Below, piece after piece: positions 1-64,000 of a stretch of 64,000 nucleotides of DNA. This DNA comes from an uncultured Gammaproteobacteria bacterium. GTDB taxonomy: Bacteria > Patescibacteriota > Patescibacteriia > S139-126. Location of the stretch: NCBI GenBank assembly GCA_964493305.1, contig CAZBLW010000001.1, forward strand, positions 17,743 through 81,742, written 5' to 3'. A model generated the notes under the pieces. That model did no database searches. It saw nothing but the letters and a program-made list of their open reading frames with translations, and was not told where the DNA came from. A program made the position numbers and the translations under genes. The first letter of the stretch is position 1; every line of letters begins with the position of its first letter.

Positions 1-492
1 CTTGATCTCGTCTTCGGTTAAAAATTTACTTTCTTTGATTTTAAATAGTTTCAACAGCATTATATTGAAACTTCTTAACAACCAAACTACTGGAAAAAAT
101 AATATATAAATAAAAAATAAAAACGGGGCGAAATTTTGTGCAATTTTAATATTATTTTTTTGGGCAAACGATTTAGGTACAATTTCACCGAATATTAAAA
201 TTATCAAGGTAACCAAACCAGTAGCCAAACCAATACCAAAGCTTCCAAAAAGATTTACTGCGATATAGGTGGCTAAAGACGCAGCTAATATATTAACAAT
301 ATTATTACCGAGTAAAATTGTTATAAGAGTTTTTTGTGGCCATTTTTTTAATTTATAAATTAAATTGGCGTTTTTCTGTTTTTTTTGTAAAAGCAGACGA
401 ACTTGAGCGTGGTTAAGAGAAAACATGGCAATTTCTGCGGCAGAAAAAAAACCGGACAAAATAACTAAAATTATAAAAATAAAATATATCAT
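1..492 (-). CDS. CNNM/CorC/HlyC-family (DUF21 transmembrane domain) protein, N-terminal part; continues beyond window start
   Basis: Minus-strand frame open to the window edge. The ATG at 490-492 follows an in-frame TAA. Translation MIYFIFIILVILSGFFSAAEIA...SLNHAQVRLLL...ILLGNNIVNILAASLAT matches the DUF21 N-terminal TM pattern (FFSxxExA ... RxxL ... LIGNNxVNIxA). Not in the ORF track, probably because it is partial. Confidence 0.6.
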   Translation of the reverse strand, partial: MIYFIFIILVILSGFFSAAEIAMFSLNHAQVRLLLQKKQKNANLIYKLKKWPQKTLITILLGNNIVNILAASLATYIAVNLFGSFGIGLATGLVTLIILIFGEIVPKSFAQKNNIKIAQNFAPFLFFIYILFFPVVWLLRSFNIMLLKLFKIKESKFLTEDEIK

Positions 493-544
493 AACTAAAT
501 TTTAACATGTCTCACACAATTTTAAATATTATTTTACGACACTT

Positions 545-564
545 AATGTTCTACGTAGAACATT
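545..564. promoter_or_regulatory. 20-nt perfect palindrome AATGTTCTACGTAGAACATT, operator-like site upstream of the DUF21 gene
   Basis: Perfect dyad symmetry read directly from the sequence. It shares the core TGTTCnACGTnGAACA with a second palindrome at 1227-1242. Confidence 0.4.
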
Positions 565-587
565 GTGTTTCTGTTTATAAAGACAAA

Positions 588-607
588 ATCAGGGGCTGGC
601 CCCTGAT
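588..607 (-). terminator. GC-rich hairpin (ATCAGGGG-CTGG-CCCCTGAT), probable terminator of the minus-strand gene 710-1081
   Basis: 8-bp perfect stem in an AT-rich intergenic region. On the minus strand it is followed by a T-rich stretch. Confidence 0.45.
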
Positions 608-709
608 CTTATCGTGTTTATCTTAATACAATTGACAAATTTTGACAAGTGTATATTTACATTTTTTTATTTAATAAACTCTGATAATTGAATTAAAATT
701 ATTTTTTTA

Positions 710-1081
710 CTATTGATTTAATCCTACCCAAAACAAGAAAGCTCCAATTAAAAATATAACTGTACCCCAAAGTATTTGACCACCTTTAAACATTTGCGCT
801 TTTTTATTAACTCGATCGGGAAAACCGATTTTTTCTATACCTTTGAATAATGTAACCCAGCCTAATATTGTAATTGCAACTTCCCAACTCCAAACCCAAA
901 TATTATGAGCCACAACAGTGGCCAAACCGAGTAAAAAGGTAATGTAACCTGTTGAAATGGTTATGGTGCGCTCTTCAGTATATTCAATTATTCTTCCTAA
1001 CAACTTTGAGCCAATTGACATTGCCCCCAGAAGCATAAACAGACTTCCCCAAAATTTGGCTAAAAATATAGATATTTCCAT
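710..1081 (-). CDS. small polytopic membrane protein, function unknown
   Basis: ORF-track entry 710..1243 trimmed to the Met at 1081 (MEISIFLAKFWGSLF...). The upstream part of that frame runs through tRNA-Ala. The protein is hydrophobic with 3-4 predicted helices. Its start lies 23 nt downstream of the tRNA. Confidence 0.5.
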   Translation of the reverse strand: MEISIFLAKFWGSLFMLLGAMSIGSKLLGRIIEYTEERTITISTGYITFLLGLATVVAHNIWVWSWEVAITILGWVTLFKGIEKIGFPDRVNKKAQMFKGGQILWGTVIFLIGAFLFWVGLNQ

Positions 1082-1103
1082 AAAAATGAAAAATAATCTA
1101 ACT

Positions 1104-1180
<77 letters not shown>

Positions 1181-1195
1181 GGATATGCCGTAATA

Positions 1196-1225
1196 ATTAT
1201 GTCTTATCAAAAAAATATTGTCAAA
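1196..1225 (-). promoter_or_regulatory. putative sigma70-type promoter for the tRNA-Ala(GGC) unit
   Basis: Minus-strand TTGACA (plus 1220-1225), a 17-nt spacer, then CATAAT (plus 1196-1201), about 15 nt upstream of the tRNA 5' end. Confidence 0.4.
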
Positions 1226-1226
1226 A

Positions 1227-1242
1227 TGTTCCACGTGGAACA
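1227..1242. promoter_or_regulatory. 16-nt perfect palindrome TGTTCCACGTGGAACA immediately upstream of the -35 element of the tRNA-Ala promoter
   Basis: Perfect dyad. Same half-site family as 545-564 (TGTTCnACGTnGAACA). Confidence 0.4.
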
Positions 1243-1409
1243 ACTAATCAGAAAAATACATAAGTTTAAAGCGGTTACTTAAAAATTAAAATCATAGAAT
1301 AAATCAACGTTTTTATAATTTTAACAAAATAAAAGTAAATATTTGGAATTTATCGGGGGAATTAAATAAATTATTGAATATTTAATGATTTTTAACAAAT
1401 AGCCAAACT

Positions 1410-1742
1410 TTAAAAAATTAAGCTAAATAACCCAATTATCCAGCCGATAATCCCAATCCCAAAAATAACCTTCAAAACAAGTTCTAGCCATCTGTGCTTA
1501 ACCGCTATTATATTAATAACTTTCTGACCTTTTATTAAAAAAATAAAAATCAAGAGAATTATGATCTTTAATCCCCAAGAAAAAACAGGACTTTTAATAA
1601 AATTTTCCAATTTAACCAAATTGTAACCGAAAATTTCAAGTGGGACTACGATAAGCAAAAACCATCCGACAAGGTTTAAAATATATAAAGCAATTTTTAA
1701 TCTTAAAATTATGCTTTCTTTAAACTTTTGTTTCATATTCAA
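1410..1742 (-). CDS. small polytopic membrane protein, function unknown
   Basis: 110-aa ORF, strongly hydrophobic (LLIVVPLEIFG..., IIILLIFIFLI..., GIGIIGWIIGLFSLIF). Its start lies 25 nt downstream of tRNA-Ala(CGC). Confidence 0.5.
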   Translation of the reverse strand: MNMKQKFKESIILRLKIALYILNLVGWFLLIVVPLEIFGYNLVKLENFIKSPVFSWGLKIIILLIFIFLIKGQKVINIIAVKHRWLELVLKVIFGIGIIGWIIGLFSLIF

Positions 1743-1766
1743 CTTAGCTCAAATATTGATCTAGAT

Positions 1767-1843
1767 TGGTGGACCCGAGGGGAGTTGAACCCCTGACCTC
1801 TGCAATGCGAATGCAGCGCTCTAGCCAACTGAGCTACGGGCCC
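1767..1843 (-). tRNA. tRNA-Ala (anticodon CGC), CCA encoded
   Basis: Identical to the 1104-1180 tRNA except for the anticodon arm (CUGCA-UUCGCAU-UGCAG). G3:U70 is present. 77 nt. Confidence 0.9.
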
Positions 1844-1863
1844 AATTACCAATTACTAAGAAA

Positions 1864-1938
1864 TGGTGACCCCACCAGGAATTGAACCTGGATCTAAAAC
1901 TTAGGAGGTTTTTGTTTTATCCGTTAAACTATGGGGTC
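1864..1938 (-). tRNA. tRNA-Arg (anticodon CCT), CCA encoded
   Basis: Fold GACCCCA-UA-GUUU-AACGGAUA-AAAC-A-AAAAC-CUCCUAA-GUUUU-AGAUC-CAGGU-UCAAUUC-CUGGU-GGGGUC-ACCA. Confidence 0.85.
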
Positions 1939-2103
1939 TTTATTTAATATTAGCCAAAATATAAGTGTCGTAAAATATAATAAATTACTTAAACGTTTAT
2001 CAACTCAAAGTTTATCATGGTTTTAGCTTTTTTTCCAGGTCAAAAAACTTTTGTTTTTATGCTAAAAGATTTAAAATAATATTACTAATAATTAAATTAA
2101 AAT

Positions 2104-2460
2104 ATGAAAGATAAAAATTTAAACGAATCTCAAACAATCATCGGTCACGGAGTTAGTGTTGAGGGTGATTTTACTGGTCAAGGCGATGTTATAGTTGAAG
2201 GTAAATTAAAAGGTAATATCAAGACGACACAAGATCTTACTGTTGGTAAGGATGCTGAAATTGAAGCTAATATTAGTGCAGAAAATGCTACAATTTCTGG
2301 CGTGGTAAAAGGTGATGTAAAAATTGCTCACAGTCTTTTAATAACCAAAACCGCTCGAATAGAAGGAAACATCACCTGTGATATTTTAACTATTGAAGCT
2401 GGTAGTTATTTTCAAGGTAATTGCCAAATGTCGACCAAAAAACCAATAGAAAACGCATAA
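2104..2460 (+). CDS. bactofilin-family cytoskeletal protein
   Basis: 118 aa with a repetitive beta-helix pattern (GDxxVEGKLKGNIKT...VGKDAEIEANI...ISGVVKGDVK...ARIEGNITCD) typical of bactofilin (DUF583). Confidence 0.75.
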   Translation: MKDKNLNESQTIIGHGVSVEGDFTGQGDVIVEGKLKGNIKTTQDLTVGKDAEIEANISAENATISGVVKGDVKIAHSLLITKTARIEGNITCDILTIEAGSYFQGNCQMSTKKPIENA

Positions 2461-2476
2461 TAATTGATATTTTTTT

Positions 2477-3232
2477 ATGTACTATTATGTGTACGATCAT
2501 TTTGTTGGCGAAAAAAAATATCAACCGCTGATAGCTAAAATTGAAAATCGATTAACTGATTTGGAAATAAAAGGTAAGATTGGACGTTTAAGTTTATTAA
2601 ACAACCCTCAAGAATTAATTGAGGATGAAATAAAAAAGGGCGCTAAAACAATTGTGGCAGTTGGCGACGACACAACAGTAAGTAAGGTTATAAATGTCTT
2701 AGCTTATCACAGCGATGTTTGTTTAGGTATTATTCCTATCGGTCAAAATTTAAAAATCGCTCAAACCCTTGGTCTTAACAATCCGGTAGAGGCTTGTAAT
2801 GCTTTGGCGTCAAGGATTATAAAAAAAATTGACATGGGTAAAATCAAAAATTTCTTTTTTTTGTCACAATTAGAAGTACAACCGGGTGAAGTTGTTTTAG
2901 AATGTGATGATTCATATAAAATTACAGTTGATCAAAAAAATCAGGTGACAATTTATAATTTTAATTATTGGTCCGATGATCACTTAGCCAACCCTACCGA
3001 CGGTTTGTTGGAAACAACAATTTTCAACTATAAGAAAAATTTTTTGAATAAACTTACAACTAAAAATTTTATACCTACTTTATTAAAAAACAAAAAAATT
3101 ATTATCCAACATAAAAATGAGGCGGTACAAGTAAAAATTGATGGGCAACAGACAATGAAAACGCCACTTTTGGTAGAAGTGGCTAGCGAAAAATTAAAAA
3201 TTATTATGGGAAAAAATAGGATCTTTACCTGA
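2477..3232 (+). CDS. diacylglycerol-kinase catalytic-domain (DAGK_cat, YegS/BmrU-like) lipid kinase
   Basis: VAVGDDTTVSKVINVL...LGIIPIGQNLKIAQTLG matches the DAGK_cat ATP-binding region. Confidence 0.55.
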   Translation: MYYYVYDHFVGEKKYQPLIAKIENRLTDLEIKGKIGRLSLLNNPQELIEDEIKKGAKTIVAVGDDTTVSKVINVLAYHSDVCLGIIPIGQNLKIAQTLGLNNPVEACNALASRIIKKIDMGKIKNFFFLSQLEVQPGEVVLECDDSYKITVDQKNQVTIYNFNYWSDDHLANPTDGLLETTIFNYKKNFLNKLTTKNFIPTLLKNKKIIIQHKNEAVQVKIDGQQTMKTPLLVEVASEKLKIIMGKNRIFT

Positions 3233-3234
3233 TT

Positions 3235-3546
3235 TTATTGGGTAATATCAATAAAAACCACCGGGCTAGGATCTTCTACCGGTGTATTTTTTTGCTTATT
3301 TTTCCTTTTAATAATTTTGACAACATCTTCTTCAACTATCATTTTTGTGCTGTTGATTTCAATTACTTGCCTGGGGGAAATCAATAAAACTGCAGATACA
3401 AATTGACCAAAAGCACTTGACTTGACGGCATACTTTTCAACAATATGTTCTTTTTCATTAATTTCTATAAAACTTACTTTGCCAATTTTTGTTCCGGATT
3501 CAGTGAAAACTGGTAAATTAGTCAGTTGTTTTGAGTTTAGAGTCAT
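3235..3546 (-). CDS. small PRC-barrel-like domain protein (YlmC/YmxH-like)
   Basis: 103 aa with the pattern L..LPVFTESGTKIGKVSFIEINEKEHIVEKYAV. It sits immediately downstream of yidC, where Jag/PRC-type small proteins often occur. Confidence 0.35.
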   Translation of the reverse strand: MTLNSKQLTNLPVFTESGTKIGKVSFIEINEKEHIVEKYAVKSSAFGQFVSAVLLISPRQVIEINSTKMIVEEDVVKIIKRKNKQKNTPVEDPSPVVFIDITQ

Positions 3547-4255
3547 GGTGGTTGTTTTTAAACACGATTAATTGCTGTAAACCGGTTAGAACAGTATTGA
3601 TAAACCAATATAAGGTGAGGCCTGCTGGAAAAGACAAGCCAATAAAAACGGTAAATATCGGCATAACATAAATCATCTGCTTGTTCATAATTGCGGCTAG
3701 GTTTTCATCTTTTGATCCGGGAGTATTTATTTCTGGTCGTTTAGTTGACAACATTCTTCCTTGCCAAAACTGAGCAGCTCCTGCTAGTAAAGCCAACCAA
3801 ATGCTTCTTTGCGACAATTCGATAAAACCAAAAGCCAAGGTATTTAAACTACCGGGATTATGTATAAAAGGATACAAATATTCTAAATAACCATTGGCTA
3901 GTCCGGTACGAAAGACTTGATAAACAGCTATTAAGAAGGGGAGTTGAACCAAAATTGGCAAGCAAGATGAGGCGGGATTAATTTTTTCGTTTTTATATAA
4001 CTCCATGGTGGCCTTGGCTTGAGCTTCTCTATCTTGACCATACTTTTCTTTGATAGCGGTAAGTTTGGGTTGTAATTCTTGTAAGGCCTTTTGTGATATA
4101 ATCGCCTTTTTATTAAGTGGGTACAGTAATAATTTGATTAATATTGTGAGAACTATTATTGCCAAGCCCAAATCAGACCAAGGCAAAACGTCGTATAGCC
4201 AAACCAACAAGTTTAGTAATGGTACATAAAAAATTGTTTTAAAAAATTCAATCAT
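3518..4255 (-). CDS. yidC: membrane protein insertase YidC (short Gram-positive/Oxa1 type)
   Basis: 245 aa with LLYPLNKKAIISQKALQELQPKLTAIKEKYGQD...MELYKNEKINPASSCLPILVQLPFLIAVYQV. Conserved rnpA-yidD-yidC order. Confidence 0.9.
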   Translation of the reverse strand: MIEFFKTIFYVPLLNLLVWLYDVLPWSDLGLAIIVLTILIKLLLYPLNKKAIISQKALQELQPKLTAIKEKYGQDREAQAKATMELYKNEKINPASSCLPILVQLPFLIAVYQVFRTGLANGYLEYLYPFIHNPGSLNTLAFGFIELSQRSIWLALLAGAAQFWQGRMLSTKRPEINTPGSKDENLAAIMNKQMIYVMPIFTVFIGLSFPAGLTLYWFINTVLTGLQQLIVFKNNHHDSKLKTTD

Positions 4256-4259
4256 TTAT

Positions 4260-4517
4260 TTATTTTATAGGATCATAACCTCCCTTGCTAAAAGGGTGAC
4301 ACCGCAACAATCGATAAAAACCAAGCCCCAGACCTTTTATTAGACCCTTTTTGTTTATAGCATCCACAGTGTATTGTGAACAGGTGGGATAAAAACGGCA
4401 AGTGCCATAAGGTTTTAAAATTTTTATATACCCATGATCAAGCGAAAAAATTTTCTGATAAACTTTTATTATCAAAATAAGGGCCTGGCTTATTTTCTTT
4501 TCTAATTTCAATAACAT
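4260..4517 (-). CDS. yidD: membrane protein insertion efficiency factor YidD
   Basis: [41 protein letters not shown] is the DUF37/YidD signature. Confidence 0.9.
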
Positions 4518-4834
4518 ATTTTATTTAAATCCGCCGAAATCTCTTGATGGGTCTTACCAATAGCTGAATTTTTAACAACCAACATATAATCAAAAGGCGG
4601 AATTTTATCTTTAATCTTATATAAGTCGCTTTTTATCCAACGACGCAATAAATTACGTTTAGTGGCTAGTTTAGATGTTTTCTGGGAAATTACTATACCA
4701 AAACGTGGGTTTTTTTGTTCTGGTTTTGATTTATAAATATAAAAAATAAAAAAGTTTGAATGTCTTTTTTTTCCTTTTTTAGCCACTTGGGCAAAATCCG
4801 CTTGCCTTTGTAAACGATAGGCCGGTGATAACAT
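4508..4834 (-). CDS. rnpA: ribonuclease P protein component RnpA
   Basis: 108 aa, basic, with the [17 protein letters not shown]...[10 protein letters not shown] pattern. Sits between rpmH and yidD. Confidence 0.9.
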
Positions 4835-4838
4835 AGCT

Positions 4839-4979
4839 TTAACTAACGCTCAATCGTTGTCTTTGTTTGTTTCTTCTTCTTTTTAGGACTTTTTTGCCTT
4901 TGGTTGAAGAGTTTCTTGCTCTAAAACCGTGTGTTTTTATTCTTTTTCTTTTTTTTGGTTGATAGGTTCTTTTAGGCAT
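4839..4979 (-). CDS. rpmH: 50S ribosomal protein L34
   Basis: Not in the ORF track. Hand translation of the minus strand gives [46 protein letters not shown] (46 aa), the canonical L34 pattern. It lies immediately upstream of rnpA. Confidence 0.9.
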
Positions 4980-5169
4980 ATTTTTAATTAGTAAAATAAA
5001 TATATCAAGAAGTTATCATTAGGTCAAAAAAATAATTTTGTTTTTGTTTTTTCAGTTTTCACAATTTTTCAACATCTTATCACCTTTTTAAATTAATTGG
5101 ATGGTTTTTAAAAATAATCAGCAATGCTATAATGTGAAACGTTATTAGTAAAAAATAATTAAAACAAAT

Positions 5170-6540
5170 ATGGACTCAAAACAACTTTGGGAGGCAATCT
5201 TAGGCGAACTAGAACTCAGTCTGAGCAAAGCTAATTTCACTACCTGGTTCAAAAATACTTTTATTTTACAAATGAATGATCACGAAATTATTGTGGCCGT
5301 TCCAAACGCTTTCACCAAAGCTTGGTTAGAAAAAAAATATCACAAATATATTACTGATGCTCTAAAAAATGTTAGTGATAAAACCTTTACCAAGGTTAAT
5401 TATGTCGTAGAAACCAAAGAAAAACAAGCTGTTAACCCAAACACTGAAAATGATTTTGGTCTAATAGAAAATCAGCCCGTCTCTACACCAAATAATCACC
5501 CGGTTACCAATAATAAAGTCGGTCTAAATCCAAAATACACATTTGAAAGTTTCGTGGTTGGTAAGGGTAATGAGTTGGCACACGCTGCTTGTTTGGCAGT
5601 AGCAAAAAAACCGGGTGAAGTTTATAACCCGCTTTTTATTTATGGAGGGGTGGGTTTAGGTAAAACCCATTTAATGCAAGCGGTGGGTAATTTTATTTTA
5701 AACGAACAAACCAACAAAAAGGTCCTTTATGTTACCAGTGAAAAATTTACCAATGACTTCATACAACTAGTGCAACAAGGTGAAGCCAAAAAATTCAAAG
5801 AAAAATATCGCAACATTGATGTTTTGTTGGTTGATGATATCCAATTTTTAGCTGGCAAAGAGCAAACTCAAGAAGAATTTTTCCATACCTTCAATACCCT
5901 TCATCAAGAAAACAAACAAATAATTATTTCTTCTGATCGACCACCCAAAGCTATTCCTGCGCTGGAACAAAGGCTTATTTCTCGTTTTGAATGGGGGATG
6001 ATTGTTGATGTAAATGCCCCTGATTTAGAGACCAGAATTGCTATTATTGCTACTAAAATGAAGGAAAAAAACCTATCTTTATCTGATGAAATTGTCCGTA
6101 TAATTGCTACTTCGGTACAAAATAATGTGCGGGAATTGGAAGGAATCCTAAATAAAATTATTGCCTTTCATCAACTTAATAACACCCCACCGACAGAAGA
6201 CAGTGTAAAAAGTATAATTTCCTCCTTGTCCACTAATATTAAAAGAAGTCATATTACTCCTAAAAAATTAATTCAGACTGTTGCTGCTTACTTTGATATT
6301 GATACTGATGGTCTGGTGGGGAATAGCAGAAAAAAAGAATTGGTAGTGCCTAGACAAATAGTCATGTTTTTAATGAGAGAAGAATTAGACGCGTCTTATC
6401 CTAATATCGGACAAGAGTTGGGAGGAAGGGATCATACTACTGCAATGCATGCTTGTAACAAAATTAGTAAGGAAGTTGAAAGTGATGAAAAGATTGCTCG
6501 TGACATCGAAATGATTAAACAGCGCTTATACAATGGTTAA
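5170..6540 (+). CDS. dnaA: chromosomal replication initiator DnaA
   Basis: 456 aa. N-terminal MDSKQLWEAILGELELSLSKANFTTWF, AAA+ Walker A GGVGLGKTHL, Walker B LLVDDIQFL, and a C-terminal DNA-binding domain. Confidence 0.95.
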   Translation: MDSKQLWEAILGELELSLSKANFTTWFKNTFILQMNDHEIIVAVPNAFTKAWLEKKYHKYITDALKNVSDKTFTKVNYVVETKEKQAVNPNTENDFGLIENQPVSTPNNHPVTNNKVGLNPKYTFESFVVGKGNELAHAACLAVAKKPGEVYNPLFIYGGVGLGKTHLMQAVGNFILNEQTNKKVLYVTSEKFTNDFIQLVQQGEAKKFKEKYRNIDVLLVDDIQFLAGKEQTQEEFFHTFNTLHQENKQIIISSDRPPKAIPALEQRLISRFEWGMIVDVNAPDLETRIAIIATKMKEKNLSLSDEIVRIIATSVQNNVRELEGILNKIIAFHQLNNTPPTEDSVKSIISSLSTNIKRSHITPKKLIQTVAAYFDIDTDGLVGNSRKKELVVPRQIVMFLMREELDASYPNIGQELGGRDHTTAMHACNKISKEVESDEKIARDIEMIKQRLYNG

Positions 6541-6775
6541 TTTATTTAAAAGCTGTTAATAAGTTACTGAAAGGTTTGTTATTTTCTTTTGATAATTTTT
6601 AGATAAAAGGTTAACAAAAAAATAAAAAAAATAAAAAAATTTCTTTTCAATATTTTATACACTTTTTTTACTAGGAGAAGCAAAAAATTTTTTTACTTAA
6701 GATTATATAAAATTTTTTATTTTCCACTGTTTCCACAACACCTATTATTATTGCTTTTAAAATTATTTATAATAT

Positions 6776-7879
6776 ATGAAATTCATATGCACTCAAGAAA
6801 ATTTAAAAAGAGGTTTGGGTTTGGTTTCACACCTAGCAGGTAGAAATCAAAATTTACCAATTCTTAATAACGTTTTATTGGAAGCCAAGGGTGGTGGTTT
6901 AATTTTATCAACTACTAATTTAGAAATAGGTATTAAAAGCAATATTAGAGGCAAGGTAGAAAAAGAAGGTTCGCTGACGGTACCTGCGCGTTTATTTTTT
7001 GATTATATTCAAAGTATTAGAGGTGAAAAAATTGAGATCGAAAGCAAAGGAAACAATTTGGAAATAAAAACGGAAAGTTCCCAAACAGTACTCAAAGGGC
7101 TGGATTATTCAGAGTTTCCACTTATTCCAGAAATTGAAAAAAAAATATCAATAACCCTAAACGCAGGTGAACTCAAGGAAGCCCTTAACCTAGTTTTATT
7201 TGCTACAGCAATGGACAACGCCAGGCCAGAAATAAGCGGAGTATTATTTAATTTTGAAAACAATCAACTTACTCTTGCTGCCACTGACAGCTATCGTTTG
7301 GCCGAAAAGAAAATTAATATAAAAAATAGTTTGGAAAAAGAAAAAAAATTAATAATTCCCGCCTTTACCTTACAAGAATTAAGCAGACTAATAAGTGAGG
7401 TTGATAAAAAAGAAAGTTTACAAATGAATATCAATGAAAACCAAGTGAGCTTTGAGTGTGATGCTACCGTTATGATATCTCGTATAACCGAAGGGGAATA
7501 TCCTGATTATAAACAAATAATACCTCAAGACACCAAAACCAAAGTAACCGTGGATAAAAATATTTTACAACAGAACATAAAAGCAGCGAGTTTGTTTTGT
7601 AGACAAGGAATCAATGATCTTAATTTATTTTTTTATGAAAATAAAATTGAAATCAGGGCGCTAAACGACCAGTTGGGTGAAAGTAAAAACGTTGTTGAGG
7701 GCAAAATAGAAGGAGAAAAAAACCAAATTATTTTTAATTATCATTACTTACTAGATGTTTTATCTAGTATGAGTTCTAACGAAGTGGTAATAAAAATAAA
7801 TAATCCCGAAATGCCGGGATTAATAAAGCCTTTAGCCGGAGAGGATTATTTGTATATAATTATGCCAATTAAACAATAA
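6776..7879 (+). CDS. dnaN: DNA polymerase III beta sliding clamp DnaN
   Basis: 367 aa with a three-domain clamp pattern. Directly downstream of dnaA. Confidence 0.9.
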   Translation: MKFICTQENLKRGLGLVSHLAGRNQNLPILNNVLLEAKGGGLILSTTNLEIGIKSNIRGKVEKEGSLTVPARLFFDYIQSIRGEKIEIESKGNNLEIKTESSQTVLKGLDYSEFPLIPEIEKKISITLNAGELKEALNLVLFATAMDNARPEISGVLFNFENNQLTLAATDSYRLAEKKINIKNSLEKEKKLIIPAFTLQELSRLISEVDKKESLQMNINENQVSFECDATVMISRITEGEYPDYKQIIPQDTKTKVTVDKNILQQNIKAASLFCRQGINDLNLFFYENKIEIRALNDQLGESKNVVEGKIEGEKNQIIFNYHYLLDVLSSMSSNEVVIKINNPEMPGLIKPLAGEDYLYIIMPIKQ

Positions 7880-7880
7880 A

Positions 7881-10442
7881 CTATTCCTTGATAATTTTAA
7901 GCCAGGCTAGGGCCGAGTTTTCATACTCATCATAAATTACTACTTTCAAATAATGGTCGCCACTGGCAAAAGAAGACAAATCAATTGATAATTGTGTTGT
8001 ACCCACCGAGATGTTTTCCCAGGATTTGATTAATAAATCGTCAACAAAAACCTCTAGTTTTTTAAAGGGGTTTTTTGTTTGCCAATTTAATCTAATAAGC
8101 AAATTATTATCAACCACTTGATCTGGCCAAGGTTCAAGTATATCCACCCATGGCTTGCTGTCGCTGGTGTGTAAATTATCAAACTCAGTTGGCGGTTTTT
8201 CATTGGTTATTATGTTGTTTTCTTTTGCCCAGCGCATGACCGCCTCTTCCCAGTTAGCGTATTGAGGGTCGTTTGATTGTGATCCAGGAATTGGCCCCAG
8301 GGGGTTGTTAATATTTACAAAATACAAAATATTATGAATCTCTCGATAGGTTTTTTTTACCTTTAAATTTTCCGGAGTATAATCTGTAGCCAGTAAACCA
8401 CTTAGCGAATCAATAGTAACCACTGTCTCTGCCCCAACCGAACCATTTAGCATGGGTTTATCAGAAATTTCATACTCTGGTTGTTTAAATGTTTCTACTG
8501 GCGTTCCTTGTAAGACTCGGTTCATAAAATTATGCCAAATTGGAGCGGCGATAATTGAACCATCAGCGCCTCTTTTCATTTCTGAGAAGTCGTTGTTACC
8601 CACCCAAACTCCGGTTACTAATGAAGGCGTATAACCCACCGTCCAAGCATCGCGGTAGTCATTAGTTGTTCCTGTTTTAACTGCTACTGGCCTGTCAGGT
8701 AAAGTTAAAATGCCACCAGTGCCAAAAACAAAAGATCTTGCTTGGTCGTCAGATAAAACCGAATTGGTGATTCTGGCAACCTTCTCATCTACCACTTGAG
8801 TGGGTTCTTTTGGTTGATGTTCAAAAATAGTATTACCCTCATTATCTACCACCTTCAAAATAGCTACAGTATCTGCTTTTTTTCCTTCTCTGGCTAATGC
8901 CCCAAAAGCCGCAGTGTGTTCTATTAGTTTTACCTCTCCACCACCCAACACTAAAGACAGACCAAAGCGCGAACGATCAGAAAAAGTGGTGTAGCCCATT
9001 TTTTCTGCCAAATCCAAAACGCTATTGATACCAGTTAAATACAGAGTTTTAACGGCCGGAATATTTAGAGAGCCCTGCAGTGCTTGGCGTAAAGAAATCG
9101 GACCATGTTCTTTAAGATCATAGTTTTTTGGTTCATAATCTTTTCCAATTTCAGTTTTGAATTTGGTAACCACATCATAAACAACCGTTTCGGGCACAAA
9201 ACCTTTAAGCCAAGCTGCGGTATAGACAATTGGTTTAAAAGAAGACCCGGGTTGCCTTGGTCGCAAAACAACATTTACTTGACCGTCAATAGACTCATCA
9301 AAAAAATCTTTGGAACCAACCATAGCTAAAATTTCACCAGTTTTCGGATCAAGTGACACCAGAGCGGCATTACTAGCTTGCCAATTTTTTTGATTGATTT
9401 CAGCTTGGGTTTTTACAACTTCTTCAGCAATATTTTGTTTATAGAGATCAAGAGTGGTGTAGACCTTAAGACCACCTTGTTCCACCAAACGTTCACCATA
9501 AATTTGTGTTAGCAATTCTTTAACATACAAAACAAAGTGAGGAGCTTTAATATTTCCTAACGATTTTTTAAATTCCACCGGTGCTTGACTGGCCGCCTCA
9601 GCTTCTTCTTTGGTAATAAAATTCATATCAACCATTTCGTTTAAAACAAATTTTTGTCTGGCTAACAATTCCTCGACGTGATTGCCGTAAGGAGAATAAT
9701 AAGTTGGCCTTTGTATCATAGCTGCTAAAATAGCGCTTTCTGACAAGTTTAAATCACGAGCAGACTTGCCAAAATAAGTTTGGGCTGCTGACTCAATGCC
9801 ATATGCCGTTGAACCAAAAGGAATATCATTGAAATAGAGCTCTAAGATTTCTTGTTTGGTGTATTTTTTTTCGATTTGATAAGAGAGTATCCATTCTTTC
9901 ATTTTTCTTACAGCCGTTTTTTCATTGGTGAGAATAGAGTTTTTAACAAATTGTTGAGTCAAAGTAGAACCACCAGGAACCAACCCATTGTATAGACCAA
10001 TCTTGTTTAAACCGTAAAGAAAAATTGCTTTGACGATATGTTTAATAGACAGACCTTTGTGTTCAAAAAAGTTTTTATCTTCCAGAGCGATAAAAGCATC
10101 AATGGTGTGTTGGGGTATCTCATCAATTTTAATCAAGGTTCTTTTTTGATCGCCATGAATTTCGTACAATAAATTTTCGCCGGTACGATCATATATTTTG
10201 GTGCTTTCCACAACTAAACGTTGTTGCAATTTTCCTGGTTCTGGCAAACTGCGAGAAATCCAGGCAAACATAATCAGCGCTCCTAGCATGCCAACAACTA
10301 GTAGTAGAGAACCCAAAATTAATAAATTTTTAAAAAGGTTTTTTTTGCTAAATTTTAACCAACTTAAAAAACGGGCGGAAGGTTTGTTCTTCTTACCACG
10401 CCAGTTATTGGGAGAATAGATGTTGTGGGTATTATTTAACAT
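7881..10442 (-). CDS. class A penicillin-binding protein (PBP1A-type transglycosylase/transpeptidase) with a C-terminal extension
   Basis: N-terminal TM segment. GT51 motifs EDKNFFEHKG and GGSTLTQQ. Transpeptidase SxxK (GSSFKP), SLN and KTGTT motifs. Confidence 0.9.
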   Translation of the reverse strand: MLNNTHNIYSPNNWRGKKNKPSARFLSWLKFSKKNLFKNLLILGSLLLVVGMLGALIMFAWISRSLPEPGKLQQRLVVESTKIYDRTGENLLYEIHGDQKRTLIKIDEIPQHTIDAFIALEDKNFFEHKGLSIKHIVKAIFLYGLNKIGLYNGLVPGGSTLTQQFVKNSILTNEKTAVRKMKEWILSYQIEKKYTKQEILELYFNDIPFGSTAYGIESAAQTYFGKSARDLNLSESAILAAMIQRPTYYSPYGNHVEELLARQKFVLNEMVDMNFITKEEAEAASQAPVEFKKSLGNIKAPHFVLYVKELLTQIYGERLVEQGGLKVYTTLDLYKQNIAEEVVKTQAEINQKNWQASNAALVSLDPKTGEILAMVGSKDFFDESIDGQVNVVLRPRQPGSSFKPIVYTAAWLKGFVPETVVYDVVTKFKTEIGKDYEPKNYDLKEHGPISLRQALQGSLNIPAVKTLYLTGINSVLDLAEKMGYTTFSDRSRFGLSLVLGGGEVKLIEHTAAFGALAREGKKADTVAILKVVDNEGNTIFEHQPKEPTQVVDEKVARITNSVLSDDQARSFVFGTGGILTLPDRPVAVKTGTTNDYRDAWTVGYTPSLVTGVWVGNNDFSEMKRGADGSIIAAPIWHNFMNRVLQGTPVETFKQPEYEISDKPMLNGSVGAETVVTIDSLSGLLATDYTPENLKVKKTYREIHNILYFVNINNPLGPIPGSQSNDPQYANWEEAVMRWAKENNIITNEKPPTEFDNLHTSDSKPWVDILEPWPDQVVDNNLLIRLNWQTKNPFKKLEVFVDDLLIKSWENISVGTTQLSIDLSSFASGDHYLKVVIYDEYENSALAWLKIIKE

Positions 10443-10495
10443 AGCTCTCTTTTTATTATAACAATATTTAGATATAATAAAAAAGAAGTAATTTT

Positions 10496-11695
10496 ATGGC
10501 CAAAGTATCAACTGATTCTCAAAAAATTAAAGCATTACTATCACTTGGTGTAAGTGAGGTTTTGGTGAAGAATGACTTGCAGAAAAAATTGGCAAGCGGC
10601 AAGGTATTGCGTATCAAACACGGAGTAGACCCCACCTCCAAAGACCTGCACCTTGGTTACGGAGTAGTTTATCATAAATTGAGAGAATTTCAAGAACTGG
10701 GGCACCAGATTGTCTTTTTGATTGGTGGGTTTACCGGTCGTTTTGGTGACCCAACTGACAAAGACAAAAAAAGAGAATTAAGGTCAAAAACAGAGGTGCA
10801 CGCGCTGACCAAAAATTACTTAAAACAATTGTCCAAAATTTTAGACATAGATCGAGTAGAGGTAAGAGACAACAGTGAGTGGTATGACCAATGGAGTTTT
10901 GAAAGAGGCTTACAGCTTTTATCCAATTTTACCGTAGCCCGAATGTTAGAAAGAGACATGTTTGTTAAAAGACAAGCCCAGGCCAAAGAAATATATTATC
11001 ATGAACCCGTTTATCCTATGTTACAAGGCTGGGATTCGGTAGAAATTAAAAGTGATGCCACAGTAATTGGTTTGGATCAAAAATTTAATGAGTTGCAAGC
11101 TAGACCGCTTCAAGAAGCGCAAGGTCAAGCGCCACAAGATATAGTTGCGGTACCATTATTGGTTGGTACTGATGGTAGGGTAAAAATGAGCCAATCCCTA
11201 GGCAATCACGTTGGGCTTAACGACTCACCGGCTGATCAATTTGGTAAGATCATGTCCATACCCGACGAGGCTTTATTGTCTTATTTTGAGTTAGCTGCCC
11301 GCTATAGTGATGCGGAACTCTCAAGGGTTAGGCGCGAATTAAAAGAAGGTAAAAACCCCAAAGAATTGAAAATTGAGTTAGCACAGGCGGTTGTTGCCAT
11401 GTATCATTCTCAATTAGCTGCCAGTCAGGCGGCTAAAGATTTTCACAATCTTTTTTCTCAAAAAAATATACCTAACAATTTACCCATTGTACAGTTAAAA
11501 AATAAGCAGGTTAGTTTGTTGGATTTTTTAACCAGCCAGCAATTTTGTGCTTCCAAAGGAGAAGCTAGAAGATTGATTCAACAAGGCGGTTTAAAAATAA
11601 ACAATAAAAAGATTTTACAGTACGAACAAACGTTTAATTTTCAATCAGACGATATAGTACAAATTGGTAAAAGAAAATTTGTAAAAATTAAATGA
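10496..11695 (+). CDS. tyrS: tyrosine--tRNA ligase
   Basis: HLGY HIGH-type region, KMSQS (KMSKS) motif and a C-terminal S4 domain. Confidence 0.9.
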   Translation: MAKVSTDSQKIKALLSLGVSEVLVKNDLQKKLASGKVLRIKHGVDPTSKDLHLGYGVVYHKLREFQELGHQIVFLIGGFTGRFGDPTDKDKKRELRSKTEVHALTKNYLKQLSKILDIDRVEVRDNSEWYDQWSFERGLQLLSNFTVARMLERDMFVKRQAQAKEIYYHEPVYPMLQGWDSVEIKSDATVIGLDQKFNELQARPLQEAQGQAPQDIVAVPLLVGTDGRVKMSQSLGNHVGLNDSPADQFGKIMSIPDEALLSYFELAARYSDAELSRVRRELKEGKNPKELKIELAQAVVAMYHSQLAASQAAKDFHNLFSQKNIPNNLPIVQLKNKQVSLLDFLTSQQFCASKGEARRLIQQGGLKINNKKILQYEQTFNFQSDDIVQIGKRKFVKIK

Positions 11696-12084
11696 AGGTA
11701 AAAGCAAAAAAGTATTTCTTGATTTTATTTACCATCGCCTGTTTCCACGCTTTAGGCGTATTTTTTTTATACGACATTTTTCCCAACTATGATATTTTTA
11801 TGCACGGCGGTACTGGTATCGCCCTAAGTTATATTTTAGCTGACCACTGGGGACGACAAATTAATCAGCGCAGTATTAGATATGTTTTTATTTTTAGTGT
11901 CCTAGTTTGTTTGGGGGTAATTTGGGAATTAGGAGAGTATGTTTGGGACCAAACTATTTCCACCTCTTTCAATTTAACTTTTTTACAATTGAGTCTGCGC
12001 GACACCATGGGCGATTTAGCTTTGGATATGGCGGGATCGTTAATTTTTTTGCTTTATTATCATCAGCACAGACTTGACAAATAA
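11692..12084 (+). CDS. hypothetical membrane protein
   Basis: 130 aa, hydrophobic. Its ATGA start overlaps the tyrS stop. Confidence 0.45.
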   Translation: MKVKAKKYFLILFTIACFHALGVFFLYDIFPNYDIFMHGGTGIALSYILADHWGRQINQRSIRYVFIFSVLVCLGVIWELGEYVWDQTISTSFNLTFLQLSLRDTMGDLALDMAGSLIFLLYYHQHRLDK

Positions 12085-12143
12085 TTATTTTTTGCTAAAA
12101 TTAGACATTAAAATTGTTCATTTAAAAATCAAGGAGGCGCGTT

Positions 12144-12716
12144 ATGAGTTTGGTTAAGGAAGTAAAAAAATTGCCCTGGAATTTATCCACGGCTATCACT
12201 TTATTTGGCTTTTTATTGTGGCCATTGGTTTTAAAAACCGTTGGCAAATTCGATTTCTATTTATGGTCAGCTCTATCAGTTTTAGTTGACTTACTGGACG
12301 GAGGAATTGCCGTAATTTTAAAAGAAGAAAATTACAGCCGTCGTTTGGTTGACACCATTAGAGATAAGCTAATTTTTTTTAGCACCCTGACGTTATTGTT
12401 TTATTATGACTATGTTCCTGGTTTTCTTTTTTGGTGGGTAATTGCTTATTTTTCTATTCTTACAGTTGGAGGCTATTTATCTCACGTTTATATAAATTAC
12501 CTACCGGCCTCTGACCACCTGGGTCGTATTTCTCTGATTATTTTATTATTTTTGATAGGCTACTATTATACCACCAGCGTAAACAACCCTGCTCGTTTAT
12601 TTGTCTTTGATTCTCAATTAAATACAGTATTAATATTAATTACCTTAGTTTTGAATATTAGTTGTATTATTAATTACGGCTTTAAAATTTTAGCGGCCAA
12701 AAATAAACCTCTCTGA
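12144..12716 (+). CDS. hypothetical polytopic membrane protein (weak CDP-alcohol phosphatidyltransferase-like DxxDGxxA motif)
   Basis: 190 aa with multiple TM helices. DLLDGGIAV...RRLVDTIRDKL resembles the CDP-OH transferase motif, but the match is incomplete. Confidence 0.4.
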   Translation: MSLVKEVKKLPWNLSTAITLFGFLLWPLVLKTVGKFDFYLWSALSVLVDLLDGGIAVILKEENYSRRLVDTIRDKLIFFSTLTLLFYYDYVPGFLFWWVIAYFSILTVGGYLSHVYINYLPASDHLGRISLIILLFLIGYYYTTSVNNPARLFVFDSQLNTVLILITLVLNISCIINYGFKILAAKNKPL

Positions 12717-12744
12717 TCTAGAGAGGTTTTTTAAATGATATAAA

Positions 12745-13680
12745 TTATTTTTTTCGGTAAAAACGGGCAGCCGTTTCTGGGGGAATAGAATTAATAACTA
12801 GTCCCGCGCCTAGTTCTAGTCCGGCCCAAATAGACTCGCGCGGTTGAATTTTTATATAGAAGTGTTGACTACGATCGGGAATTGATTGGTGCATAAAAAA
12901 GTTATAGGGCATGTTATATCTATTTAGTTTTGCCAAAATCATTTTCATGCCTTTAGCTAAGGAGGCCAATTCACCTTTAGTCAGCTCGGTAATATTATCC
13001 CTTTGTTTATAGGGAAAAATCCAAACCTCATAATGATACAGTGATGCGTAAGGGCAAAAAATAATAATATTTTTGTCATCCCAAACAAAACGAGCAGAAT
13101 TTTTTTCTTTATTTATTATGTCTTGATAGACACTGTGGCCGTGTCTAATTTTATACTCCTGGGCTTTATCAAGTTCATGAAATACATCCGGCGGGGTTTT
13201 TTTGCTAGCAAAAATTTGTGAATGAGCGTGCAATAGCGATGCTCCGGCTGGACCACCCATGTTTTTAAAAATAAGAATATACTCAATATCTTTGATAGTA
13301 CTTAATTTTTTTGTCCGACGACGGTACATATTTAAAACTTGTAAAATTTCTTTATAACTCATATCGCCCAACTCACGACCGTGAATGGGTGTTTCCACTA
13401 CCACTTCTTGTTGCCCGTAGGCTTTAGGGTTGGACAAAGATACGGCCGGAAATTTATTGAGCAAAGTAATTACTTGCCAATTTTTTTTGCCGCCCCACCG
13501 GTCGGTGATTAAATCTTTTTCAATCATAGTAGGACAAAGCACACAGGCTTTGCCTGGTTCACGATGTGAGGTTTCAGTAACGTCTCGGGGACGTTTGGTT
13601 CTGGCCGGCGTTATAATAACATAACGATCTAAAAAATAATCTTTTCTTATTTGAGTTTTGTGATCATAAACAATGGGCAT
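12745..13680 (-). CDS. GalT-like HIT-superfamily nucleotidyltransferase (galactose-1-P uridylyltransferase / ADP-glucose phosphorylase family)
   Basis: 311 aa. N-terminal zinc knuckle CVLCP plus HxHxQ (LHAHSQ), the GalT class I pattern. Last gene of the glycogen-type operon. Confidence 0.6.
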   Translation of the reverse strand: MPIVYDHKTQIRKDYFLDRYVIITPARTKRPRDVTETSHREPGKACVLCPTMIEKDLITDRWGGKKNWQVITLLNKFPAVSLSNPKAYGQQEVVVETPIHGRELGDMSYKEILQVLNMYRRRTKKLSTIKDIEYILIFKNMGGPAGASLLHAHSQIFASKKTPPDVFHELDKAQEYKIRHGHSVYQDIINKEKNSARFVWDDKNIIIFCPYASLYHYEVWIFPYKQRDNITELTKGELASLAKGMKMILAKLNRYNMPYNFFMHQSIPDRSQHFYIKIQPRESIWAGLELGAGLVINSIPPETAARFYRKK

Positions 13681-13687
13681 AAAAAAA

Positions 13688-15121
13688 TTATTTTTTTATT
13701 AATTGTTCATAAAGTAATGCATATTTACGCGCGGATTGTTTCCAGGAAAAATCTTTTTGCAAGCAGTTAATTTGTAGTTCTCGCCAATCGTTTTTATTAT
13801 TGTATACTTTTAGAGCTTTGACAATCGTTTTGTATAATGCCAGTGAGTTTTCTTGTTTAAACATAAAACCAGTGCCATAAATTTTATTTTTTAATTTTTT
13901 GTATTGATCGACAGTATCCTTTAGTCCGCCGGTTGATCGCACAATCGGTATAGCACCATAACGCATGGCTATCAATTGGGTTAAACCACACGGTTCAAAG
14001 CGAGAGGGCACCAAAAACACATCACTGCCCGCATAAATTTTTTGCGCTAAAGCAGGGTCAAAATCAATAATTGATTTTAATGTTGCGGGATATTTTTTTG
14101 CTTGGCTGATTAATTTATTTTCAATATTTTTATCACCAGTTCCTAAAACTACCACCTGGATTTGGTGTTTAGCTAATTTAGGTATAACGCTGATTAACCA
14201 ATCCAGCCCTTTTTGTTCAAACAGTCTAGAAACAACACCAACGAGCATCTTGTCTTGGTTGGTTGTAAATCCCAATTCTTTTTGTAAAGCAGATTTATTG
14301 ACGTTTTTATTGTTGATACTTTTTATAGTGTAATTTTTTTTAATTAATTTGTCGGTAGCAGGGTTGAATTCATCCGTATCAATACCGTTTAAAATCCCAC
14401 TTATTTTTTGCCGTTCAATTTGTAATAGCGAGGCAAGGTTATAACCGAATTTTTTGGTCAAAATTTCTTTAGCATAGGTTTCACTGACAGTATTGACATG
14501 GTCCGAATAAATTACGGCCAACTTCATAAAGTTAATATGTTGAGAATTTATTTTTTCAATTGGCAGACCAATTTTTTGAGCAGATGATTTTCGCCATACA
14601 CCCTGATTGGCAATATTGTGAATAGTAAATAAAGTTTTAATATGGCTTAAAGCAGGATCTTTTTTTATAAGTAAAGGCAACAATCCAGCATGCCAGTCGT
14701 GACAGTGTAAAACAGCTGTGGTTGGTTGGTATTTTTTTATAAACTCTTTAACTGCCAGATTGAATAGGGCGAAGCGACCCTGGTTGGTGTCCGAAGAGTG
14801 CCCGTGTCCGTGTAAATAAATCGGTCCCCGAGAAAGACTGGGGTGATAGAATAAATATAAATTAACCCGAGTGCCTGGTAGGAAAGTTTTGTAGATTTTT
14901 ATATATCCGAAATTGTCTAATTTAAATTCTCCTACAAAGTTAGTTGGTTTTTTGAAATTGGTTAGTTGTTCATAAAGAGGCAAACAAACAGAAACTTTGA
15001 GACTTTTTATTTTAATTAATGCTTTTGGTAATGCACCGACCACATCCGCCAGCCCTCCAACCTTAGCAAGCGGATTTAATTCAGCGGCTACCATTAGAAT
15101 GTTTATTTTTTTTCTAACCAT
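13688..15121 (-). CDS. glgA: glycogen/starch synthase (GlgA-like, GT5)
   Basis: N-terminal KVGGLADVVGALPKAL (K-x-G-G-L) motif and a GT-B C-terminal domain. Confidence 0.85.
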   Translation of the reverse strand: MVRKKINILMVAAELNPLAKVGGLADVVGALPKALIKIKSLKVSVCLPLYEQLTNFKKPTNFVGEFKLDNFGYIKIYKTFLPGTRVNLYLFYHPSLSRGPIYLHGHGHSSDTNQGRFALFNLAVKEFIKKYQPTTAVLHCHDWHAGLLPLLIKKDPALSHIKTLFTIHNIANQGVWRKSSAQKIGLPIEKINSQHINFMKLAVIYSDHVNTVSETYAKEILTKKFGYNLASLLQIERQKISGILNGIDTDEFNPATDKLIKKNYTIKSINNKNVNKSALQKELGFTTNQDKMLVGVVSRLFEQKGLDWLISVIPKLAKHQIQVVVLGTGDKNIENKLISQAKKYPATLKSIIDFDPALAQKIYAGSDVFLVPSRFEPCGLTQLIAMRYGAIPIVRSTGGLKDTVDQYKKLKNKIYGTGFMFKQENSLALYKTIVKALKVYNNKNDWRELQINCLQKDFSWKQSARKYALLYEQLIKK

Positions 15122-15684
15122 GTTATTATTTGATTTAAAATTTTTTTATTGGGTAAATTGGTGGTATTTATCTGCAAACAAGGTAGTTGACTCTTTTGTA
15201 AGAAAAAATCGTAATTTTTTTGTTGGACAATGTATTGTTTGGGCGTTTGTTTGATGCGATTATAGTGGGGGTATAATTGTAACCTTTCTTCTAAGCGGTG
15301 TTGAAAAAGCCCGACATCATTGTCAACAGATAAATAGATTATTTTAAAGTTTAATTTTTTTAAAATTTTTTCAACATTTTTATAATCCACTTTTTTATGT
15401 CGATATAACCAAGAGTACACTTGATCGCTGATGTGAAATTTTTCAAAAATTAGGTTGTCAGGCCTTAATTTTTTAGCCATATCAAGATAACTGTTGATTA
15501 GTGCTTTTCCTTTAGTTGATCCAAAAATGCCAATGTCAGCATTGATCCAGAAACAGCCATCCAATAAATATGGATATTTTTTGGAAGAATATTTTTTTTC
15601 TAAATAATTATAAACTTGGCTAATTACATAACTTTTACCGGTTAATTCAGCACCCTCAAAAATTAAATGGTATGGTTTAGTCAT
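15103..15684 (-). CDS. P-loop nucleoside/nucleotide kinase-like protein
   Basis: 193 aa with Walker A FEGAELTGKS. Overlaps neighbours on both sides and is operonic with the glycogen genes. Confidence 0.4.
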   Translation of the reverse strand: MTKPYHLIFEGAELTGKSYVISQVYNYLEKKYSSKKYPYLLDGCFWINADIGIFGSTKGKALINSYLDMAKKLRPDNLIFEKFHISDQVYSWLYRHKKVDYKNVEKILKKLNFKIIYLSVDNDVGLFQHRLEERLQLYPHYNRIKQTPKQYIVQQKNYDFFLQKSQLPCLQINTTNLPNKKILNQIITWLEKK

Positions 15685-17731
15685 GTTTTTGGGTTAATAT
15701 TTTTTTTACCAATCGTAAATTTTCAACCGGATCATTGGTTATATTTTTATATAAATAGCTAATTTTTTTTAAGTCATAAACCACCAGCTCGAACTTTTTT
15801 TCCAAAAAATTAAGATTAATATTTTTTATAATCCCCATAATAATATAAAAATTTAGACTAGTAATTATATCCCGATCAAGTTTTATGTTATTGAGTTTGA
15901 GATAAGTAGCTAAAAATTGACGACGCAAATATATCGAATTTTTATAAAGAATATTTTTATAGTTAATTTGATTTAAAAAATTCCCGACATCGATTAATGG
16001 GTCGTTTATTTCCGCATTGTCAAAATCAATCAATTTTAATTTGTTTCGATATAAAATTAGGTTTTGTAACTGGAAATCACCGTGGATAAATTTATATTTA
16101 TTTTTTCTAAATCGACTGACTTTCGCTTGTAAAGTTAATAAATTTTTTAGTAAAGTGATATTTTTTTTATTATTGAAACGCTTGTTTTTTTTGATATTAT
16201 TTGAGAACCAGTTTAATTGTTCCGAAATATTATAATTATTGGTAAATTTAATATTGCTAAAATTTTTAGTAGGTAACTTATGTAAGATTGACATTGTTTG
16301 GGCTGATTTTTTGATTAGGGGAGTCAGGTTTTTTTTAGTTTGATAATTTTTATTGGTGATTAAATCGGCCAAAGAACGACCTAAGGTTTTTTCGTAAATA
16401 TATAATTTTTGTTGAGGAAAGTAACCAAGCGGTTGACTTATTAATTTATGACCATTAGGTGAAAGCCAGATAGTTTTAATTATTTGGTATGATTGTCGAG
16501 CTAAATCGTCACCTCGTTCCCAGCGAATTTTTCCCATTATGCTCGTAGTTTTTTTGCCGTTACTGAATAAATATTCGGTTATCAATTTTTGATCACCGGT
16601 TCTAACTACCAGACGGTGGTTAATAATTTCTTTTAAATGCCAAGCTTTTTTTAAGCCAAATATTTTTTTATATTTATTTATGAAATGGTTCGCTGATTTA
16701 AAAGTTGATAAGGTTTCTATTGATCTTACTGTTGAATTGGGTTTTTGCCAGAGTGATAAGTATTCGGAAATTCTTTCTGCCTCTTCAACGTAATAAGCAA
16801 TAGCCTGCCGAGCAATTTTTTTAAATTTAATTTCTGTATTCGGTAAGATGTGTTTGTTTTTTCTATCCAGCTTCAAGCCGGTTATAGAGTTTTCCATTAT
16901 CCGAATATTGCGGGGAATCAATAGTAGTCTATTGAGTAAAAATAGGTGATAAGGGTTATCAATTTCTGGAAAACCATTGGCAATATTGGATTTAATGTCT
17001 TGTTTTATTTCTGGTCTATTCCAAGCAAATAAATACAAGCAACTCAAATCATACAAAGGATTGTTGAGGTGTGCTTCTGACCAATCGATTAAAGCTAATT
17101 TACGATCAGTCAAGATGAGGTTTTTAGGATTTATATCACCGTGGGTCAATACCAACGAAGTGTTGTTTAAAAAGTTTTTTTGTTGTCTCAACAAATTTGT
17201 AACAGTTTGAAAAAGATTTTGGCTAGCATATTTATGAAAATAAACTTTGTTTTTATTGAAGGTGGTAAAATTTGATTTAAAAAACTTTTTTTCCAAAAAT
17301 AATTTATTAGGAATTTTGACTCGTTGTAGTTTTTTTAAAACTTGAAAGAAATTTGTAGCTAAAAAATTTTTTGTAGCTCGTTGACCAATATTAATATAAA
17401 AACCATTTAGGGGATAACCGTTGATATATTTGTACAGTAGATATTCCGGTTGGTTGGCTATATTGCTACTAAAAATTTTTGCGGTTACCAGTCCCTTGAT
17501 TGATTTTTTTTCTAAAAATTTGATTAACTCTATTTCATTTGTAAATTTTTTTTGTGCAACCGCCTGATTATTTAGCCTAATTTTTATTAAAAATTTTTGT
17601 TTTCCGTGTTGCAACATCATAACTAAAAATTCACCACTAGTGCTCATAATGTGTTTTGGTTTTAAATCATATTTTTGCAAAACTTTATTGAGTACGTTAT
17701 TAACCGCATTTGTTGAGAATTTATTGACCAT
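15677..17731 (-). CDS. protein with tandem aminoglycoside-phosphotransferase/choline-kinase-like (APH-family) kinase domains
   Basis: 684 aa. Two Brenner/APH motifs, HGDINPKNLIL...IDWSEA and IHGDFQLQNLILY...LIDFDNAEINDP. Maltokinase-like enzymes of glucan metabolism belong to this fold. Confidence 0.6.
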   Translation of the reverse strand: MVNKFSTNAVNNVLNKVLQKYDLKPKHIMSTSGEFLVMMLQHGKQKFLIKIRLNNQAVAQKKFTNEIELIKFLEKKSIKGLVTAKIFSSNIANQPEYLLYKYINGYPLNGFYINIGQRATKNFLATNFFQVLKKLQRVKIPNKLFLEKKFFKSNFTTFNKNKVYFHKYASQNLFQTVTNLLRQQKNFLNNTSLVLTHGDINPKNLILTDRKLALIDWSEAHLNNPLYDLSCLYLFAWNRPEIKQDIKSNIANGFPEIDNPYHLFLLNRLLLIPRNIRIMENSITGLKLDRKNKHILPNTEIKFKKIARQAIAYYVEEAERISEYLSLWQKPNSTVRSIETLSTFKSANHFINKYKKIFGLKKAWHLKEIINHRLVVRTGDQKLITEYLFSNGKKTTSIMGKIRWERGDDLARQSYQIIKTIWLSPNGHKLISQPLGYFPQQKLYIYEKTLGRSLADLITNKNYQTKKNLTPLIKKSAQTMSILHKLPTKNFSNIKFTNNYNISEQLNWFSNNIKKNKRFNNKKNITLLKNLLTLQAKVSRFRKNKYKFIHGDFQLQNLILYRNKLKLIDFDNAEINDPLIDVGNFLNQINYKNILYKNSIYLRRQFLATYLKLNNIKLDRDIITSLNFYIIMGIIKNINLNFLEKKFELVVYDLKKISYLYKNITNDPVENLRLVKKILTQKHD

Positions 17732-18884
17732 ATTTTTTCCAGTGGGTAGTCCACAGTAAGTACTTAAGTTGATGATAAATTTTTTCAGCTTTAAATTTTA
17801 TGTTTTTTTTGGTATTTAAGGTGCGGATAGTTTTGACCAGCTCTAAGGCCCCCTTTTCCACCTCTTCTGGATGCCAAGCTGGAGCACCAAATAATTTAAA
17901 ATCTTTGTTTGAGGCCCACCAAAAAGTACAACTCGCTAGTCCGCGATTTAGGTGATTTTCCGCCCAATAGTAATTATTGTCTTGAGGGTTATTGAATAAT
18001 TCTTGACTGGCCAATTTTGCCAGTTGCCACAATAATTGGTGAATTTTATTTTTTTGCCCTCGCCAAAGCGGAAAAATGAATTTTTGTTTTAATTCTTTTT
18101 CCAAACTTTCCCAATTGCCAGCTTGAGGGTCGGCAACAATTTCTTCGTTTAGTTGTTTTAAATATTGGTTTATACTAAGAGTTTGGATTTCTTGGTTTTC
18201 TAAAATTTTTCCTAACCAGCCTTGCCAGTCGATAAATCTCAAGCCATATAATTCAGCATCGGTGGCGGTGACTAAATATGGGGGCAATGGTTTTAGTTCC
18301 AAAGTTTTAACCAATTTTCTGGGTGGATAATCGAGCGACCAATCGCGCGACCGGAATACCAAGTTTAAGTTTGAATTTTTTAACTTATATTTTTTTTGCC
18401 AGTCAACTTGATTTAATTTTCCAGTTAAATTTATTTCGTCTAAAATCAGCCACTTATAATTATAGTCAGCAATCAACTGACCAATTTTTTTATTGTAGGC
18501 CATTTCTGGTAAAAAAAATCCCGATGCTTTAGTAGCAAAGTATTGTTGATTTATCTGTTGTTGTAGTTTTATTTGTTGGTGAACAATTTTTTCATCTACC
18601 AATGGTGCAATAGGATGATGCGACAAAGAGTCAACCAACTCTAACTGGCCGCTGGCAATCAATTTTTTAAAGCGCGTAATAATATCTTGATAACCATGAT
18701 CAACAAGTAGTTTTGTAAGACAGCCCGTCAGGTTTAAGCTAAAATGCCAGTTGGGATATTTTTCTGCCATCAACAAAATCCATTCGTAACTTTTTTTTAC
18801 CGCCTCATCTAATTTATCTTGGTCGGTGGTGGGTGGTAGATAAAAGTGTAAAAAATTTACCCAATAGTAAGTATTTTTTTTCAT
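17721..18884 (-). CDS. glycoside hydrolase family 57 (GH57) alpha-glucan-active enzyme
   Basis: Matches GH57 region II (GQLELVDSLSHHPIAPL) and region III (FFLPEMAY, candidate nucleophile Glu). Confidence 0.65.
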   Translation of the reverse strand: MKKNTYYWVNFLHFYLPPTTDQDKLDEAVKKSYEWILLMAEKYPNWHFSLNLTGCLTKLLVDHGYQDIITRFKKLIASGQLELVDSLSHHPIAPLVDEKIVHQQIKLQQQINQQYFATKASGFFLPEMAYNKKIGQLIADYNYKWLILDEINLTGKLNQVDWQKKYKLKNSNLNLVFRSRDWSLDYPPRKLVKTLELKPLPPYLVTATDAELYGLRFIDWQGWLGKILENQEIQTLSINQYLKQLNEEIVADPQAGNWESLEKELKQKFIFPLWRGQKNKIHQLLWQLAKLASQELFNNPQDNNYYWAENHLNRGLASCTFWWASNKDFKLFGAPAWHPEEVEKGALELVKTIRTLNTKKNIKFKAEKIYHQLKYLLWTTHWKKYGQ

Positions 18885-18888
18885 TGTT

Positions 18889-20376
18889 TTATTTTGAACG
18901 CAAGGCTTTTCTAAAAAGCAATAAATATTTTTCAGCTGGTATTTCCCAAGAAAAAGATTGTTGCATGGCTTGTCTGACCATTTTTAGCCAGCTTTCTCGG
19001 TGCCGATGATTGACAATAGCTCTGGTAATAGCTATCAACAAGTCGCGGGAATCATATTTTTTGAAAACAAAACCATTACCTTTATTGTTGCGGGGATTGT
19101 AATCAGAAATAGTATCAACTAACCCGCCGACCGCATGCACCACTGGAATAGCGCCGTAACGTAAGCTTTTAAGTTGAGCGAGGCCACAGGGTTCAAACCT
19201 AGAGGGTAAAAGAAAAATATCAGCCCCAGCTAAAACCATGGTTTCTTTTTGATTATCAAAGTCAAAAATTGCTGCGATTTTTTTGGGATGTTGTTTGCTT
19301 ATCTTAGTAAAATAATCAGTATATTTTTTTGCTCCCTCGCCCAAAATTACTAATTGAATATCCATTCTTAGTAGCGGTTCAATTATTTCTATTATAAGTT
19401 CAATGCCTTTTTGTTCAGTCAGACGTGAAGTCCAGCCGATTAAAGGTATTTTGGGATTTTGTGGCAAACCAACCAATTCTTGCAAATGTAATTTATCTTT
19501 TGTTTTATTGGCCAGTGAATCATAATCATATCTTTCAACCAGACCCGGATCAGTTGAAGGATTCCAATCGGCGTAATCGATGCCATTGACTATACCAAAT
19601 ACCCGATGTTTTTTTTGTTTTAATATTCCGTGCAAACCGTTGCCGAATTTTTTAGTCATAATTTCCTCAGCGTATTTTTCTGACACCGTATTGATTATGT
19701 CCGCATTGGCAATACCTCTTTTGGCAAAATTTACTTTATTAATTAATTCTTCATTTTGAAACAAAGGCAAAGGACGGCGTTCGTCATCCCTAGTGGTTGA
19801 AGGGATTTCCCACCAGTTACCACCCATTTGATAAGTTAGGTTATGAATGGTAAAAATTGTGGCTGCATCCGCGAATCTAGCTTCATTGTGATAACGAGTT
19901 TTTAAATAATAAGGAAGTAAACCCGCTTGCCAATCATGACACTGAATTATATCTGGTTTGATGTCCAACAATTTCATACTTTCGATTACAGCCAAATTAA
20001 AAATTATAAACCTTTGGTTGTCTCTTTTGCCCAAGTAAATATCACTGGGTTTTTTTTGTTCCGGATATAAACGCGATAAAAATTCAGATTCTTCGATTAA
20101 ATAAATAGGTAAGCCGTCACTTAACCACCCTTGCCAGACGGAAAAACTCACAGTTTTACTGTCATCAATCTGTAAAGGAATGTTTTGATAAAGTAATTTT
20201 AATTGAAATTTTGATTTATCAATTTGTGGATACAAGGGCATAAACACACGAACAAAATGCCCCTGTCTTTTTAAGGCTTTTGGTAATGATCTGGCCACAT
20301 CAGCCATACCACCGGTTTTGGCAAAGGGGTCAACTTCACTACAAACTGAAATTATTTTAAGTTTGTTACTTTTCAT
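18889..20376 (-). CDS. glgA: glycogen/starch synthase (second GlgA-like GT5 paralog)
   Basis: KTGGMADVARSLPKAL motif and a GT-B fold C-terminus. Confidence 0.85.
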   Translation of the reverse strand: MKSNKLKIISVCSEVDPFAKTGGMADVARSLPKALKRQGHFVRVFMPLYPQIDKSKFQLKLLYQNIPLQIDDSKTVSFSVWQGWLSDGLPIYLIEESEFLSRLYPEQKKPSDIYLGKRDNQRFIIFNLAVIESMKLLDIKPDIIQCHDWQAGLLPYYLKTRYHNEARFADAATIFTIHNLTYQMGGNWWEIPSTTRDDERRPLPLFQNEELINKVNFAKRGIANADIINTVSEKYAEEIMTKKFGNGLHGILKQKKHRVFGIVNGIDYADWNPSTDPGLVERYDYDSLANKTKDKLHLQELVGLPQNPKIPLIGWTSRLTEQKGIELIIEIIEPLLRMDIQLVILGEGAKKYTDYFTKISKQHPKKIAAIFDFDNQKETMVLAGADIFLLPSRFEPCGLAQLKSLRYGAIPVVHAVGGLVDTISDYNPRNNKGNGFVFKKYDSRDLLIAITRAIVNHRHRESWLKMVRQAMQQSFSWEIPAEKYLLLFRKALRSK

Positions 20377-20392
20377 TGCTAGTAAAAGTCAG

Positions 20393-20917
20393 CTATTTAT
20401 AGGATTTAATGGCTTGTAGTCCACAATAGGCGATCGCCAGCGCATCGGCGGCATCATCTGGTTTGGGTAAAGTGGGCAAAGAGAAAATCAACTGTACCAT
20501 TTTTTGGATTTGTTTTTTTTCTGCCCGACCGTGACCGACCAACGCTTGTTTTACTTGCAGGGGTGTGTAATTGAAAATTTTTAGTTTAGCCAACGTAGCC
20601 ACCAATAGGATTACCCCCCTAGCTTCACCAACCAATAAGGCAGTTTTGGCGTTATTGTAAAAATAAATATTTTCAATAGCCAAAATATCAGGTTGATAGT
20701 GTTTAATAATTTTTTCCAATTCATTTTTGATGAAAATAAGCCGATCGGTAAAAGCCTCTTTGGCGTGAGTAACGATCACACCGTGATCTAAATGAGAGAT
20801 TTTTTGGCCATCAGTTTTGATAACCCCATAGCCAGTTAAGGCATAACCAGGATCAATACCTAGAATTGTGTGATATTTATTCTTCACCATTGGTGTAATA
20901 GTTTTGGATATCATCAT
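20393..20917 (-). CDS. ruvC: crossover junction endodeoxyribonuclease RuvC
   Basis: ILGIDPGYALTGYGV N-terminal motif with conserved acidic residues. The true start is probably the Met of MVKNKYH (about 20890). Confidence 0.85.
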   Translation of the reverse strand: MMISKTITPMVKNKYHTILGIDPGYALTGYGVIKTDGQKISHLDHGVIVTHAKEAFTDRLIFIKNELEKIIKHYQPDILAIENIYFYNNAKTALLVGEARGVILLVATLAKLKIFNYTPLQVKQALVGHGRAEKKQIQKMVQLIFSLPTLPKPDDAADALAIAYCGLQAIKSYK

Positions 20918-21602
20918 CCTGATCTAATTCGTCAATAAAACCTTGCCATTTATTTGAATCTTGAATCTTAATCGTTTCTTTAGGTAAATACTCTAGTTCA
21001 TTGGAAAAAATTGTTTCGGAATTTTTTTCTAAAACCGAGATAACTTTTTGCATGTTGGTTGGCTGGCAATAAACAATCAATTTGTTTTCTTGATCGGATT
21101 GATTTTGTTCCCAGTCTTCAGCGCCAGCATCAATCAGTTGGAGTTGTAAGTTATCGTCCAGCGCTTTAGTTAGACTGCTTACCACCACTCCTTTTCTATC
21201 AAACATCCAAAGCAATGATCCGTTGGCTGCCAATTGACCACCGTGTTTTCCTAGGATGTGTTTAAGATTAGATACGGTGCGGTTACGATTGTCTGTAATC
21301 GCTTCTATTATAATAGCTAATTTTTCTGGCCCTAACCCCTCATAGGTTAGTTGTTCCAGTTGAGCTTCATTACTTTTGCCGCTACCTCTACTAATTGCCC
21401 GTTCAATATTACTTTTCGGCATATTGGCAGTTTTGGCTTTATCAATAGCAATCTTTAGTTTGAAATTACTATTAGGATCAGAACCGCCTTCGCGCACCGC
21501 TAAAGCAATAATATTTGATAGTTTGGTAAAGGCATTGGCTTTTTTAGCATCAACTACTGCCTTTTGTCTTTTAGTGGTGGCCCACTTAGAATGACCTGAC
21601 AT
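20877..21602 (-). CDS. yebC: YebC/PmpR-family transcriptional regulator
   Basis: MSGHSKWATTKRQKAVVDAKKANAFTKL is the canonical YebC N-terminus. Confidence 0.9.
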   Translation of the reverse strand: MSGHSKWATTKRQKAVVDAKKANAFTKLSNIIALAVREGGSDPNSNFKLKIAIDKAKTANMPKSNIERAISRGSGKSNEAQLEQLTYEGLGPEKLAIIIEAITDNRNRTVSNLKHILGKHGGQLAANGSLLWMFDRKGVVVSSLTKALDDNLQLQLIDAGAEDWEQNQSDQENKLIVYCQPTNMQKVISVLEKNSETIFSNELEYLPKETIKIQDSNKWQGFIDELDQDDDIQNYYTNGEE

Positions 21603-21759
21603 AAAAAAAACCCCAAAAAATGGTGGTAAATTAATAATCTGATAAATTTATTATAACAAAAATGTCCAAAAAAATCAATATTTGTTAATTGTTTTGCCAA
21701 ATATTTTTTTATCGTGTAAGCTGAAGATTGCCTATTGTTAATCACTAAAATATTGTTCT

Positions 21760-23040
21760 ATGGATTATACTATTCAAGATAATGGTCACAGCGTCAAAAT
21801 TATTACAGTTAATTTACCACCAACTTATTTTCAGCCCTGGTTAGATAAGGCGGCAAAAAATTTAAGCAGTCAAAAACCAATTGCTGGTTTTAGGCCGGGC
21901 CAAGCACCGAGAAATTTGGTAGAGAAAAAATTTGGCACCATGGCGCTGTTAGAAAATGTAATTGATGAAATTTTATCACAAAGTTATTATGACATTCTTC
22001 AAAAAGAAAAGTTGATGGTGGTGGGTAAGCCGAAAATTGAGATTAAAAAAATGACGCCAGACGAAACCCTGACCTATACCGCGGAGATATCGTTGTTGCC
22101 AGAAGTTACCTTGGGGGAGCTGTCAAATTTGAAAATCAATATGGAAAAACCGGTTGTGACCGAGAAAGATATTGATGAGGTTTTATTGGATTTAAGAAAA
22201 TCGCGCGTTGAGGAAAAAATAATTGATGAGCCAGCGAAAATGGGTGACAAAACAATTATTGATTTTACAGTTAAATTGGACGGGGTTGTTATTGAGGGCG
22301 GACAAGGCAAGGATTATCCCTTAGTTTTGGGCGAAGGAGTATTTATTCCTGGATTTGAGGAAAAATTAGTTGGTAAAAAAGCTAAGGACAAAATCGATTT
22401 TAAACTAAACTTTCCCCAAGATTATAAAGCTGATCTGGCTGGCAAAGAAGCAGATTTTTCGGTAGAAATAAAGTCTGTTCTGCAAAGAATATTACCGGAA
22501 ATAAACCAAGACTGGTTAAATTCATTAGGCAATTACCAGAGTCTTGATGAGTTAAAAGCGCAGATTAAACAGAATTTGTTATTGGATAAAGAACAAAAAG
22601 CTGATCAAAAATTTGAAATCAATTTATTTGAAGAATTGATAAAAAACTCTACCTTTACTGACATCCCGGAGGTATTAATTGACAATGAATTACACCGCAT
22701 GAAACACGAACTAACTGACAGTTTACAACCTCAAGGACTAACCCTCGGCGATTATTTGCAACGTTTAGGTAAGACCGAGGCAGATTTAAAAAAAGAATGG
22801 CGTGAGGCTGCTATAAAAAGGATAAAAACCGCATTGGTGGCTAGAAAGTATGCTGAAGAAAATAAAATCGCAGCAACCAAAGAGGATATTGATCAAGAAA
22901 TAGCCGTTTTAGAAAAAAATTATCAACAACAGCCAGAAATTTTGAAAAATATTCAGTCTCCAGAATTTCGTGACTACCTTTTTCACACCTTAACCAATCG
23001 TCAGGTAGTCAATCATTTAAAGAAAATAGTAATTAAATAG
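21760..23040 (+). CDS. tig: trigger factor
   Basis: 426 aa. The GFRPGQAP ribosome-binding signature and a PPIase-like middle domain. Confidence 0.85.
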   Translation: MDYTIQDNGHSVKIITVNLPPTYFQPWLDKAAKNLSSQKPIAGFRPGQAPRNLVEKKFGTMALLENVIDEILSQSYYDILQKEKLMVVGKPKIEIKKMTPDETLTYTAEISLLPEVTLGELSNLKINMEKPVVTEKDIDEVLLDLRKSRVEEKIIDEPAKMGDKTIIDFTVKLDGVVIEGGQGKDYPLVLGEGVFIPGFEEKLVGKKAKDKIDFKLNFPQDYKADLAGKEADFSVEIKSVLQRILPEINQDWLNSLGNYQSLDELKAQIKQNLLLDKEQKADQKFEINLFEELIKNSTFTDIPEVLIDNELHRMKHELTDSLQPQGLTLGDYLQRLGKTEADLKKEWREAAIKRIKTALVARKYAEENKIAATKEDIDQEIAVLEKNYQQQPEILKNIQSPEFRDYLFHTLTNRQVVNHLKKIVIK

Positions 23041-23042
23041 TT

Positions 23043-23897
23043 ATGAAAATTGGCGTACACGTATCAGCCGCTGGTGGTTTAGTAAACGCCCCGCTTAATG
23101 CCAAAACTCTTGGTTGTGAAACCTTTCAATTTTTTTCACGTTCTCCTAGAGGAGGCAAGCCAACTCCATTGACCAAGTCTACTGTTAAGGAATTTAAACA
23201 GCGTTGTATGGAGTATGGTTTGGTTGATTATTATATTCACACTCCTTATTATATTAATTTTGCCTCAAGTAATCAGCGTATACGTCACGGTTCGATTGAG
23301 GTGGTGAGACAAGAATTAGAACGGGGAGAACTCTTGGGGGTTAGGGCCACTATGACCCACTTAGGCAGTGCCAAGGATTTATCACCCCAACCAGCTTTGA
23401 AACTGGTTGCTCAGGGAATTATCGAAGTTTTGGCTAATTATAAAGGAAAAAATAGATTATTGCTGGAAATATCAGCCGGTAGTGGGCAGGTAATCGGTGC
23501 AAATTTTACTGAACTTGCTGAGCTAATAAAATTGATAGAACAGAAAATAAAACATCATCAGGTTGGTGTGTGTTTTGATACTGCGCATGCTTTTGCTTCG
23601 GGTTATGATTTGCGTAATGATGCCAAGGTTAAACAAACTTTAAAAAAATTTGATCAAATAATCGGATTAAATCGTTTGGTATTAATTCACGCCAATGACT
23701 CGAAAGCCGATTTTAATTCTCATAAAGATAGACACGAAAATATTGGTCAAGGTAAAATTGGTCGTCAGGGTTTTGCCGCCTTGGTAAGTTATCCCAAATT
23801 GAAAAAAGTTAATTTTATTCTGGAAACACCCTGGGATAATGAAAATATAGTCAAAAAAGATTTGCACACCCTCAAAAAATTGCGTGATAAAAAATAG
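23043..23897 (+). CDS. nfo: deoxyribonuclease IV (endonuclease IV)
   Basis: MKIGVHVSAAGG... TIM-barrel AP endonuclease 2 pattern with His/Asp/Glu metal ligands. Confidence 0.85.
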   Translation: MKIGVHVSAAGGLVNAPLNAKTLGCETFQFFSRSPRGGKPTPLTKSTVKEFKQRCMEYGLVDYYIHTPYYINFASSNQRIRHGSIEVVRQELERGELLGVRATMTHLGSAKDLSPQPALKLVAQGIIEVLANYKGKNRLLLEISAGSGQVIGANFTELAELIKLIEQKIKHHQVGVCFDTAHAFASGYDLRNDAKVKQTLKKFDQIIGLNRLVLIHANDSKADFNSHKDRHENIGQGKIGRQGFAALVSYPKLKKVNFILETPWDNENIVKKDLHTLKKLRDKK

Positions 23898-23978
23898 TGT
23901 GCTAAGATAAGGACAAGAAAATTTTCCCCATGCCTATGTTGCCTATCAGCCAAAGAAAGGAGGTTATATTTTTTTACT

Positions 23979-24003
23979 AACGGGTTTATGCGCCCGTTTT
24001 TTG
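23979..24003 (+). terminator. rho-independent terminator after nfo
   Basis: AACGGG-tttatgcg-CCCGTT followed by a T-run. Confidence 0.5.
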
Positions 24004-24036
24004 TTATTTAAAAATCCATTTATTCCAGGAGGAGTT

Positions 24037-24549
24037 ATGTTATCAGATAACAACAGCCCCGCTAGTAGCGGTGAGTCGTCGGTTGTTCTACCGCCTTTGA
24101 CCAATATTGTCTTTTTTGACGTTAATGTTTGGTTTACTAAGGATACGATGACCGAAATTGAGAAAATTCTCTCCACTATGAAGGTTTTTTTAAACCAACA
24201 ACTGTCCGTCAATAAATTCATTGATATGAAAGATGAAGAGATATTTACTTGGTTACTATTGAACTATCCCACCAAACGAATTTGGTTATTTACTAGAGAC
24301 AAAAAGATGTTTCGCCATGTACCTAGAGAGTATGAAAATAATGTTGCCCTATTTCACCAGTTAGTTAAAGGGAAAAACTATGAACCCTTAAAGCAAAGTT
24401 TATTGATTATTGTCGTAATTGAAGATTTGCAAAGCTTTTTCTTTCGCAAAAAGCCCAAAGAAAAAATTTTTTACAACAAACAAAATCTAGTAACTTTAAT
24501 TACTGATATTCATAACCAACTTATCAAGCCACTTCTACAGGCTGCCTAA
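24037..24549 (+). CDS. hypothetical protein
   Basis: ORF-track entry 24001..24549 trimmed to the ATG at 24037 (MLSDNN...), which has an AGGAGG 7 nt upstream. The region upstream of 24037 overlaps the nfo terminator. Confidence 0.4.
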   Translation: MLSDNNSPASSGESSVVLPPLTNIVFFDVNVWFTKDTMTEIEKILSTMKVFLNQQLSVNKFIDMKDEEIFTWLLLNYPTKRIWLFTRDKKMFRHVPREYENNVALFHQLVKGKNYEPLKQSLLIIVVIEDLQSFFFRKKPKEKIFYNKQNLVTLITDIHNQLIKPLLQAA

Positions 24550-24615
24550 TATTTTGGGGAAGGTTATAAACCTTCCCATTTTTTGTTACAATAATAATAG
24601 TTAATTTATTAATTT

Positions 24616-25116
24616 ATGTTGATTGGAATATTTTCTGATTCACATGACAATTTAGTAAATATCCAAAAATTTTTAGATTATGCCGAAAACAACAATTTTG
24701 CGGAACTTATTTTTTGTGGAGATTTATGCGCACCAGCAACTTTGAAAAAAGCGATTGCTCCCAATTTTAAAAAAACTATCCATATGATTATGGGAAATGT
24801 GGCCGATAGAGATTTGCTTCCCCAAGTGGCCGCAAGTATACCCCAAGTAAAATTTTATGGTGATCAAGGTGAATTTGTAATTGATGATTTGAAAATTGCC
24901 ATCAATCACTATCCTCAAGCAGCTAAAGAATTAGCCAGTAGCGGAAAATATGACTTTGTTTTTTATGGTCACAATCACACTCCTTGGGAAGAAAAAATTG
25001 GCCAAACGGTTTTAGCTAACCCCGGTACTCTAGCCGGACTATTCAATAAAGCCACTTTTGCCGTACTAGATACCAAAACAAAAAATTTATCATTAAAAAT
25101 TTTAGAAAAATTATGA
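24616..25116 (+). CDS. YfcE/MJ0936-family metallophosphoesterase
   Basis: The ligand set D-x-H-D...GDL...GNV/H...GHNH is the calcineurin-like phosphoesterase pattern. Confidence 0.8.
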   Translation: MLIGIFSDSHDNLVNIQKFLDYAENNNFAELIFCGDLCAPATLKKAIAPNFKKTIHMIMGNVADRDLLPQVAASIPQVKFYGDQGEFVIDDLKIAINHYPQAAKELASSGKYDFVFYGHNHTPWEEKIGQTVLANPGTLAGLFNKATFAVLDTKTKNLSLKILEKL

Positions 25117-25910
25117 ATGGCAGTATCAACAAACAAGCTCACAATCTAGCTGTACAGGCACTCAAACAAGCTGGTTATGAATTGAAAAAAATATACAATA
25201 AAACGGAAAGAATAAATACCGGACTAAAAAGTAAACACCAAGTAGTTACCAAGGCTGACCGAGTGGCTGAAAAAATAATAATAGATAAAATTAGAAAAAA
25301 ATTTAGAAACCACTCAATATTATCTGAAGAAATTGGGTCAATTAATGCTGGAAAGGATTATTTATGGATTATTGACCCCCTAGATGGAACAACCAATTTT
25401 GTTATGAAAAACCCCTTGTTTGCCACCACAGTATCTTTAGTTTATAAAAATAAAACCAGCTTTGGTTTAATTTATGCACCACTATTGAATGAGTTTTACC
25501 AAGCATTGGCTGGGGAAGGTGCTTATTTCAATCAACATAAAATTAAGGTGTCCAACGTCAAACAAACAAATAAAGGTTTTCATACTTATTGCTACGGTAG
25601 TGCCAAAAGTAAATTTGCTAAACAAGCTCTTAATTATTACCAAACTATGTTCAATCAAGGTAATGAAATTCGTCAGTTGGGAGCTGCTACTTTAGAATTA
25701 GCTCGAGTGGCTCGTGGTATTACTGACAGTATAGTGATACCTGGAGCTAATGCTTGGGATGTAGCCGCCGGCGCTTTGCTAGTTAGTGAAGCAGGTGGTC
25801 GAGTAACTGATTTCAAAAATCAGCGTTGGCAATTAGGCAGTGGTGATATTATTGCTTCCAACGGATTTATTCATTCGCAATTATTGAAGATTATCAATGG
25901 AAAAAAATAG
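25113..25910 (+). CDS. inositol monophosphatase family protein (SuhB-like)
   Basis: WIIDPLDGTTNFV metal-binding motif and a WDVAAG C-terminal motif. Confidence 0.85.
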   Translation: MNGSINKQAHNLAVQALKQAGYELKKIYNKTERINTGLKSKHQVVTKADRVAEKIIIDKIRKKFRNHSILSEEIGSINAGKDYLWIIDPLDGTTNFVMKNPLFATTVSLVYKNKTSFGLIYAPLLNEFYQALAGEGAYFNQHKIKVSNVKQTNKGFHTYCYGSAKSKFAKQALNYYQTMFNQGNEIRQLGAATLELARVARGITDSIVIPGANAWDVAAGALLVSEAGGRVTDFKNQRWQLGSGDIIASNGFIHSQLLKIINGKK

Positions 25911-26172
25911 TCAGCAAATCTTATTGCCTGTTAAAGTTATTACCAAAGCTAAAAATAATAAAATCATAGGTTGGCAGGGAGAATTTTTGAAGATTCAAAT
26001 AAATACTTCGCCCGTTAAGGGTAAAGCCAACGACCAATTGATTAATTTACTGGCTGATTATTTAGATTTACCGAAAAAACAAATAACAATTGTCAGAGGT
26101 AACACCACTAAAACAAAGTATATTGATTTACCCAAGGATAGTTTGGTTAGGTTGCAGAAAACAATATTTTAA
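25897..26172 (+). CDS. DUF167/YggU-family protein
   Basis: 91 aa with the KVKPxAKxNxL...LPKxxIxIxxGxTSRxK pattern. Confidence 0.65.
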   Translation: MEKNSQQILLPVKVITKAKNNKIIGWQGEFLKIQINTSPVKGKANDQLINLLADYLDLPKKQITIVRGNTTKTKYIDLPKDSLVRLQKTIF

Positions 26173-26212
26173 AAGAGAAAACCCTGTTATTTTTACAGGG
26201 CTTTCTCTTTTA
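26172..26212 (+). terminator. 15-bp hairpin (AAAGAGAAAACCCTG / CAGGGCTTTCTCTTT), probable terminator of the suhB-DUF167 unit
   Basis: Near-perfect inverted repeat read directly from the sequence. Confidence 0.5.
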
Positions 26213-26375
26213 ATCTGTCGGTCAGACTGAAAGGACAAAAATAAATTGTCTTACTGTCAGTGTACTGATAGATCGACAGAAAAATTTTAAGGGCGCATTT
26301 GTTTGCGCTATTTTTTTGGTGAGAAGCTTAGCTTCCCATGATTGATAATTAAAGTATTTTTTTGTTTTGTTTACG

Positions 26376-26462
26376 TGGTGCCGGGAGGGAGAATCGAACT
26401 CCCACGAGATTGCTCTCATTGGATTTTAAGTCCAACGCGTCTGCCAATTCCGCCATCCCGGC
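26376..26462 (-). tRNA. tRNA-Leu (anticodon TAA), class II long variable arm, CCA encoded
   Basis: Fold GCCGGGA...UUGGA-CUUAAAA-UCCAA-UGAGAGCAAUCUCGUG-GGAG-UUCGAUU-CUCC-UCCCGGC-A-CCA. Confidence 0.9.
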
Positions 26463-26480
26463 AAATATAAATTCGATTTA

Positions 26481-26510
26481 ATAATATTGTAAGTTAGCTA
26501 ATTTTGTCAA
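26481..26510 (-). promoter_or_regulatory. putative sigma70-type promoter for tRNA-Leu
   Basis: Minus-strand TTGACA (plus 26505-26510), an 18-nt spacer, then TATTAT (plus 26481-26486). Confidence 0.3.
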
Positions 26511-26594
26511 TTATATTTATTTAAATTTAAAACAGCTTAGCAAAGCTGTTTATATAAGCCAACTGACAACAACAAATTATAAGTGACAAATAAC

Positions 26595-26640
26595 TGGAGC
26601 GGGTGATCCCGCGTCCGCGGGACGACCTTTTCCTTAAAGG
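26595..26640 (-). pseudogene. partial copy of the tRNA-Gly 3' half (anticodon-loop 3' side to CCA) with the T-arm replaced by a GC hairpin CCCGCG-ga-CGCGGG
   Basis: Minus-strand sense CUUUAAGGAAAAGGUCG-UCCCGCGGACGCGGGA-UCACCCGCUCCA compared with the intact tRNA-Gly CCAAGGAAAAGGUCG-CCGGUUCGAAUCCGG-UCACCCGCUCCA. It lies 11 nt downstream of the intact gene. Confidence 0.7.
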
Positions 26641-26651
26641 TAATAAATAAA

Positions 26652-26728
26652 TGGAGCGGGTGACCGGATTCGAACCGGCGACCTTTTCCTTGGCAAGGAA
26701 ACGTTCTAGCCAACTGAACTACACCCGC
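26652..26728 (-). tRNA. tRNA-Gly (anticodon GCC), CCA encoded
   Basis: GCGGGUG-UA-GUUC-AGUUGGCUA-GAAC-G-UUUCC-UUGCCAA-GGAAA-AGGUC-GCCGG-UUCGAAU-CCGGU-CACCCGC-U-CCA. Confidence 0.9.
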
Positions 26729-26823
26729 CTACGCTGAAGCTCGGCGGGCAGGCCCGCCAAACTATTACTTATTTTGAAAGCTAATTTATTTTAGCAATTA
26801 AAACAAATTAGTCAATAATATTA

Positions 26824-28677
26824 TCAATTAACAACCGTCTCGGTATTGGTAGCGGTTTGTTCTTCGGTTTGTGGTTCTGATATTTTTTCTACTCCAATCA
26901 AGCAAACTGCACCCCAGGGACGATAATGACTTTTAAAAATTTCTTGTTTAGTCTCACCAGTTGGATAAGTTACAGTATAGGTAAATTCAGCATCAGCACC
27001 AGCGTGAGCACTTTCCGTGCATTTTTTTTGTCCCACAGCCAAGTCAGTAGTCTCTATATAAGTTGTAGCTGGCGCCGGTGTTATATTATAAATTTTGGGA
27101 TCAGTTTGTTCTACTTTTCTGCCATCCTTAGTACCCCAAAATTCAAAAATTAGATCATCACCTTCAATTCTGGTTTGGATCAAAACATGGTTGGGTGTGT
27201 CGTTAAGAAATCTATAGTCAGGTTTAGGATCGTATATAGTAGCATCAGTACCAGCTGGTTCATAGTAGCTAACCCGATAAGAGTGATTGCGTCTTTCTAA
27301 AATAGGCAAACCAGTGGCCAAAGTAGCCCGGAAGGTAGTAGTACCTATTTGACACAAACCCCCACCATATTCAGGCACAGTTTTAGTGCCTTTGATTACC
27401 AATTCTGGCAAATATCCACTAGCCGCATCAATTTCACCAAGCGCAGAAATCAAAGAAAATTCTTCACCCGGTTTAATAATTATTCCATTTAAGGTATCAG
27501 CTCCTACTTTTATGTTGTGTCGACGGTTGGTTGGACTGCCAGCAAAATTTGATTTACCCACCCCAATTATTTCGGTGATACCCAAATTGTTGATATCTTT
27601 GGTCGTCACTCTAGCTTTGTCAGGGCTGACAATCAAATTTGTTTTATATTCACCCGCAATAAAATTTTGATTAATTTTTTCTATTGTTTCTGAAATATTT
27701 AAAATTTGTCCGTCGCGACTACCTTGAAATTCAACCACCCGACCATTGGTTATTTCTAATTTGGCATTTTGTGCCGGTTGGTTAACGCTGTTTTTTATTT
27801 CATCTTCCAAATAGTTGGTTAATTTATTTTTATCTAAAACCAAAGCAACTGTATCTTTTTGTTTACTAAAAATTAACCAAGTTGATAGAGTTGACCAATC
27901 AATATTCCAATTTTCTTTTTCATAACTCAGAGTCAAGGTAGGTTTTAAAGCAATTAAGTCTGCCACTTTTTCGGCGTGTTGACTGGCTTGTCCATAATCA
28001 ATTTCTGCTTTTTGATCAATTAGCACTAGCGGAATATTGACAATATCAAGATTGGCTAGTTGTAAGGATAAATTTTTTTCTAGCACCAGCCAGTCGATTG
28101 TTTGTCCGTCAACTTCAGGCTTAACTACAAAAGTATTGTTAGTGATGGTCAGACTGGCATTTTGCGGATAGGTGATAATTTGCGACATATCGCGCTCAAT
28201 AATATTTTTTATTTCTGGTAAATTTATATCATAGTCAATCGGTAAATTATAACCCAATAAAATCAGGCGACTAGTTTGTCCAAGACGTTTGAGAGCAGAA
28301 GTATCATGACCTAATGATAAAGCCCGCGCTACGCTGATGGGAATATTAAATTCCACCAATTCTGTGCTTATGTCCGGATCTTCTAAGGACAGTATCGTAT
28401 TGCGAATATTGATTTTTTGTTGATTGTTGGTAAAGGTAAAGCCAGCTGCCAGGACACTTTCCGTTTGTTGCCGAATTTTAGTCAGAGCCGCGGTCTTATC
28501 AAGTCCACCGACTTGGACATTGCCAATTTTTATGTTGGGTAATATTTTATTTTCGTAGCGCCAATTAAAGTACAAATCAAAAGAAAAAACCATTAAAAGT
28601 AATATGCTAAAAAGGGTTAATATAAATATTAACCCCAACTTGTTTACTGGCAAATTCTTTTTGATATCTTTAGTCAT
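26824..28677 (-). CDS. VanW-family protein (N-terminal TM anchor, peptidoglycan-associated)
   Basis: 617 aa. N-terminal TM helix and a C-terminal YGGGLCQIGTTTFRATLATGLPILERRNHS VanW signature. Confidence 0.7.
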   Translation of the reverse strand: MTKDIKKNLPVNKLGLIFILTLFSILLLMVFSFDLYFNWRYENKILPNIKIGNVQVGGLDKTAALTKIRQQTESVLAAGFTFTNNQQKINIRNTILSLEDPDISTELVEFNIPISVARALSLGHDTSALKRLGQTSRLILLGYNLPIDYDINLPEIKNIIERDMSQIITYPQNASLTITNNTFVVKPEVDGQTIDWLVLEKNLSLQLANLDIVNIPLVLIDQKAEIDYGQASQHAEKVADLIALKPTLTLSYEKENWNIDWSTLSTWLIFSKQKDTVALVLDKNKLTNYLEDEIKNSVNQPAQNAKLEITNGRVVEFQGSRDGQILNISETIEKINQNFIAGEYKTNLIVSPDKARVTTKDINNLGITEIIGVGKSNFAGSPTNRRHNIKVGADTLNGIIIKPGEEFSLISALGEIDAASGYLPELVIKGTKTVPEYGGGLCQIGTTTFRATLATGLPILERRNHSYRVSYYEPAGTDATIYDPKPDYRFLNDTPNHVLIQTRIEGDDLIFEFWGTKDGRKVEQTDPKIYNITPAPATTYIETTDLAVGQKKCTESAHAGADAEFTYTVTYPTGETKQEIFKSHYRPWGAVCLIGVEKISEPQTEEQTATNTETVVN

Positions 28678-28886
28678 GATTGCATTATTTTATTTAGAAC
28701 CTCTTGGGCAGTTTGATTTTGTTTTTGTTTGTACTCAGCTTGAGTTGTAAATTCAATCACTATATTATCGCCAACAGTAATCTGCGCAGGCAAAATAGAT
28801 GTGCTAACAGTAATTTGTTCGCCGTTACTTAGTTGAATTTGTGCTTGCTGGTTATTGATTTGTTTGATAGTGGCTTCAATCATCAA
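28674..28886 (-). CDS. small hypothetical protein
   Basis: 70 aa. Overlaps both neighbours by 4 and 11 nt (translational coupling). No recognisable motif. Confidence 0.35.
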   Translation of the reverse strand: MMIEATIKQINNQQAQIQLSNGEQITVSTSILPAQITVGDNIVIEFTTQAEYKQKQNQTAQEVLNKIMQS

Positions 28887-29355
28887 TTTTTACTTTTATA
28901 GAAACAGCTTTAGTTGGTTTGGCTTTTGGCAAGATAACTGTCAAAATGCCATTTTTTAATTCAGCTTTGGTTTCTTCGATTTTTACTTCTACTGGCAAAA
29001 TTATAGAACGAGAAAATGAACCCCAATAACATTCTTGATAAAAATAATCTTCTTGTTTGATACTAGTATCGGCTTCACGTTTTCCCTTGATAGTCAGCAG
29101 ATCGTTTTGTAAAGATATATCAATATCTTCAGGTTTGACACCGGCAATGGTAGATTTGATAATAATATTATCCTTATCTTGAAATACATCGACCGACAAC
29201 TGACCTTCAACGTCTTCATCTAACCATTCTTGGTTATTGTTGGCGGTAGTAGCAGTAGGAGTAAGTTGGGAAAAATCATCTGACTCATTGGTCTTTTCAT
29301 CGACCAGGTCGTTTTGGTCTTTGGCTTTGCTAAATAGATTTTTAATTTTGGCCAT
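28876..29355 (-). CDS. Hsp20/alpha-crystallin-family small heat-shock protein
   Basis: Alpha-crystallin domain pattern: LSVDVFQDKDNIIIKSTIAGVKPEDIDISLQNDLLTIKGKRE...GSFSRSIILPVEV...NGILTVILPK. Confidence 0.85.
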   Translation of the reverse strand: MAKIKNLFSKAKDQNDLVDEKTNESDDFSQLTPTATTANNNQEWLDEDVEGQLSVDVFQDKDNIIIKSTIAGVKPEDIDISLQNDLLTIKGKREADTSIKQEDYFYQECYWGSFSRSIILPVEVKIEETKAELKNGILTVILPKAKPTKAVSIKVKIDD

Positions 29356-29499
29356 AAAATTTATTTAATAAATAAAATGTATATACATTATAATAAATAT
29401 GTAAGTTACAGGCAAACGTTCTAGGCTAGGGTTGATTTATTTTAAATTTTTGTTAGTATAATTAGGTTATAGCTTAGTTTACGGTTGAGAAATGATTAT

Positions 29500-29590
29500 G
29501 GCGCCATCGTCCCCGCCTCGCCTTGACGAGCAAGGCGAGTCGAGGCGGGCCAGCCTCGACTAGACTGCGAGGCTAGGCGGGTAGGAGGTT
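29500..29590 (+). repeat. GC-rich nested-hairpin module beginning with a 12-nt copy of the tRNA-Glu 5' end (GGCGCCATCGTC) and ending in AGGAGG
   Basis: Perfect 9-bp stem CTCGCCTTG/CAAGGCGAG and 7-bp stem AGCCTCG/CGAGGCT, strongly GC-rich in an AT-rich window. The 16-nt stretch ttatGGCGCCATCGTC is identical at 29496-29511 and at 29856-29871, the start of the real tRNA-Glu. Confidence 0.7.
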
Positions 29591-29609
29591 AGATAAAATC
29601 TACTTTTTT

Positions 29610-29855
29610 ATGTATACTATTTACTGGTTAATAAATGAACAAAGAAATAAAACCTACATTGGTTTAAGTAAAAATTTTAAACAAAGAATATTGGAACATA
29701 AAAGTAAAAAAGTTAAAACTACGATTAATTTTGGAAATTTTACTTACCACATATTGGAAAAGATAGATGTTATAACTAAAGCACGGCAAAGAGAAAAATA
29801 TTGGAAATCATCTGCCGGTAGAAGAAAATTGAAAAATTTATATAAAAATATTTAG
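29610..29855 (+). CDS. small GIY-YIG nuclease-superfamily protein (YhbQ/UPF0213-like)
   Basis: 81 aa. N-terminal YTIYWL...KTYIGLSKNFKQRILEHK (GIY-YIG ... R ... H) and C-terminal REKYWKSSAGRRKLKNL. It is a paralog of the 54707-54979 protein. Confidence 0.75.
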   Translation: MYTIYWLINEQRNKTYIGLSKNFKQRILEHKSKKVKTTINFGNFTYHILEKIDVITKARQREKYWKSSAGRRKLKNLYKNI

Positions 29856-29859
29856 TTAT

Positions 29860-29934
29860 GGCGCCATCGTCTAGGGGTTAGGACACCAGGTTTTCATCCT
29901 GGTAACCGGGGTTCGATTCCCCGTGGCGCTACCA
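29860..29934 (+). tRNA. tRNA-Glu (anticodon TTC), CCA encoded
   Basis: GGCGCCA-UC-GUCU-AGGGGUUAGGAC-ACCAGG-UUUUCAU-CCUGGU-AACCGGGG-UUCGAUU-CCCCG-UGGCGCU-A-CCA. Confidence 0.85.
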
Positions 29935-29943
29935 TAAAAAATT

Positions 29944-29970
29944 CATTCATTTTGTGAATGGATTTTTTAT
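29944..29970 (+). terminator. rho-independent terminator after tRNA-Glu
   Basis: CATTCA-tttgt-TGAATG followed by GATTTTTTATTTG. Confidence 0.55.
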
Positions 29971-29978
29971 TTGTAATA

Positions 29979-30121
29979 GCAGGGGAATCGAACGGGCAGG
30001 AATGAGCAACGAAATTTAGTTCGGAAGCGAATGTCGCACAAAGCGAGCGAGCGTAGCTTTGTGCGCTGCCCAGGGCAAGTCCCGCTAATAGCGGGACGCG
30101 GAATTCCCCGTGGCGCTACCA
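29979..30121 (+). repeat. second GC-rich nested-hairpin module ending in a 20-nt copy of the tRNA-Glu 3' end including CCA
   Basis: 10-bp perfect inverted repeat CGCACAAAGC/GCTTTGTGCG (30035-30065) and 7-bp GTCCCGC/GCGGGAC (30079-30097). 30102-30121 (ATTCCCCGTGGCGCTACCA) matches the tRNA-Glu 3' end. The 24-nt motif AGGGGAATCGAAC(C)GGGCAGGAATG is repeated at 29981-30004 and 30176-30198. Confidence 0.7.
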
Positions 30122-30273
30122 AGAGAAAAGGATTTAATTTTGAATTATGTCCTTTTTTCTTTGTCAGATTTTAGAGGGGAATCGAACCGGCAGGAATGCC
30201 CGCAGGCTGGCTTTTGTAAATTTTTTTAATAAAAAACTGCTGGCATTTGTGTCAGCAGTATAAAAGATTATAG

Positions 30274-30507
30274 TTATAAAATAATATAAAGTGTGGAAAT
30301 AATAAGAAAAAATCCGACGATTTCCATCCAGATGGAATTTTCTATTTTTTTGATCGGCCCAAACCAGCCATAAAAAAATGAAAACAAACCGATTAGCAAA
30401 CCAATATAACTTGAAATATTTATTATATTCACTGGTATCTCCTGTAAAATAATTGTTAAGGAAATTGATTGATACAAAATCTTAGTAAGATTTACATAAC
30501 TTGTCAA
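30274..30507 (-). CDS. small membrane protein (2 TM helices)
   Basis: 77 aa, hydrophobic. A 7-bp hairpin plus T-rich tract lies downstream (30238-30265 on the minus strand). Confidence 0.4.
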   Translation of the reverse strand: MTSYVNLTKILYQSISLTIILQEIPVNIINISSYIGLLIGLFSFFYGWFGPIKKIENSIWMEIVGFFLIISTLYIIL

Positions 30508-30597
30508 ATTTGATTAGCAATATTTTTTTACCTTGACGAGGGTTAATTTTAATGTTATTTTAAGTTGAATTTTCTTTAAAAATCAAAAGGTAAAAAT

Positions 30598-30906
30598 ATG
30601 TTATTAGTGAAATCAGATTTCGATAGATTGGAGGAACACGCCGCCATGCATTTGGCTGACGATGAGGAAGTAGGTATAATCTGGCGTTGTCTTCAGACCA
30701 AGGCAACAATTTTATTTGTAGACTTTGAGCTTGAGGTTGATTATGGCATAGCAATAAAATCAGTGACAATTGATCGTCCGTATTGCCCCGAGTGCAATCC
30801 CCAAGCCAAAGACAAACCAGATATATTTTTACCCAGTTTAATCGAACCGTTACCTTACCAATATTTGATAAGCATACCTCGCCATCCAAATTTAAAACCG
30901 ATTTAA
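30598..30906 (+). CDS. hypothetical acidic protein with a CPEC motif
   Basis: 102 aa with AAAGG 10 nt upstream of the ATG. Preferred over the overlapping antisense ORF 30560..30889, which is W/C-rich and not protein-like. Confidence 0.35.
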   Translation: MLLVKSDFDRLEEHAAMHLADDEEVGIIWRCLQTKATILFVDFELEVDYGIAIKSVTIDRPYCPECNPQAKDKPDIFLPSLIEPLPYQYLISIPRHPNLKPI

Positions 30907-31092
30907 AAAAATCGGTTTTTCTTATGTTAAATTATGTAAAATAGGTTCACACTAGGTGCTATTTTGTAATCCCTTGATTGAAGAGTTAAAGTTGTGGGTT
31001 GAGTCAATGGTAATGTGTTAATATTGACTTTTTCGTGAAAATATGCTATTATATCAAATTAAAGTTTTTTAAAAATAAAAAGGAATAAAGTA

Positions 31093-31383
31093 ATGATAGA
31101 AAAAAAATTAAAAATATTATTAAGCAATAATCAAACAAAAGAAATAATTTTTGAAATTGATGAAAACGGTTATACTCGTTTTCAAAGTGTAGCAATTAAA
31201 ATTTTAAACAAACAAAATCAATATGCTAGTAGGTATGTAGACGGTGCCTTCGGAGAATATCCAAATTTAGGAGAAGGATTAAGAATTAAAGGTAAATCTG
31301 ATGATTACCACGAAATGAAAATACATATTGATGATATTGAAGAATTCTGTAAAAGATATTTTGATTATATAAAAAATAGCTAA
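31093..31383 (+). CDS. hypothetical protein
   Basis: 96 aa with a good AAGGA RBS. Followed by a hairpin and T-run terminator at 31388-31416. Confidence 0.45.
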   Translation: MIEKKLKILLSNNQTKEIIFEIDENGYTRFQSVAIKILNKQNQYASRYVDGAFGEYPNLGEGLRIKGKSDDYHEMKIHIDDIEEFCKRYFDYIKNS

Positions 31384-31439
31384 ATTTAAACCGCCCTTCT
31401 CGGAGCGGTTTTTTCTATGTAAAACTATATAAAATGGAG

Positions 31440-31830
31440 TAGCTAGCGGAAATCGAAATGGTATGAATTATTGACTAATTTTTAACCCTGATATATAAAT
31501 AATACACAAAAAGTTCATTGCATTTTGCCAAAAGCATGGAAAGAGGAAAGTACCACTGACACCATTTCACAGGGAGGGTTTAGCTAGACTGAGACTAAAC
31601 CTGAAACAGGCCAGGCCGGGAAGTTCCCTCTGGAGCTGGATAACTGAAAATTTAGTAGGTTATCACGGGCGTTCCCGTTACAGAACTAACATATTTCTTT
31701 TTGAGTATGTGAAAGCGTTCTGAAAATTTTTTCAGAAAAATTAAGGTGGTACCGCGGATAGCGTTTGGAAAAGCGCTCTTCGTCCTTAAGTCAAATCTTG
31801 GATTTGAGGACAAAGAGCGCTTTTTATTTT
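31440..31830 (+). promoter_or_regulatory. T-box riboswitch leader (stem III, F-box, T-box sequence, terminator)
   Basis: T-box core AAGGTGGTACCGCGG at 31743-31757 against the consensus AGGGUGGNACCGCG. F-box CCGTTA at 31675-31680. Stem III TTCTGAAAA/TTTTCAGAA at 31718-31737. A 14-bp terminator stem GCGCTCTTCGTCCT/AGGACAAAGAGCGC plus T-run at 31773-31830 overlaps the antiterminator 3' side. Confidence 0.7.
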
Positions 31831-31862
31831 GCACATTAACAAACTAAATGTAAGGAGTAGTT

Positions 31863-32057
31863 ATGGAAAAGGTAGAAAAAAAACAAGCCGAATCACTTTT
31901 GATCAATCAATCCCATCAGTCGGATACCAAATTAAAACCAGAATTCAGACAAGGTATTTGTTCGGAAAAATACAATCAGAAATTGGTTGATCAATATAAA
32001 GAAGTGATTGAAAAAATCTTAGCAGAAGTGAGAGGCAAAAATTCACACGCCTGCTAA
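31863..32057 (+). CDS. small ORF (64 aa) downstream of the T-box leader, function unknown
   Basis: AGGAG RBS 8 nt upstream. Followed by the bidirectional terminator 32061-32088 (9-bp stem CCCCTCAAG/CTTGAGGGG). Confidence 0.4.
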   Translation: MEKVEKKQAESLLINQSHQSDTKLKPEFRQGICSEKYNQKLVDQYKEVIEKILAEVRGKNSHAC

Positions 32058-32103
32058 CAAAAACCCCTCAAGAGTCTTGAGGGGTTTTAATATTGGGAAA
32101 AAT

Positions 32104-33618
32104 TTATTCCAACAGATCGCCAGTTTGGTAAGTGTCCAGATCTTTAGCAGAGACTATGCCAATTGGTTGATATTGTAGATTGTTGTTAGATAAGGCAGTG
32201 CTATTTTTGATAGGTCTTTTAAGGCTTTCTTGCAATAAATAAACAGTTGGTTTATTGGCTTCTTTAACCAATACAATGTCAGGATAAGCCGCTAGGTCGT
32301 TTTCACTGATAGTAATAACTTTTTTGAAAGAATTATCGCGGTAAGAGTAAAAAGCATTTTCGCTCAAAATAACTTTTTTTCTTTGGTAATTATGATAAAG
32401 AAAATAAACAGCCGAACTATCTGGAGTTTTTACTAGTTTAGCCTCAGGGTATCTAGCTAATTCTTTAGCGCTTATAGTTTTGACCTGTGACCAGCTAAAA
32501 CCATAACCAGTAAAGATACTAGGGGATTTGATTAAATATTTTTGGTTTTTGACAAGGACATAAATGTTATTATCCCCACTAGCTTTAACTAGTTGATAGC
32601 TTTGTCCGTAAAAATTTTTTTGGCTATCATTTCCATATTCGTATCCCAAAACTTTTGGAGTTCTGGTTTGAAAAGAGATATCATTGGTTTCAAATTTTTT
32701 GCCAAACACATCACGACAGTATATCCGATATTGGTAGTCAGTACCAGTTTTTAGATCCTCAGCGATAAAGGAGTGTTCCCAAGTTTCATATCCAGTTTCC
32801 ACCAACTTTTTTTTGTATTTATTTTTCTCACCATATAAAAACTCACAATAAGCGGGTCGGGAAGTTAACCAGCTGGCCTTAATACTAACATCCGTAATAA
32901 AAGAGTCATTGTTGGACAAGGGTTTTTGGTTAAGCAGTTTTAAAGCCTCACTATCTGCTTGAGACCTAGTTGTAAAGTTGAGTACAGCGGTTTTGGTGGT
33001 GTTTTTACTAGTATCAGTGATAGTTACTTCATAATAATAAGTAGTATTTGGCTGCAGGCGGGATAAATTAATTTTAGCTTGAAAATCTTTGTTTTTATCA
33101 GAACTGGTACGAGCAGATTTGCTTTGTGATAAATCAGAGTAAAGGCTGTATTTTACTTCCGCACTTGTTTGTTCATTGGTTTGCCAAATTAAAAATGCAT
33201 TTGTATTATCAACGTATAAAATTTTCGGTATCGCCAAAAATGTCGGTGCTTTAGTATCAACAAATTTTTCTACTTTATAGTTGAAGGCAAATGAAATAAC
33301 TCTTTCTCCGGTAGCACTTTCGGCAATCACCCGATAATGATAAGTAGTTTTTTCTTTGGGCAATAAAATAGTTGCCTCTTGATAAGTGTTAAGGGTATTG
33401 GCGTGACTTACCCATAAATATTTTTCTGGTTCCAGTCCCACCTGTAACCAACCTTGAGCCGGTTGACTGGTTGTCCACTGGATAGTCAATTGGTTGTTAT
33501 CCAATTCTTTTACACCAATATTTAAAAATTCCAAATTAGCCGCTTGTGCTTGATAAACATCAAAATTACTAGCGGTTAAAATAAATAATATTAATAAAAT
33601 TGTTTTAAGTGATTTCAT
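32104..33618 (-). CDS. secreted protein with tandem fibronectin-type-III-like beta-sandwich repeats
   Basis: 504 aa. N-terminal signal peptide (MKSLKTILLILFILTASNFDVYQAQA) and repeated TTYYYEVTI / TTYHYRVIA motifs. Confidence 0.5.
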   Translation of the reverse strand: MKSLKTILLILFILTASNFDVYQAQAANLEFLNIGVKELDNNQLTIQWTTSQPAQGWLQVGLEPEKYLWVSHANTLNTYQEATILLPKEKTTYHYRVIAESATGERVISFAFNYKVEKFVDTKAPTFLAIPKILYVDNTNAFLIWQTNEQTSAEVKYSLYSDLSQSKSARTSSDKNKDFQAKINLSRLQPNTTYYYEVTITDTSKNTTKTAVLNFTTRSQADSEALKLLNQKPLSNNDSFITDVSIKASWLTSRPAYCEFLYGEKNKYKKKLVETGYETWEHSFIAEDLKTGTDYQYRIYCRDVFGKKFETNDISFQTRTPKVLGYEYGNDSQKNFYGQSYQLVKASGDNNIYVLVKNQKYLIKSPSIFTGYGFSWSQVKTISAKELARYPEAKLVKTPDSSAVYFLYHNYQRKKVILSENAFYSYRDNSFKKVITISENDLAAYPDIVLVKEANKPTVYLLQESLKRPIKNSTALSNNNLQYQPIGIVSAKDLDTYQTGDLLE

Positions 33619-33698
33619 ATTTATATTCTAAAAACATTCAATCTTAGCATATTTTTTGGCTTTTGTCAAGACTAGTTGGTTTGTGCTAACTTAATTAT

Positions 33699-34739
33699 AT
33701 GGCATATATTTTAGGTATAGAAACATCTTGTGATGAAACCGCGGCGGCGGTAATTGCAGCTAATAAAAAACAGATTACTGTTTTGTCGCACGTAGTTAAT
33801 TCACAAATAAAAATTCACGAACAATTTGGTGGCGTTGTCCCCGAAGTGGCGGCCCGACAACACATAGTCAACATTTTGCCGATAATCAACCAAGCTTTAA
33901 AACAAGCTGATTTAAATATAGAAAAAATAACTGCCATCGCCGGAACACAAGGACCGGGTTTGGTTGGTTCTTTGATGGTTGGTTTTGAAACTGCCAAAAC
34001 TTTAGCGTGGTTAAAAAACTTACCTTTATATGAAGTTAATCACTTAGTAGGTCATCTGTGGTCGTGGTTATTGCCAACAGCAGGTGAATCAAAACCCCTA
34101 CAAATTATTTATCCGTTTTTAGCTTTGGTGGTTTCGGGTGGTCATACAGAATTGGTTTTGGTCAAAAGCGCAACTGACTATCAAATAGTCGGACAAACCC
34201 TGGATGATGCTGCTGGTGAAGCTTTTGATAAAGCTGCTAAAATTTTGAATTTAGGTTATCCGGGTGGACCTATTTTAAGCAAACGTGCTGTTACTGGCGA
34301 TCCGCAAGCTCATTCCTTTCCCCGGCCGCTACTACAACATAAGGATTTTAATTTTTCTTTTTCTGGTTTAAAAACATCTTTGCTATACAGATTAAAAGAC
34401 TTTACTGAATTGGATGATCAATTGATAAATGATTTGTGTGCCAGTTGGCAAGCTGCTGTAGTCGAAGTATTGGTTGAAAAAACCATCCGGGCAGCCGCAT
34501 TTTATCAGGTTAAAGCCGTAGCTGTAGTAGGCGGAGTAAGTGCCAACCAATCTCTGCGTCAAGCCATGGCTATTCGCTGTCAGGAAAATGATTGGGAATT
34601 ATTGTTGCCAGCTCTAACCTACACTGGCGACAATGCCACCATGATTGCTTTGGCCGGATTTATGACTTATGATATAGGACAAACTAAGTTAAATAAAAAT
34701 TTTATCTCATCAGCAGTTAATCCGAATTTAAATATATGA
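33699..34739 (+). CDS. tsaD: tRNA N6-adenosine threonylcarbamoyltransferase TsaD (Kae1/Gcp family)
   Basis: ILGIETSCDETAAAV N-terminus and HxxGH metal motif (VNHLVGHLW). Confidence 0.9.
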   Translation: MAYILGIETSCDETAAAVIAANKKQITVLSHVVNSQIKIHEQFGGVVPEVAARQHIVNILPIINQALKQADLNIEKITAIAGTQGPGLVGSLMVGFETAKTLAWLKNLPLYEVNHLVGHLWSWLLPTAGESKPLQIIYPFLALVVSGGHTELVLVKSATDYQIVGQTLDDAAGEAFDKAAKILNLGYPGGPILSKRAVTGDPQAHSFPRPLLQHKDFNFSFSGLKTSLLYRLKDFTELDDQLINDLCASWQAAVVEVLVEKTIRAAAFYQVKAVAVVGGVSANQSLRQAMAIRCQENDWELLLPALTYTGDNATMIALAGFMTYDIGQTKLNKNFISSAVNPNLNI

Positions 34740-35158
34740 TTAGAACTAGTTATTCTATCCACGATACCAGAAGAATCGCCAGAGAAATTTTACGTCAGCT
34801 GGGTAGGCGCCATATTATTTTATTGAGCGGTCAGTTGGGTACTGGAAAAACCGTCACCGTCCAAGCCATGGCTGAAGAATTAGGTGTTAACGATGATGTC
34901 AACAGTCCAACTTATGTTTTAATGAAAATTTATCCCTTAAACAACCGTGAATTTGATCGTTTGGTACATGTTGATTTATATCGAATTGAGTACAATCAAG
35001 ATACAGATGAGTTGGGGCTAACTGATTACTTACAAGATGAGCGCTCCCTGGTTATGGTTGAATGGCCCGAACGGATTTTAGGCAGTTGGCCCAGTGATGC
35101 TTTGTTGGTTCAATTTGATTATGGTGACAAAGAAACTATTCGTACCATTGACTTTTGA
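34736..35158 (+). CDS. tsaE: tRNA threonylcarbamoyladenosine biosynthesis ATPase TsaE
   Basis: 140 aa, P-loop LSGQLGTGKT. Overlaps the tsaD stop. Confidence 0.8.
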   Translation: MIRTSYSIHDTRRIAREILRQLGRRHIILLSGQLGTGKTVTVQAMAEELGVNDDVNSPTYVLMKIYPLNNREFDRLVHVDLYRIEYNQDTDELGLTDYLQDERSLVMVEWPERILGSWPSDALLVQFDYGDKETIRTIDF

Positions 35159-35164
35159 TAGGCA

Positions 35165-35382
35165 ATTTAATAATCTGTTAGTACAAGTAAATAACAGACC
35201 TTCATTGGGAGTTAATGTCGCCCAATGTGTCGGCAGCAGAAAATTTATTTTAAATTAGTAGACCTGCCCGGGGTACGCCCGTTACAGCGTCCAAATCAAG
35301 TTTTTCAATTTTTTGAAAAATCGAGATGGTACCGTCCCTGTTTTGGGACTCTCGAAACACCTTAGGGGTGTTTTATTTTTTT
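35165..35382 (+). promoter_or_regulatory. T-box riboswitch leader of valS
   Basis: F-box CCGTTA at 35279-35284. Stem III TTTTCAA/TTGAAAA at 35302-35319. T-box-like GATGGTACCGTC at 35324-35336. Terminator AACACC-ttag-GGTGTT plus T9 at 35356-35382. Confidence 0.55.
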
Positions 35383-35416
35383 AGAGTAAAATTACTAAAT
35401 ATGCTAGGATAAATCT

Positions 35417-38053
35417 ATGGAAATACCAAAAGCTTATGAAGCAAAAAATTATGAAAATGATATTTACGCTCGTTGGGAACAAAGCGGTTATTTTAACCCT
35501 GATGTATTGATTGAAAATAAGCTAATTAAATCAACCGCCCCGGTATTTACTATTATTTTGCCCCCGCCCAATGTTACCGGTCAGCTTCACTTAGGTCATG
35601 CGGCTATGTTGGCATATGAAGATTTGATGATTCGTTACCACCGTCTGCAAGGTTACCAAGCTTTGTGGTTACCGGGTACTGACCATGCCGCTATTGCCAC
35701 GCAAACTAAAGTCGAGAAAATAATTTCTGCCCAAGGCCAAAAAAAAGAAGATTTGGGTAGAGAAAAATTTTTACAAACTGTCCGAAATTATGTTGACGAA
35801 TCAAAAACAACTATTCGCAATCAAATTAGAAAAATGGGTTCATCACTTGATTGGTCGCGAGAAAAATACACTCTAGATGAAGACATTTCACAGACCGTTT
35901 ATCAGGTTTTTAAAAAAATGTATGATGACGGTTTGATTTATCGAGGCAATAGAATCGTCAACTGGTGCCCTCGTTGTCAATCAACTTTGGCTGATGATGA
36001 AGTTGAATACGAACAACAACAAGCCAATCTTTATTATCTTAAATACGGACCCGTAGTCATTGCCACTACCAGGCCAGAAACCAAACTAGGTGATACTGGA
36101 CTAGCTGTTAATCCAACTGATAAACGCTACCAACATTTATTGGGAAAAGAGTTAGAAATAAATTTTGGGGTAAGCAGTATTAGAGTAAAAGTTTTTGCTG
36201 ACAGCGAAGTAGATCCAGAATTTGGTACAGGGGCAATTGGCGTGACCCCGGCGCATTCGCAAGTAGATTTTGCTTGGGCAGAAAAATATCAATTGCCGAT
36301 AGTAAAAATAATCGATGAACAAGGAAAAATGACAGCTCAAGCCGGAAAATACGTAGGACAAGATGTTCTAGTTTGTCGTGACAATTTTTTAGCGGATTTA
36401 AAGCAAGCGGGTTTGTTGGGAAAAATAGAACCAATAACCAACAACATTTCTCTTTGTTATCGCTGTCATACTCCGATTGAACCGCTCACTTCACGTCAAT
36501 GGTTTATTGCTGTCAATAAAAAAATTCCTAAGTTAAATAAATCTTTGAAAGAGTTGTCACTAGACGCAGTCCGAACTGGACTAGCTAACAGGAGTGACAA
36601 AAAAATTGAAATTATACCAGAACGTTTTAACAAAGTTTATTTTCACTGGATGGAAAATTTACGTGACTGGTGTATTTCCCGACAAATTTGGTGGGGTCAT
36701 CGCATCCCCGTGTGGTACAAAAATCAAGAACAAGGAGTAAACAATCAGGGACAAGTAGATCAGGCAGCAGAAATTTATGTTGGCGTTGAGCCACCTCCAG
36801 GTGAGGGCTGGGTGCAAGATGAGGATACTTTAGATACTTGGTTTTCTTCGGCTCTGTGGACGTTTTCTACATTAGGTTGGCCACAAGGCAATGATTTTAA
36901 ACGTTTTCATCCTACGCAAGTCTTGGAAACAGGTTATGATATTTTATTTTTTTGGGTAGCGCGAATGATTATTATGACCACTTATACTACTGGACAGATT
37001 CCTTTTCACAAAGTTTATTTGCACGGCTTGGTACGCGATCGGCAGGGGCGGAAAATGAGTAAATCTTTAGGCAACGGTATTGATCCCTTGGCGATGATTG
37101 ATAAGTTCGGCGCTGATGCTTTGCGACTGTCGATGATAATTGGCGTAACTCCAGGAAATGATTTAAGTTTATATGAAGAAAAAATTGCTGGTTATCGAAA
37201 TTTCGTCAATAAACTTTGGAACATATCGCGTTATATATTGATGAATTTATCTGAACCGAAATTGACTGATAAATTTCCCCCAGCAAAAACTTTAGCTGAT
37301 GAATGGCTATTGTCAGAATTTAACAATTTAATTTTCCAAGTAACTACTGAACTAAATAAATATAGATTTTCTCAAGCTATAGAAATACTGTATGAATTTG
37401 TCTGGTCAAAGTTGGCTGATTGGTATTTGGAAATTGCCAAAATTGAAACTGATAAAGAAGAAATATTGAATTACATTTTACAAAAACTGTTAATTCTAAT
37501 ACATCCGTTTGTACCCTTTGTCAGTGAAGCAATATGGACTGAAGTTTTCAATCCGTCTAAGCAAAACAGGTTGTTGCTGATGGTACAAAGTTGGCCCCAA
37601 GCAGAAAAAGTCAAAACCACCAAACAAGTAAAATTGTTTTCAGTCTTACAAAAGTTAATCGTCAATATAAGATCAATAAAAAATAGCAGTGGTTTATCCA
37701 GTAGTCAAATTGTACCTGTAGATATTTTCACTACTGATTATTTAGTCGTTTTCCAACAACATCAAGAGATTATTGAAAAATTAGCTCGAGTAAAGATTAG
37801 TTGGTTGAAAAAAAATCCGACCAAAAATAATCAACTTATAATTGCTCCCGAGTATAGCTTTATTTTTAAGTTGGATATAAAACCTAAAGATCAAAGCAAG
37901 GAAATAGAAAATTTAGAAAAATTTATTAATGGTTTAGAAAAAAAGTTAAACAATAAAGAATTTACAAAAAAAGCACCAGCAGAAGTGGTTGCCAAAGAAA
38001 AGAAAAAATTGGCAGAAGCTAAGAAAAAATTAAAACAAATAAAAAACCCTTAG
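35417..38053 (+). CDS. valS: valine--tRNA ligase
   Basis: 878 aa. PPPNVTGQLHLGHA (HIGH), KMSKSLGN and a C-terminal coiled-coil. Confidence 0.95.
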   Translation: MEIPKAYEAKNYENDIYARWEQSGYFNPDVLIENKLIKSTAPVFTIILPPPNVTGQLHLGHAAMLAYEDLMIRYHRLQGYQALWLPGTDHAAIATQTKVEKIISAQGQKKEDLGREKFLQTVRNYVDESKTTIRNQIRKMGSSLDWSREKYTLDEDISQTVYQVFKKMYDDGLIYRGNRIVNWCPRCQSTLADDEVEYEQQQANLYYLKYGPVVIATTRPETKLGDTGLAVNPTDKRYQHLLGKELEINFGVSSIRVKVFADSEVDPEFGTGAIGVTPAHSQVDFAWAEKYQLPIVKIIDEQGKMTAQAGKYVGQDVLVCRDNFLADLKQAGLLGKIEPITNNISLCYRCHTPIEPLTSRQWFIAVNKKIPKLNKSLKELSLDAVRTGLANRSDKKIEIIPERFNKVYFHWMENLRDWCISRQIWWGHRIPVWYKNQEQGVNNQGQVDQAAEIYVGVEPPPGEGWVQDEDTLDTWFSSALWTFSTLGWPQGNDFKRFHPTQVLETGYDILFFWVARMIIMTTYTTGQIPFHKVYLHGLVRDRQGRKMSKSLGNGIDPLAMIDKFGADALRLSMIIGVTPGNDLSLYEEKIAGYRNFVNKLWNISRYILMNLSEPKLTDKFPPAKTLADEWLLSEFNNLIFQVTTELNKYRFSQAIEILYEFVWSKLADWYLEIAKIETDKEEILNYILQKLLILIHPFVPFVSEAIWTEVFNPSKQNRLLLMVQSWPQAEKVKTTKQVKLFSVLQKLIVNIRSIKNSSGLSSSQIVPVDIFTTDYLVVFQQHQEIIEKLARVKISWLKKNPTKNNQLIIAPEYSFIFKLDIKPKDQSKEIENLEKFINGLEKKLNNKEFTKKAPAEVVAKEKKKLAEAKKKLKQIKNP

Positions 38054-38071
38054 TAGTTGCTAAGGGTTTTT
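38045..38071 (+). terminator. rho-independent terminator after valS
   Basis: AACCCTTAG-tagttg-CTAAGGGTT followed by TTTT. Confidence 0.6.
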
Positions 38072-38074
38072 GAT

Positions 38075-38248
38075 TTATCTTTTAGTCAGCTCAGAGGCTG
38101 CCTGAATAATTTGTGCGTGAGTAAGGTTTAATGTTTTTTTTATTTGCTCCATTTCAGCGGTAGGGGTAAGAGAATTATTCTCTCTTTTATTTTTGGCAGC
38201 CAAAGCAACATATTTTAAAATCAACTGATTTTTATTGTTGGTTGTCAT
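38075..38248 (-). CDS. small ORF (57 aa), hypothetical
   Basis: Below the ORF-track threshold. Hand translation gives MTTNNKNQLILKYVALAAKNKRENNSLTPTAEMEQIKKTLNLTHAQIIQAASELTKR. Its start overlaps the stop of the upstream gene by 17 nt. Confidence 0.25.
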   Translation of the reverse strand: MTTNNKNQLILKYVALAAKNKRENNSLTPTAEMEQIKKTLNLTHAQIIQAASELTKR

Positions 38249-38708
38249 TGGTATTTTCCTTATATTTTAAAAGTTCTAAATAGGTATTTTGTAAAGCAAG
38301 ACCTGCGTAGGCAGCTCGGTTTTCTTTGGGTGGCAATTTAGCTAACATATCTTTATTTGCCAAATTTCTAATTAATATATTGACACTATCGATCATCGCG
38401 TTGTGCGTATAATGCTGAATTTCATCCCAATTTTTTTTCTGTTCTTTAATTTCTTCCCCTTCTAAATTTTTATCCGAAATAATTTTATATTCACAAACCG
38501 ATTCAGTATATTTAAAAAAGTAATCAATCATTTCACTTAGTAATTTTTCTAGTTTTTCATCGTTTTCACAAAGTTGTTTAAGTTCATCTATCGTAATTAT
38601 TGGTTTAATTTCGTGTTTGCCAAACTCAACTTCAATATCTTCGCTTTCTTTAGGAAACCTTTTTTTAAAATCCTGGGTATGATTTTTTATGAATTCTTCA
38701 TTGAACAT
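38232..38708 (-). CDS. hypothetical protein
   Basis: 158 aa, acidic/helical, no recognisable motif. Confidence 0.4.
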   Translation of the reverse strand: MFNEEFIKNHTQDFKKRFPKESEDIEVEFGKHEIKPIITIDELKQLCENDEKLEKLLSEMIDYFFKYTESVCEYKIISDKNLEGEEIKEQKKNWDEIQHYTHNAMIDSVNILIRNLANKDMLAKLPPKENRAAYAGLALQNTYLELLKYKENTNDNQQ

Positions 38709-38841
38709 AGCGGTTTAATATAGCAGCTAATTAAAAGCTTGTCAATATTATTATAAAATAGTCTTGACAGCTAGCCAAATAAATAATACCATAAAATCAA
38801 GCTAGTATTTATACTAGTTTTTTTTATTCTAAAAATATTTT

Positions 38842-40152
38842 ATGAGTACCAATCCTATCATGGCCGCAATTCAGCAGATTTGTGATGAAAAAGGCCTAAA
38901 AAAAGAATTAGTCATTGAAACTATTGAAGCGGCCCTGGCAGCAGCTTTTCGCAAAGATTTTGGCAACAAAGAACAAAATATAAAGGTGCAGTTTAATCCC
39001 GAAACTGGCGGGGCTAGAGTGTTTGATGAGAAAACCGTGGTTGAGGATATTGATTTGGAAGAATTGGAAAAACAACGCGAAGAATTGCGTTTACAAAAAG
39101 AAGATTGGCTGACACGCAAGAAAGAGGCTGAAAGTCAGGATAAAAATTTTGACGAACCAGATCCCATGGAAATTTCTGATATAAAAAAATATAATCCCAA
39201 AACTGACATTATGTTGTCGGCTGCCAAAAAAATTGATAAAAAAGCCGACATTGGTGATGTCTTAACTCAAGAACTGGAAGTACCAGCTGATTACGGTCGT
39301 GTGGCAGCCCAAACCGCCAAACAAGTAATTATACAAAAGTTGAGAGAGGTGGAAAGGGATACTATTTTCAATGATTATAAAACCAAAGAAGGTGAGCTGG
39401 TCAATGGTACTATTCAAAGGATAGAAGGTCGCCTGATATTTATTGATTTGGGGAAAGCTTTTGCTTTGTTGCCACCAGAAGAGCAAATTCCCAATGAGCA
39501 GTATCGTCCCGGTATGAGAATCAAAATTTATATTGTTTCGGTTACTCGTGGCAATAAAGGGCCCGAAATTATTGCTTCCCGCTCTCATCCGGAAATTTTA
39601 CGTAAATTATTTGCTTTGGAAGTACCAGAAATTATGGCCGAAACCGTAGAAATCAAAGCAGTCTCCCGAGAGGCAGGAGCAAGAGCTAAAATCGCTGTTG
39701 TAGCTCATCAGGAAAATATTGATCCGATTGGTTCTTGCGTGGGTCAACGCGGCACTCGAGTACAAACTGTTATCAATGAACTCAATGGAGAAAAAATAGA
39801 TATTATTGAGTGGAACGAACAACCCGAAGAATTTATTAGTAACGCTTTATCACCAGCTCAAGTCCTAACAGTTGAACTTGATGAGGCTGAGCACAAAGCA
39901 GTAGCCACCGTCAAAGAAGATCAATTATCTTTGGCAATTGGTAAATCTGGACAAAATGTTAGGTTAGCTGCTAAGTTGACCGGTTGGAAAATTGACATTG
40001 CCTCTGATAAAGGTGAAGTCGTACAAACCTCAACTGAAAACAAAGCTGCTGAAACTGAAGAAAAAGATGAAGCTGCAGTCGAGCCGACCGATGAGGCGAC
40101 AGTAGAAACAGCAACGGAAGATAGTCAAGCCGAAGATTCAAATAAACAATAA
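38842..40152 (+). CDS. nusA: transcription termination/antitermination factor NusA
   Basis: 436 aa with N-terminal, S1 and two KH domains (GxxG loops) and an acidic C-terminal tail. Confidence 0.85.
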   Translation: MSTNPIMAAIQQICDEKGLKKELVIETIEAALAAAFRKDFGNKEQNIKVQFNPETGGARVFDEKTVVEDIDLEELEKQREELRLQKEDWLTRKKEAESQDKNFDEPDPMEISDIKKYNPKTDIMLSAAKKIDKKADIGDVLTQELEVPADYGRVAAQTAKQVIIQKLREVERDTIFNDYKTKEGELVNGTIQRIEGRLIFIDLGKAFALLPPEEQIPNEQYRPGMRIKIYIVSVTRGNKGPEIIASRSHPEILRKLFALEVPEIMAETVEIKAVSREAGARAKIAVVAHQENIDPIGSCVGQRGTRVQTVINELNGEKIDIIEWNEQPEEFISNALSPAQVLTVELDEAEHKAVATVKEDQLSLAIGKSGQNVRLAAKLTGWKIDIASDKGEVVQTSTENKAAETEEKDEAAVEPTDEATVETATEDSQAEDSNKQ

Positions 40153-40192
40153 TTTGCGCAGAGCGCATTTAAATAATTATTAATCTTTTATT

Positions 40193-42154
40193 ATGCATTA
40201 CATGTATGGGGTATTAGCTGGGGCAGTTGGCTTAATCTATGCCGGTATCCTAGCTTACCAAATCAAACAGATAAAAGTGGAGAGTGAAAAAGTCAAAGAG
40301 ATTGCTGGTTATATTCACGAAGGATCAATGGCTTTTTTGAATAAAGAGTATCGTATTTTAATCGCCTTTGTACTAATTGTGGCTTTGGTGATTGGTTTTT
40401 CACCCTTGGGTTGGGTACAGGCTGGTTGTTTTTTGTTGGGTTCAGTTATTTCAGCTTTAGCTGGCAATATTGGTATGCGGATTGCAACCCTGGCCAATGC
40501 CCGAACCGCTGAATCAGCCAAGGAGAGCTTATTTGCGGGATTGAAAGTCGCTTTTTCTTCCGGTTCAGTCATGGGTTTATCAGTAACTGGTCTGTCTCTG
40601 GTAGCGATTGGTATTTTGTACGCTCTAATTAAAGACCCCAATGTAATTTATAGTTTTGGTTTTGGTGCTTCGTCAGTAGCTTTGTTTGCCAGAGTGGGCG
40701 GAGGCATTTATACCAAAGCAGCCGATGTGGGAGCTGACTTAGTAGGTAAAGTTGAAGCCGGAATTCCTGAAGATGATCCCAGAAATCCAGCCACTATTGC
40801 TGATAATGTTGGTGACAACGTTGGTGATGTTGCTGGTATGGGAGCAGATTTATTTGAGTCTTATAGTGATTCCTTGATTGCCGCTATGGCTTTGGGAGCA
40901 GCCGCTACTTATTTACTTGGTGATGAGGCAGTAGTTTTACCTTTGCTAATTTCTGGACTCGGGGTGATTGCTTCTTTGATTGGTAATGTAGTTATCAAAG
41001 TAAGAAAATCAGGAGCAGTACACAATATTTTGAATTCAGGTATTTGGGTAGCAGCAATTGTGGTGGCAATTTTTTCTTTTTTTATAGTCAAATATACAGT
41101 TGGTAATCTAGGTGTTTATTGGTCCATTTTAGTCGGTCTAGTATCTGGTATTGTGATTGGTTTAGCAACTGAGTTTTATACTTCAGAAAAAAATAAACCA
41201 GCCCGAGGTATTGCTGAGGCTTCAAAAACTGGTCCGGCCACCAATATTATCGCTGGTTTTTCTCTAGGATTGATGTCTACGGTTATTCCGGTATTGGCTG
41301 TTTGTGTGGCAATCTGGATATCTTATGCGCAAGCAGGTATTTATGGTATTGCTATTGCTGCCGTTGGTATGTTAGCAACTTTGGGAATTACTTTAGCTAC
41401 TGATACTTACGGTCCGGTAGCTGACAATGCCGCTGGTATTGCTGAAATGGCTGGCTTGGGTCATGAAGCCAGAGCTAGAGCTGAAGAGCTTGATGCGGTT
41501 GGTAATACCACTGCCGCTATTGGTAAAGGATTTGCAATTGGTAGTGCAGCTTTGACCGCCTTGGTATTACTTATTACTTACGGTCATGTGGTCAATTTAA
41601 ATACAGTTGATGTGCTTGATCCCAAAGTATTAATCGGTTTGTTTATTGGAGCATTGTTGCCTGCTGTTTTTTCTGCATTGACTATGAAATCAGTCGGTAC
41701 TTCTGCCCAAGAGATGGTGACAGAAGTCAGACGACAATTCAAAGAAATTCCTGGTATTATGGACGGTTCTGCCAAACCTGAGTATGCCAAGTGTGTAGCT
41801 ATTTCTACCGCCAGTGCTTTGAAACATATGATTGTGCCGGGAGTACTTGCAGTCTTGATGCCTTTGTTGGTTGGTTTGATTTTAGGTAAAGCTTCTTTGG
41901 CTGGTATGTTAGCTGGTTCAACCATTACCGGATTTTTATTGGCGGTAATTATGGCCAATGCTGGTGGCGCTTGGGACAATGCAAAAAAATATGTAGAAGC
42001 TGGCAACTTAGGTGGAAAAGGTAGCGATGTTCATAAAGCAGCAGTCGTGGGTGATACGGTGGGTGATCCGTTTAAAGACACTTCTGGACCCAGCTTGAAT
42101 ATATTGATTAAATTGATGGCGATAGTAGCGATTGTGATCGCGCCCTTACTCTAA
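40193..42154 (+). CDS. hppA: membrane-bound proton/sodium-translocating pyrophosphatase
   Basis: 653 aa. [20 protein letters not shown] and DNVGDNVGD signatures, about 15 TM helices. Confidence 0.95.
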
Positions 42155-42164
42155 ACTTAATTTA

Positions 42165-42197
42165 AATTCCCGCCTTACAGACAGGCGGGAATTTTTA
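42165..42197 (+). terminator. rho-independent terminator after hppA
   Basis: 10-bp stem AATTCCCGCC/GGCGGGAATT plus T-run. Confidence 0.6.
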
Positions 42198-42225
42198 TTA
42201 TACAATTAGTTTAGAAATAATTTTT

Positions 42226-42939
42226 ATGCTTTATATAATTTTGCCAACCTATAATGAAAAAGAAAATATCCAAGAATTGTTGACGGCTATTTTTTCTTTG
42301 TCCATTATTGATTTAAAAGTAGTTGTAATTGATGACAACTCACCGGATGGCACAGCTGCTGTCGTGAAACAAATGCAGTCTCAGTATAATCTTGAGTTGA
42401 TTGAGCGACCCGGTAAAATGGGCTTGGGTAGTGCTTATGTAACTGGTTTTCAAAAAGCTTTATCTTCGGGAGCTAGTTATATCATGGAAATGGATGCTGA
42501 TTTTTCTCACCTGCCAACTGATATACCAAAGTTGTTAGCAGCGGTTGAGAGTGGAGCTGATTTAGCAATTGGTTCCAGGCGGGTACCGGGTGGGCAAATT
42601 ATCGGTTGGAGTTGGTGGCGGTTGTTTATGAGTTGGGGCGCTATGAGTTTTTCTAGAGTTTTATTGGGACTAAAAACCAAAGATGTAACCGCTGGCTTTC
42701 GTTGTTACCGACGGGAAGTACTGCAACAGATTCCTTTGGCTAAAATCAAAAGCAATGGTTATTCTTTTCAAGAAGAAATGTTGTTTTTAGTAGAGAAGCT
42801 GGGCGCCAAAGTGGTTGAAGTGCCAGTGGTTTTCAATGATCGCCAAAAAGGTAAATCAAAACTAGCCAAAAAAGATATCTTAGATTTTTTTCTGATTGTA
42901 TTTAAATTAAAGTGGCAGCATGTTAAAAAATATCATTAA
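42226..42939 (+). CDS. GT2 polyprenol-phosphate glycosyltransferase (dolichol-phosphate mannosyltransferase-like)
   Basis: 237 aa with MLYIILPTYNEKENI, VVVIDDNSPDGT and a DxD-containing core. Confidence 0.8.
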   Translation: MLYIILPTYNEKENIQELLTAIFSLSIIDLKVVVIDDNSPDGTAAVVKQMQSQYNLELIERPGKMGLGSAYVTGFQKALSSGASYIMEMDADFSHLPTDIPKLLAAVESGADLAIGSRRVPGGQIIGWSWWRLFMSWGAMSFSRVLLGLKTKDVTAGFRCYRREVLQQIPLAKIKSNGYSFQEEMLFLVEKLGAKVVEVPVVFNDRQKGKSKLAKKDILDFFLIVFKLKWQHVKKYH

Positions 42940-44566
42940 AAATTGGACCAAACAGGAGTGGTGGGGACTGATAATTATTTCAGTGGTTTTATTGCTACTG
43001 ACCTGGTTACCCTATATTTATTTAGCCAGTCAGACACCTGAAGATTTTGTTTACAATTCTTCTACCTTTGTTAACCCTGGTGATAACACGGTTTATTTTT
43101 CTTATATCAGGCAAAGTGCAGAAGGTAAGTGGTTAATGGATAATATGTATACGACTGAATTGACGCAACCAGTCTTACATCCTTTTTGGACATTGCTGGG
43201 TAAGGTTGCTAATATTTTTTCCCTTACCCCGCCGACTATCTTTCATTTAGCTAGATCGGTGTTAATACCAATTTTTATTTTTTTCTCTTGCTTATTTATC
43301 AGTTATTTTTTATCCAACCGCGTGGCCAGGCAGGTGGCTTTGTGGTTTTTTAGTTTGGGGGCCGGTTGGGGATGGTTGTTTGTTTTAGCCAAACCGTTTT
43401 TTTGGTTTGATAATGCTTGGCACAATGTACCGTTTGATTTTTTTATTCCCGATGCTTTCCCGTTTACTAGTATGGTTATCTCACCCCATTTTATTTTGTC
43501 GTGGCTACTACTGCTTATTACTTTAAATTTTGGTTTTTTGGCCTTGCGTTACAATAGTTATTTTTATGCTGGTTGGTCAGGATTGATTGGGGCAGTATTG
43601 ATTTTATTGCATCCTTTTTATATACCGACCATATTTAGTATTTTAGGAATGTATTGGTTGGTTTTGTCACTCAGACAAAAAACTTTTTTGTGGTCGGGGA
43701 CTATAAAAATTTTCTTAATTGTTCTGGCTTTTTTACCCAGCGTGGGGTACTATTTTTATTTGTATTTTTTTGATCCAGTGACCAATATAAAAACTTTACA
43801 AAATTTTTTACCATCACCCAAACTACTCATTACCTTTTTGAGTTTTGGCATAACTTTTTTACTATCTTTGGTAGGTTATTGGTGGTGGCAACGACAGCAG
43901 AAAAATTCGCAAGACATAGAATTTTTGTTGATTTGGTCAGTACTTACCGCTGGTTTATTGTACACACCGTTTTTGTGGCAACGTCGTTTGGCTGAAGGTT
44001 GGTTTTTTCCCTTGGCCATTTTAGTTAGTTGGTTGTTGGTGGAGGTTGATAAAAAATTATATTTACGGATAAAAGATTTTTATCTTTGGCGGTGGTTTGT
44101 TTGGTTGCCATTGCTTTTAGTTTATCTCATGAGTAATTTGAATTTTTTGGGATTAAATTTTTTTTATATTCAAAAACAGAGCTATGCTTATTTTTATTAT
44201 CCGCAAAAGTTTACTTCACTAGCTAATTGGTTGGCACAAAATACCGATCAAGAGCAAACAATTTTTACCAATTATGATATGTGGTTTAGAACTGCCCCAG
44301 CCCTAGTTAGTCGTAAACAGTACTTAGGACATTTGGTCGAAACGGTTGATTCACATAAAAAATATTTGGAAATGAAATGGTTTTTTCAAAACGATCATCA
44401 AACTGAAAAAAAATACGAATTTTTGCAACAAACCGGAATTGATTATCTGGTGTATTATTCGCATGCACCGGAATTCAATATTTTTCAACCGCAGGAAAAA
44501 GATTTTTTGCAACCAGTTTTTACCGATGGTGATTTTAGTATTTATGAGGTTAAAAACAAATTATGA
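42920..44566 (+). CDS. large polytopic membrane protein, putative GT-C fold glycosyltransferase (paralog A)
   Basis: 548 aa with more than 10 TM helices. N- and C-terminal regions are clearly homologous to the next gene (…PGDNTVYFSYIRQ… / …DYLVYYSHAPEFNIFQPQEKDFLQPVF…). Confidence 0.45.
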   Translation: MLKNIIKNWTKQEWWGLIIISVVLLLLTWLPYIYLASQTPEDFVYNSSTFVNPGDNTVYFSYIRQSAEGKWLMDNMYTTELTQPVLHPFWTLLGKVANIFSLTPPTIFHLARSVLIPIFIFFSCLFISYFLSNRVARQVALWFFSLGAGWGWLFVLAKPFFWFDNAWHNVPFDFFIPDAFPFTSMVISPHFILSWLLLLITLNFGFLALRYNSYFYAGWSGLIGAVLILLHPFYIPTIFSILGMYWLVLSLRQKTFLWSGTIKIFLIVLAFLPSVGYYFYLYFFDPVTNIKTLQNFLPSPKLLITFLSFGITFLLSLVGYWWWQRQQKNSQDIEFLLIWSVLTAGLLYTPFLWQRRLAEGWFFPLAILVSWLLVEVDKKLYLRIKDFYLWRWFVWLPLLLVYLMSNLNFLGLNFFYIQKQSYAYFYYPQKFTSLANWLAQNTDQEQTIFTNYDMWFRTAPALVSRKQYLGHLVETVDSHKKYLEMKWFFQNDHQTEKKYEFLQQTGIDYLVYYSHAPEFNIFQPQEKDFLQPVFTDGDFSIYEVKNKL

Positions 44567-46236
44567 TTTTTAACCCATTTAAAAAAATAGCTCTTAATAA
44601 ATCTGAGTGGCATTTTATTTGGTGGTTAAGCGGAGTAGTTATAATTATTACCAGTGTACCCTATTTGTTGGGTTATTTTTTTACACCAGAGGGTAGTTTT
44701 TACAATGGTTTGCACGCACTTAGTCCTGGTGATATACCGGTTTATTATTCTTATTTGCGTCAGATTAAGTTGGGTAATTTTTTATTATACGATTTTTTTA
44801 CTTCTGAACCGCAGACCATGGGTACTTTAAATGTTTGGTGGTTGTTGGTGGGTTTATTGGCGAAATGGTTTAATTTATCGTTGCCGATAATTTTTCAACT
44901 CAGTAGAATTCTAATGATACCCGTACTGGTTATAACAGCCTATATTTTTTTTAGTTATTTTTTTATTAGTCAGCAGGTTAGACGTTTGGCAATAATATTT
45001 TTATCATTTTCGGCTGGTATTGGCGCTAGTCTAGCTCCTTTTTTACAAACTAGCAATCCTACCAGAGATGCTTTAGCCTGGCCAATAGATTTATGGATTA
45101 CTGAGGCCACGACCTTTACTGCCCTTTATCATTCATCACACATGATTGCTTCGTTGACCTTGATGTTAATAATCTTATTATTGATTTATTTAGGACTCAA
45201 TCAGTTGAAATTTATTTTCGCCATAGTTTGTGGATTGGTGTCATTGATATATTTTAATTTTCATCCTTATTATTTGCCAGTGATTTATGGAGTCTTGTTG
45301 CTTTATTTATTTTTTTTAACCCTAAAACAGAGAAAAATAATTTGGCAACAAGTAACCTGGTCACTGATTGTCATAGTAATATCGATTCCCTCAGCTTGGT
45401 ATCATATCTGGTTAATCGCTTCTGATCCAGTTATTTTCCTACGCGCAATGCAAAACGTTACCCCGCTATCTCCTTGGTTTTATGTGTTGGTAGGTTATGG
45501 TTGGCTGTGGGTGGGGTTGTTATTTAGTTTGTTAATTAGAATAAAAAAAAGGAAAATCACTCAACCTTATTTATTTATGATCAGTTGGTTATTGGTAAAT
45601 TTAACTCTTTTAATTTTGCCATTACCTTTTAGTAGTCGTTATACTCAAGGCCTGCAAGTAATTTTGGTATATTTTACTATCGACGCTTTAGTTTATGTTT
45701 ATCATTATGGTCAAGTAAATTTTAACGGTTGGTGGCAAAAATATATTCATAAAAATTTTGTCTTGCTTGGTATTTTATTTATTTTATTTTTTGCTATGAG
45801 TACCATTTTCCATTTAGTTAGAGATAGCTATTATTTTACCGCCCAACCAAATAACACAGCTAAAATATTTTATTTACCCAATGATTTAGAGAGAGCTTTC
45901 TATTGGCTTGATCAACAACCAGATGAGCAAATAGTGTTGGCAGCTGATATTCCAGCTAAATTTATACCCGGTTACGCTGGACAAATTGCTTATGTAGCCC
46001 ATAATCATGAAACCATTTTCTATTACCCTAAAGCTTTGTTTACTCGTTGGTTTTATGCTGACAATGATTTTAAAAATGACGAAAAAAAACACGCCTGGTT
46101 ACAGCGTGAAAAAATTGACTATATAATCTATTCTCCTTACGAGAAAGAGTTGGGTGATTTTCAACCCCAAGAAAAAGATTATTTACAACCCGTTTTTTCC
46201 AGTGGCGAGACAACTGTTTATCAAGTTTTACCTTAG
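44563..46236 (+). CDS. large polytopic membrane protein, putative GT-C fold glycosyltransferase (paralog B)
   Basis: 557 aa. Tandem paralog of 42920-44566 (…PGDIPVYYSYLRQ… / …DYIIYSPYEKELGDFQPQEKDYLQPVF…). Confidence 0.45.
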   Translation: MIFNPFKKIALNKSEWHFIWWLSGVVIIITSVPYLLGYFFTPEGSFYNGLHALSPGDIPVYYSYLRQIKLGNFLLYDFFTSEPQTMGTLNVWWLLVGLLAKWFNLSLPIIFQLSRILMIPVLVITAYIFFSYFFISQQVRRLAIIFLSFSAGIGASLAPFLQTSNPTRDALAWPIDLWITEATTFTALYHSSHMIASLTLMLIILLLIYLGLNQLKFIFAIVCGLVSLIYFNFHPYYLPVIYGVLLLYLFFLTLKQRKIIWQQVTWSLIVIVISIPSAWYHIWLIASDPVIFLRAMQNVTPLSPWFYVLVGYGWLWVGLLFSLLIRIKKRKITQPYLFMISWLLVNLTLLILPLPFSSRYTQGLQVILVYFTIDALVYVYHYGQVNFNGWWQKYIHKNFVLLGILFILFFAMSTIFHLVRDSYYFTAQPNNTAKIFYLPNDLERAFYWLDQQPDEQIVLAADIPAKFIPGYAGQIAYVAHNHETIFYYPKALFTRWFYADNDFKNDEKKHAWLQREKIDYIIYSPYEKELGDFQPQEKDYLQPVFSSGETTVYQVLP

Positions 46237-48053
46237 GGTAAGTTTACAATTTCACTAACCGGAGTGATTTTAAAATTGGCATCCGTGCCGCGCCAACTGT
46301 CAATTTCAATATAACCATCTAGCTCTACAATTTGCAGAGATATTTTTTGTTCGGGCATGATTGGCAGTAGGGAATTATAAGAGTATTTATTTTCCCAGGT
46401 GCTGGTAGGATAAAAATACAATAACGGCCTTATGTAACTTTGGTCCTGATTGTCAGTTATTTGTAAAAAATAATCTTTGGTGGTTGTAGTTTGCTTTTGC
46501 CAACTAAGTTCTAGTAGATTATTTTTCTTGTTTATATTTAGAGAAAAATCTCCTAGATTATATTTATCTCCAACTTGATCAGTATAGGCATAAACCGATT
46601 CAAAAATAGTTGCTTGGTCATTATTTTGCCAGACCATAATATCTTGGTTAAAATATTTCAATTCATAACCACTAAGTAATTTTCTGATATTTTGAAAACC
46701 AGCCGGGTAATACTGATGATAAGATTTTGAAGACGGAAACTGCAGGGCATAATATAACATGTCATCAGGATCCAGCACTATATAGTCAGGTTTAGTAAAG
46801 TCGTATTTTTTTGTTGAGAATTGTTGGTGATCGGTAAATATATAGTGCAAGGAAAAAATATTTTCTCGACTGGAAAGATTGGGTAAATATTTATAACCAG
46901 CAGCGATACTTGCTTGCGCTGGAATATTTTCTAAAATTTTTAATTGATAGTTTGGTTTGGTTATGTGTTTTATAATTCCCCACCCAGGTCCCAAAAAAAA
47001 CACTAAGTAAACCAAACTCACTGCCACTATCAATTTAGTCAAACCAATATCAAAATATAACCACTTGGCTAGTTTGGTTTTTCTGTTTTGGATATTTTGG
47101 ATTGCCCAAATCGAGCTGATGATCAGACTGGGTATAAATAGTGCTGAGTAATGAGTATCGATTATAATATTGCTCCCGCCGGGTTCACCTAAAATAAACT
47201 GTACTAGTGGCCCTAAAGCCAATACTAAATATCGGCTAGCCAGTAGGGGTAAAAATAAAAAGGCCAAAAGTAAGCCCAGTAACATTTCTACATTGCCCAA
47301 AGAAAAAAAGTGCAAGATAATCTGTCCCAAATTAGTATTGAGGAGCCATTCATAGTAGACGCTAAAGCGAGATCCGCCAGTATTGAAATAGGCGATTATT
47401 GCATTGCTAATTGTAAAATATATTAAACTGCTAAGCAGGGGCGTTAACCACCAGCGCCATGATTTTTTTTCTAGCCAGGCTAGGAGAAAAAATCCTCCCA
47501 CAGCCAAAGCCACATCTTCTCTGACTAGCAGGGCTAGTAATAGAAAAACAAAATAGTATTTAAAATTGTTTTTTAAATAAAAATAATATGCTAGTAGCAA
47601 AAGGGGAATAGCCAGGGGAAGCAGATGCCACTCGTGTAAATTTATGTTCCAAGTTAGGGGATTTATCAGCCAAGCTAAAGCCAAAATAACAGCCAGTTTT
47701 TTATTTAGAGTATTTTTGGCAATGAAATAAATTGGCACGGCGGCGCTGGCTAGAATAATACTCTGCCAAAACAGCAGATTGAGTGGTGATCTAAACAGCC
47801 AATAAAAAGGCAGTAGTAGATAAAGCAGAGGTTCAAAGTGATCAGCAAAGTAGTGATGTCCTTGGATACTGGACCAGAAGCCATTATCATTAACGGCATT
47901 GAAAAAAGCATTGTTATAAATTGCCAAATCCAGAGCATTGTAGCCCAGTTGCCAATATTTATACCAGCAAATGGTCGTCAGGGTTAACACATAAATTATC
48001 ATGCCAACAGGCAGGGTATATTTTTTGTCTAAAATTTGGCTAAGCTTATTCAT
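46233..48053 (-). CDS. polytopic membrane protein, DUF2079-like (putative polyprenol-dependent glycosyltransferase)
   Basis: 606 aa with GYNALDLAIYNNAF...GHHYFADHFEPLLYLLLP in the N-terminal region and about 12 TM helices. Confidence 0.4.
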   Translation of the reverse strand: MNKLSQILDKKYTLPVGMIIYVLTLTTICWYKYWQLGYNALDLAIYNNAFFNAVNDNGFWSSIQGHHYFADHFEPLLYLLLPFYWLFRSPLNLLFWQSIILASAAVPIYFIAKNTLNKKLAVILALAWLINPLTWNINLHEWHLLPLAIPLLLLAYYFYLKNNFKYYFVFLLLALLVREDVALAVGGFFLLAWLEKKSWRWWLTPLLSSLIYFTISNAIIAYFNTGGSRFSVYYEWLLNTNLGQIILHFFSLGNVEMLLGLLLAFLFLPLLASRYLVLALGPLVQFILGEPGGSNIIIDTHYSALFIPSLIISSIWAIQNIQNRKTKLAKWLYFDIGLTKLIVAVSLVYLVFFLGPGWGIIKHITKPNYQLKILENIPAQASIAAGYKYLPNLSSRENIFSLHYIFTDHQQFSTKKYDFTKPDYIVLDPDDMLYYALQFPSSKSYHQYYPAGFQNIRKLLSGYELKYFNQDIMVWQNNDQATIFESVYAYTDQVGDKYNLGDFSLNINKKNNLLELSWQKQTTTTKDYFLQITDNQDQSYIRPLLYFYPTSTWENKYSYNSLLPIMPEQKISLQIVELDGYIEIDSWRGTDANFKITPVSEIVNLP

Positions 48054-48169
48054 AATCTAATCATACTGACAAATCAATTCATTGACAAATACTTAAAAAT
48101 AAGTTATATTGATATGATTTCTTAGTAGATTAATAATTTAATTATCAAAAAAATAATAGGAGATATGTC

Positions 48170-48559
48170 ATGAAAAATTTATTGATTTTGTTGGTTGCTT
48201 TAGTAGCTGTTAGTTTGTTGGTTGGCTGTGCTTCAACTGTTGAATATACAATTAAGACTTCAAATTCTGAAGTCAAAGGAAATCTCAAAGCTTTCAACAG
48301 CGAAGAAATTAATGCTACTACTAAACAGGTAGCTACTTTGATTACTATTAATGATTCTTCATTAACTGCCTCTGACCGGGCATTGCAACTTATGTATATT
48401 ACGACGATGAAGGACAGAGATGTCCAAATTATAGTTCCTTACGGAAATTATGGTGGTGGCTACTACGGTTACCAAGGCTCGCGGCAACAGACGAGAGATA
48501 TGGAAATCGATGCTATCAATCGGTATCAACAATACAAACAAAAGCAACTAAATAAATAA
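48170..48559 (+). CDS. lipoprotein, function unknown
   Basis: Signal peptide with lipobox LLVGC. 129 aa. Followed by the terminator 48575-48601 (AAAGCGGAAA/TTTCCGCTTT). Confidence 0.55.
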   Translation: MKNLLILLVALVAVSLLVGCASTVEYTIKTSNSEVKGNLKAFNSEEINATTKQVATLITINDSSLTASDRALQLMYITTMKDRDVQIIVPYGNYGGGYYGYQGSRQQTRDMEIDAINRYQQYKQKQLNK

Positions 48560-48617
48560 TTTTTCAAAATAAAAAAAGCGGAAAAAAATTTCCGCTTTTT
48601 AGTTTGTTTGAAAAAAA

Positions 48618-49037
48618 TTAGTAATACGGTTGATAAGTGGCCCACAGAATTGATCTAAAAATCCAAGTTGATAGCGCGTAAGCCAGTACCACAATCAATA
48701 GCCCAATAGTGGCTTGGGTCAAAATTTTTCTAGCTTTTTCTACTTGTTGATCATTACCGGCTGCAGTCATCCACAAAAAACCACCGTAGATAATAAGTAC
48801 CGTAAATAAAACTCCCAAAAATCCAAGCAGGGCATTGATAATCAATGCCACAACTTCGCGTACGTCAGTATCAGCATTGCCTAGTTCAGCTGCTACACCA
48901 GTATCAATAATACCTTGTTTGATTTTAGTACCAGCATTTTGTCCAGTGGTCGTGGCTAGCGCTGGTAAAGCAGCCGGGAATATCAACAATCCGAGAATAA
49001 AAGTAGTGATAATTATGGAAAAGATATTTTTTTTCAT
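48618..49037 (-). CDS. two-helix pilin-like membrane protein, paralog 1 (T4SS-pilin/VirB2-like topology)
   Basis: ORF trimmed to MKKNIFSIIITTFILG (signal-like). Conserved core LGFLGVLFTVLIIYGGFLWMTAAGNDQQVEKARKILTQATIGLLIVVLAYALSTWIF. Confidence 0.55.
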   Translation of the reverse strand: MKKNIFSIIITTFILGLLIFPAALPALATTTGQNAGTKIKQGIIDTGVAAELGNADTDVREVVALIINALLGFLGVLFTVLIIYGGFLWMTAAGNDQQVEKARKILTQATIGLLIVVLAYALSTWIFRSILWATYQPYY

Positions 49038-49041
49038 ATTT

Positions 49042-49425
49042 TTAAACTGAGCCGGTAGCTGAGAGTATAACATTGATAATAAATAATGATAAACCATAAG
49101 CCAAAATCACTATCAACAGTCCTACTGTGGAACTGGTTAAAATCTTCCTCGCCTTATCAATTTGTTGATCATTGCCAGCTGCGGTCATCCACAAAAAACC
49201 ACCGTAGATAATAAGGACCAAAAAAATCGTACCCACAAAACCCAGGGCATATTTGATAATATTACCGACTAAAAATGCCGGATCTTCAGCTTCAGCAAGT
49301 CTGGCTTTATCGTTGGTCGCTTGGGCAGTAGTTAAGGCATCTTGCAGTACGGAAGCTTTTACTAAGCTAGGCCAGGTAAATAGGAGGCCAACAAGTAAAT
49401 AAAATTTAATTTTTAGTTGATTCAT
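49042..49425 (-). CDS. two-helix pilin-like membrane protein, paralog 2
   Basis: ORF trimmed to MNQLKIKFYLLVGLLFTWPSLVKA, with GGGGGT upstream. Core FLVLIIYGGFLWMTAAGNDQQIDKARKILTSSTVGLLIVILAYGLS. A 40-nt stretch is nearly identical to paralog 1. Confidence 0.55.
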   Translation of the reverse strand: MNQLKIKFYLLVGLLFTWPSLVKASVLQDALTTAQATNDKARLAEAEDPAFLVGNIIKYALGFVGTIFLVLIIYGGFLWMTAAGNDQQIDKARKILTSSTVGLLIVILAYGLSLFIINVILSATGSV

Positions 49426-49427
49426 AA

Positions 49428-49757
49428 TTATACCCCCGAAGCAATTAAGGTTTTTAAAACAAATTGAGTGATAGCAAAAGCCAGGGCCACAATCAGTAAA
49501 CCAATAGTAGAAGAGCGGATAGTTTTTTGGGCTTTTTGAATTTTCTCCTCGTTGCCCGCTGCAGTCATCCAATTAAAACCAGCATAAATAATCAAAACCA
49601 AAAAAACTGTACCCAAAATTCCTAAAATAGAGTTAATAATTCCTCCCACTACATCTGGAAGTGATGGATTGGTAAGACCAGTAGCACGTTGAGCATCAGA
49701 TAGCTGTTGGTCCATCGAAGGGATTTGAGCGTAAGCTTGCTTAATAAATTTAAACAT
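49428..49757 (-). CDS. two-helix pilin-like membrane protein, paralog 3 (no N-terminal signal segment)
   Basis: Core GTVFLVLIIYAGFNWMTAAGNEEKIQKAQKTIRSSTIGLLIVALAFAITQF. Confidence 0.5.
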   Translation of the reverse strand: MFKFIKQAYAQIPSMDQQLSDAQRATGLTNPSLPDVVGGIINSILGILGTVFLVLIIYAGFNWMTAAGNEEKIQKAQKTIRSSTIGLLIVALAFAITQFVLKTLIASGV

Positions 49758-49760
49758 AAA

Positions 49761-50369
49761 TTAAATACAGATATAAAGACTACTACACAGTTCAGCACAA
49801 GTAGCGTTTGGTCGAAAAAGATCGCCATTGGTGCAGCTAGCACTAGTTTGTCCATTTAGACAAGTATATTCAGTAGTATTAACCGGATGTAGACAAGCGC
49901 CAGTGGTAGTTGTACCCCCACTGCCAGAAGAAGCCTTATTGTAAGATTGGATAAAAAAGTTTGTCAAAGCAAAAGATAAAAATACCAATATAAAACCAAC
50001 TACCGCACTAGCTAAAATTTTGGTAGCTTGTCTAACTTTTTCTTCATTGCCACCAGCAGTCATCCAAGTAAAACCGCCATAGATAAATAGTACCAGCATC
50101 ACCACCCCGATAATACTTAAAATCCCGTTGATAATCGTGCCAATTCTAGTACCCAAAGAAACGTCAGATTTTAAACTACCAGCCGCTTTATCAAGATTTG
50201 ATAGGGCATCAGCGCGGGCTAGTAAAGTATAATTTGTGTTTGTTTCAGCGGCCGATACCTCAGTCGCTAAGACAAACAATCCACCAATAAACACGGTGGC
50301 TATCAAAATGACAGCCACCGTGTTGTGGAATATAAGTTCTTTTATTTTATTTGAAAAATAAAAATTCAT
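49761..50369 (-). CDS. two-helix pilin-like membrane protein, paralog 4, with a Cys-rich C-terminal extension
   Basis: ORF trimmed to MNFYFSNKIKELIF... (TM/signal). Core VVMLVLFIYGGFTWMTAGGNEEKVRQATKILASAVVGFILVFLSFALT. Tail ...TGACLHPVNTTEYTCLNGQTSASCTNGDLFRPNATCAELCSSLYICI. Confidence 0.5.
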   Translation of the reverse strand: MNFYFSNKIKELIFHNTVAVILIATVFIGGLFVLATEVSAAETNTNYTLLARADALSNLDKAAGSLKSDVSLGTRIGTIINGILSIIGVVMLVLFIYGGFTWMTAGGNEEKVRQATKILASAVVGFILVFLSFALTNFFIQSYNKASSGSGGTTTTGACLHPVNTTEYTCLNGQTSASCTNGDLFRPNATCAELCSSLYICI

Positions 50370-50377
50370 TACAGTAA

Positions 50378-50731
50378 TTATGTAGTAGCACCAATGATTA
50401 CGCTGAAGATCCAAGTAGAAAGTGCGTAAGCGATGATAATAATTAATAAACCAATTACGCCAGCGCTGATAATTTTCTTAGCCTGTGCAACAGCTTCTTC
50501 GTTACCACCTGCGGTCATCCAACGGAAACCACCAGCAATGATAATCAAAGTCACTACGATACCCAAAATGCCTAAAACTACATTGATAATACGAGCGATG
50601 GTTTCTCGGACGTCTTGAGTGCCAAGACCGATTAAGCTACCATAGCCAGTACCAAATGGGTCACCAGCCATAGCGGCGACTGGAGCTAATAAAAGTGACA
50701 AAAGACCAAAAGCTAAAAGTTGTTTTTTCAT
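50378..50731 (-). CDS. two-helix pilin-like membrane protein, paralog 5
   Basis: Strong AAGGAGG RBS and signal peptide MKKQLLAFGLLSLLLAPVAAMA. Core GIVVTLIIIAGGFRWMTAGGNEEAVAQAKKIISAGVIGLLIIIIAYALSTWIF. Confidence 0.6.
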   Translation of the reverse strand: MKKQLLAFGLLSLLLAPVAAMAGDPFGTGYGSLIGLGTQDVRETIARIINVVLGILGIVVTLIIIAGGFRWMTAGGNEEAVAQAKKIISAGVIGLLIIIIAYALSTWIFSVIIGATT

Positions 50732-50829
50732 AATGTCACCTCCTTTCTAAAGTATAATTTTTAATTTTAATACCTCAATACCTTGAGGTATATATTTATT
50801 ATAATATATTTTTATGATTTTGTAAATAG

Positions 50830-51396
50830 CTAATTGGTTTTGGGCATACAACAACTTCTATCTAGCCCGCCCGTACACAAATTGGGAACAAAATCACAAT
50901 TGTTTGTATATTGATTTGGTTGAGTACAAGGAATAGGTTGACCTTGAGTATCAATACAGTTGACGCACTGGCCGCCGTTTTCAATACAACCTATTTCCGG
51001 ATTATTACTGGGTTCCAGTTGATAAACATTTTTTACGCCAATAAATTTTTGTAAGTTGACCACAACCACGTAGCTACCTAGTACAATTGCTAGTCCCACC
51101 ACAGTACCTACCATAATTTGTTTTCCTCTAGTAATTCTTTCTTGATTGCCACCGGAAGTAATAAACATCACCCCACCAATTACCAGTAATAGTAGCCCTA
51201 GTGCTCCCAGGTATTTAACTAAAAAAGTATAAAAGTTGGCAAACATTTGTACCAAATCCACCAGATCACATTTTTCTGCATTGCCTACTAAGCAATCAGA
51301 GGGAATAATAGCCGAAGTTTGAGCAAAAGCAACCAGTGGCAAAATGCCCAGTAATATTAGCACTAAAATCACAATTGACTTGGTTTTAATTGGCAT
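50830..51396 (-). CDS. two-helix pilin-like membrane protein, paralog 6, with a Cys-rich C-terminal extension
   Basis: Signal peptide MPIKTKSIVILVLILLGILPLVAFA. Core LGLLLLVIGGVMFITSGGNQERITRGKQIMVGTVVGLAIVLGSYVV. Tail with 10 Cys (…CIENGGQCVNCIDTQGQPIPCTQ…CDFVPNLCTGGLDRSCCMP). Confidence 0.55.
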   Translation of the reverse strand: MPIKTKSIVILVLILLGILPLVAFAQTSAIIPSDCLVGNAEKCDLVDLVQMFANFYTFLVKYLGALGLLLLVIGGVMFITSGGNQERITRGKQIMVGTVVGLAIVLGSYVVVVNLQKFIGVKNVYQLEPSNNPEIGCIENGGQCVNCIDTQGQPIPCTQPNQYTNNCDFVPNLCTGGLDRSCCMPKTN

Positions 51397-52792
51397 AAGT
51401 TGGTTTTATATAAGTTTGTTTAAGTTGTTCTACACTGTTGCGCAATAGTAAGTTTAGATTGGAGAAATTGCCTTGGTTGATAGCGGCAATTAGTTGTTTC
51501 AAGATTTCTTCAGCGGCGACTGAGTTGTAACCTCGATACCAACTATCAGCAGTTAAGGCTTGTTGAGTAAAGACTGAAGCGTTGGGTTCGGTTTGTTGTT
51601 TGGCAATCAATTCTTTCAAAGCCGGTGCTTTACCTGCTTTGGTTAAATAAGTTTCGTTTTGTTCTGGTTTGGTAGTAGCAAACAAAATAAAATCCCAAGC
51701 CGTGTCTTTAACTTGTTGTTCACCTCGAGGCGAAACTCCTAACATCCAGTAGTTAGCGAAGTTGAATTTTTTTGCCAAGGGATCAATTTGTGGTAGCGGA
51801 GCAATACCAAAATCTATTTTTGGACCCCGGGCTCTAATCAGCGGGGCGTGATAGGAGTAGCCAAACATCATAGCTGTGCGACCTTGGGCAAAAGCTTCCA
51901 AGGAGTTCGGGAAAGTTTGATTCCAAGTATAAACTTCTTTGATGGGGTTGGCAAAATCAGTATAAAAAATCAAAGCTTGTTGACCAGGGTTATAGTCTTG
52001 ACCGCCACCGGGGGGGATTTTGTCAAAAGCTGGTAAATTGTCAGAGCCAATCATTTGGGCGCCATTTTGCATCATCAAAACTGACAATAAATCAGTCCCG
52101 CGTTCTACATTGTCACCTCTGCCCATAGCTACTGCACTTCTGACGATATTGTTATTTTCATCCAATCTGGTTAGAGACAGAACTGCTTGTTTGAACTCAG
52201 CCCAAGTAGAAGGAGGAGTAGGGATATTAGCATCACTAAATAAGGTTTTATTGTAAAAAAGTGCCAAAGTATCAAGTCCCAAGGGTAGTCCGTAAATTTT
52301 ATTGTCCCTGATCGCATCATCTTTGACCACTTTGACAAATTTTTCATCCACTTGCGCTGGAGTCAAAGTAGGGAAATTTTTTAGTTCCCAAATCACTTCT
52401 TTTTTAAAACTGCCTTTCACAGTTTGCACTGGCAAAGCAATAGTAGCAGGTAGTGGTTCTAATTTTGTTTGGTAGGCAGTTATCCAGGTATTGTGGACCA
52501 TAAAAATATCAGGGCCGCGGTTTTCTGCCCAAGCTTCTAGCAGGGCTCGTTCGTATTCTTCAATCCTTAGTTTACGGTATTCAAAACTGACATTGGGTCG
52601 GGTTTTTTTGTATTCAGTAAAAATATCTTGCAATAAATCTTGTTCGTCCCAGACGCCCCAGATTTTTAAGGTAATAGGTACCGCTGCTTTTTGTGCTTCG
52701 GGATCACCACCTTTGCAGCCCACGCCCAGCAAGGGCAATGGCAACATGATAATCACTAGACCAATTAATTTTATTTTAGTCAGCTGTTTCAT
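51386..52792 (-). CDS. extracellular solute-binding lipoprotein (ABC-transporter SBP family 1-like), orphan
   Basis: 468 aa. Lipobox LLGVGCKG and an SBP_bac_1-like fold pattern. No adjacent permease or ATPase genes. It overlaps the first pilin-like gene by 11 nt. Confidence 0.55.
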   Translation of the reverse strand: MKQLTKIKLIGLVIIMLPLPLLGVGCKGGDPEAQKAAVPITLKIWGVWDEQDLLQDIFTEYKKTRPNVSFEYRKLRIEEYERALLEAWAENRGPDIFMVHNTWITAYQTKLEPLPATIALPVQTVKGSFKKEVIWELKNFPTLTPAQVDEKFVKVVKDDAIRDNKIYGLPLGLDTLALFYNKTLFSDANIPTPPSTWAEFKQAVLSLTRLDENNNIVRSAVAMGRGDNVERGTDLLSVLMMQNGAQMIGSDNLPAFDKIPPGGGQDYNPGQQALIFYTDFANPIKEVYTWNQTFPNSLEAFAQGRTAMMFGYSYHAPLIRARGPKIDFGIAPLPQIDPLAKKFNFANYWMLGVSPRGEQQVKDTAWDFILFATTKPEQNETYLTKAGKAPALKELIAKQQTEPNASVFTQQALTADSWYRGYNSVAAEEILKQLIAAINQGNFSNLNLLLRNSVEQLKQTYIKPTYAN

Positions 52793-52802
52793 AAAAATAA
52801 AT

Positions 52803-53687
52803 TTAAATTAATTTTTGCAAATATTTTTTTAACTCAGTTTTGGTTTCTTTGTCTTTAAGACCAAAAGCGATATTGGCTTTCAACCAAGTCAACTTGTTGC
52901 CGGTATCATAGTAGACCCCATCTACAATTTTGGAATAAATTGGGCGTTTTTTACCCAAAGCATCCACGGCATCAACCAACCAGAGTTCATTGCCTTTGCC
53001 CAGTTTAGTTTTTTCCAATATCGGGAAAATATCAGGCGTTAGTACATAGCCACCCAGATTGGCAATCAGCGAGGGGGTATTTTGGGGCCCTGGTTTTTCT
53101 ACTATTTTTTCTACTTGGTAAACAGTTGGTTCTACTTTTATGCCTTTGAGCATGCCGTATTTAGCCGCATCATTACGGGGGACTTGATAGCCAGTAGTTA
53201 CGGGGTCACCGTATTTTTGAAATACCTCAATCAGTTGTAACAGTCTGGGTTTTTTGGGGCAGTCAAATACTTCATCGCCCCAGAGCATGGCAAAAGGTTC
53301 GTTACCAACAATAGGTTTGGCATTTAAAATCGGGGTGCCGTTGCCATAGGGGCCTTTTTGTCGGATATAAATAAAATTGGCTTGGCGGGAAATATTTCTG
53401 ATTTTTTCGTATAAATCTTTTTTAGCAGGATTGTTTTTCAAGGTTTCTTCCAGTTCGGGGGAGCGATCAAAGTGATCTTCACAAGCCCGCTTGGTATAAG
53501 AGGTAACAAAGATAATATCAGTAATTCCCGAGGCGACTGCTTCTTCCACGACGTATTGCAAAATCGGTTTATCCAAAATTGGCAACATCTCTTTGGGGAT
53601 GGCTTTGGTGGCTGGTAAAAATCTAGTACCCAAGCCGGCTACTGGGATCACTACTTTTCTGATCGGATGAGTAAATTTTTTGGTCAT
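52803..53687 (-). CDS. galU: UTP--glucose-1-phosphate uridylyltransferase
   Basis: VIPVAGLGTRFLPATKAIPKEMLPILDKP N-terminal signature. Confidence 0.9.
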   Translation of the reverse strand: MTKKFTHPIRKVVIPVAGLGTRFLPATKAIPKEMLPILDKPILQYVVEEAVASGITDIIFVTSYTKRACEDHFDRSPELEETLKNNPAKKDLYEKIRNISRQANFIYIRQKGPYGNGTPILNAKPIVGNEPFAMLWGDEVFDCPKKPRLLQLIEVFQKYGDPVTTGYQVPRNDAAKYGMLKGIKVEPTVYQVEKIVEKPGPQNTPSLIANLGGYVLTPDIFPILEKTKLGKGNELWLVDAVDALGKKRPIYSKIVDGVYYDTGNKLTWLKANIAFGLKDKETKTELKKYLQKLI

Positions 53688-53742
53688 GAATAAACAATTA
53701 GTTTAATTTATTATAACAAAAAACAACACTTTTATCCAAATT

Positions 53743-53764
53743 AACCCCGCCAGCTGGCGGGGTT
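53743..53764. terminator. palindromic GC hairpin AACCCCGCCAG/CTGGCGGGGTT, bidirectional terminator
   Basis: 11-bp perfect palindrome between galU (minus) and the SDR gene (minus). Confidence 0.5.
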
Positions 53765-53829
53765 AATTAATTTACTCTGTTTTAATTTTTACTTATGCAG
53801 AAAATTCGCGGAAATTTAAGAAAAATATT

Positions 53830-54570
53830 TTAACGCAAAGTCCAACCACCATCCACCACAATAGTTTGGCCAGTGATATAGCTAGCTTGGGGGGAAGCTA
53901 AAAATATAACCGCTCCAGCAATATCTTCTGGTTGACCCATGCGTGCCAGAGGAATCATCGCCACGGTTTGTTTGATAGTTTCTTCTGAAGAGGAGCTACT
54001 AGCACCCGGAGTTGAGATAGCACCTGGAGCTACGTTGTTTACAGTAATATTTTTATCAGCCACTTCCAAGGCCAAGGCTCGGATCATAGCATTGAGTGCT
54101 CCTTTGGTAGCACAGTAATGGGTAAGCCCTGCAAAACCTACCACACTGGCAATCGATGAGATGTTGATAATCCGACCACCTTTGGGCATAACTGGTAAAA
54201 CCATTTGGCTGGTAAAATAAACACTTTTGAGATTGACATTCATCACTTTGTCCCAATCACTCTCGGTCATATTGGCAAAAGGGACAAACGGGAAAATGCC
54301 AGCGTTGTTTACCAAGACGTCAACTTGTTTAAATTTTTTTACGGTTAAATTAATCATAGCTTTGACCTCAGTTTTTTTGGAGACATCACATTTAACTGCC
54401 AATGCATCTCCTCCTATTTTTTTGATTTCTTTGACTACTTGTTGGCAGGCTACTAAATCTAGGTCAGCCACTACCACGTTGTATTTATTTTTAGCCAGCA
54501 TTAGAGCAATGCCTTTGCCAATGCCTTGTTTGGCACCGGTGACAATTGCATTTTTTTTATTGGTGGGCAT
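53830..54570 (-). CDS. short-chain dehydrogenase/reductase (FabG-like 3-oxoacyl-ACP reductase family)
   Basis: [12 protein letters not shown] Rossmann motif, NNAG, catalytic S...YxxxK. Confidence 0.85.
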
Positions 54571-54610
54571 AAATTTTTTGGTTAATAATTAATATTTTGA
54601 ATAAATTTAT

Positions 54611-54700
54611 TGGCGGAGGCGGAAGGATTCGAACCTTCGATACCCGTTAAGGTATACCGCATTTCGAGTGCGGCCCATTCAACCACTCTGGCACGCCTCC
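54611..54700 (-). tRNA. tRNA-Ser (anticodon CGA), class II, CCA encoded
   Basis: GGAGGCG-UG-CCAG-AGUGGUUGAAUGG-...-CCGCA-CUCGAAA-UGCGG-UAUACCUUAACGGGUAUC-GAAGG-UUCGAAU-CCUUC-CGCCUCC-G-CCA. Confidence 0.9.
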
Positions 54701-54706
54701 TTAGTA

Positions 54707-54979
54707 CTAACTTTTTTTAATGATATCTTTATATTGTAATCGTAACAACCGGTTACCTTCTGTGGTTTTTAAATATTTTTCTCTTCTTAAAGCATCACTT
54801 TTTAATAAATAAGCTTCATAACCAATTATTTTAAATGGTCGATAGTTTTTAGTAGATTTTACCTGACCAGATTGGTGTTGCTTTAATCTAATTTTTAAGT
54901 CAGTACATGAACCTTTATAAATATCTTTGTTTGATAATAATAAAAAATAGACGTAGTGCATAGATATTATTAAAATCAT
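54707..54979 (-). CDS. small GIY-YIG nuclease-superfamily protein (YhbQ/UPF0213-like), paralog of 29610-29855
   Basis: 90 aa with YVYFLLLSNKDIYKGSCTDLKIRLKQHQ (GIY-YIG..R..H) and REKYLKTTEGNRLLRLQ. Lies 6 nt upstream of tRNA-Ser on the same strand. Confidence 0.75.
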   Translation of the reverse strand: MILIISMHYVYFLLLSNKDIYKGSCTDLKIRLKQHQSGQVKSTKNYRPFKIIGYEAYLLKSDALRREKYLKTTEGNRLLRLQYKDIIKKS

Positions 54980-54981
54980 TT

Positions 54982-55057
54982 CGTCACGTCATGCGACGTG
55001 ACGCCCCGTCGAATGATGGGGCGAGTGCGGCGCCTTCAACCACTCAGCCACCTCTCC
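54982..55057 (-). repeat. GC-rich hairpin module plus degenerate 36-nt copy of the tRNA-Ser 5' half
   Basis: 9-bp perfect hairpin CGTCACGTC-atgc-GACGTGACG (54982-55003) and CGCCCC/GGGGCG (55002-55023). 55022-55057 matches tRNA-Ser positions 1-36 (acceptor, D-arm, anticodon 5' side) at 30/36 identities. Confidence 0.7.
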
Positions 55058-55251
55058 GGATTAGTATTATGAATTACGAATTAAGAATTAAGAATTAAGG
55101 TTTATTAATTATAAATCATTAGTAATTTATATTATATCTTTAAAATAATATTAAGACAAAGATTGACAAAATGCCAAAAAAATGCTAATATTGTTGGTCA
55201 TTTAGTTTTTTAAAAAATATTTTTTTATTCACCAAACAAAAGGAGATAAAA

Positions 55252-55728
55252 ATGTTCGAGAAATCTATTTTTGAAAAATTACCTCTCAGGGTAGTAGTAT
55301 TTGAAGACACGCCAGCTGAGCAAGTAGCCGCTGGCAAAGCATTGGAAGCCGTTGGCTTAAAATGTGAAATTGTTGATCACTTTGAAACAGATGCTATCAG
55401 TGATGATAGCTCAGTAGTCGGAGTACTAACCGATGTATTTTTAACCGCTGAGCCTGAAGGTTTTGGGATTGCAGCTCATTGTGCCAAGTACAATATCCCG
55501 TGTTGTGTTGTTACACAACAAGTCAATCATAATTTTTCTCCCTGGCAAAGAGCGGTGTTGGAAGTATGGGATATGATAAATATCCAAATTTTTGTATCAT
55601 CTACTTCTCCCAAAAATTGGGAAAGCGCAGCACTATATTTAGCGGAAAAAATTCATAACGAGTTATTAAAATCATCCACACCACTGGGTAAAAGTTATCA
55701 AAGATATTTTTATCACCTCACTCAATAA
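55252..55728 (+). CDS. hypothetical protein
   Basis: 158 aa with an AAAAGGAG RBS. Followed by a hairpin and T-run terminator (55734-55766). Confidence 0.45.
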   Translation: MFEKSIFEKLPLRVVVFEDTPAEQVAAGKALEAVGLKCEIVDHFETDAISDDSSVVGVLTDVFLTAEPEGFGIAAHCAKYNIPCCVVTQQVNHNFSPWQRAVLEVWDMINIQIFVSSTSPKNWESAALYLAEKIHNELLKSSTPLGKSYQRYFYHLTQ

Positions 55729-55821
55729 AAAATAAAGGACTCTAATTATAGGGTCCTTTTTTTTTATATTAATTGAATTTAAATCCACCCAGTGTCATAC
55801 TAAAAATATAATCAAAAATAT

Positions 55822-56217
55822 ATGAACTCTTACAATTGGTATCAAACTCTTATCAAACCAGCCTGGGCACCGCCGTCTTATTTGTTTGGTCCCGTCTGGA
55901 CGGCACTCTATACTATTATCGCCATCTCTTTTGGCACGGTGTTTTACAAAATTTTCACCAAACAATTACCCCTGACTCTGGCTTGGCCGTTTGCTTTGAA
56001 TTTAGTTTTCAACTTTGCTTTCACTCCCTTGCAGTTTGGTTTGAAAAACAATCTGCTGGCGGCAATAGATATTGTATTAGTGTTAGCTACCTTGGTCTGG
56101 GCACTAGTGGCGATTTATCCGCATCTCAAATGGGTAACTTGGGTCAATATTCCTTATTTACTCTGGGTGTGTTTTGCGACGGTTTTACAACTTACTATCA
56201 CTTATTTAAATAAGTAG
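55822..56217 (+). CDS. tspO: TspO/MBR-family tryptophan-rich membrane protein
   Basis: WYQTLIKPAWAPPSYLFGPVWTALY N-terminal signature. 131 aa, about 4-5 TM helices. Confidence 0.75.
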   Translation: MNSYNWYQTLIKPAWAPPSYLFGPVWTALYTIIAISFGTVFYKIFTKQLPLTLAWPFALNLVFNFAFTPLQFGLKNNLLAAIDIVLVLATLVWALVAIYPHLKWVTWVNIPYLLWVCFATVLQLTITYLNK

Positions 56218-56270
56218 CTTACTTATATATAAGGAGTATAATTAAGCTATAAGTATTAAAATTAATAAAT

Positions 56271-56528
56271 ATGAAATTCAAAAAAAATGAAGGTACAATT
56301 GACCGAATTATTCGCGTAGTAGTGGGACTAGCGCTTATTGCTTTGGGTATGCAATATGGTACGACTTGGATGTGGATTTTGGGATTGGTGGTACTAGCCA
56401 CCGGAGCAATTGGTTGGTGTGGAATATATCAGGTACTTGGTATTTCCACCTGCAAAGTAAAACCTGCTGAAGTCAAAGATCAAACACCGCCCACTGAACC
56501 ACCTACCAACACCCCACCAGTGATGTAA
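56271..56528 (+). CDS. DUF2892 (YgaP-like) small membrane protein
   Basis: DRIIRVVVGLALIALG ... LVVLATGAIGWCGIY pattern. Followed by a terminator (56550-56576). Confidence 0.55.
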   Translation: MKFKKNEGTIDRIIRVVVGLALIALGMQYGTTWMWILGLVVLATGAIGWCGIYQVLGISTCKVKPAEVKDQTPPTEPPTNTPPVM

Positions 56529-56639
56529 AATTATTTTTCGACAAACAAAAACTACGGTTGACGCCGTAGTTTTTTTGTGCTAATTTATTCTATTCTTTCT
56601 TTAATAATAAATATTCATTCATAAAAAAAGAGGTGTCTC

Positions 56640-57086
56640 ATGCAATTTATAGATTTAACTCTGAAAGAAGTCATGGTTCCGTACTATGAAGTAAAAGGTA
56701 TACCAATGCTTATTACTTCCATAATTGTGTTTATTGGACTTATCGCCGCAATGGCGTTTCTACCTGGACCCAAGGTCGGTCCTACTCCTCCAACTTTAAT
56801 TCATATTTTTTGGTCTTTATTTACATTTATTTTTTTAATCGCCATAATTTTTTGGGCTCTGTATCTATGGATACGAAGTTTTTGGTGGCGAAAGGTACAA
56901 AAAAATTTAGATCAGGAACAATATGTTTTAGCCAAAGAGTATGGCCTGATTGCTAAATCTGAAGCAACAAAAAAAATACTGCAAGATTTTCCTGATATTG
57001 AACAACAAACAGAAAATGTTGGCTTAGTGCTCATTCTCTACAAAGGAAAATATTTACTCTACCAAAAAGTTTGGGGGATAAAATGA
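56640..57086 (+). CDS. hypothetical membrane protein (2 TM helices)
   Basis: 148 aa. Its end overlaps the cupin gene start. Confidence 0.4.
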   Translation: MQFIDLTLKEVMVPYYEVKGIPMLITSIIVFIGLIAAMAFLPGPKVGPTPPTLIHIFWSLFTFIFLIAIIFWALYLWIRSFWWRKVQKNLDQEQYVLAKEYGLIAKSEATKKILQDFPDIEQQTENVGLVLILYKGKYLLYQKVWGIK

Positions 57087-57421
57087 AACTCGTAGCTCAT
57101 GAATGGTTAAACAATCCAATTACCTCCTCTACCGGAGAAAAAATTTTTGAAATAATTGGTCTACCCCAGATATTGGGTGGTAGTAAAGAAGTTAGTGTAG
57201 CCAAAGTAGAGTTGGCTCCGGGTGTAAAATCACCCAGACATATAAACAAAGGCGCTGAAGTATATATTATGATTGAGGGCATTGCCGACATTTATGTTGA
57301 TACTTATAAAGGTATTATGCACGCTGGCGATGTTTTGTACATTGCCCCTCAAGAACCTCACCAAATTGTAAATAATACTTTAGTACCAGTAAAATTTTAT
57401 GTCATCTCCGCTCCGGCTTGA
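57071..57421 (+). CDS. cupin-domain protein
   Basis: 116 aa. G(X)5HXH-like and GDVLYIAPQEPHQIVN cupin motif 2. Confidence 0.55.
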   Translation: MGDKMKLVAHEWLNNPITSSTGEKIFEIIGLPQILGGSKEVSVAKVELAPGVKSPRHINKGAEVYIMIEGIADIYVDTYKGIMHAGDVLYIAPQEPHQIVNNTLVPVKFYVISAPA

Positions 57422-57454
57422 CGCGCTGAAGACCAAATTATTTTATGAAAAAAT

Positions 57455-57483
57455 AAAGGACTCAAAAATTTGAGTCCTTTTTA
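57455..57483. terminator. bidirectional terminator between the convergent cupin and radical-SAM genes
   Basis: 9-bp stem AAGGACTCA/TGAGTCCTT, flanked by A-run and T-run. Confidence 0.6.
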
Positions 57484-57485
57484 AT

Positions 57486-58913
57486 TTATTCGCAACAAGG
57501 TTGACATGATATATCACAGCGTTCACAACCATCACAACGAGTATCGCAAGATTGGCAGTTTTGTTCACATCGTGATTGACAGCGATATTCACAAGTAGTC
57601 TCACAGTTATTATCGCAGCCACCTTGGCAAGTGTAACAATTTTGGCAAGTATTACATTCTTCACAATCCTCACAGCGATAACAATTTTGGCAAGTGTAAC
57701 AGGTGCCACACATTTTCATATCTTGTTCATTTTCTTGATTATTGTCGCAACTGGTGACACAAAAACCATCGCAGTATTCACAGCCTTGGCAAAAATATTC
57801 GCAGTTATTATGAGTGATAGCTTTGTTCGCTTGTGGTTGTGGAGATAGGTGTTGCCCAATCTGTTTGGCAGTCAAAATACGTAGAGCACATTCGATAGGT
57901 ACCGGTGAAGTTGAAAGTTTGTTAGTCAGATAGTTGTCAGCCCAACAGCCGCCGTTGCAAAACTCCAGCGCGGGACAGTTTTGGCAAGTTTCGTTTATTG
58001 ATTTGTCACTGGGTGGGAGAGTTGATTTTTTGATTGCTAAGGTAATTTCTTCTGGAGTAGCTGTCGCTGCATCAATAATCATATTTGCACGATTATTAGT
58101 TAAATGGTGACAATGATACAGTCCACCTTCAATATCTAGAGCCCATAGGCCCCGGCCAGCTCCGCAATAAGTGAATTCACTTTTTTTGCCATGATATTTA
58201 ATCAGGGTGCTAATTTTTTTTCTGCCATAGCGTTCAAAACATTGTTTGATTTGTTCCCCCCAAATATTGAGAGTTTCTTCAGTCCAGTTCATATTGAAAG
58301 CAGGAAAAAGTCCTACGACTTTGAAACCTTGATTAAGTAAAAATTCTGATATTTCCATCAGATAATAAACGCTATCAGGAGTGACAGTGACACGAGCGGT
58401 ATCATTGGGGGTAATATTTAGGGCAAAAGGAATATTTTTAACAACATCAGCAAATGAACCACGACCATTGACATAGGGTCGTTGTTTATCTTGAATATGA
58501 GCCGGTCCATCAATTGAGCAGTGAATGCCCGCTCCTTGTGATATCATCACTTTCATTTTTTGTTCATCTAACGCTATTAAATTTGAAGTCATGCCCCAAC
58601 TGAATTTTATTTTTTGTAAATCAAATGATTGTTTAGCTAGAGTGTTGAGTTGTTGAATTTCATCCCAAGCTAACATAGGCTCGCCCCCCATATAATAGAA
58701 GCTGACTTCTTTTAATGTTGATAGTTGTGCTGCTAAAAAATTTTGTACGGCTTGCCAAACTTTAAATACATTCATTTTGCGTTTACCTTTGTCACCGAAG
58801 TAACAATAAGTACATAGTAGTTGGCAGATATTGGTAGCATCAATCATAAAGTTGATACTTGCTTGATTGTTTTTAGCCAAGGTTTTGGCGGGTTGTTTGA
58901 CCATGGTTTTCAT
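57486..58913 (-). CDS. radical SAM / SPASM-domain enzyme with a fused ~105-aa CxxC-repeat tail
   Basis: CxxxCxxC (CQLLCTYCYF) radical-SAM cluster motif. SPASM CQNCPALEFCNGGCWADNY. The final ~105 residues contain about 38 Cys in a period-3 CxxC pattern (…CGTCYTCQNCYRCEDCEECNTCQNCYTCQGGCDNNCETTCEYRCQSRCEQNCQSCDTRCDGCERCDISCQPCC). Confidence 0.75.
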   Translation of the reverse strand: MKTMVKQPAKTLAKNNQASINFMIDATNICQLLCTYCYFGDKGKRKMNVFKVWQAVQNFLAAQLSTLKEVSFYYMGGEPMLAWDEIQQLNTLAKQSFDLQKIKFSWGMTSNLIALDEQKMKVMISQGAGIHCSIDGPAHIQDKQRPYVNGRGSFADVVKNIPFALNITPNDTARVTVTPDSVYYLMEISEFLLNQGFKVVGLFPAFNMNWTEETLNIWGEQIKQCFERYGRKKISTLIKYHGKKSEFTYCGAGRGLWALDIEGGLYHCHHLTNNRANMIIDAATATPEEITLAIKKSTLPPSDKSINETCQNCPALEFCNGGCWADNYLTNKLSTSPVPIECALRILTAKQIGQHLSPQPQANKAITHNNCEYFCQGCEYCDGFCVTSCDNNQENEQDMKMCGTCYTCQNCYRCEDCEECNTCQNCYTCQGGCDNNCETTCEYRCQSRCEQNCQSCDTRCDGCERCDISCQPCCE

Positions 58914-59057
58914 GGTATTTCTCCTTTCTTTGGAATTTAGTTGTTAAATAGCAAATCAGCTTATCTTAGCACTAAATTTGCTTTTGTAAAGAGGTAAGAT
59001 TTGGTTAGAGTAAAATTTGCTAGAATGATTTTTTTGTGAAACAATAAAATAAATTTT

Positions 59058-59963
59058 ATGAAACTAAACCCCTTAACTCCAGCTGAAAAGCAGATTATCA
59101 TCGACAAAGGCACAGAACTGCCTGGCAGTGGCGAGTATGATAATTTTTTTCAAGAAGGCATCTATACTTGTAGGCAGTGCAACGCCTGGCTTTATCGTTC
59201 GGCTGATAAATTTTCCGCCCACTGCGGTTGGCCCAGTTTTGATCAAGAAATTGCGGGAGCGGTTAAAAGACAAACTGATGCTGATGGTACGCGCACGGAG
59301 ATTTTGTGTGCGCGCTGTGGGGGACACTTGGGACATGTGTTTACGGGCGAAAAATTTACGCCTCGTGATACGCGGCACTGTGTGAACTCTTTGTCTTTGC
59401 GTTTTGTACCTGCTGAAAAATTACCTAGCAACAAACAAACTATTGTTTTGGGCGGCGGGTGTTTTTGGTGTTTGGAAGCTTATTTTTCCCAAGTGCGAGG
59501 AATACTGGAAGTGAAATCAGGTTATGCTGGCGGCAATATTGCCAATCCCACTTATGAGCAGGTTTGCAGAGGTAAGACCAATCATGCGGAAGTGGTAGAA
59601 ATAACTTTTGACCAAACTCAAGTTGCTTTGGAAATGATTCTGCAAATATTTTTCACTCTGCATGATCCTACCACGCGCAATCGCCAGGGTGCTGATGTAG
59701 GGAGTCAGTATCGCTCGATCATTTTGGCAAGTGATGATGAACAAAAAGAAATTGTGGAAAATTTTATTGCCAAACTAACTGCAGAAAAATTTTATTCTGA
59801 ACCGATTGTCACTGAAGTAAAACTTTTGGCTAAATTTTATCAGGCGGAAGATTATCACCAAGAGTATTTTAAAAATCATCCTGAAGCCGCTTACTGTCAG
59901 GCGGTGATTTCGCCAAAAATGGCCAAACTTAGAAAGCATTTCTCCACCCTTTTAAAACCCTAA
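59058..59963 (+). CDS. msrAB: bifunctional peptide-methionine sulfoxide reductase MsrB-MsrA fusion
   Basis: N-terminal SelR/MsrB zinc motifs (CRQCNAWL...CARCGGHLGHVF). C-terminal MsrA GGGCFWCLEAYF active site. Confidence 0.9.
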   Translation: MKLNPLTPAEKQIIIDKGTELPGSGEYDNFFQEGIYTCRQCNAWLYRSADKFSAHCGWPSFDQEIAGAVKRQTDADGTRTEILCARCGGHLGHVFTGEKFTPRDTRHCVNSLSLRFVPAEKLPSNKQTIVLGGGCFWCLEAYFSQVRGILEVKSGYAGGNIANPTYEQVCRGKTNHAEVVEITFDQTQVALEMILQIFFTLHDPTTRNRQGADVGSQYRSIILASDDEQKEIVENFIAKLTAEKFYSEPIVTEVKLLAKFYQAEDYHQEYFKNHPEAAYCQAVISPKMAKLRKHFSTLLKP

Positions 59964-59964
59964 A

Positions 59965-59990
59965 ACTGCTCTAAAATAAGAGCAGTTTTT
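59965..59990 (+). terminator. rho-independent terminator after msrAB
   Basis: ACTGCTCT-aaaata-AGAGCAGT followed by TTTT. Confidence 0.55.
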
Positions 59991-60184
59991 GGTTGATTTT
60001 TATGGTCAAAAATGGTGAAATAAAGACAAGAAGATAATTATTAATTACTAATAACTAATTACGAATCAATTAATTAATTTTTAATTATTTAACTTCTAAT
60101 TCTTTATTCGTAATACGTAATTCTTAATTCCTAATTCTTATCGTAATTCGTAATACGTAATTCTTAATTCTTAAATTTATTAAC

Positions 60185-60934
60185 ATGCGAAAAAATATAT
60201 ATATCATAGTTGTTCTTTTGCTTCTCCTTCTTTTGGGGGTGATAGCTTTTTGGTGGTGGCAGCAAGCAAACAATAAAAAAGTTTCCGATTCAACCAGTCA
60301 AACTGATAGTCAAACAGTCCAAGTGGTTGAACCAGAAGAGTTTACCCCAACAGAAGATATTGTAGTGGATGATGCAACTGAAACAGGTGAGGTGGTGATA
60401 GTAGATGAACCAGTAAATAATGAACCAGTGGTAACAGACAACCAACCGCAACAGAACAATCAAGACAATCAAGCTCCCAACAATCAGCCCCCAGCTCAAG
60501 AACCGCCAAGCAATGTTTGCCAAACTGACACTGACTGCCAAACCAATTTTTATTGTGAATATGCCAAAGGCCAGTGTGGTGGTAGTGGTGAGTGTGTAGC
60601 CAAATCTGAGGCATGTACTTTGCAGTATGCTCCAGTGTGTGGTTGTGATGGTAAAACCTATGGCAATTCTTGTCAGGCTAGAGCCGCGGGAGTGAGTGTC
60701 GAGTATGACGGGCAGTGTCAAAATACTTGTCAGTCAAGTAATGATTGTGACGCCAATGAATATTGTGCCAAAGAAGTAGGACAGTGTAACCAAGTAGGTG
60801 AGTGTAAAACCAAACCCCAAACTTGTACGATTATTTATTCTCCAGTCTGCGGGTGTGATGGTGAAACTTATGGCAACAGTTGTCAAGCAACCCTGGCTGG
60901 TATGACTGTTTCCTCCGCCGGCGCTTGTCAGTAG
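60185..60934 (+). CDS. secreted/membrane-anchored protein with two Kazal-type protease-inhibitor-like domains
   Basis: N-terminal TM/signal, a Pro/Gln/Asn-rich linker, then two copies of C-x-Y-x-PVCGCDG-x-TYGNSCQA (the Kazal signature). Confidence 0.75.
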   Translation: MRKNIYIIVVLLLLLLLGVIAFWWWQQANNKKVSDSTSQTDSQTVQVVEPEEFTPTEDIVVDDATETGEVVIVDEPVNNEPVVTDNQPQQNNQDNQAPNNQPPAQEPPSNVCQTDTDCQTNFYCEYAKGQCGGSGECVAKSEACTLQYAPVCGCDGKTYGNSCQARAAGVSVEYDGQCQNTCQSSNDCDANEYCAKEVGQCNQVGECKTKPQTCTIIYSPVCGCDGETYGNSCQATLAGMTVSSAGACQ

Positions 60935-60993
60935 TTTACCTGTCTAAGATTGTCATTCCGTATTTAGTACGGAATCTAAAAAAAAGAATTTCT

Positions 60994-61046
60994 GAATTTA
61001 TTCCTGAATTAATTCAAGAGCTATTACTTTCAACTTTATAAACTTT
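60994..61046 (+). repeat. copy 1 of a 52-nt direct repeat (leader of the NYN gene)
   Basis: GAATTTATTCCTGAATTAATTCAAGAGCTATTACTTTCAACTTTATAAACTT is identical to 61679-61730, and each copy ends about 20 nt before an ATG. Confidence 0.8.
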
Positions 61047-61065
61047 CTAACTTTAAACTAAATTA

Positions 61066-61567
61066 ATGTCGACAAAAGAAAAAAAATTACGCCTTTATAG
61101 ATAGTCAAAATTTAAATCTTGGCATTCAAAGTTTAGGTTGGAAACTTGATTATAGAAGGTTCAGAAGATATCTAAAAGAAAAGTATCAAGTTGACGTTGC
61201 GTATTTATTTATTGGTTATATGCCTGAGAATCAGGATTTGTATTCGGCTTTGCAGTCATATGGATATGTCTTGATATTTAAACCGACTTTGTCAGATAAA
61301 GATGGAAATGTGAAAGGCAATGTGGATGCAGATTTGGTTTTACAAGCTATGATTGATTATGAAAAATATGATAAAGCATTAATAGTATCTAGCGACGGAG
61401 ATTTTTATTGTTTAGTAAAATATTTATATAAACAAGAGAAATTAAAAGTAGTTATTAGTCCTTATGTAAAAACCTGCTCTATTTTATTGAAAAAAACTGC
61501 TAAAGAAAAAATAATATTTATGGATAATCTGCAAAATAAATTGGCCTATAAAGAAAAACACCGCTAG
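61066..61567 (+). pseudogene. NYN/LabA-like domain protein gene disrupted by a frameshift in an A8 homopolymer (61079-61086)
   Basis: The ATG at 61066 reads MSTKEKKLRLYR*. The +1 frame has no start codon but reads ...YAFIDSQNLNLGIQSLGWKLDYRRFRRYLKEKYQVDVAYLFIGY... into ORF 61220..61567 (NVDADLVLQAMIDY...IVSSDGDFYCLVKYL is the NYN motif). Removing one A restores a single ~166-codon ORF. Confidence 0.65.
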
Positions 61568-61634
61568 GGGACAAAACCCAAAGAGGTGTTCTTCAATGTG
61601 TATTCTGTAGATATTATATATTTTTTTAATAAAT

Positions 61635-61666
61635 TTGTCAATATTAGGGTATATAAATGTTATAAT
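61635..61666 (+). promoter_or_regulatory. near-consensus sigma70 promoter with extended -10 (TTGTCA-17-TGtTATAAT)
   Basis: -35 TTGTCA at 61635-61640, TG at 61658-61659 and -10 TATAAT at 61661-61666. It lies 13 nt upstream of repeat copy 2. Confidence 0.5.
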
Positions 61667-61678
61667 TAAAATATTCAC

Positions 61679-61730
61679 GAATTTATTCCTGAATTAATTC
61701 AAGAGCTATTACTTTCAACTTTATAAACTT
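61679..61730 (+). repeat. copy 2 of the 52-nt direct repeat (leader of the AbrB-like gene)
   Basis: Identical to 60994-61045. Confidence 0.8.
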
Positions 61731-61750
61731 TTAACTTTTAACTAATTACC

Positions 61751-61936
61751 ATGGGCCGTCGTGTACTAAATCAAAATAATATACGCAAACTAACAAAAAC
61801 AGGTGGTGGTAAGTCCATCGCGGTGACTATTCCCATTGAAATGGTGAGGGAATTGAAGTGGCGGGAAAGGCAGAAGGTAGTGGTGACAAAACGAGGAAAG
61901 AGTATTATTATAAAGGATTGGAAAAAAATAATATGA
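61751..61936 (+). CDS. AbrB/MazE/SpoVT-family (swapped-hairpin) DNA-binding protein
   Basis: 61 aa with GGGKSIAVTIPIEMVRELKWRERQKVVVTKRGKSIIIK, the swapped-hairpin barrel pattern. Confidence 0.6.
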   Translation: MGRRVLNQNNIRKLTKTGGGKSIAVTIPIEMVRELKWRERQKVVVTKRGKSIIIKDWKKII

Positions 61937-61993
61937 CAAATTTTATTCATAGTGCAAATAGCAAGGTATAAAGTGAAATATTAAAATTTAATA

Positions 61994-64000
61994 ATGTTAA
62001 ATTTAAAAAATATTGAAATAAAAAAGAATTATGATTCAGATAAGGACGATCTTCTTAAAGATTTTTTTATTCCTGTATTATCAACAGCCGTACTCTACAG
62101 AAGACTTGCGGGATTTTTTTCTTCAGGTATATTTTCCGCAGCTTCTAGGGGCATTAAAGAGCTAATTGATAATAATGGTAAAATGCAGTTGATTATAGGC
62201 GTTCAAGTTAATGAAGAAGACTATTTGATGTTAAAAAAAATAGTTAAAGAATCAAAAGAATTGCCTGAGAAGTACATAACAAATAAAATTGATAATTTAG
62301 AGGAATTTTTAAAAAGTGAACATGTTGAAGCTATGGGATGGATGATTTTAAATAATTTATTAGATATAAAATTTGCAGTTACTAACCGTGGTGGTATTTT
62401 TCATATGAAGGTAGGAATAGTTACTGATAAAAATGGTGATAGTTTATCATTTAGTGGTAGTGATAATGAAACTCCTTCTGGTTGGAAGCATAATGTTGAG
62501 GAGTTTAAAGTGTTTCGTAAATGGATAGATTCAGAAGCTGACTATTTTAATGCCGATGAAGAAAAGTTTAATCGTTTTTGGAATGATAAAGGTAATAATG
62601 TAACTATTTTTGAATTACCAAAAGCAATAAAGGAAAAAATTGTTAAAAGTGTACCAAAAGAACAAAGTGATTTAAAAATATTTAAAAATGAAAATAATTT
62701 AGATAGTAATATATATTTAAATACTCCTGTTGAAATTAAATTAAGACCTCACCAAAAGGAAGCAATAAAAAAATGGGAAAATAATAGTTATAAAGGAATA
62801 TTAGCCATGGCTACTGGTTCAGGAAAAACAAAATCAGCATTATATGCAGTTAAAAATTTATTAAATAATGACAAATCTCTATGTGTAATTATTGCTGTTC
62901 CATTTGGTCATTTAATAAATCAATGGATAACTAATGATATTAGACTTCAATTTCCAGATATTTCTATTATTGAAGCGAGTTCAGAAAATACTAAATGGCG
63001 AAGTCAATTAAAATTGATGTTAGAAGGATATTCAAAAAATATTACAAAAGTTTTTTTTATTGTAACTACATATGCAACCTTATCGTCAGATGATTTTATT
63101 AATATTTTTCTACATAAATATAATAATAACCTAAATTATTTTTTAATTGCTGATGAAGTCCATAATCTTGGAGCAAAAGAAACTCAACGAGCAATGTTAG
63201 TAGAGTATAACTATAGAATGGGATTAACCGCTACACCTAAACGACACTTTGATGATCTAGGAACGGATAAAATAATTAAATATTTTAATAAGATTGTGTA
63301 TGAGTATGAATTAAAAGACGCAATAAGAGATGGTTATCTCGTAAAGTATAAATATTATCCTATTATTATTGAGATGACAGATGAAGAATATGATGAGTAT
63401 AATAATATATCACAAAAGATAAGTAAGCGGGCGGCTATATTAAATTTACGAAAATCAGATATATTAATAAATAATGATTTAAGTTTACAAATTTTATTAC
63501 AAAAAAGAAGTAAAATAATAAAGGAGTCATCTGCAAAAATTCCAATATTAGATAAGACTTTAAAAGAAATGAAAAAAAAGGGATCAATCGATCATTTGTT
63601 AATTTATTGTGATAATATTAAACAATTAGAAAAAGTACAAGTAATACTATATAATGAAGGTATAATTAGTCATCAGTTTACGAAAGAGGAAAGTCTAAAA
63701 GAAAGAAGAAATATACTTGATCATTTTATACAAGGTAATTATAAGTGTTTGGTAGCTATTAAATGTCTTGATGAAGGTGTTGACGTACCTTCTATAAAAA
63801 CAGCAATTATTATAGCTAGTACAACCAATCCTCGGGAGTATATACAAAGAAGAGGGAGAGTATTAAGAAAAGAGCAAAATAAAGAAAATGCCATAATATA
63901 CGATTTTATAGTAATACCTAAGCTTGCAAGAAGTAGTGAAATAGATCAATATGAAAAACAGATATTACGAAAAGAATTAACTAGAGTATTAGATTTTATA
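61994..64000 (+). CDS. PLD-family (HKD) nuclease domain fused to an SF2 DEAH/ResIII-type helicase; partial, continues beyond window end
   Basis: Frame from the ATG at 61994 (MLNLKNIEIKK...). The ATG at 62031 is out of frame and hits a stop. HKD motif IFHMKVGIVTD. Helicase motif I AMATGSGKT, II IADEVHNL, III GLTATP, VI QRRGRVLR. Confidence 0.7.
   Translation, partial: MLNLKNIEIKKNYDSDKDDLLKDFFIPVLSTAVLYRRLAGFFSSGIFSAASRGIKELIDNNGKMQLIIGVQVNEEDYLMLKKIVKESKELPEKYITNKIDNLEEFLKSEHVEAMGWMILNNLLDIKFAVTNRGGIFHMKVGIVTDKNGDSLSFSGSDNETPSGWKHNVEEFKVFRKWIDSEADYFNADEEKFNRFWNDKGNNVTIFELPKAIKEKIVKSVPKEQSDLKIFKNENNLDSNIYLNTPVEIKLRPHQKEAIKKWENNSYKGILAMATGSGKTKSALYAVKNLLNNDKSLCVIIAVPFGHLINQWITNDIRLQFPDISIIEASSENTKWRSQLKLMLEGYSKNITKVFFIVTTYATLSSDDFINIFLHKYNNNLNYFLIADEVHNLGAKETQRAMLVEYNYRMGLTATPKRHFDDLGTDKIIKYFNKIVYEYELKDAIRDGYLVKYKYYPIIIEMTDEEYDEYNNISQKISKRAAILNLRKSDILINNDLSLQILLQKRSKIIKESSAKIPILDKTLKEMKKKGSIDHLLIYCDNIKQLEKVQVILYNEGIISHQFTKEESLKERRNILDHFIQGNYKCLVAIKCLDEGVDVPSIKTAIIIASTTNPREYIQRRGRVLRKEQNKENAIIYDFIVIPKLARSSEIDQYEKQILRKELTRVLDFI

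What the first reader, a model, noticed from the sequence alone, without database searches (positions are those of the whole stretch)
12745..20376. Tightly overlapped glycogen-type operon with two GlgA paralogs, GH57, a GalT-like transferase and two atypical kinases, but no GlgC or GlgP
Six minus-strand genes overlap or abut: GlgA-like, GH57, a 684-aa protein with two tandem APH/maltokinase-fold kinase domains, a P-loop kinase-like protein, a second GlgA-like gene and a GalT-like HIT nucleotidyltransferase. Classical ADP-glucose pyrophosphorylase and phosphorylase are absent from the window; galU is present at 52803. Inference: a non-canonical alpha-glucan pathway, for example a UDP-glucose- or maltose-1-phosphate-fed route in which the APH-fold enzyme acts as a maltokinase and the GalT-like enzyme interconverts sugar nucleotides.
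Basis: inference. Interest (0 to 1): 0.55.

Follow-up and report, generated by a model that had tools for sequence, protein, structure and literature searches.

The report
Non-canonical glycogen operon in a CPR bacterium
A tiny-genome Patescibacteria (CPR) bacterium carries a tightly packed gene cluster for making a glycogen-like sugar polymer; it has no usual sugar-activating gene (glgC) in the stretch read, and instead carries a GalT-like enzyme closest to a plant ADP-glucose phosphorylase and a rare fused double kinase, but what these extra enzymes do is inferred, not shown.

Summary
Six abutting or overlapping minus-strand genes at 12745-20376 encode two GT5 glycogen synthases (36% identical), a short GH57 with both catalytic residues, a 684-aa fusion of two catalytically intact APH-fold kinases, a 193-aa P-loop protein with a thymidylate/deoxynucleoside-kinase fold, and a class-I GalT-like HIT enzyme. 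No glgC, glgP, glgB, glgE or pgm lies in the window. galU does.

The host is a Paceibacter-like Patescibacterium, and the cluster sits about 5 kb from dnaN/dnaA. Comparative genomics shows two recurring gene sets:
- GlgA1-type + GH57 + C-type APH + TMPK-like, with GH57 and APH fused in one lineage.
- GlgA2-type + N-type APH + GalT-like.

A sister genome has the core with no APH at all, so the kinases are accessory.

The GalT-like family profile scores best against Arabidopsis ADP-glucose phosphorylase (200 bits, versus 156 for an archaeal GalT and 98 for E. coli GalT). Neither kinase half resembles maltokinase beyond the shared fold.

My best reading, an inference at about 0.4, is a GlgC-independent alpha-glucan pathway. 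The HIT enzyme would supply or recycle NDP-glucose from glucose-1-phosphate, and the kinases would salvage free sugars. A plain GalU/UDP-glucose route with merely syntenic neighbours remains a serious rival. I rate it a new variant of a known kind, of moderate interest.

The parts
18889..20376 (-). GlgA1: GT5 glycogen/starch synthase (495 aa), first glucan gene of the unit
   Evidence: TIGR02095 505 bits (cutoff 328) and PF08323. Best PDB match is E. coli glycogen synthase 2QZS, E 7e-79, with the KTGGM and SRFEPCGL motifs aligned. Orthologues in L013, L014 and L022 are 48-56% identical, against 34-38% between those orthologues and GlgA2.
17721..18884 (-). Short GH57 family enzyme (387 aa) with both catalytic residues intact
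   Evidence: PF03065 88 bits. Invariant GFFLPEMAY (Glu127) and TATDAELYG (Asp209) plus GQLE. The family profile aligns these to Glu123 and Asp214 of T. litoralis 4-alpha-glucanotransferase 1K1W, E 1e-18. The branching-enzyme equivalog NF041566 scores only 36 bits against a cutoff of 920.
16727..17731 (-). N-terminal APH-fold kinase domain of the 684-aa fusion ('N-type')
   Evidence: K50, E66, H197-G-D199, N204 and D216 are invariant. Free-standing orthologues occur in L011 (between a GlgA2-type gene and GalT-like) and in L021.
15677..16726 (-). C-terminal APH-fold kinase domain of the fusion ('C-type'), including the stop codon
   Evidence: H550-G-D552, N557 and D569 are invariant. It is an old paralogue of the N half (18% identity, hhalign probability 98%). 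It is the better match to the single-domain APH after GH57 in L014 and to the APH fused to GH57 in L013.
15103..15684 (-). TMPK/deoxynucleoside-kinase-fold P-loop protein (193 aa), substrate unknown
   Evidence: No Pfam hit. TIGR00041 scores 18 bits against a cutoff of 83. The AlphaFold model has pLDDT 96. Foldseek top hits are B. subtilis YorR 3KB2, S. aureus and Sulfolobus thymidylate kinases, and deoxynucleoside kinases. The family has 65 clusters; every hit that carries an organism name is Patescibacteria.
13688..15121 (-). GlgA2: second GT5 glycogen/starch synthase (477 aa), 36% identical to GlgA1
   Evidence: TIGR02095 516 bits. KVGGL and SRFEPCGL motifs present. The L011 GlgA is closer to GlgA2 (42%) than to GlgA1 (35%).
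12745..13680 (-). Class-I GalT-like HIT nucleotidyltransferase (311 aa), closest to ADP-glucose phosphorylase
   Evidence: PF01087 58 bits. TIGR00209 galT scores 86 bits, below its 102 cutoff. H151-A-H153-S-Q155 is invariant; C46, C49 and H100 are nearly invariant. The family profile scores 199.6 bits against At5g18200 (1Z84), 156 against P. aerophilum GalT (6K5Z) and 97.6 against E. coli GalT.
20393..21602 (-). ruvC (20393-20917) and yebC (20877-21602), probably co-transcribed upstream genes
   Evidence: Pfam and NCBIfam hits above cutoff. ruvC ends 16 nt before GlgA1. The yebC-ruvC-GlgA adjacency also occurs in L011, L013, L014 and L022.
21650..21678 (-). Promoter-like site upstream of yebC (TTGATT-17-TATAAT with TG)
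   Evidence: This is a consensus match only; the number of such sites in the region is not above shuffles.
12705..12729 (-). Terminator-like hairpin (10-bp stem, then a T-run) 16 nt after the GalT-like stop codon
   Evidence: consensus match only.
52803..53687 (-). GalU-like UTP--glucose-1-phosphate uridylyltransferase, outside the operon; the conventional source of UDP-glucose
   Evidence: TIGR01099 298.6 bits (cutoff 326.8) is the best hit by far; glgC TIGR02091 scores only 22 bits. The next gene downstream is a sugar-type solute-binding protein at 51386-52792.

Best explanation
This is a lineage-specific alpha-1,4-glucan (glycogen-like) operon of a Paceibacter-like Patescibacterium.

Shown:
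- Two bona fide GT5 synthases.
- A catalytically intact short GH57.
- A class-I GalT/ADP-glucose-phosphorylase-like HIT enzyme with its nucleophile and zinc ligands.
- A TMPK-fold P-loop protein.
- A fusion of two anciently diverged, catalytically complete APH-fold kinases.
- All are packed into one unit and conserved across genomes.

Inferred mechanism:
1. Glucose-1-phosphate is converted to NDP-glucose without GlgC by the HIT enzyme. The likeliest reaction is ADP + Glc-1-P <-> ADP-glucose + Pi, the reverse of the reaction described for the Arabidopsis enzyme. The alternative is uridylyl exchange with a UDP-hexose.
2. GlgA1 and GlgA2 polymerise the glucose and return the NDP, so the nucleotide acts catalytically and no NTP is spent per glucose added.
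3. GH57 remodels or branches the chains. Its catalytic domain is closest to a 4-alpha-glucanotransferase.
4. The APH-fold kinases are optional feeders that phosphorylate free glucose or maltose, imported or released by GH57. The favoured position is the anomeric carbon, as in several sugar kinases of this fold.
5. The TMPK-like protein most likely keeps a nucleotide in the diphosphate form.
For: Composition and catalytic motifs:
- Domain assignments.
- GH57 Glu127 and Asp209 aligned to the catalytic pair of 1K1W.
- Kinase motifs in both halves.
- HxHSQ and the zinc cysteines of the HIT enzyme.

Operon structure:
- Overlaps and short gaps.
- Bounding promoter-like and terminator-like sites.

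Conservation:
- The same order occurs in L003, L005, L006, L008 and L018, with GalT 71-92%, GlgA1 71-86% and kinase 44-65% identical.

Functional linkage beyond close relatives:
- L011 has overlapping GlgA2-type -> N-type APH -> GalT-like genes.
- L013 and L014 have GlgA1-type -> GH57 -> C-type APH -> TMPK-like, with GH57 and APH fused into one 762-aa protein in L013.
- L022 has GlgA1-GH57-TMPK-like-GlgA2-GalT.

HIT enzyme affinity:
- The family profile scores 199.6 bits against At5g18200, 156 against PaGalT and 97.6 against E. coli GalT.
- At5g18200 is reported to act as an ADP-glucose phosphorylase rather than a GalT (PMC6329318, citing McCoy et al. 2006).

Donor expectation:
- Both synthases exceed the cutoff of the ADP-glucose-type model TIGR02095. 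GlgA1 aligns a Phe to the Tyr of the E. coli synthase segment IGYHE, and GlgA2 has Phe at the matching position. From memory, that Tyr is the adenine-stacking residue.

Absence of glgC:
- There is no glgC in the window; the only NTP-transferase is GalU-like.

Kinase fold:
- The top structural neighbour of the kinase is methylthioribose kinase, an anomeric sugar kinase.
Against: - No biochemistry. Nucleotide and sugar specificities cannot be read from sequence.
- The nearest true GalT (P. aerophilum) is only 44 bits behind the phosphorylase.
- Only the phosphorolytic direction was described for the plant enzyme; synthesis in vivo is my inference.
- GalU is present, and GT5 synthases can use UDP-glucose (PMC11046441). 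GlgC may therefore simply be unnecessary.
- In Falkowbacteria the GalT-like gene stands alone next to PBP1-dnaN-dnaA with no glucan genes. The TMPK-like gene stands alone in a Komeilibacterium. Part of the adjacency could thus be inherited synteny near the origin.
- The kinases are absent from L022, and their structural neighbours are a flat list of unrelated small-molecule kinases.
- The rest of the genome could not be searched for glgC, glgP or pgm.
Confidence: 0.4

Rival explanations
1. A conventional UDP-glucose route. GalU makes UDP-glucose from UTP and Glc-1-P, pulled by the membrane H+-pyrophosphatase. The two GT5 synthases use it, and GH57 branches. The GalT-like gene, the TMPK-like gene and the kinases are housekeeping or salvage genes that sit there through inherited synteny near the replication origin and have no dedicated role in glucan synthesis.
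For: - A GalU-like gene at 52803-53687 and an H+-PPase at 40193-42154.
- GT5 synthases include UDP-glucose-using and dual-specificity groups (PMC11046441).
- GalT-like stands alone beside PBP1-dnaN-dnaA in two Falkowbacteria-type loci.
- TMPK-like stands alone in L012.
- The same origin-proximal neighbourhood (yebC-ruvC ... PBP1-dnaN-dnaA) is conserved across these lineages.
- L022 lacks the kinases.
Against: - Genes are overlapping or nearly so, with no internal strong terminator.
- Sub-sets are retained as units in distant lineages: GlgA2-type + N-APH + GalT in L011, and GlgA1-type + GH57 + C-APH + TMPK-like in L013 and L014.
- GH57 and APH are fused in L013.
- Both synthases score as the ADP-glucose type.
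- The short GH57 fails the branching-enzyme model.
Confidence: 0.25
2. Catabolic or turnover emphasis. GH57 acts as an amylase or 4-alpha-glucanotransferase and releases glucose or maltose from stored or imported alpha-glucan. The APH kinases stand in for glucokinase and trap the released sugar as a sugar phosphate for glycolysis. GlgA plus the ADP-glucose phosphorylase-like enzyme, run backwards, could together substitute for the missing glycogen phosphorylase (glucan + ADP -> ADP-glucose; ADP-glucose + Pi -> Glc-1-P + ADP).
For: - The GH57 catalytic domain is closest to T. litoralis 4-alpha-glucanotransferase.
- GH57 and APH are fused in L013, which also has a GH15 oligosaccharide-amylase-like gene and a ROK glucokinase in the cluster.
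- L003 adds an SDR whose best match is the NAD-dependent glucose-6-phosphate dehydrogenase Azf, next to a third APH.
- L014 has a GDE_C-type gene in the cluster.
- The described direction of At5g18200 is phosphorolysis.
- No glgP lies in the window.
Against: - Reversal of GT5 synthases is not established.
- Two synthases are the best-conserved large genes of the unit, which argues for synthesis.
- L013 already has a ROK glucokinase, so the APH there is not simply a glucokinase substitute.
- The Azf-like hit is far below its cutoff (182 bits against 400).
Confidence: 0.15
3. A maltose-1-phosphate route. One APH domain is a functional analogue of maltokinase. The GH57 next to it, or fused to it, uses maltose-1-phosphate as a donor, as GlgE does. 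The GT5 synthases supply primers or linear chains.
For: - The GH57::APH fusion in L013 parallels the TreS-maltokinase fusions of the GlgE pathway (fusions described in PMC11046441).
- L011 carries a GT4 protein that scores 498 bits on TIGR02149, the actinobacterial 'GlgA' family whose mycobacterial member is the maltose-1-phosphate synthase GlgM. It sits directly upstream of the GlgA2-type, N-APH and GalT-like genes (GlgM function from PMC11046441).
Against: - No sequence-level relation to Mak/Pep2.
- No GlgE or TreS in the window or in any related locus.
- No GH57 is known to use a sugar-1-phosphate donor.
- The kinases are dispensable in L022.
Confidence: 0.12
4. The double kinase is an antibiotic-resistance-type phosphotransferase (aminoglycoside or macrolide) that merely sits in the operon.
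For: The best NCBIfam hit is the APH(3') family (58 bits). APH(2'') enzymes are among the best sequence and fold matches.
Against: - The score is far below the family cutoff (58 against 205).
- About 10-15% identity to any APH in the structural alignments.
- A recurrent position between glucan genes in several lineages, and the fusion to GH57.
- The family is confined to a few small-genome Patescibacteria.
Confidence: 0.03

Closest known systems
Classical bacterial GlgC-GlgA-GlgB glycogen pathway
   Same: GT5 GlgA-type synthases with the KxGG[LM] and SRFEPCGL motifs. The genes are arranged as an operon, and a glucan-remodelling enzyme lies next to the synthase.
   Different: No GlgC, GH13 GlgB, GlgP or GlgX in the window. 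There are two synthase paralogues. A short GH57 takes the place of GlgB. A HIT-family GalT-like enzyme, a TMPK-fold protein and a double APH kinase are embedded in the unit.
Arabidopsis At5g18200 ADP-glucose phosphorylase (PDB 1Z84/2H39), a class-I GalT-family HIT enzyme
   Same: It is the best solved-structure match to the GalT-like protein and to its CPR family profile (132 and 199.6 bits). The HxHxQ nucleophile motif and the Cys-x-x-Cys/His zinc site are conserved, and the length is similar.
   Different: A plant enzyme with no known link to a glucan synthase operon. Only phosphorolysis has been described. The CPR protein's nucleotide and acceptor specificity is untested, and an archaeal true GalT (6K5Z) is the next best match.
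GlgE pathway with TreS-maltokinase (Mak/Pep2) and GlgM
   Same: An APH-fold kinase associated with alpha-glucan genes. A glycoside hydrolase is fused to the kinase in one relative (GH57::APH, compared with TreS::Mak). A GlgM-family GT4 lies next to the related genes in L011.
   Different: No GlgE or TreS. The kinases are not members of the Mak/Pep2 family by sequence. The hydrolase is GH57, not GH13. The polymerases are NDP-sugar GT5 enzymes.
Leloir pathway and bifidobacterial GNB/LNB pathway (anomeric kinase + GalT + GalE; NahK is APH-fold)
   Same: An APH-fold kinase is combined with a GalT-family HIT transferase. L003 adds an SDR-family enzyme in the same cluster.
   Different: No GalK or clear GalE. 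The bifidobacterial pathway GalT is class II, whereas this one is class I. The L003 SDR best matches a glucose-6-phosphate dehydrogenase, not GalE. The partners here are glucan synthases.
GH57 4-alpha-glucanotransferase of Thermococcus litoralis (1K1W) and GH57 branching enzymes
   Same: All of conserved regions 1-4 align, including the catalytic Glu and Asp. GH57 genes next to glucan synthases are common.
   Different: The protein is only 387 aa. It lacks the C-terminal domains of both the glucanotransferase (659 aa) and the branching enzymes (about 520-560 aa). The branching-enzyme equivalog model scores 36 bits against a cutoff of 920.

Membership tests
GT5 glycogen/starch synthase (GlgA, TIGR02095) | Full-length match above the curated cutoff | tested here: met
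   GlgA1 505.3 bits and GlgA2 515.7 bits against a cutoff of 328.45. PF08323 226 and 203 bits.
GT5 glycogen/starch synthase (GlgA, TIGR02095) | N-terminal K-x-G-G-L motif and the catalytic Glu in the SRFEPCGL segment | tested here: met
   GlgA1 has KTGGM and PSRFEPCGLAQL; GlgA2 has KVGGL and PSRFEPCGLTQL. Both were aligned to E. coli GS 2QZS and to each other.
GT5 glycogen/starch synthase (GlgA, TIGR02095) | Donor specificity (ADP-glucose versus UDP-glucose) | not testable with these tools
   GlgA1 aligns a Phe to the Tyr of the E. coli segment IGYHE, and GlgA2 has Phe at the matching position. GT5 enzymes include ADP-glucose, UDP-glucose and dual users (PMC11046441).
GH57 glycoside hydrolase family | Pfam PF03065 above cutoff, with the catalytic nucleophile Glu (region 3) and acid/base Asp (region 4) | tested here: met
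   87.8 bits against a cutoff of 21.2. Glu127 in GFFLPEMAY and Asp209 in TATDAELYG are invariant in 6 sequences and align to Glu123 and Asp214 of 1K1W.
GH57 glycogen branching enzyme (NF041566 type) | Full-length equivalog match and a length of about 520 aa with the C-terminal helical domain | tested here: not met
   36.4 bits against a cutoff of 920, and only residues 67-133 match. The protein is 387 aa.
APH / eukaryotic-like small-molecule kinase fold (PF01636) | Two lobes with the beta3 Lys, alphaC Glu, the HGDxxxxN catalytic loop and the metal-binding Asp | tested here: met
Maltokinase Mak/Pep2 | Sequence membership: a family HMM hit, or a significant match to solved Mak proteins | tested here: not met
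Maltokinase Mak/Pep2 | ATP-dependent phosphorylation of maltose at C1 | not testable with these tools
   Needs an enzyme assay.
Class-I GalT (HIT superfamily, GalT branch) | HxHxQ motif with a nucleophilic His, a zinc site (Cys-x-x-Cys plus His), and PF01087 | tested here: met
   H151-A-H153-S-Q155 is invariant. C46, C49 and H100 are at least 90% conserved across 21 CPR homologues. PF01087 57.8 bits against a cutoff of 22.1.
Galactose-1-phosphate uridylyltransferase equivalog (TIGR00209 / NF008724) | Score above the curated equivalog cutoff | tested here: not met
   TIGR00209 86.4 bits against a cutoff of 102.1. NF008724 102.1 bits against a cutoff of 448.
ADP-glucose phosphorylase (At5g18200 type) | Closer to At5g18200 than to characterised GalTs | tested here: met
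   The CPR family profile scores 199.6 bits against 1Z84, 156 against PaGalT 6K5Z, 97.6 against E. coli GalT and 83 against human GalT. The single sequence gives 132, 125 and 51.5 bits against 1Z84, PaGalT and E. coli GalT.
ADP-glucose phosphorylase (At5g18200 type) | ADP-glucose + Pi <-> ADP + Glc-1-P activity, with poor GalT activity | not testable with these tools
   Needs an enzyme assay. The paper describing the plant enzyme is not held in the library.
Thymidylate kinase (TIGR00041 / PF02223) | HMM score above the cutoff | tested here: not met
   TIGR00041 18.3 bits against a cutoff of 83.25. No Pfam hit for the window protein. A few relatives carry PF02223.
Thymidylate kinase / deoxynucleoside kinase fold (P-loop NMP-kinase-like) | Walker A motif plus a fold match | tested here: met
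   GAELTGKS is conserved. The model has pLDDT 96.2. Foldseek gives YorR 3KB2 at E 5e-7 and TMKs at E about 1e-6, with TM-scores of 0.54-0.74.
GlgE pathway | Presence of GlgE (GH13_3) and TreS or GlgM with the kinase | tested here: not met
   None in the window or in loci L001-L022. The one exception is a GlgM-family GT4 in L011. The rest of the genome was not searchable.

The most novel reading that the evidence does not exclude
Patescibacteria make storage glucan by a GlgC-free, pyrophosphate-free cycle. An ADP-glucose-phosphorylase-type HIT enzyme runs in the synthetic direction (ADP + Glc-1-P -> ADP-glucose + Pi). The GT5 synthases regenerate the ADP. APH-fold anomeric kinases, sometimes fused to a GH57, trap the alpha-sugars released or imported as sugar-1-phosphates. 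In the more radical variant, GH57 itself uses a sugar-1-phosphate donor as GlgE does. Either variant would be a third route to bacterial alpha-glucan, beside GlgC/GlgA and GlgE.
Probability: 0.22. Interest if true: 0.8.

Novelty: new variant of a known kind. Interest (0 to 1): 0.55.

Why it matters
CPR/Patescibacteria are a large part of bacterial diversity. They have minimal genomes and are thought to live on scavenged sugars and nucleotides, and how they store carbon is poorly described.

This cluster keeps two glycogen synthases while no textbook activating enzyme is found in the stretch read, and it pairs them with a HIT enzyme whose nearest characterised relative is an ADP-glucose phosphorylase. 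That suggests a cheaper way to activate glucose, recycling an NDP instead of spending an NTP. It would also give a physiological role to a family (class-I GalT-like/DUF4931-like proteins, more than 1,400 clusters, most of the named ones from Patescibacteria) that is routinely annotated as galactose-1-phosphate uridylyltransferase.

The finding also defines two unstudied kinase families and a GH57-kinase fusion as concrete targets for enzyme assays. If the conventional GalU route proves sufficient, the finding reduces to a tidy lineage-specific operon.

Tried and rejected
- **Sequence search of the 684-aa kinase against the PDB:** no hit at E <= 0.01. Half-domain profiles gave only generic APH and choline-kinase matches.
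- **Search for GH57::APH fusions among the 750-810-aa hits of the representative search:** 16 proteins of 735-840 aa were scanned and all turned out to be APH-APH double kinases of a distant family. None contained GH57. The fusion therefore rests on L013 alone.
- **Metagenome scan with the kinase alignment:** only 3 loci, all of the same lineage or fragments.
- **Primary paper on the plant ADP-glucose phosphorylase** (PMC2532824, doi 10.1021/bi052232m): not held. Adenine-versus-uracil determinants could not be checked residue by residue.
- **Literature searches** for CPR/Patescibacteria glycogen genes, ADP-glucose phosphorylase with glycogen synthase, and GH57-kinase fusions: none described this operon.
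- **The kinase fusion as a recent tandem duplication:** rejected. The halves are 18% identical and each has free-standing orthologues.
- **The 193-aa protein as a sugar kinase:** no support. Its fold is that of nucleotide and nucleoside kinases.
- **Whole-genome absence of glgC, glgP and pgm:** could not be tested.

Full report
**1. What is there**

The region holds six minus-strand ORFs exactly as described. In transcription order they are:
- 20376-18889, 495 aa
- 18884-17721, 387 aa
- 17731-15677, 684 aa
- 15684-15103, 193 aa
- 15121-13688, 477 aa
- 13680-12745, 311 aa

The junctions are a 4-nt gap, an 11-nt overlap, an 8-nt overlap, a 19-nt overlap and a 7-nt gap. ruvC ends 16 nt upstream of the first gene, and yebC overlaps ruvC. 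A promoter-like site lies upstream of yebC (21678-21650), and a 10-bp hairpin followed by a T-run lies 16 nt after the last stop codon (12729-12705). These are consensus matches only. They fit a single yebC-to-GalT transcription unit.

**2. HMM assignments**

- Both large GT proteins exceed the cutoff of TIGR02095, 'glycogen/starch synthase, ADP-glucose type' (505 and 516 bits, cutoff 328).
  - They carry the K-x-G-G-[ML] and SRFEPCGL motifs.
  - GlgA1 aligns end to end with E. coli glycogen synthase.
  - The two are 36% identical to each other.
- The 387-aa protein is GH57 (PF03065, 88 bits).
  - In six orthologues, Glu127 (GFFLPEMAY), Asp209 (TATDAELYG) and the GQLE region are invariant.
  - The family profile aligns them onto the catalytic Glu123 and Asp214 of the T. 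litoralis 4-alpha-glucanotransferase 1K1W (E 1e-18).
  - It fails the GH57 branching-enzyme equivalog (36 bits, cutoff 920) and is about 130-270 residues shorter than characterised GH57 enzymes.
- The 684-aa protein has two APH (PF01636) domains.
  - Both keep the Lys/Glu pair, the HGDxxxxN loop and the metal-binding Asp, invariant across the family.
- The 193-aa protein has no Pfam hit.
  - It has a conserved Walker A motif (GAELTGKS).
  - Its AlphaFold model (pLDDT 96) matches B. subtilis YorR, thymidylate kinases and deoxynucleoside kinases.
- The 311-aa protein is a class-I GalT-family HIT enzyme.
  - It has an invariant H151-A-H153-S-Q155 and a conserved Cys46/Cys49/His100 zinc site.
  - It scores below the galT equivalog cutoffs.

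**3. Organism and wider window**

Identical proteins occur on a 558-kb NCBI contig. The nearest named relative is a 'Candidatus Paceibacter sp.' MAG; others are labelled Patescibacteria.

The cluster lies about 5 kb from dnaN and dnaA. Elsewhere the window holds:
- a GalU-like gene at 52803-53687 (TIGR01099, 298.6 bits against a cutoff of 326.8);
- a sugar-type solute-binding protein next to it;
- a membrane H+-pyrophosphatase.

No glgC, glgP, glgB, glgE, treS or pgm is present. The rest of the genome could not be examined.

**4. How rare, and how conserved**

The double kinase is rare. There are 13 clusters at 90% identity among 5.8 billion proteins, and six full-length representatives at 50% identity among 1.84 billion.

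The whole six-gene order recurs in L003, L005, L006, L008 and L018. Identities to the window proteins are 71-92% for GalT, 71-86% for GlgA1, 54-70% for GH57, 49-65% for GlgA2 and 44-65% for the kinase halves.

The slot between the kinase and GlgA2 varies:
- The TMPK-like gene fills it in the window, L006, L008 and L018.
- A third single-domain APH-like kinase fills it in L005.
- A third APH-like kinase plus an SDR fills it in L003. The SDR's best match, below cutoff, is the NAD-dependent glucose-6-phosphate dehydrogenase Azf.

**5. Two sub-sets and an optional kinase**

More distant Patescibacteria show that the cluster is built from two recurring gene sets.
- **Set A: GlgA1-type + GH57 + C-type APH + TMPK-like.** It occurs in L013 and L014. 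Their synthases are 51% and 48% identical to GlgA1 against 37-38% to GlgA2, their GH57 is 40-41% identical, and their APH matches the C half best. In L013, GH57 and the APH are one 762-aa protein.
- **Set B: GlgA2-type + N-type APH + GalT-like.** It occurs in L011 as three overlapping genes. The synthase is 42% identical to GlgA2 against 35% to GlgA1, and the APH hits only the N half (E 6e-35). A GT4 protein of the TIGR02149 ('glgA_Coryne', GlgM-type) family lies directly upstream (498 bits).

Further points:
- L021 has N-type and C-type kinases as separate adjacent genes. The halves are only 18% identical. The 684-aa protein is therefore a fusion of two old paralogues, not a recent duplication.
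- L022, a sister lineage, has yebC-ruvC-GlgA1-GH57-TMPK-like-GlgA2-GalT with no APH at all. The kinases are accessory to a core of two synthases, GH57, the TMPK-like protein and the HIT enzyme.
- The GalT-like gene stands alone beside PBP1-dnaN-dnaA in two Falkowbacteria-type loci, and the TMPK-like gene stands alone in a Komeilibacterium. Neither is restricted to glucan clusters, and part of the adjacency may be inherited origin-proximal synteny.

**6. What the accessory enzymes resemble**

- **The GalT-like protein.**
  - Its family is large: 1,414 clusters at E <= 1e-10. Most of the named hits are from Patescibacteria.
  - The best solved relative of the single sequence is Arabidopsis At5g18200 (132 bits), closely followed by P. 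aerophilum GalT (125 bits). E. coli GalT is far behind at 51.5 bits.
  - With a 21-sequence CPR profile the order is clearer: 199.6, 156, 97.6 and 83 bits for At5g18200, PaGalT, E. coli GalT and human GalT.
  - At5g18200 is reported to act as an ADP-glucose phosphorylase rather than a GalT (PMC6329318, citing McCoy et al. 2006; also bioRxiv 10.64898/2026.09.13.751320).
- **The kinase.**
  - No maltokinase, MTR-kinase or NahK model hits by sequence.
  - The fold says 'small-molecule kinase'. Only the genomic context says 'sugar'.

**7. Most likely mechanism**

Shown:
- an operon of two GT5 synthases;
- an active-site-intact GH57;
- a HIT nucleotidyltransferase closest to an ADP-glucose phosphorylase;
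- a nucleotide-kinase-fold protein;
- two intact kinases;
- linkage by conservation, by sub-set retention and by one gene fusion.

Inferred:
1. The HIT enzyme links Glc-1-P and NDP-glucose without GlgC.
   - I favour ADP + Glc-1-P <-> ADP-glucose + Pi.
   - Uridylyl exchange with a UDP-hexose is the alternative.
2. The synthases pull the reaction and return the NDP.
   - The net reaction is then Glc-1-P -> glucan + Pi with a catalytic nucleotide.
   - This is the same overall chemistry as a reversible glucan phosphorylase and costs no NTP, which would suit an energy-poor symbiont.
3. GH57 disproportionates or branches the chains.
4. The APH kinases, where present, phosphorylate free glucose or maltose.
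   - GH57 is a retaining family (established knowledge of the family), so it releases alpha-anomers.
   - That would suit an anomeric kinase, and the L013 fusion fits such coupling.
5. The TMPK-like protein plausibly maintains the NDP pool.
   - Its replacement by an APH-like kinase in the same slot in L003 and L005 is unexplained.

I put about 0.4 on this scheme as a whole, and about 0.85 on the narrower statement that the unit is an alpha-glucan metabolism operon.

**8. Rivals**

- **(a) A plain GalU -> UDP-glucose -> GlgA route, with the other genes merely syntenic (0.25).** GT5 enzymes can use UDP-glucose (PMC11046441), and GalU and an H+-PPase are present.
- **(b) A catabolic reading (0.15).** GH57 releases sugars and the kinases trap them. 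GlgA plus the phosphorylase-like enzyme might substitute for the missing GlgP. Supporting context is the ROK, GH15, GDE_C and Azf-like neighbours in relatives.
- **(c) A maltose-1-phosphate route (0.12).** The kinase would be a maltokinase analogue and GH57 a GlgE analogue. The fusion and the GlgM-type GT4 of L011 suggest it. It lacks GlgE, TreS and any sequence tie to Mak.
- **(d) Antibiotic-type APHs (0.03).**

**9. Comparison with what is known, and novelty**

The synthases and GH57 are ordinary family members. The combination is not. No paper found in the searchable library describes a glucan operon that joins GT5 synthases to a class-I GalT/ADP-glucose-phosphorylase-like enzyme, a TMPK-fold protein and APH-fold kinases, or a GH57-kinase fusion.

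It is best filed as a new variant of the NDP-glucose-dependent glycogen pathway, specific to a branch of Patescibacteria. Every functional claim about the accessory enzymes rests on context and remote similarity, and a conventional explanation has not been excluded. I therefore score interest at 0.55.

The most novel reading that is not excluded is a GlgC-free, NDP-recycling route to alpha-glucan fed by anomeric kinases. I give it a probability of about 0.22. It would deserve about 0.8 if true.

Noticed in passing
window 31528-31790 (+): A full-length T-box leader (110 bits, above the Rfam cutoff) has no aminoacyl-tRNA synthetase or transporter gene downstream. Only 53- and 64-aa ORFs follow before a convergent 504-aa secreted phosphatase-like gene at 32104-33618. 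It may be an orphan or decaying T-box, or one that regulates a small ORF.
   Followed up: partly
L013 5716-8004: A single 762-aa protein fuses the short GH57 (41% identical to the window GH57) to a C-type APH kinase. It sits in a cluster of GH15-GlgA-[GH57::APH]-TMPK-like-ROK glucokinase. This was the only such fusion seen.
   Followed up: partly
L011 7347-8558: A GT4 protein scores 498 bits on TIGR02149, the actinobacterial GlgA/GlgM-type family of maltose-1-phosphate synthases. It lies directly upstream of the GlgA2-type, N-type APH and GalT-like genes in a Patescibacterium with no GlgE nearby.
   Followed up: no
L003 12068-13772; L005 12043-12984: In two relatives the TMPK-like gene is absent. 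A third single-domain APH-like kinase (ThiK/choline-kinase-like) occupies the same slot, and L003 adds an SDR whose best match is the NAD-dependent glucose-6-phosphate dehydrogenase Azf (182 bits, cutoff 400). This may be non-orthologous displacement of one kinase by another.
   Followed up: partly
L014 5497-6366; L021 5876-6742: A PHP-family phosphoesterase follows the APH kinase gene(s) in two unrelated loci. Its best match, below cutoff, is 3',5'-nucleoside bisphosphate phosphatase. This hints at a nucleotide-linked substrate and is unexplained.
   Followed up: no
proteins P0239-P0341 (representative search): A separate, distantly related family of APH-APH double kinases exists. The 16 members of 735-840 aa that were scanned are all of this type, and one hit is fused to an ABC transporter (P0291, 1404 aa). 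The tandem-APH architecture is therefore not unique to this lineage. Their taxonomy and context are unknown.
   Followed up: partly
window 40193-42154 (+): A membrane H+-translocating pyrophosphatase (PF03030, 880 bits) in a genome of roughly 0.56 Mb. It is relevant to the energetics of any NDP-sugar pyrophosphorylase such as GalU.
   Followed up: no
window 42226-48053: A GT2 glycosyltransferase is followed by two large proteins (548 and 557 aa) with no Pfam hit and by a convergent DUF2079 membrane protein. This may be a cell-envelope glycan module.
   Followed up: no
window 1-10442 and 20393-28677: The window spans the replication-origin neighbourhood. It holds yidC, dnaA at 5170-6540, dnaN at 6776-7879 and PBP1 at 7881-10442. 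The order yebC-ruvC ... PBP1-dnaN-dnaA is conserved across several Patescibacteria classes, so gene adjacency here is partly inherited synteny.
   Followed up: partly
window 48618-50731 and 51386-53687: A run of small T4SS-pilin-like (PF18895) genes lies next to a sugar-type solute-binding protein and galU.
   Followed up: no

What the first reader, a model, noticed from the sequence alone, without database searches (positions are those of the whole stretch)
26595..26760. Half-tRNA copy next to tRNA-Gly in which the T-arm is replaced by a GC hairpin
Eleven nt downstream of the intact tRNA-Gly(GCC) there is a copy of its 3' half. The anticodon-loop 3' side, variable region and acceptor 3' strand plus CCA are conserved, but the T-arm is exactly replaced by the GC palindrome CCCGCG-ga-CGCGGG. 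A further GC hairpin GGCGGGC-agg-GCCCGCC lies just upstream of the tRNA at 26743-26758. This is the third tRNA locus in the window with a partial self-copy plus GC-rich hairpins, here without a GIY-YIG ORF. It suggests the hairpins and tRNA fragments are the mobile or recombinogenic unit and the nuclease gene is optional cargo.
Basis: seen in the sequence. Interest (0 to 1): 0.6.

Follow-up and report, generated by a model that had tools for sequence, protein, structure and literature searches.

The report
Scarred leftover half of tRNA-Gly gene
Next to a working glycine tRNA gene in a tiny CPR (Patescibacteria) bacterium sits a dead, remodelled copy of the gene's back half, most likely a scar left by selfish DNA cassettes that repeatedly invade tRNA genes in this lineage and bring a replacement tRNA with them.

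Summary
On the minus strand, 11 nt after tRNA-Gly(GCC) (26728..26652), lies a 46-nt copy of its 3' part (26640..26595). Two blocks are identical to the tRNA (13/13 and 12/12). The anticodon is collapsed to one T, and the 15-nt T-arm is replaced by the hairpin TCCCGC-GGAC-GCGGGA.

The fragment is absent from all five syntenic relatives that could be read, so it is lineage-specific and not a conserved RNA. The upstream hairpin is a different thing. It is a conserved part of the tRNA-Gly leader in relatives that lack the fragment.

In context, CPR tRNA loci (Glu and Ser here; Glu, Val, Gly, Leu, Tyr, Gln, Pro elsewhere) carry nested insertions. These include 80-aa GIY-YIG genes travelling with an intact tRNA. 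They also include a new conserved structured module, "X". Both sit inside "shell" remnants of the resident tRNA. The shells are interrupted by GC hairpins at recurrent sites (anticodon 35/36, T-loop), the same two sites damaged in the Gly fragment.

Best reading (about 0.55): a decayed scar of such an event, with the nuclease gene lost. The tRNA fragments derive from the target and are not the mobile unit. The fragment alone is ordinary. The element family around it appears undescribed in the papers I searched.

The parts
26652..26728 (-). Intact tRNA-Gly(GCC) with encoded CCA. Its sequence is identical in the complete genes of relatives L002, L003, L005, L009, L010 and L065.
   Evidence: ARAGORN; Rfam 71.7 bits; relatives
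26641..26651 (-). 11-nt AT spacer TTTATTTATTA between the intact gene and the remnant. It is absent from relatives, where CCA is followed by G(TTAT).
26623..26640 (-). Remnant part 1: CCTT-T-AAGGAAAAGGTCG, i.e. anticodon stem/loop, variable region and G49. The anticodon GCC is collapsed to T. The last 13 nt are identical to tRNA nt 38-50.
26607..26622 (-). GC hairpin TCCCGC-GGAC-GCGGGA in place of the T-arm. It has the same stem, and a shared GGACGCGG extension, as the hairpin at the right end of the X unit at tRNA-Glu (30080-30102). The same stem also occurs in a pseudo-tRNA-Glu of another CPR genome (L061).
26595..26606 (-). Remnant part 2: TCACCCGCTCCA (T65, acceptor 3' strand, discriminator, CCA), 12/12 identical to the tRNA. 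It is followed by GTTAT, as is the tRNA end in relatives L010 and L003.
26557..26566 (-). TCAGTTGGCT, a 10-nt copy of the tRNA-Gly D-loop region (nt 12-21). It lies inside about 36 nt that L010 lacks, between the remnant and the terminator. Possibly a further shell piece.
26530..26551 (-). Terminator-like hairpin AAACAGCTT-tgct-AAGCTGTTT followed by a T-rich tail. It is conserved in L002 and L010 directly after tRNA-Gly. The remnant therefore lies inside the tRNA-Gly transcription unit.
   Evidence: read from sequence; not flagged by the consensus scan
26743..26758 (-). Leader hairpin GGCGGGC-ct-GCCCGCC, 14 nt upstream of tRNA-Gly. It is conserved in position in L065, L002, L010 and L005, absent in L007/L008 and L009, and L003 has a different GC element there. 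It is not part of the remnant. Its arms equal tRNA positions -1..+5 and their inverted copy.
26788..26815 (-). Promoter-like site TTGACT-16-TAAAAT with TG extension, conserved in relatives.
29500..30121 (+). Comparison locus in the same window, a nested insertion in tRNA-Glu:
- shell nt 1-12 (29500-29511)
- GC hairpins (29512-29581)
- shell nt 13-23 (29582-29592, 1 mismatch)
- GIY-YIG ORF (29610-29855)
- intact tRNA-Glu (29860-29934)
- new terminator
- inverted T-arm copy (29982-29993)
- X module (29994-30079)
- hairpin TCCCGC-taata-GCGGGA plus CGCGGA (30080-30102)
- shell 3' end (30103-30121), joined to the ancestral trailer

Best explanation
The half-tRNA is a non-functional 'shell' remnant. 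It is the 3' part (about nt 30-77) of a tRNA-Gly copy that was displaced or duplicated when a tRNA-targeting selfish cassette hit this gene. It is not a gene or a conserved RNA.

In this CPR lineage, tRNA genes are repeatedly invaded by two kinds of insert:
(i) cassettes made of an ~80-aa GIY-YIG nuclease gene plus an intact tRNA;
(ii) non-coding units built around a conserved three-way-junction module, here called X.

Each event leaves the old tRNA as flanking pieces, while an intact tRNA keeps the cell viable. The pieces are then damaged or remodelled at recurrent sites, the anticodon loop (35/36) and the T-loop, where short GC hairpins replace tRNA sequence.

At Gly the proposed order is:
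1. Insertion or gene conversion in the anticodon-loop region.
2. Loss of the cassette interior down to an 11-nt spacer.
3. A remnant with a collapsed anticodon and a T-arm replaced by a hairpin of the type found at the right end of X units.

What is shown:
- the anatomy;
- absence of the fragment in relatives;
- recurrence of the same architecture at other tRNAs and in other genomes;
- cassette-borne tRNAs that differ as coherent alleles from their shells;
- a decayed ORF-less version of a cassette.

What is inferred:
- that a nuclease-initiated double-strand break and repair drives these events;
- the order of events at Gly;
- that a nuclease gene was once present at Gly.
For: (1) Lineage-specific. 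Syntenic VanW-tRNA-Gly loci in L002 and L010 (72% VanW identity), L009 (70%), L003 (63%) and L005 (60%) have the identical tRNA-Gly with no remnant after it. In all but rearranged L009, a terminator-like hairpin and tRNA-Leu follow directly.

(2) The same gene is hit differently in L002 and L051. There, an exact copy of tRNA nt 1-46, a hairpin, the X module and an inverted copy of nt 40-48 lie upstream of the intact gene. tRNA-Gly is therefore a recurrent target.

(3) The Glu locus in the window has both shell ends abutting the ancestral promoter and trailer seen in the empty site of L009. Everything between them is inserted.

(4) GIY-YIG homologues P0123, P0124 and P0128 all sit at tRNA-Glu loci of other CPR genomes, inside shells. 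These shells keep the tRNA segments in order but are interrupted by GC hairpins at 12/13, 22/23, 35/36 and in the T-loop. The Gly remnant is damaged at the anticodon and the T-arm.

(5) Shell and intact tRNA are different, internally compensatory alleles:
- L061: shell GCCGCCA/TGGCGGT versus intact GGCCTCT/AGAGGCT.
- L051-Val: shell G(T)GCACT/AGTGCCC versus intact GCACGCT/AGCGTGC.
- Window Ser: the 5' shell differs at 6 of 36 positions.
The intact tRNA therefore travels with the cassette.

(6) Decay path. L005 Glu keeps a mutated 12-mer and degenerate hairpins but no ORF, at the site that carries an ORF in the window and in L007. L061 shows [intact tRNA][ORF][shell with hairpins]. Deleting that ORF would give the Gly arrangement.

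(7) The hairpin stem TCCCGC/GCGGGA, with the shared GGACGCGG, links the remnant to the X-unit right end at Glu. The same stem occurs in the L061 shell.

(8) Precedent. T4 SegB, a GIY-YIG nuclease encoded within a tRNA gene cluster, recognises the T-arm motif GGTTCRANTCC and drives inheritance of itself and neighbouring tRNA genes (PMC2330249). Fungal mitochondrial mobile ORFs insert together with a replacement gene end and leave the native end downstream (PMC3630166).
Against: - There is no GIY-YIG ORF, ORF relic or X core at the Gly locus. A past cassette there is inferred only by analogy.
- The two tRNA-derived blocks are 100% identical to the intact gene. There is no foreign-allele signal, and which copy is 'original' cannot be decided from the flanks alone.
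- The spacer after the intact gene (TTTATTTATTAC) resembles the sequence after the remnant (GTTATTTGTCAC, 9/12). This also fits a simple tandem duplication.
- The origin of the hairpin is unresolved. It can equally be read as a local direct-inverted-direct repetition of the acceptor motif CCCGC.
- Identical 6-bp GC stems could recur by chance among the few dozen hairpins seen.
- The ~80-aa nucleases have no DNA-binding domain. Neither their activity nor their target has been shown.
- Closest relatives: contigs L007/L008 (74%) end inside the tRNA-Gly and L065 (68%) ends 1 nt after it, so the state of the nearest lineages is unknown.
Confidence: 0.55

Rival explanations
1. Plain local tandem duplication by replication slippage of the tRNA 3' half plus a few trailer bases. 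The redundant copy then decayed (anticodon deletion, T-arm turned into a palindrome by template switching). No mobile element was involved.
For: - The spacer TTTATTTATTAC and the post-remnant GTTATTTGTCAC are 9/12 identical.
- The hairpin region can be read as CCCGC (direct), GCGGG (inverted), CCCGC (direct), a pattern typical of fold-back template switching.
- No ORF or X core is present at the locus.
Against: - It does not explain why the same kind of remnant with GC hairpins occurs at Glu and Ser in the same window, and at several tRNAs in other CPR genomes, next to insertions.
- It does not explain why the lesions fall on the two recurrent shell sites.
- The tRNA-derived blocks are 25/25 identical while the supposed duplicated trailer is only 75% identical.
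- AT-rich 12-mers match easily by chance.
Confidence: 0.15
2. One reading: the hairpin plus tRNA fragment is itself a small non-autonomous mobile or recombinogenic unit, moved in trans (for example by the GIY-YIG nucleases), and the nuclease gene is optional cargo.
For: - Non-coding X units with tRNA-derived repeats occur at six tRNA types in several CPR lineages, without a nuclease gene within the fetched flanks.
- L002 has two tandem non-coding units after tRNA-Glu.
- Hairpin stems covary between genomes (TCGCCC/GGGCGA versus TCACCC/GGGTGA) and show a sense-strand bias of 27:9. This suggests selection on the hairpin structure.
Against: - The tRNA parts always match the neighbouring tRNA of that genome, so they are acquired at the target and not carried.
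- The Gly remnant has no X core and no second copy anywhere in the window.
- The hairpin sequences at different sites are unrelated.
- The ORF-less Glu site in L005 is degenerate.
- There were no hits in viral contigs.
Confidence: 0.12
3. A functional RNA element in the tRNA-Gly 3' trailer. Candidates are a stabilising or processing structure, a decoy for a T-arm- or acceptor-directed factor, or a CCA-ended minihelix.
For: - It lies inside the transcription unit, between the tRNA and the terminator.
- It contains a very stable hairpin (-20.2 kcal/mol, z = -2.6).
- It keeps the acceptor 3' strand, U73 and CCA perfectly.
- An alternative 5-bp helix, GCGGG/CCCGC followed by UCCA, mimics the Gly acceptor end.
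Against: - It is absent in every readable relative.
- The microhelix fold is 4 kcal/mol worse than the minimum-energy fold, probability about 0.003.
- There is no 5' acceptor strand.
- There is no Rfam match.
- In the predicted co-transcript it competes with the true acceptor strand, which would be harmful rather than useful.
Confidence: 0.08
4. An attL/attR-type duplication left by an integrase-driven element that integrated in tRNA-Gly and was later almost entirely deleted.
For: - It is a direct repeat of a tRNA 3' portion adjacent to the gene.
- From general knowledge, the T-loop and anticodon loop are known integrase sublocations.
Against: - There is no integrase gene in the window neighbourhood or in any related locus.
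- Only 11 nt separate the repeats.
- The repeat is internally rearranged.
- Related loci carry GIY-YIG genes, not recombinases.
Confidence: 0.05

Closest known systems
[quoted passage not shown]
   Same: - A GIY-YIG nuclease gene embedded among tRNA genes.
- Its recognition site is centred on the T-arm motif GGTTCRANTCC.
- It spreads together with the neighbouring tRNA genes by double-strand-break repair.
- Relatives lack the gene at otherwise homologous loci.
   Different: - SegB is about 220 aa with a DNA-binding region. The CPR proteins are 79-85 aa and consist of the catalytic domain only.
- SegB lies between genes and leaves no nested tRNA shells, GC hairpins or X module.
- Here the host is a bacterial chromosome, not a phage.
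- No nuclease gene is present at the Gly locus itself.
Mobile endonuclease ORFs (mORFs) in fungal mitochondrial genes that carry a replacement gene end (Allomyces atp6; Glomus atp6, atp9, cox2, nad3; PMC3630166)
   Same: - The insertion brings a functional replacement for part of the host gene.
- The native part is displaced downstream as an unexpressed or decaying duplicate.
- The inserted and native parts can be different alleles, as in L061, L051-Val and the window Ser locus.
   Different: - Those elements target protein-coding genes in organelles and are fused in frame.
- Here the targets are tRNA genes, and either the 5' or the 3' part (or the whole tRNA) is replaced.
- The displaced pieces here are additionally interrupted by GC hairpins.
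Partial tRNA duplications flanking integrase-mediated genomic islands (attL/attR)
   Same: A direct repeat of a tRNA 3' portion lies next to an intact tRNA gene, with breakpoints in the anticodon loop or T-loop.
   Different: - There is no integrase and no island.
- The repeats are 11 nt apart.
- There are 5' as well as 3' duplications, and inverted copies of the target beside the X module.
Group I introns in Patescibacteria tRNA genes, including the unusual 35/36 site (PMC13011429)
   Same: - The same phylum, and the tRNA anticodon loop at 35/36 is a recurrent point of interruption.
- Most of those introns lack endonuclease genes.
   Different: - The insertions here are not introns. An intact uninterrupted tRNA is present, the interrupted copies lack parts and could not be spliced into a tRNA, and no group I intron model matched.
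- That paper does not mention GIY-YIG, tRNA fragments or hairpins.
Split, permuted and multi-intron tRNA genes of Archaea (Nanoarchaeum, Thermoproteales; from general knowledge)
   Same: tRNA pieces flanked by GC-rich complementary sequences, and interruptions at many non-canonical positions, including the D-arm and T-loop.
   Different: - Those pieces are the only copy and are joined or spliced into a functional tRNA by the archaeal splicing endonuclease.
- Here a complete gene exists and the pieces are redundant.
- No complementary 5' half of tRNA-Gly is present in the window.

Membership tests
Functional tRNA gene | Complete cloverleaf (acceptor 5' strand, D-arm, anticodon, T-arm with conserved T-loop) detectable by tRNA models | tested here: not met
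   ARAGORN and the Rfam tRNA model report only 26652-26728. Nothing is reported at 26595-26640, even at E<=5. The 5' half is missing, the anticodon is collapsed and the T-loop is gone.
Homing-endonuclease (GIY-YIG) cassette or its remnant | Endonuclease ORF within or next to the interrupted target | tested here: not met
   No GIY-YIG ORF at the Gly locus. The only two in the window are 29610-29855 and 54710-54961.
Homing-endonuclease (GIY-YIG) cassette or its remnant | Presence/absence polymorphism at an otherwise homologous locus in relatives | tested here: met
   The remnant is absent in L002, L003, L005, L009 and L010, which have the same flanking VanW gene and identical tRNA-Gly.
Homing-endonuclease (GIY-YIG) cassette or its remnant | Displaced or duplicated piece of the target gene beside a functional replacement, as in fungal mORF gene hybrids | tested here: met
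   An intact tRNA plus a displaced 3' part. The same architecture occurs with an ORF at Glu and Ser here and in L059, L061, L062 and L051.
Homing-endonuclease (GIY-YIG) cassette or its remnant | Demonstrated site-specific cleavage of the empty allele and conversion | not testable with these tools
   Needs enzyme assays or crosses.
X module (this study, covariance model R1) | Three-way junction P1-P2 (tandem GA)-P3 core matching R1 | tested here: not met
   cmsearch finds X at 29994-30079 (93.5 bits) but nothing at the Gly locus at E<=10. Only the right-end hairpin motif is shared.
Integrase att-site duplication at a tRNA gene | Integrase gene and element DNA between direct repeats of the tRNA 3' part | tested here: not met
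   Only 11 nt lie between the copies. No recombinase was found in the ORF/Pfam listings of the window neighbourhood or of the related loci.
Intrinsic terminator | GC hairpin immediately followed by a U tract on the transcribed strand | tested here: not met
   On the tRNA strand the hairpin is followed by TCACCCGCTCCAG. The scan flags it only on the opposite strand. The operon's terminator-like hairpin is 26530-26551.
REP/MITE-type dispersed palindromic repeat | Many copies dispersed through intergenic regions of the genome | tested here: not met
   The stem pattern occurs twice in 64 kb, both times beside tRNA fragments. GC hairpins are concentrated at three tRNA loci.
Split tRNA half-gene (archaeal type) | Matching 5' half elsewhere with a complementary leader, and no intact gene | tested here: not met
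   An intact gene is adjacent. No 5' half of tRNA-Gly is found in the window beyond a 10-nt D-loop match.

The most novel reading that the evidence does not exclude
The hairpin-bearing tRNA remnants and the X module may not be mere debris. They could be working RNA or single-stranded-DNA parts of an undescribed family of tRNA-nesting selfish elements in CPR bacteria.

The ~80-aa GIY-YIG nucleases lack any DNA-binding domain, so they would have to obtain target specificity from elsewhere. Candidates are:
- the structured X scaffold, with its target-complementary inverted tRNA segment acting like a guide;
- the GC hairpins or cruciforms, acting as structure-specific substrates.

Under this reading, ORF-less units such as the Gly remnant would be trans-mobilisable, non-autonomous copies.
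Probability: 0.1. Interest if true: 0.8.

Novelty: new variant of a known kind. Interest (0 to 1): 0.45.

Why it matters
By itself, the Gly half-copy is a decaying scar of little consequence. It does warn that tRNA-like fragments in CPR genomes are debris, not split genes.

Its context matters more. Genome-reduced Patescibacteria appear to tolerate a family of selfish cassettes that nest inside essential single-copy tRNA genes. The cassettes do this by carrying a replacement tRNA. That is the tRNA counterpart of the replacement-gene-end strategy of fungal mitochondrial mobile ORFs, and of SegB-driven tRNA cluster inheritance in T4.

This context offers three things:
- a route for horizontal replacement of tRNA alleles;
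- a set of minimal GIY-YIG nucleases whose specificity is unexplained;
- a new conserved structured module (X) with covariation support that is absent from Rfam.

Each of these can be tested directly.

Tried and rejected
- **Rfam.** Searches at gathering and at permissive E-value thresholds over the Gly locus, the Glu locus, L051 and L055 gave no family for the remnant, the hairpins or X. The only weak hits were chance-level (aspS 29 bits versus a cut-off of 42.5; tmRNA_permuted 14 bits).
- **tmRNA resemblance of X** (GGAUUCGA(A)C, a long helix, GCAAGCGAAUGU, GGAC before a hairpin, a CCA end). I recalled this from memory. It is not supported by the Rfam tmRNA models, and the 'D-loop-like' motif is simply an exact inverted copy of the neighbouring tRNA's T-loop. 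I dropped it.
- **Hammerhead-like reading** of the tandem-GA junction. The core nucleotides C3, U4 and G5 do not fit, so I rejected it.
- **Minihelix or microhelix function** for the remnant. The fold is thermodynamically disfavoured.
- **Terminator function** of the hairpin. There is no U tract on the tRNA strand.
- **Covariance model R1** found no hidden X core at the Gly locus.
- **Collection scans.** The genome contigs and metagenome-contig scans with X patterns returned mostly chance hits in GC-rich genomes. True hits were only in CPR contigs. The viral-contig scans for X and for the remnant found nothing.
- **Flank continuity at Gly.** The remnant's CCA is joined to the ancestral GTTAT. 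I first took this as proof that the remnant is the original end. It cannot distinguish the two copies of a direct repeat, so I now use it only as consistency. At Glu the same argument is valid, because both flanks of the intact gene are new.
- **Literature searches** for GIY-YIG plus tRNA in Patescibacteria/CPR found no description of these cassettes.
Full report
**The observation**

The tRNA-Gly(GCC) gene is on the minus strand at 26728..26652 (ARAGORN; Rfam tRNA 71.7 bits). Read on that strand, the order is:
- promoter-like TTGACT-16-TAAAAT (26815..26788);
- hairpin GGCGGGC-ct-GCCCGCC (26758..26743), then 14 nt;
- the tRNA;
- TTTATTTATTA (11 nt);
- CCTTTAAGGAAAAGGTCG | TCCCGCGGACGCGGGA | TCACCCGCTCCA (26640..26595);
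- about 45 nt;
- a terminator-like hairpin (26551..26530);
- a second promoter and tRNA-Leu(TAA).

The two tRNA-derived blocks are exact: 13/13 for tRNA nt 38-50 and 12/12 for nt 66-77. Apart from tiles overlapping tRNA-Gly itself, only the two tRNA-Ala gene tiles score higher in a scan with tRNA-Gly (score 40, about the 99.9th percentile of 6394 tiles).

In addition, the anticodon GCC is reduced to one T.

The stem TCCCGC/GCGGGA occurs only twice in the window (expected 0.00). The other copy directly precedes a 3' fragment of tRNA-Glu.

**The organism**

The window comes from a Patescibacteria (CPR) genome. The flanking 617-aa VanW protein has thousands of homologues, and those that carry a name are named Komeili-, Falkow- and Kerfeldbacteria and Parcubacteria. 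Its exact sequence lies on a 558-kb NCBI contig and in a Logan assembly that is identical to the window over 21.9 kb.

**Relatives**

I fetched syntenic loci through VanW homologues. tRNA-Gly is identical in every complete copy. The remnant is absent in L002 and L010 (72% VanW identity), L009 (70%), L003 (63%) and L005 (60%). In all of these except rearranged L009, CCA is followed directly by a terminator-like hairpin and tRNA-Leu.

The contigs of the closest relatives break inside the tRNA (L007/L008, 74%) or 1 nt after it (L065, 68%). Their state is unknown.

The upstream hairpin behaves differently. It lies downstream of a conserved promoter. It is identical in L065 and is present as variants in L002, L010 and L005. 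It therefore belongs to the tRNA-Gly leader and not to the event that made the remnant.

L002 carries a different rearrangement of the same gene. An exact copy of nt 1-46, a hairpin, an ~85-nt GC-rich module, an inverted copy of nt 40-48 and an AT spacer all lie upstream of the intact gene.

**The Glu locus is the key to the Gly locus**

L009 has an 'empty' tRNA-Glu: promoter, tRNA, then an AGAGAAAA... terminator.

In the window, tRNA-Glu nt 1-12 (29500-29511) abut that promoter. After two GC hairpins, nt 13-23 follow (29582-29592). Nt 57-75 (30103-30121) abut that terminator. Everything between is inserted:
- an 81-aa GIY-YIG ORF (Pfam 47 bits);
- an intact tRNA-Glu with a new terminator;
- an inverted copy of the T-arm;
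- the same GC-rich module as in L002-Gly;
- the hairpin TCCCGC-taata-GCGGGA plus CGCGGA.

L007 has the ORF too. L002 has no ORF but two tandem non-coding units after tRNA-Glu. L005 keeps only a mutated 12-mer and degenerate hairpins, with no ORF. That is a decayed cassette.

**Module X**

Pattern scans of the genome and metagenome collections found X only in CPR contigs, always beside a tRNA and in its orientation. The tRNAs are Glu, Gly (two lineages), Tyr, Gln, Pro and Leu.

An alignment of eight copies folds into a three-way junction:
- P1 is (G/C)GGCAG...CTGCC(C/G).
- P2 carries a tandem-GA internal loop.
- P3 is a variable hairpin.
- Nine of the 19 pairs show double compensatory changes.

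A covariance model built from this alignment recovered an unseen divergent copy at tRNA-Leu in L051 (44.8 bits). It found one complete X in the window and none at the Gly locus.

X is not matched by any Rfam 15 family.

At T-loop sites, the left side of X is an inverted copy of the neighbouring tRNA's T-loop-to-3'-end (12-22 nt). The right side is NGGACAAG, a variable hairpin, GCGG(A), and a direct copy from about A58 onward. At tRNA-Gly 46/47 the arrangement is mirrored. I cannot explain the inverted target copies. Fold-back repair, a folded single-strand recombination site and a guide-like role all remain open.

**The nuclease cassettes**

The window's two GIY-YIG proteins (81 and 84 aa) are catalytic domains only. 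The homologues P0123, P0124 and P0128 all lie at tRNA-Glu loci in other CPR genomes.

There, an intact tRNA-Glu and the ORF, which sits just upstream or downstream of it, are nested in a 'shell'. The shell consists of the old tRNA's segments in order, interrupted by GC hairpins at recurrent positions (12/13, 22/23, 35/36, T-loop).

The shell and the intact gene can be different, internally compensatory alleles:
- L061: GCCGCCA/TGGCGGT versus GGCCTCT/AGAGGCT.
- L051-Val: G(T)GCACT/AGTGCCC versus GCACGCT/AGCGTGC.
- The window's Ser 5' shell differs at 6 of 36 positions.

This shows that the intact tRNA travels with the cassette and replaces a resident gene.

In L051-Val, D-loop and anticodon-stem segments of the shell are replaced by TCCGCC-n-GGCGGA hairpins. 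L061 has a hairpin in the shell's T-loop and a TCCCGC-ttcg-GCGGGA hairpin at 35/36. 'tRNA element replaced by a TCC...GGA hairpin' is therefore a recurrent property of shells.

Hairpin stems covary between genomes and show a 27:9 bias for a C-rich 5' arm on the tRNA-sense strand. Seven of the 12 perfect GC hairpins in the window cluster at the Gly, Glu and Ser loci.

**Interpretation of the Gly fragment**

It has the anatomy of a shell 3' part. It spans about nt 30-77 and is damaged at the two recurrent sites, the anticodon and the T-arm. It lies directly after an intact tRNA, like the L061 arrangement with the ORF removed.

Its hairpin aligns with the right end of the Glu X unit: TCCCGC[TAATAGCG]GGACGCGGAAT versus TCCCGC--GGACGCGGGAT.

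The part that has been removed, GGTTCGAATCC, is the motif that the T4 GIY-YIG nuclease SegB recognises in tRNA genes (PMC2330249).

The general strategy is to insert together with a replacement for the disrupted gene part and leave the native part downstream. This is documented for mobile endonuclease ORFs in fungal mitochondria (PMC3630166).

I therefore read the fragment as a decayed scar of a tRNA-targeting cassette event (confidence 0.55).

The weak points are these:
- No ORF or X relic is present at Gly.
- The copies are identical, so no donor signal exists.
- The 9/12 similarity of the two trailers allows a plain tandem duplication (0.15).
- The hairpin can also be read as a local direct-inverted-direct repeat of CCCGC.

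**Function**

Nothing supports a function.
- The remnant is not conserved.
- It folds into the hairpin plus weak flanking pairs (-20.2 kcal/mol).
- The acceptor-like microhelix has a probability of about 0.003.
- In the predicted co-transcript, its 3' strand competes with the true acceptor strand.

**Comparison and novelty**

The nearest known systems are:
- SegB-type free-standing GIY-YIG endonucleases;
- fungal mORF gene hybrids;
- integrase att duplications;
- group I introns at 35/36 in Patescibacteria tRNAs (PMC13011429; no mention of GIY-YIG, fragments or hairpins);
- archaeal split tRNAs.

None combines all of the following: minimal nucleases, a cassette-borne tRNA, nested shells with hairpins, and the X module.

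My literature searches found no description of such elements. This covers only the open-access library I could search.

The fragment itself is an ordinary remnant. The element family around it is a new variant of a known kind.

Noticed in passing
window 29982-30121 (+); also L002 2226-2311 and 5281-5362, L011 1929-2019, L042 112-197, L051 624-717 and 1641-1731, L055 1638-1742 and 1813-1928: Module X is a conserved ~85-nt three-way-junction element (P1, P2 with a tandem-GA loop, P3; 9 of 19 pairs with compensatory changes). It was found only in CPR contigs, beside tRNA genes and in their orientation. At T-loop sites it is flanked by an inverted and a direct copy of the tRNA's T-loop-to-3'-end. 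It has no Rfam match.
   Followed up: partly
window 30176-30210 (+): A truncated X unit: GGGGAATCGAACC + GGCAGGAATG, then a deletion. It lies downstream of the ancestral tRNA-Glu terminator. L009 has a degenerate counterpart (AGAGAATCGAAT). This suggests an older, decayed insertion.
   Followed up: partly
window 54611-55058 (-): At the Ser locus, the 5' shell (tRNA-Ser nt 1-36, ending inside the anticodon at 35/36) differs from the intact tRNA-Ser(CGA) at 6 of 36 positions. The intact tRNA next to the GIY-YIG ORF (54961..54710) is therefore probably a different, imported allele.
   Followed up: partly
window 26557-26566 (-): A 10-nt copy of the tRNA-Gly D-loop region (TCAGTTGGCT) lies inside about 36 nt that L010 lacks, between the 3' remnant and the terminator. 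It may be another shell piece or a chance match (rough p about 0.01).
   Followed up: no
L003 2205-2230: The tRNA-Gly leader of this relative contains AGGACAAGTCTCGC. This matches 13 of 14 nt of the motif that follows X plus the first hairpin arm in the Glu unit. It hints at a decayed X unit upstream of tRNA-Gly in that lineage.
   Followed up: no
L059 1330-2680; L061 1240-1950; L062 1380-1840: tRNA-Glu loci of other CPR genomes carry one or two 79-85-aa GIY-YIG genes and an intact tRNA-Glu nested in hairpin-interrupted pseudo-tRNA shells. In L061 the ORF's ATG overlaps the tRNA's CCA. L059 has three copies of the 5' segment with the same 50-nt hairpin at 12/13 as the window.
   Followed up: partly
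window 31528-31790 (+): A T-box leader (Rfam RF00230, 110 bits). It is unrelated to the finding.
   Followed up: no
L011 about 1600-1900 (minus strand); L056 about 7400-7700: Downstream of the X unit, a tRNA gene is interrupted right after its anticodon loop (GCCGTTGTAGCTCAGTTGGTAGAGCACATCCTTGGTAA | ACTCATTGCCC...). This is probably one of the group I introns reported for Patescibacteria tRNAs.
   Followed up: no
L007/L008 ends; L065 end: Three short-read (Logan) contigs of the closest relatives end inside tRNA-Gly or 1 nt after it. This suggests repeats or strain variation at this locus in those populations.
   Followed up: no
L016 / L002 (CAZINS010000006.1): The public record is titled 'uncultured Gammaproteobacteria bacterium'. 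Its gene content and synteny are those of a CPR relative of the window (72% VanW identity), so the bin is probably mislabelled.
   Followed up: no
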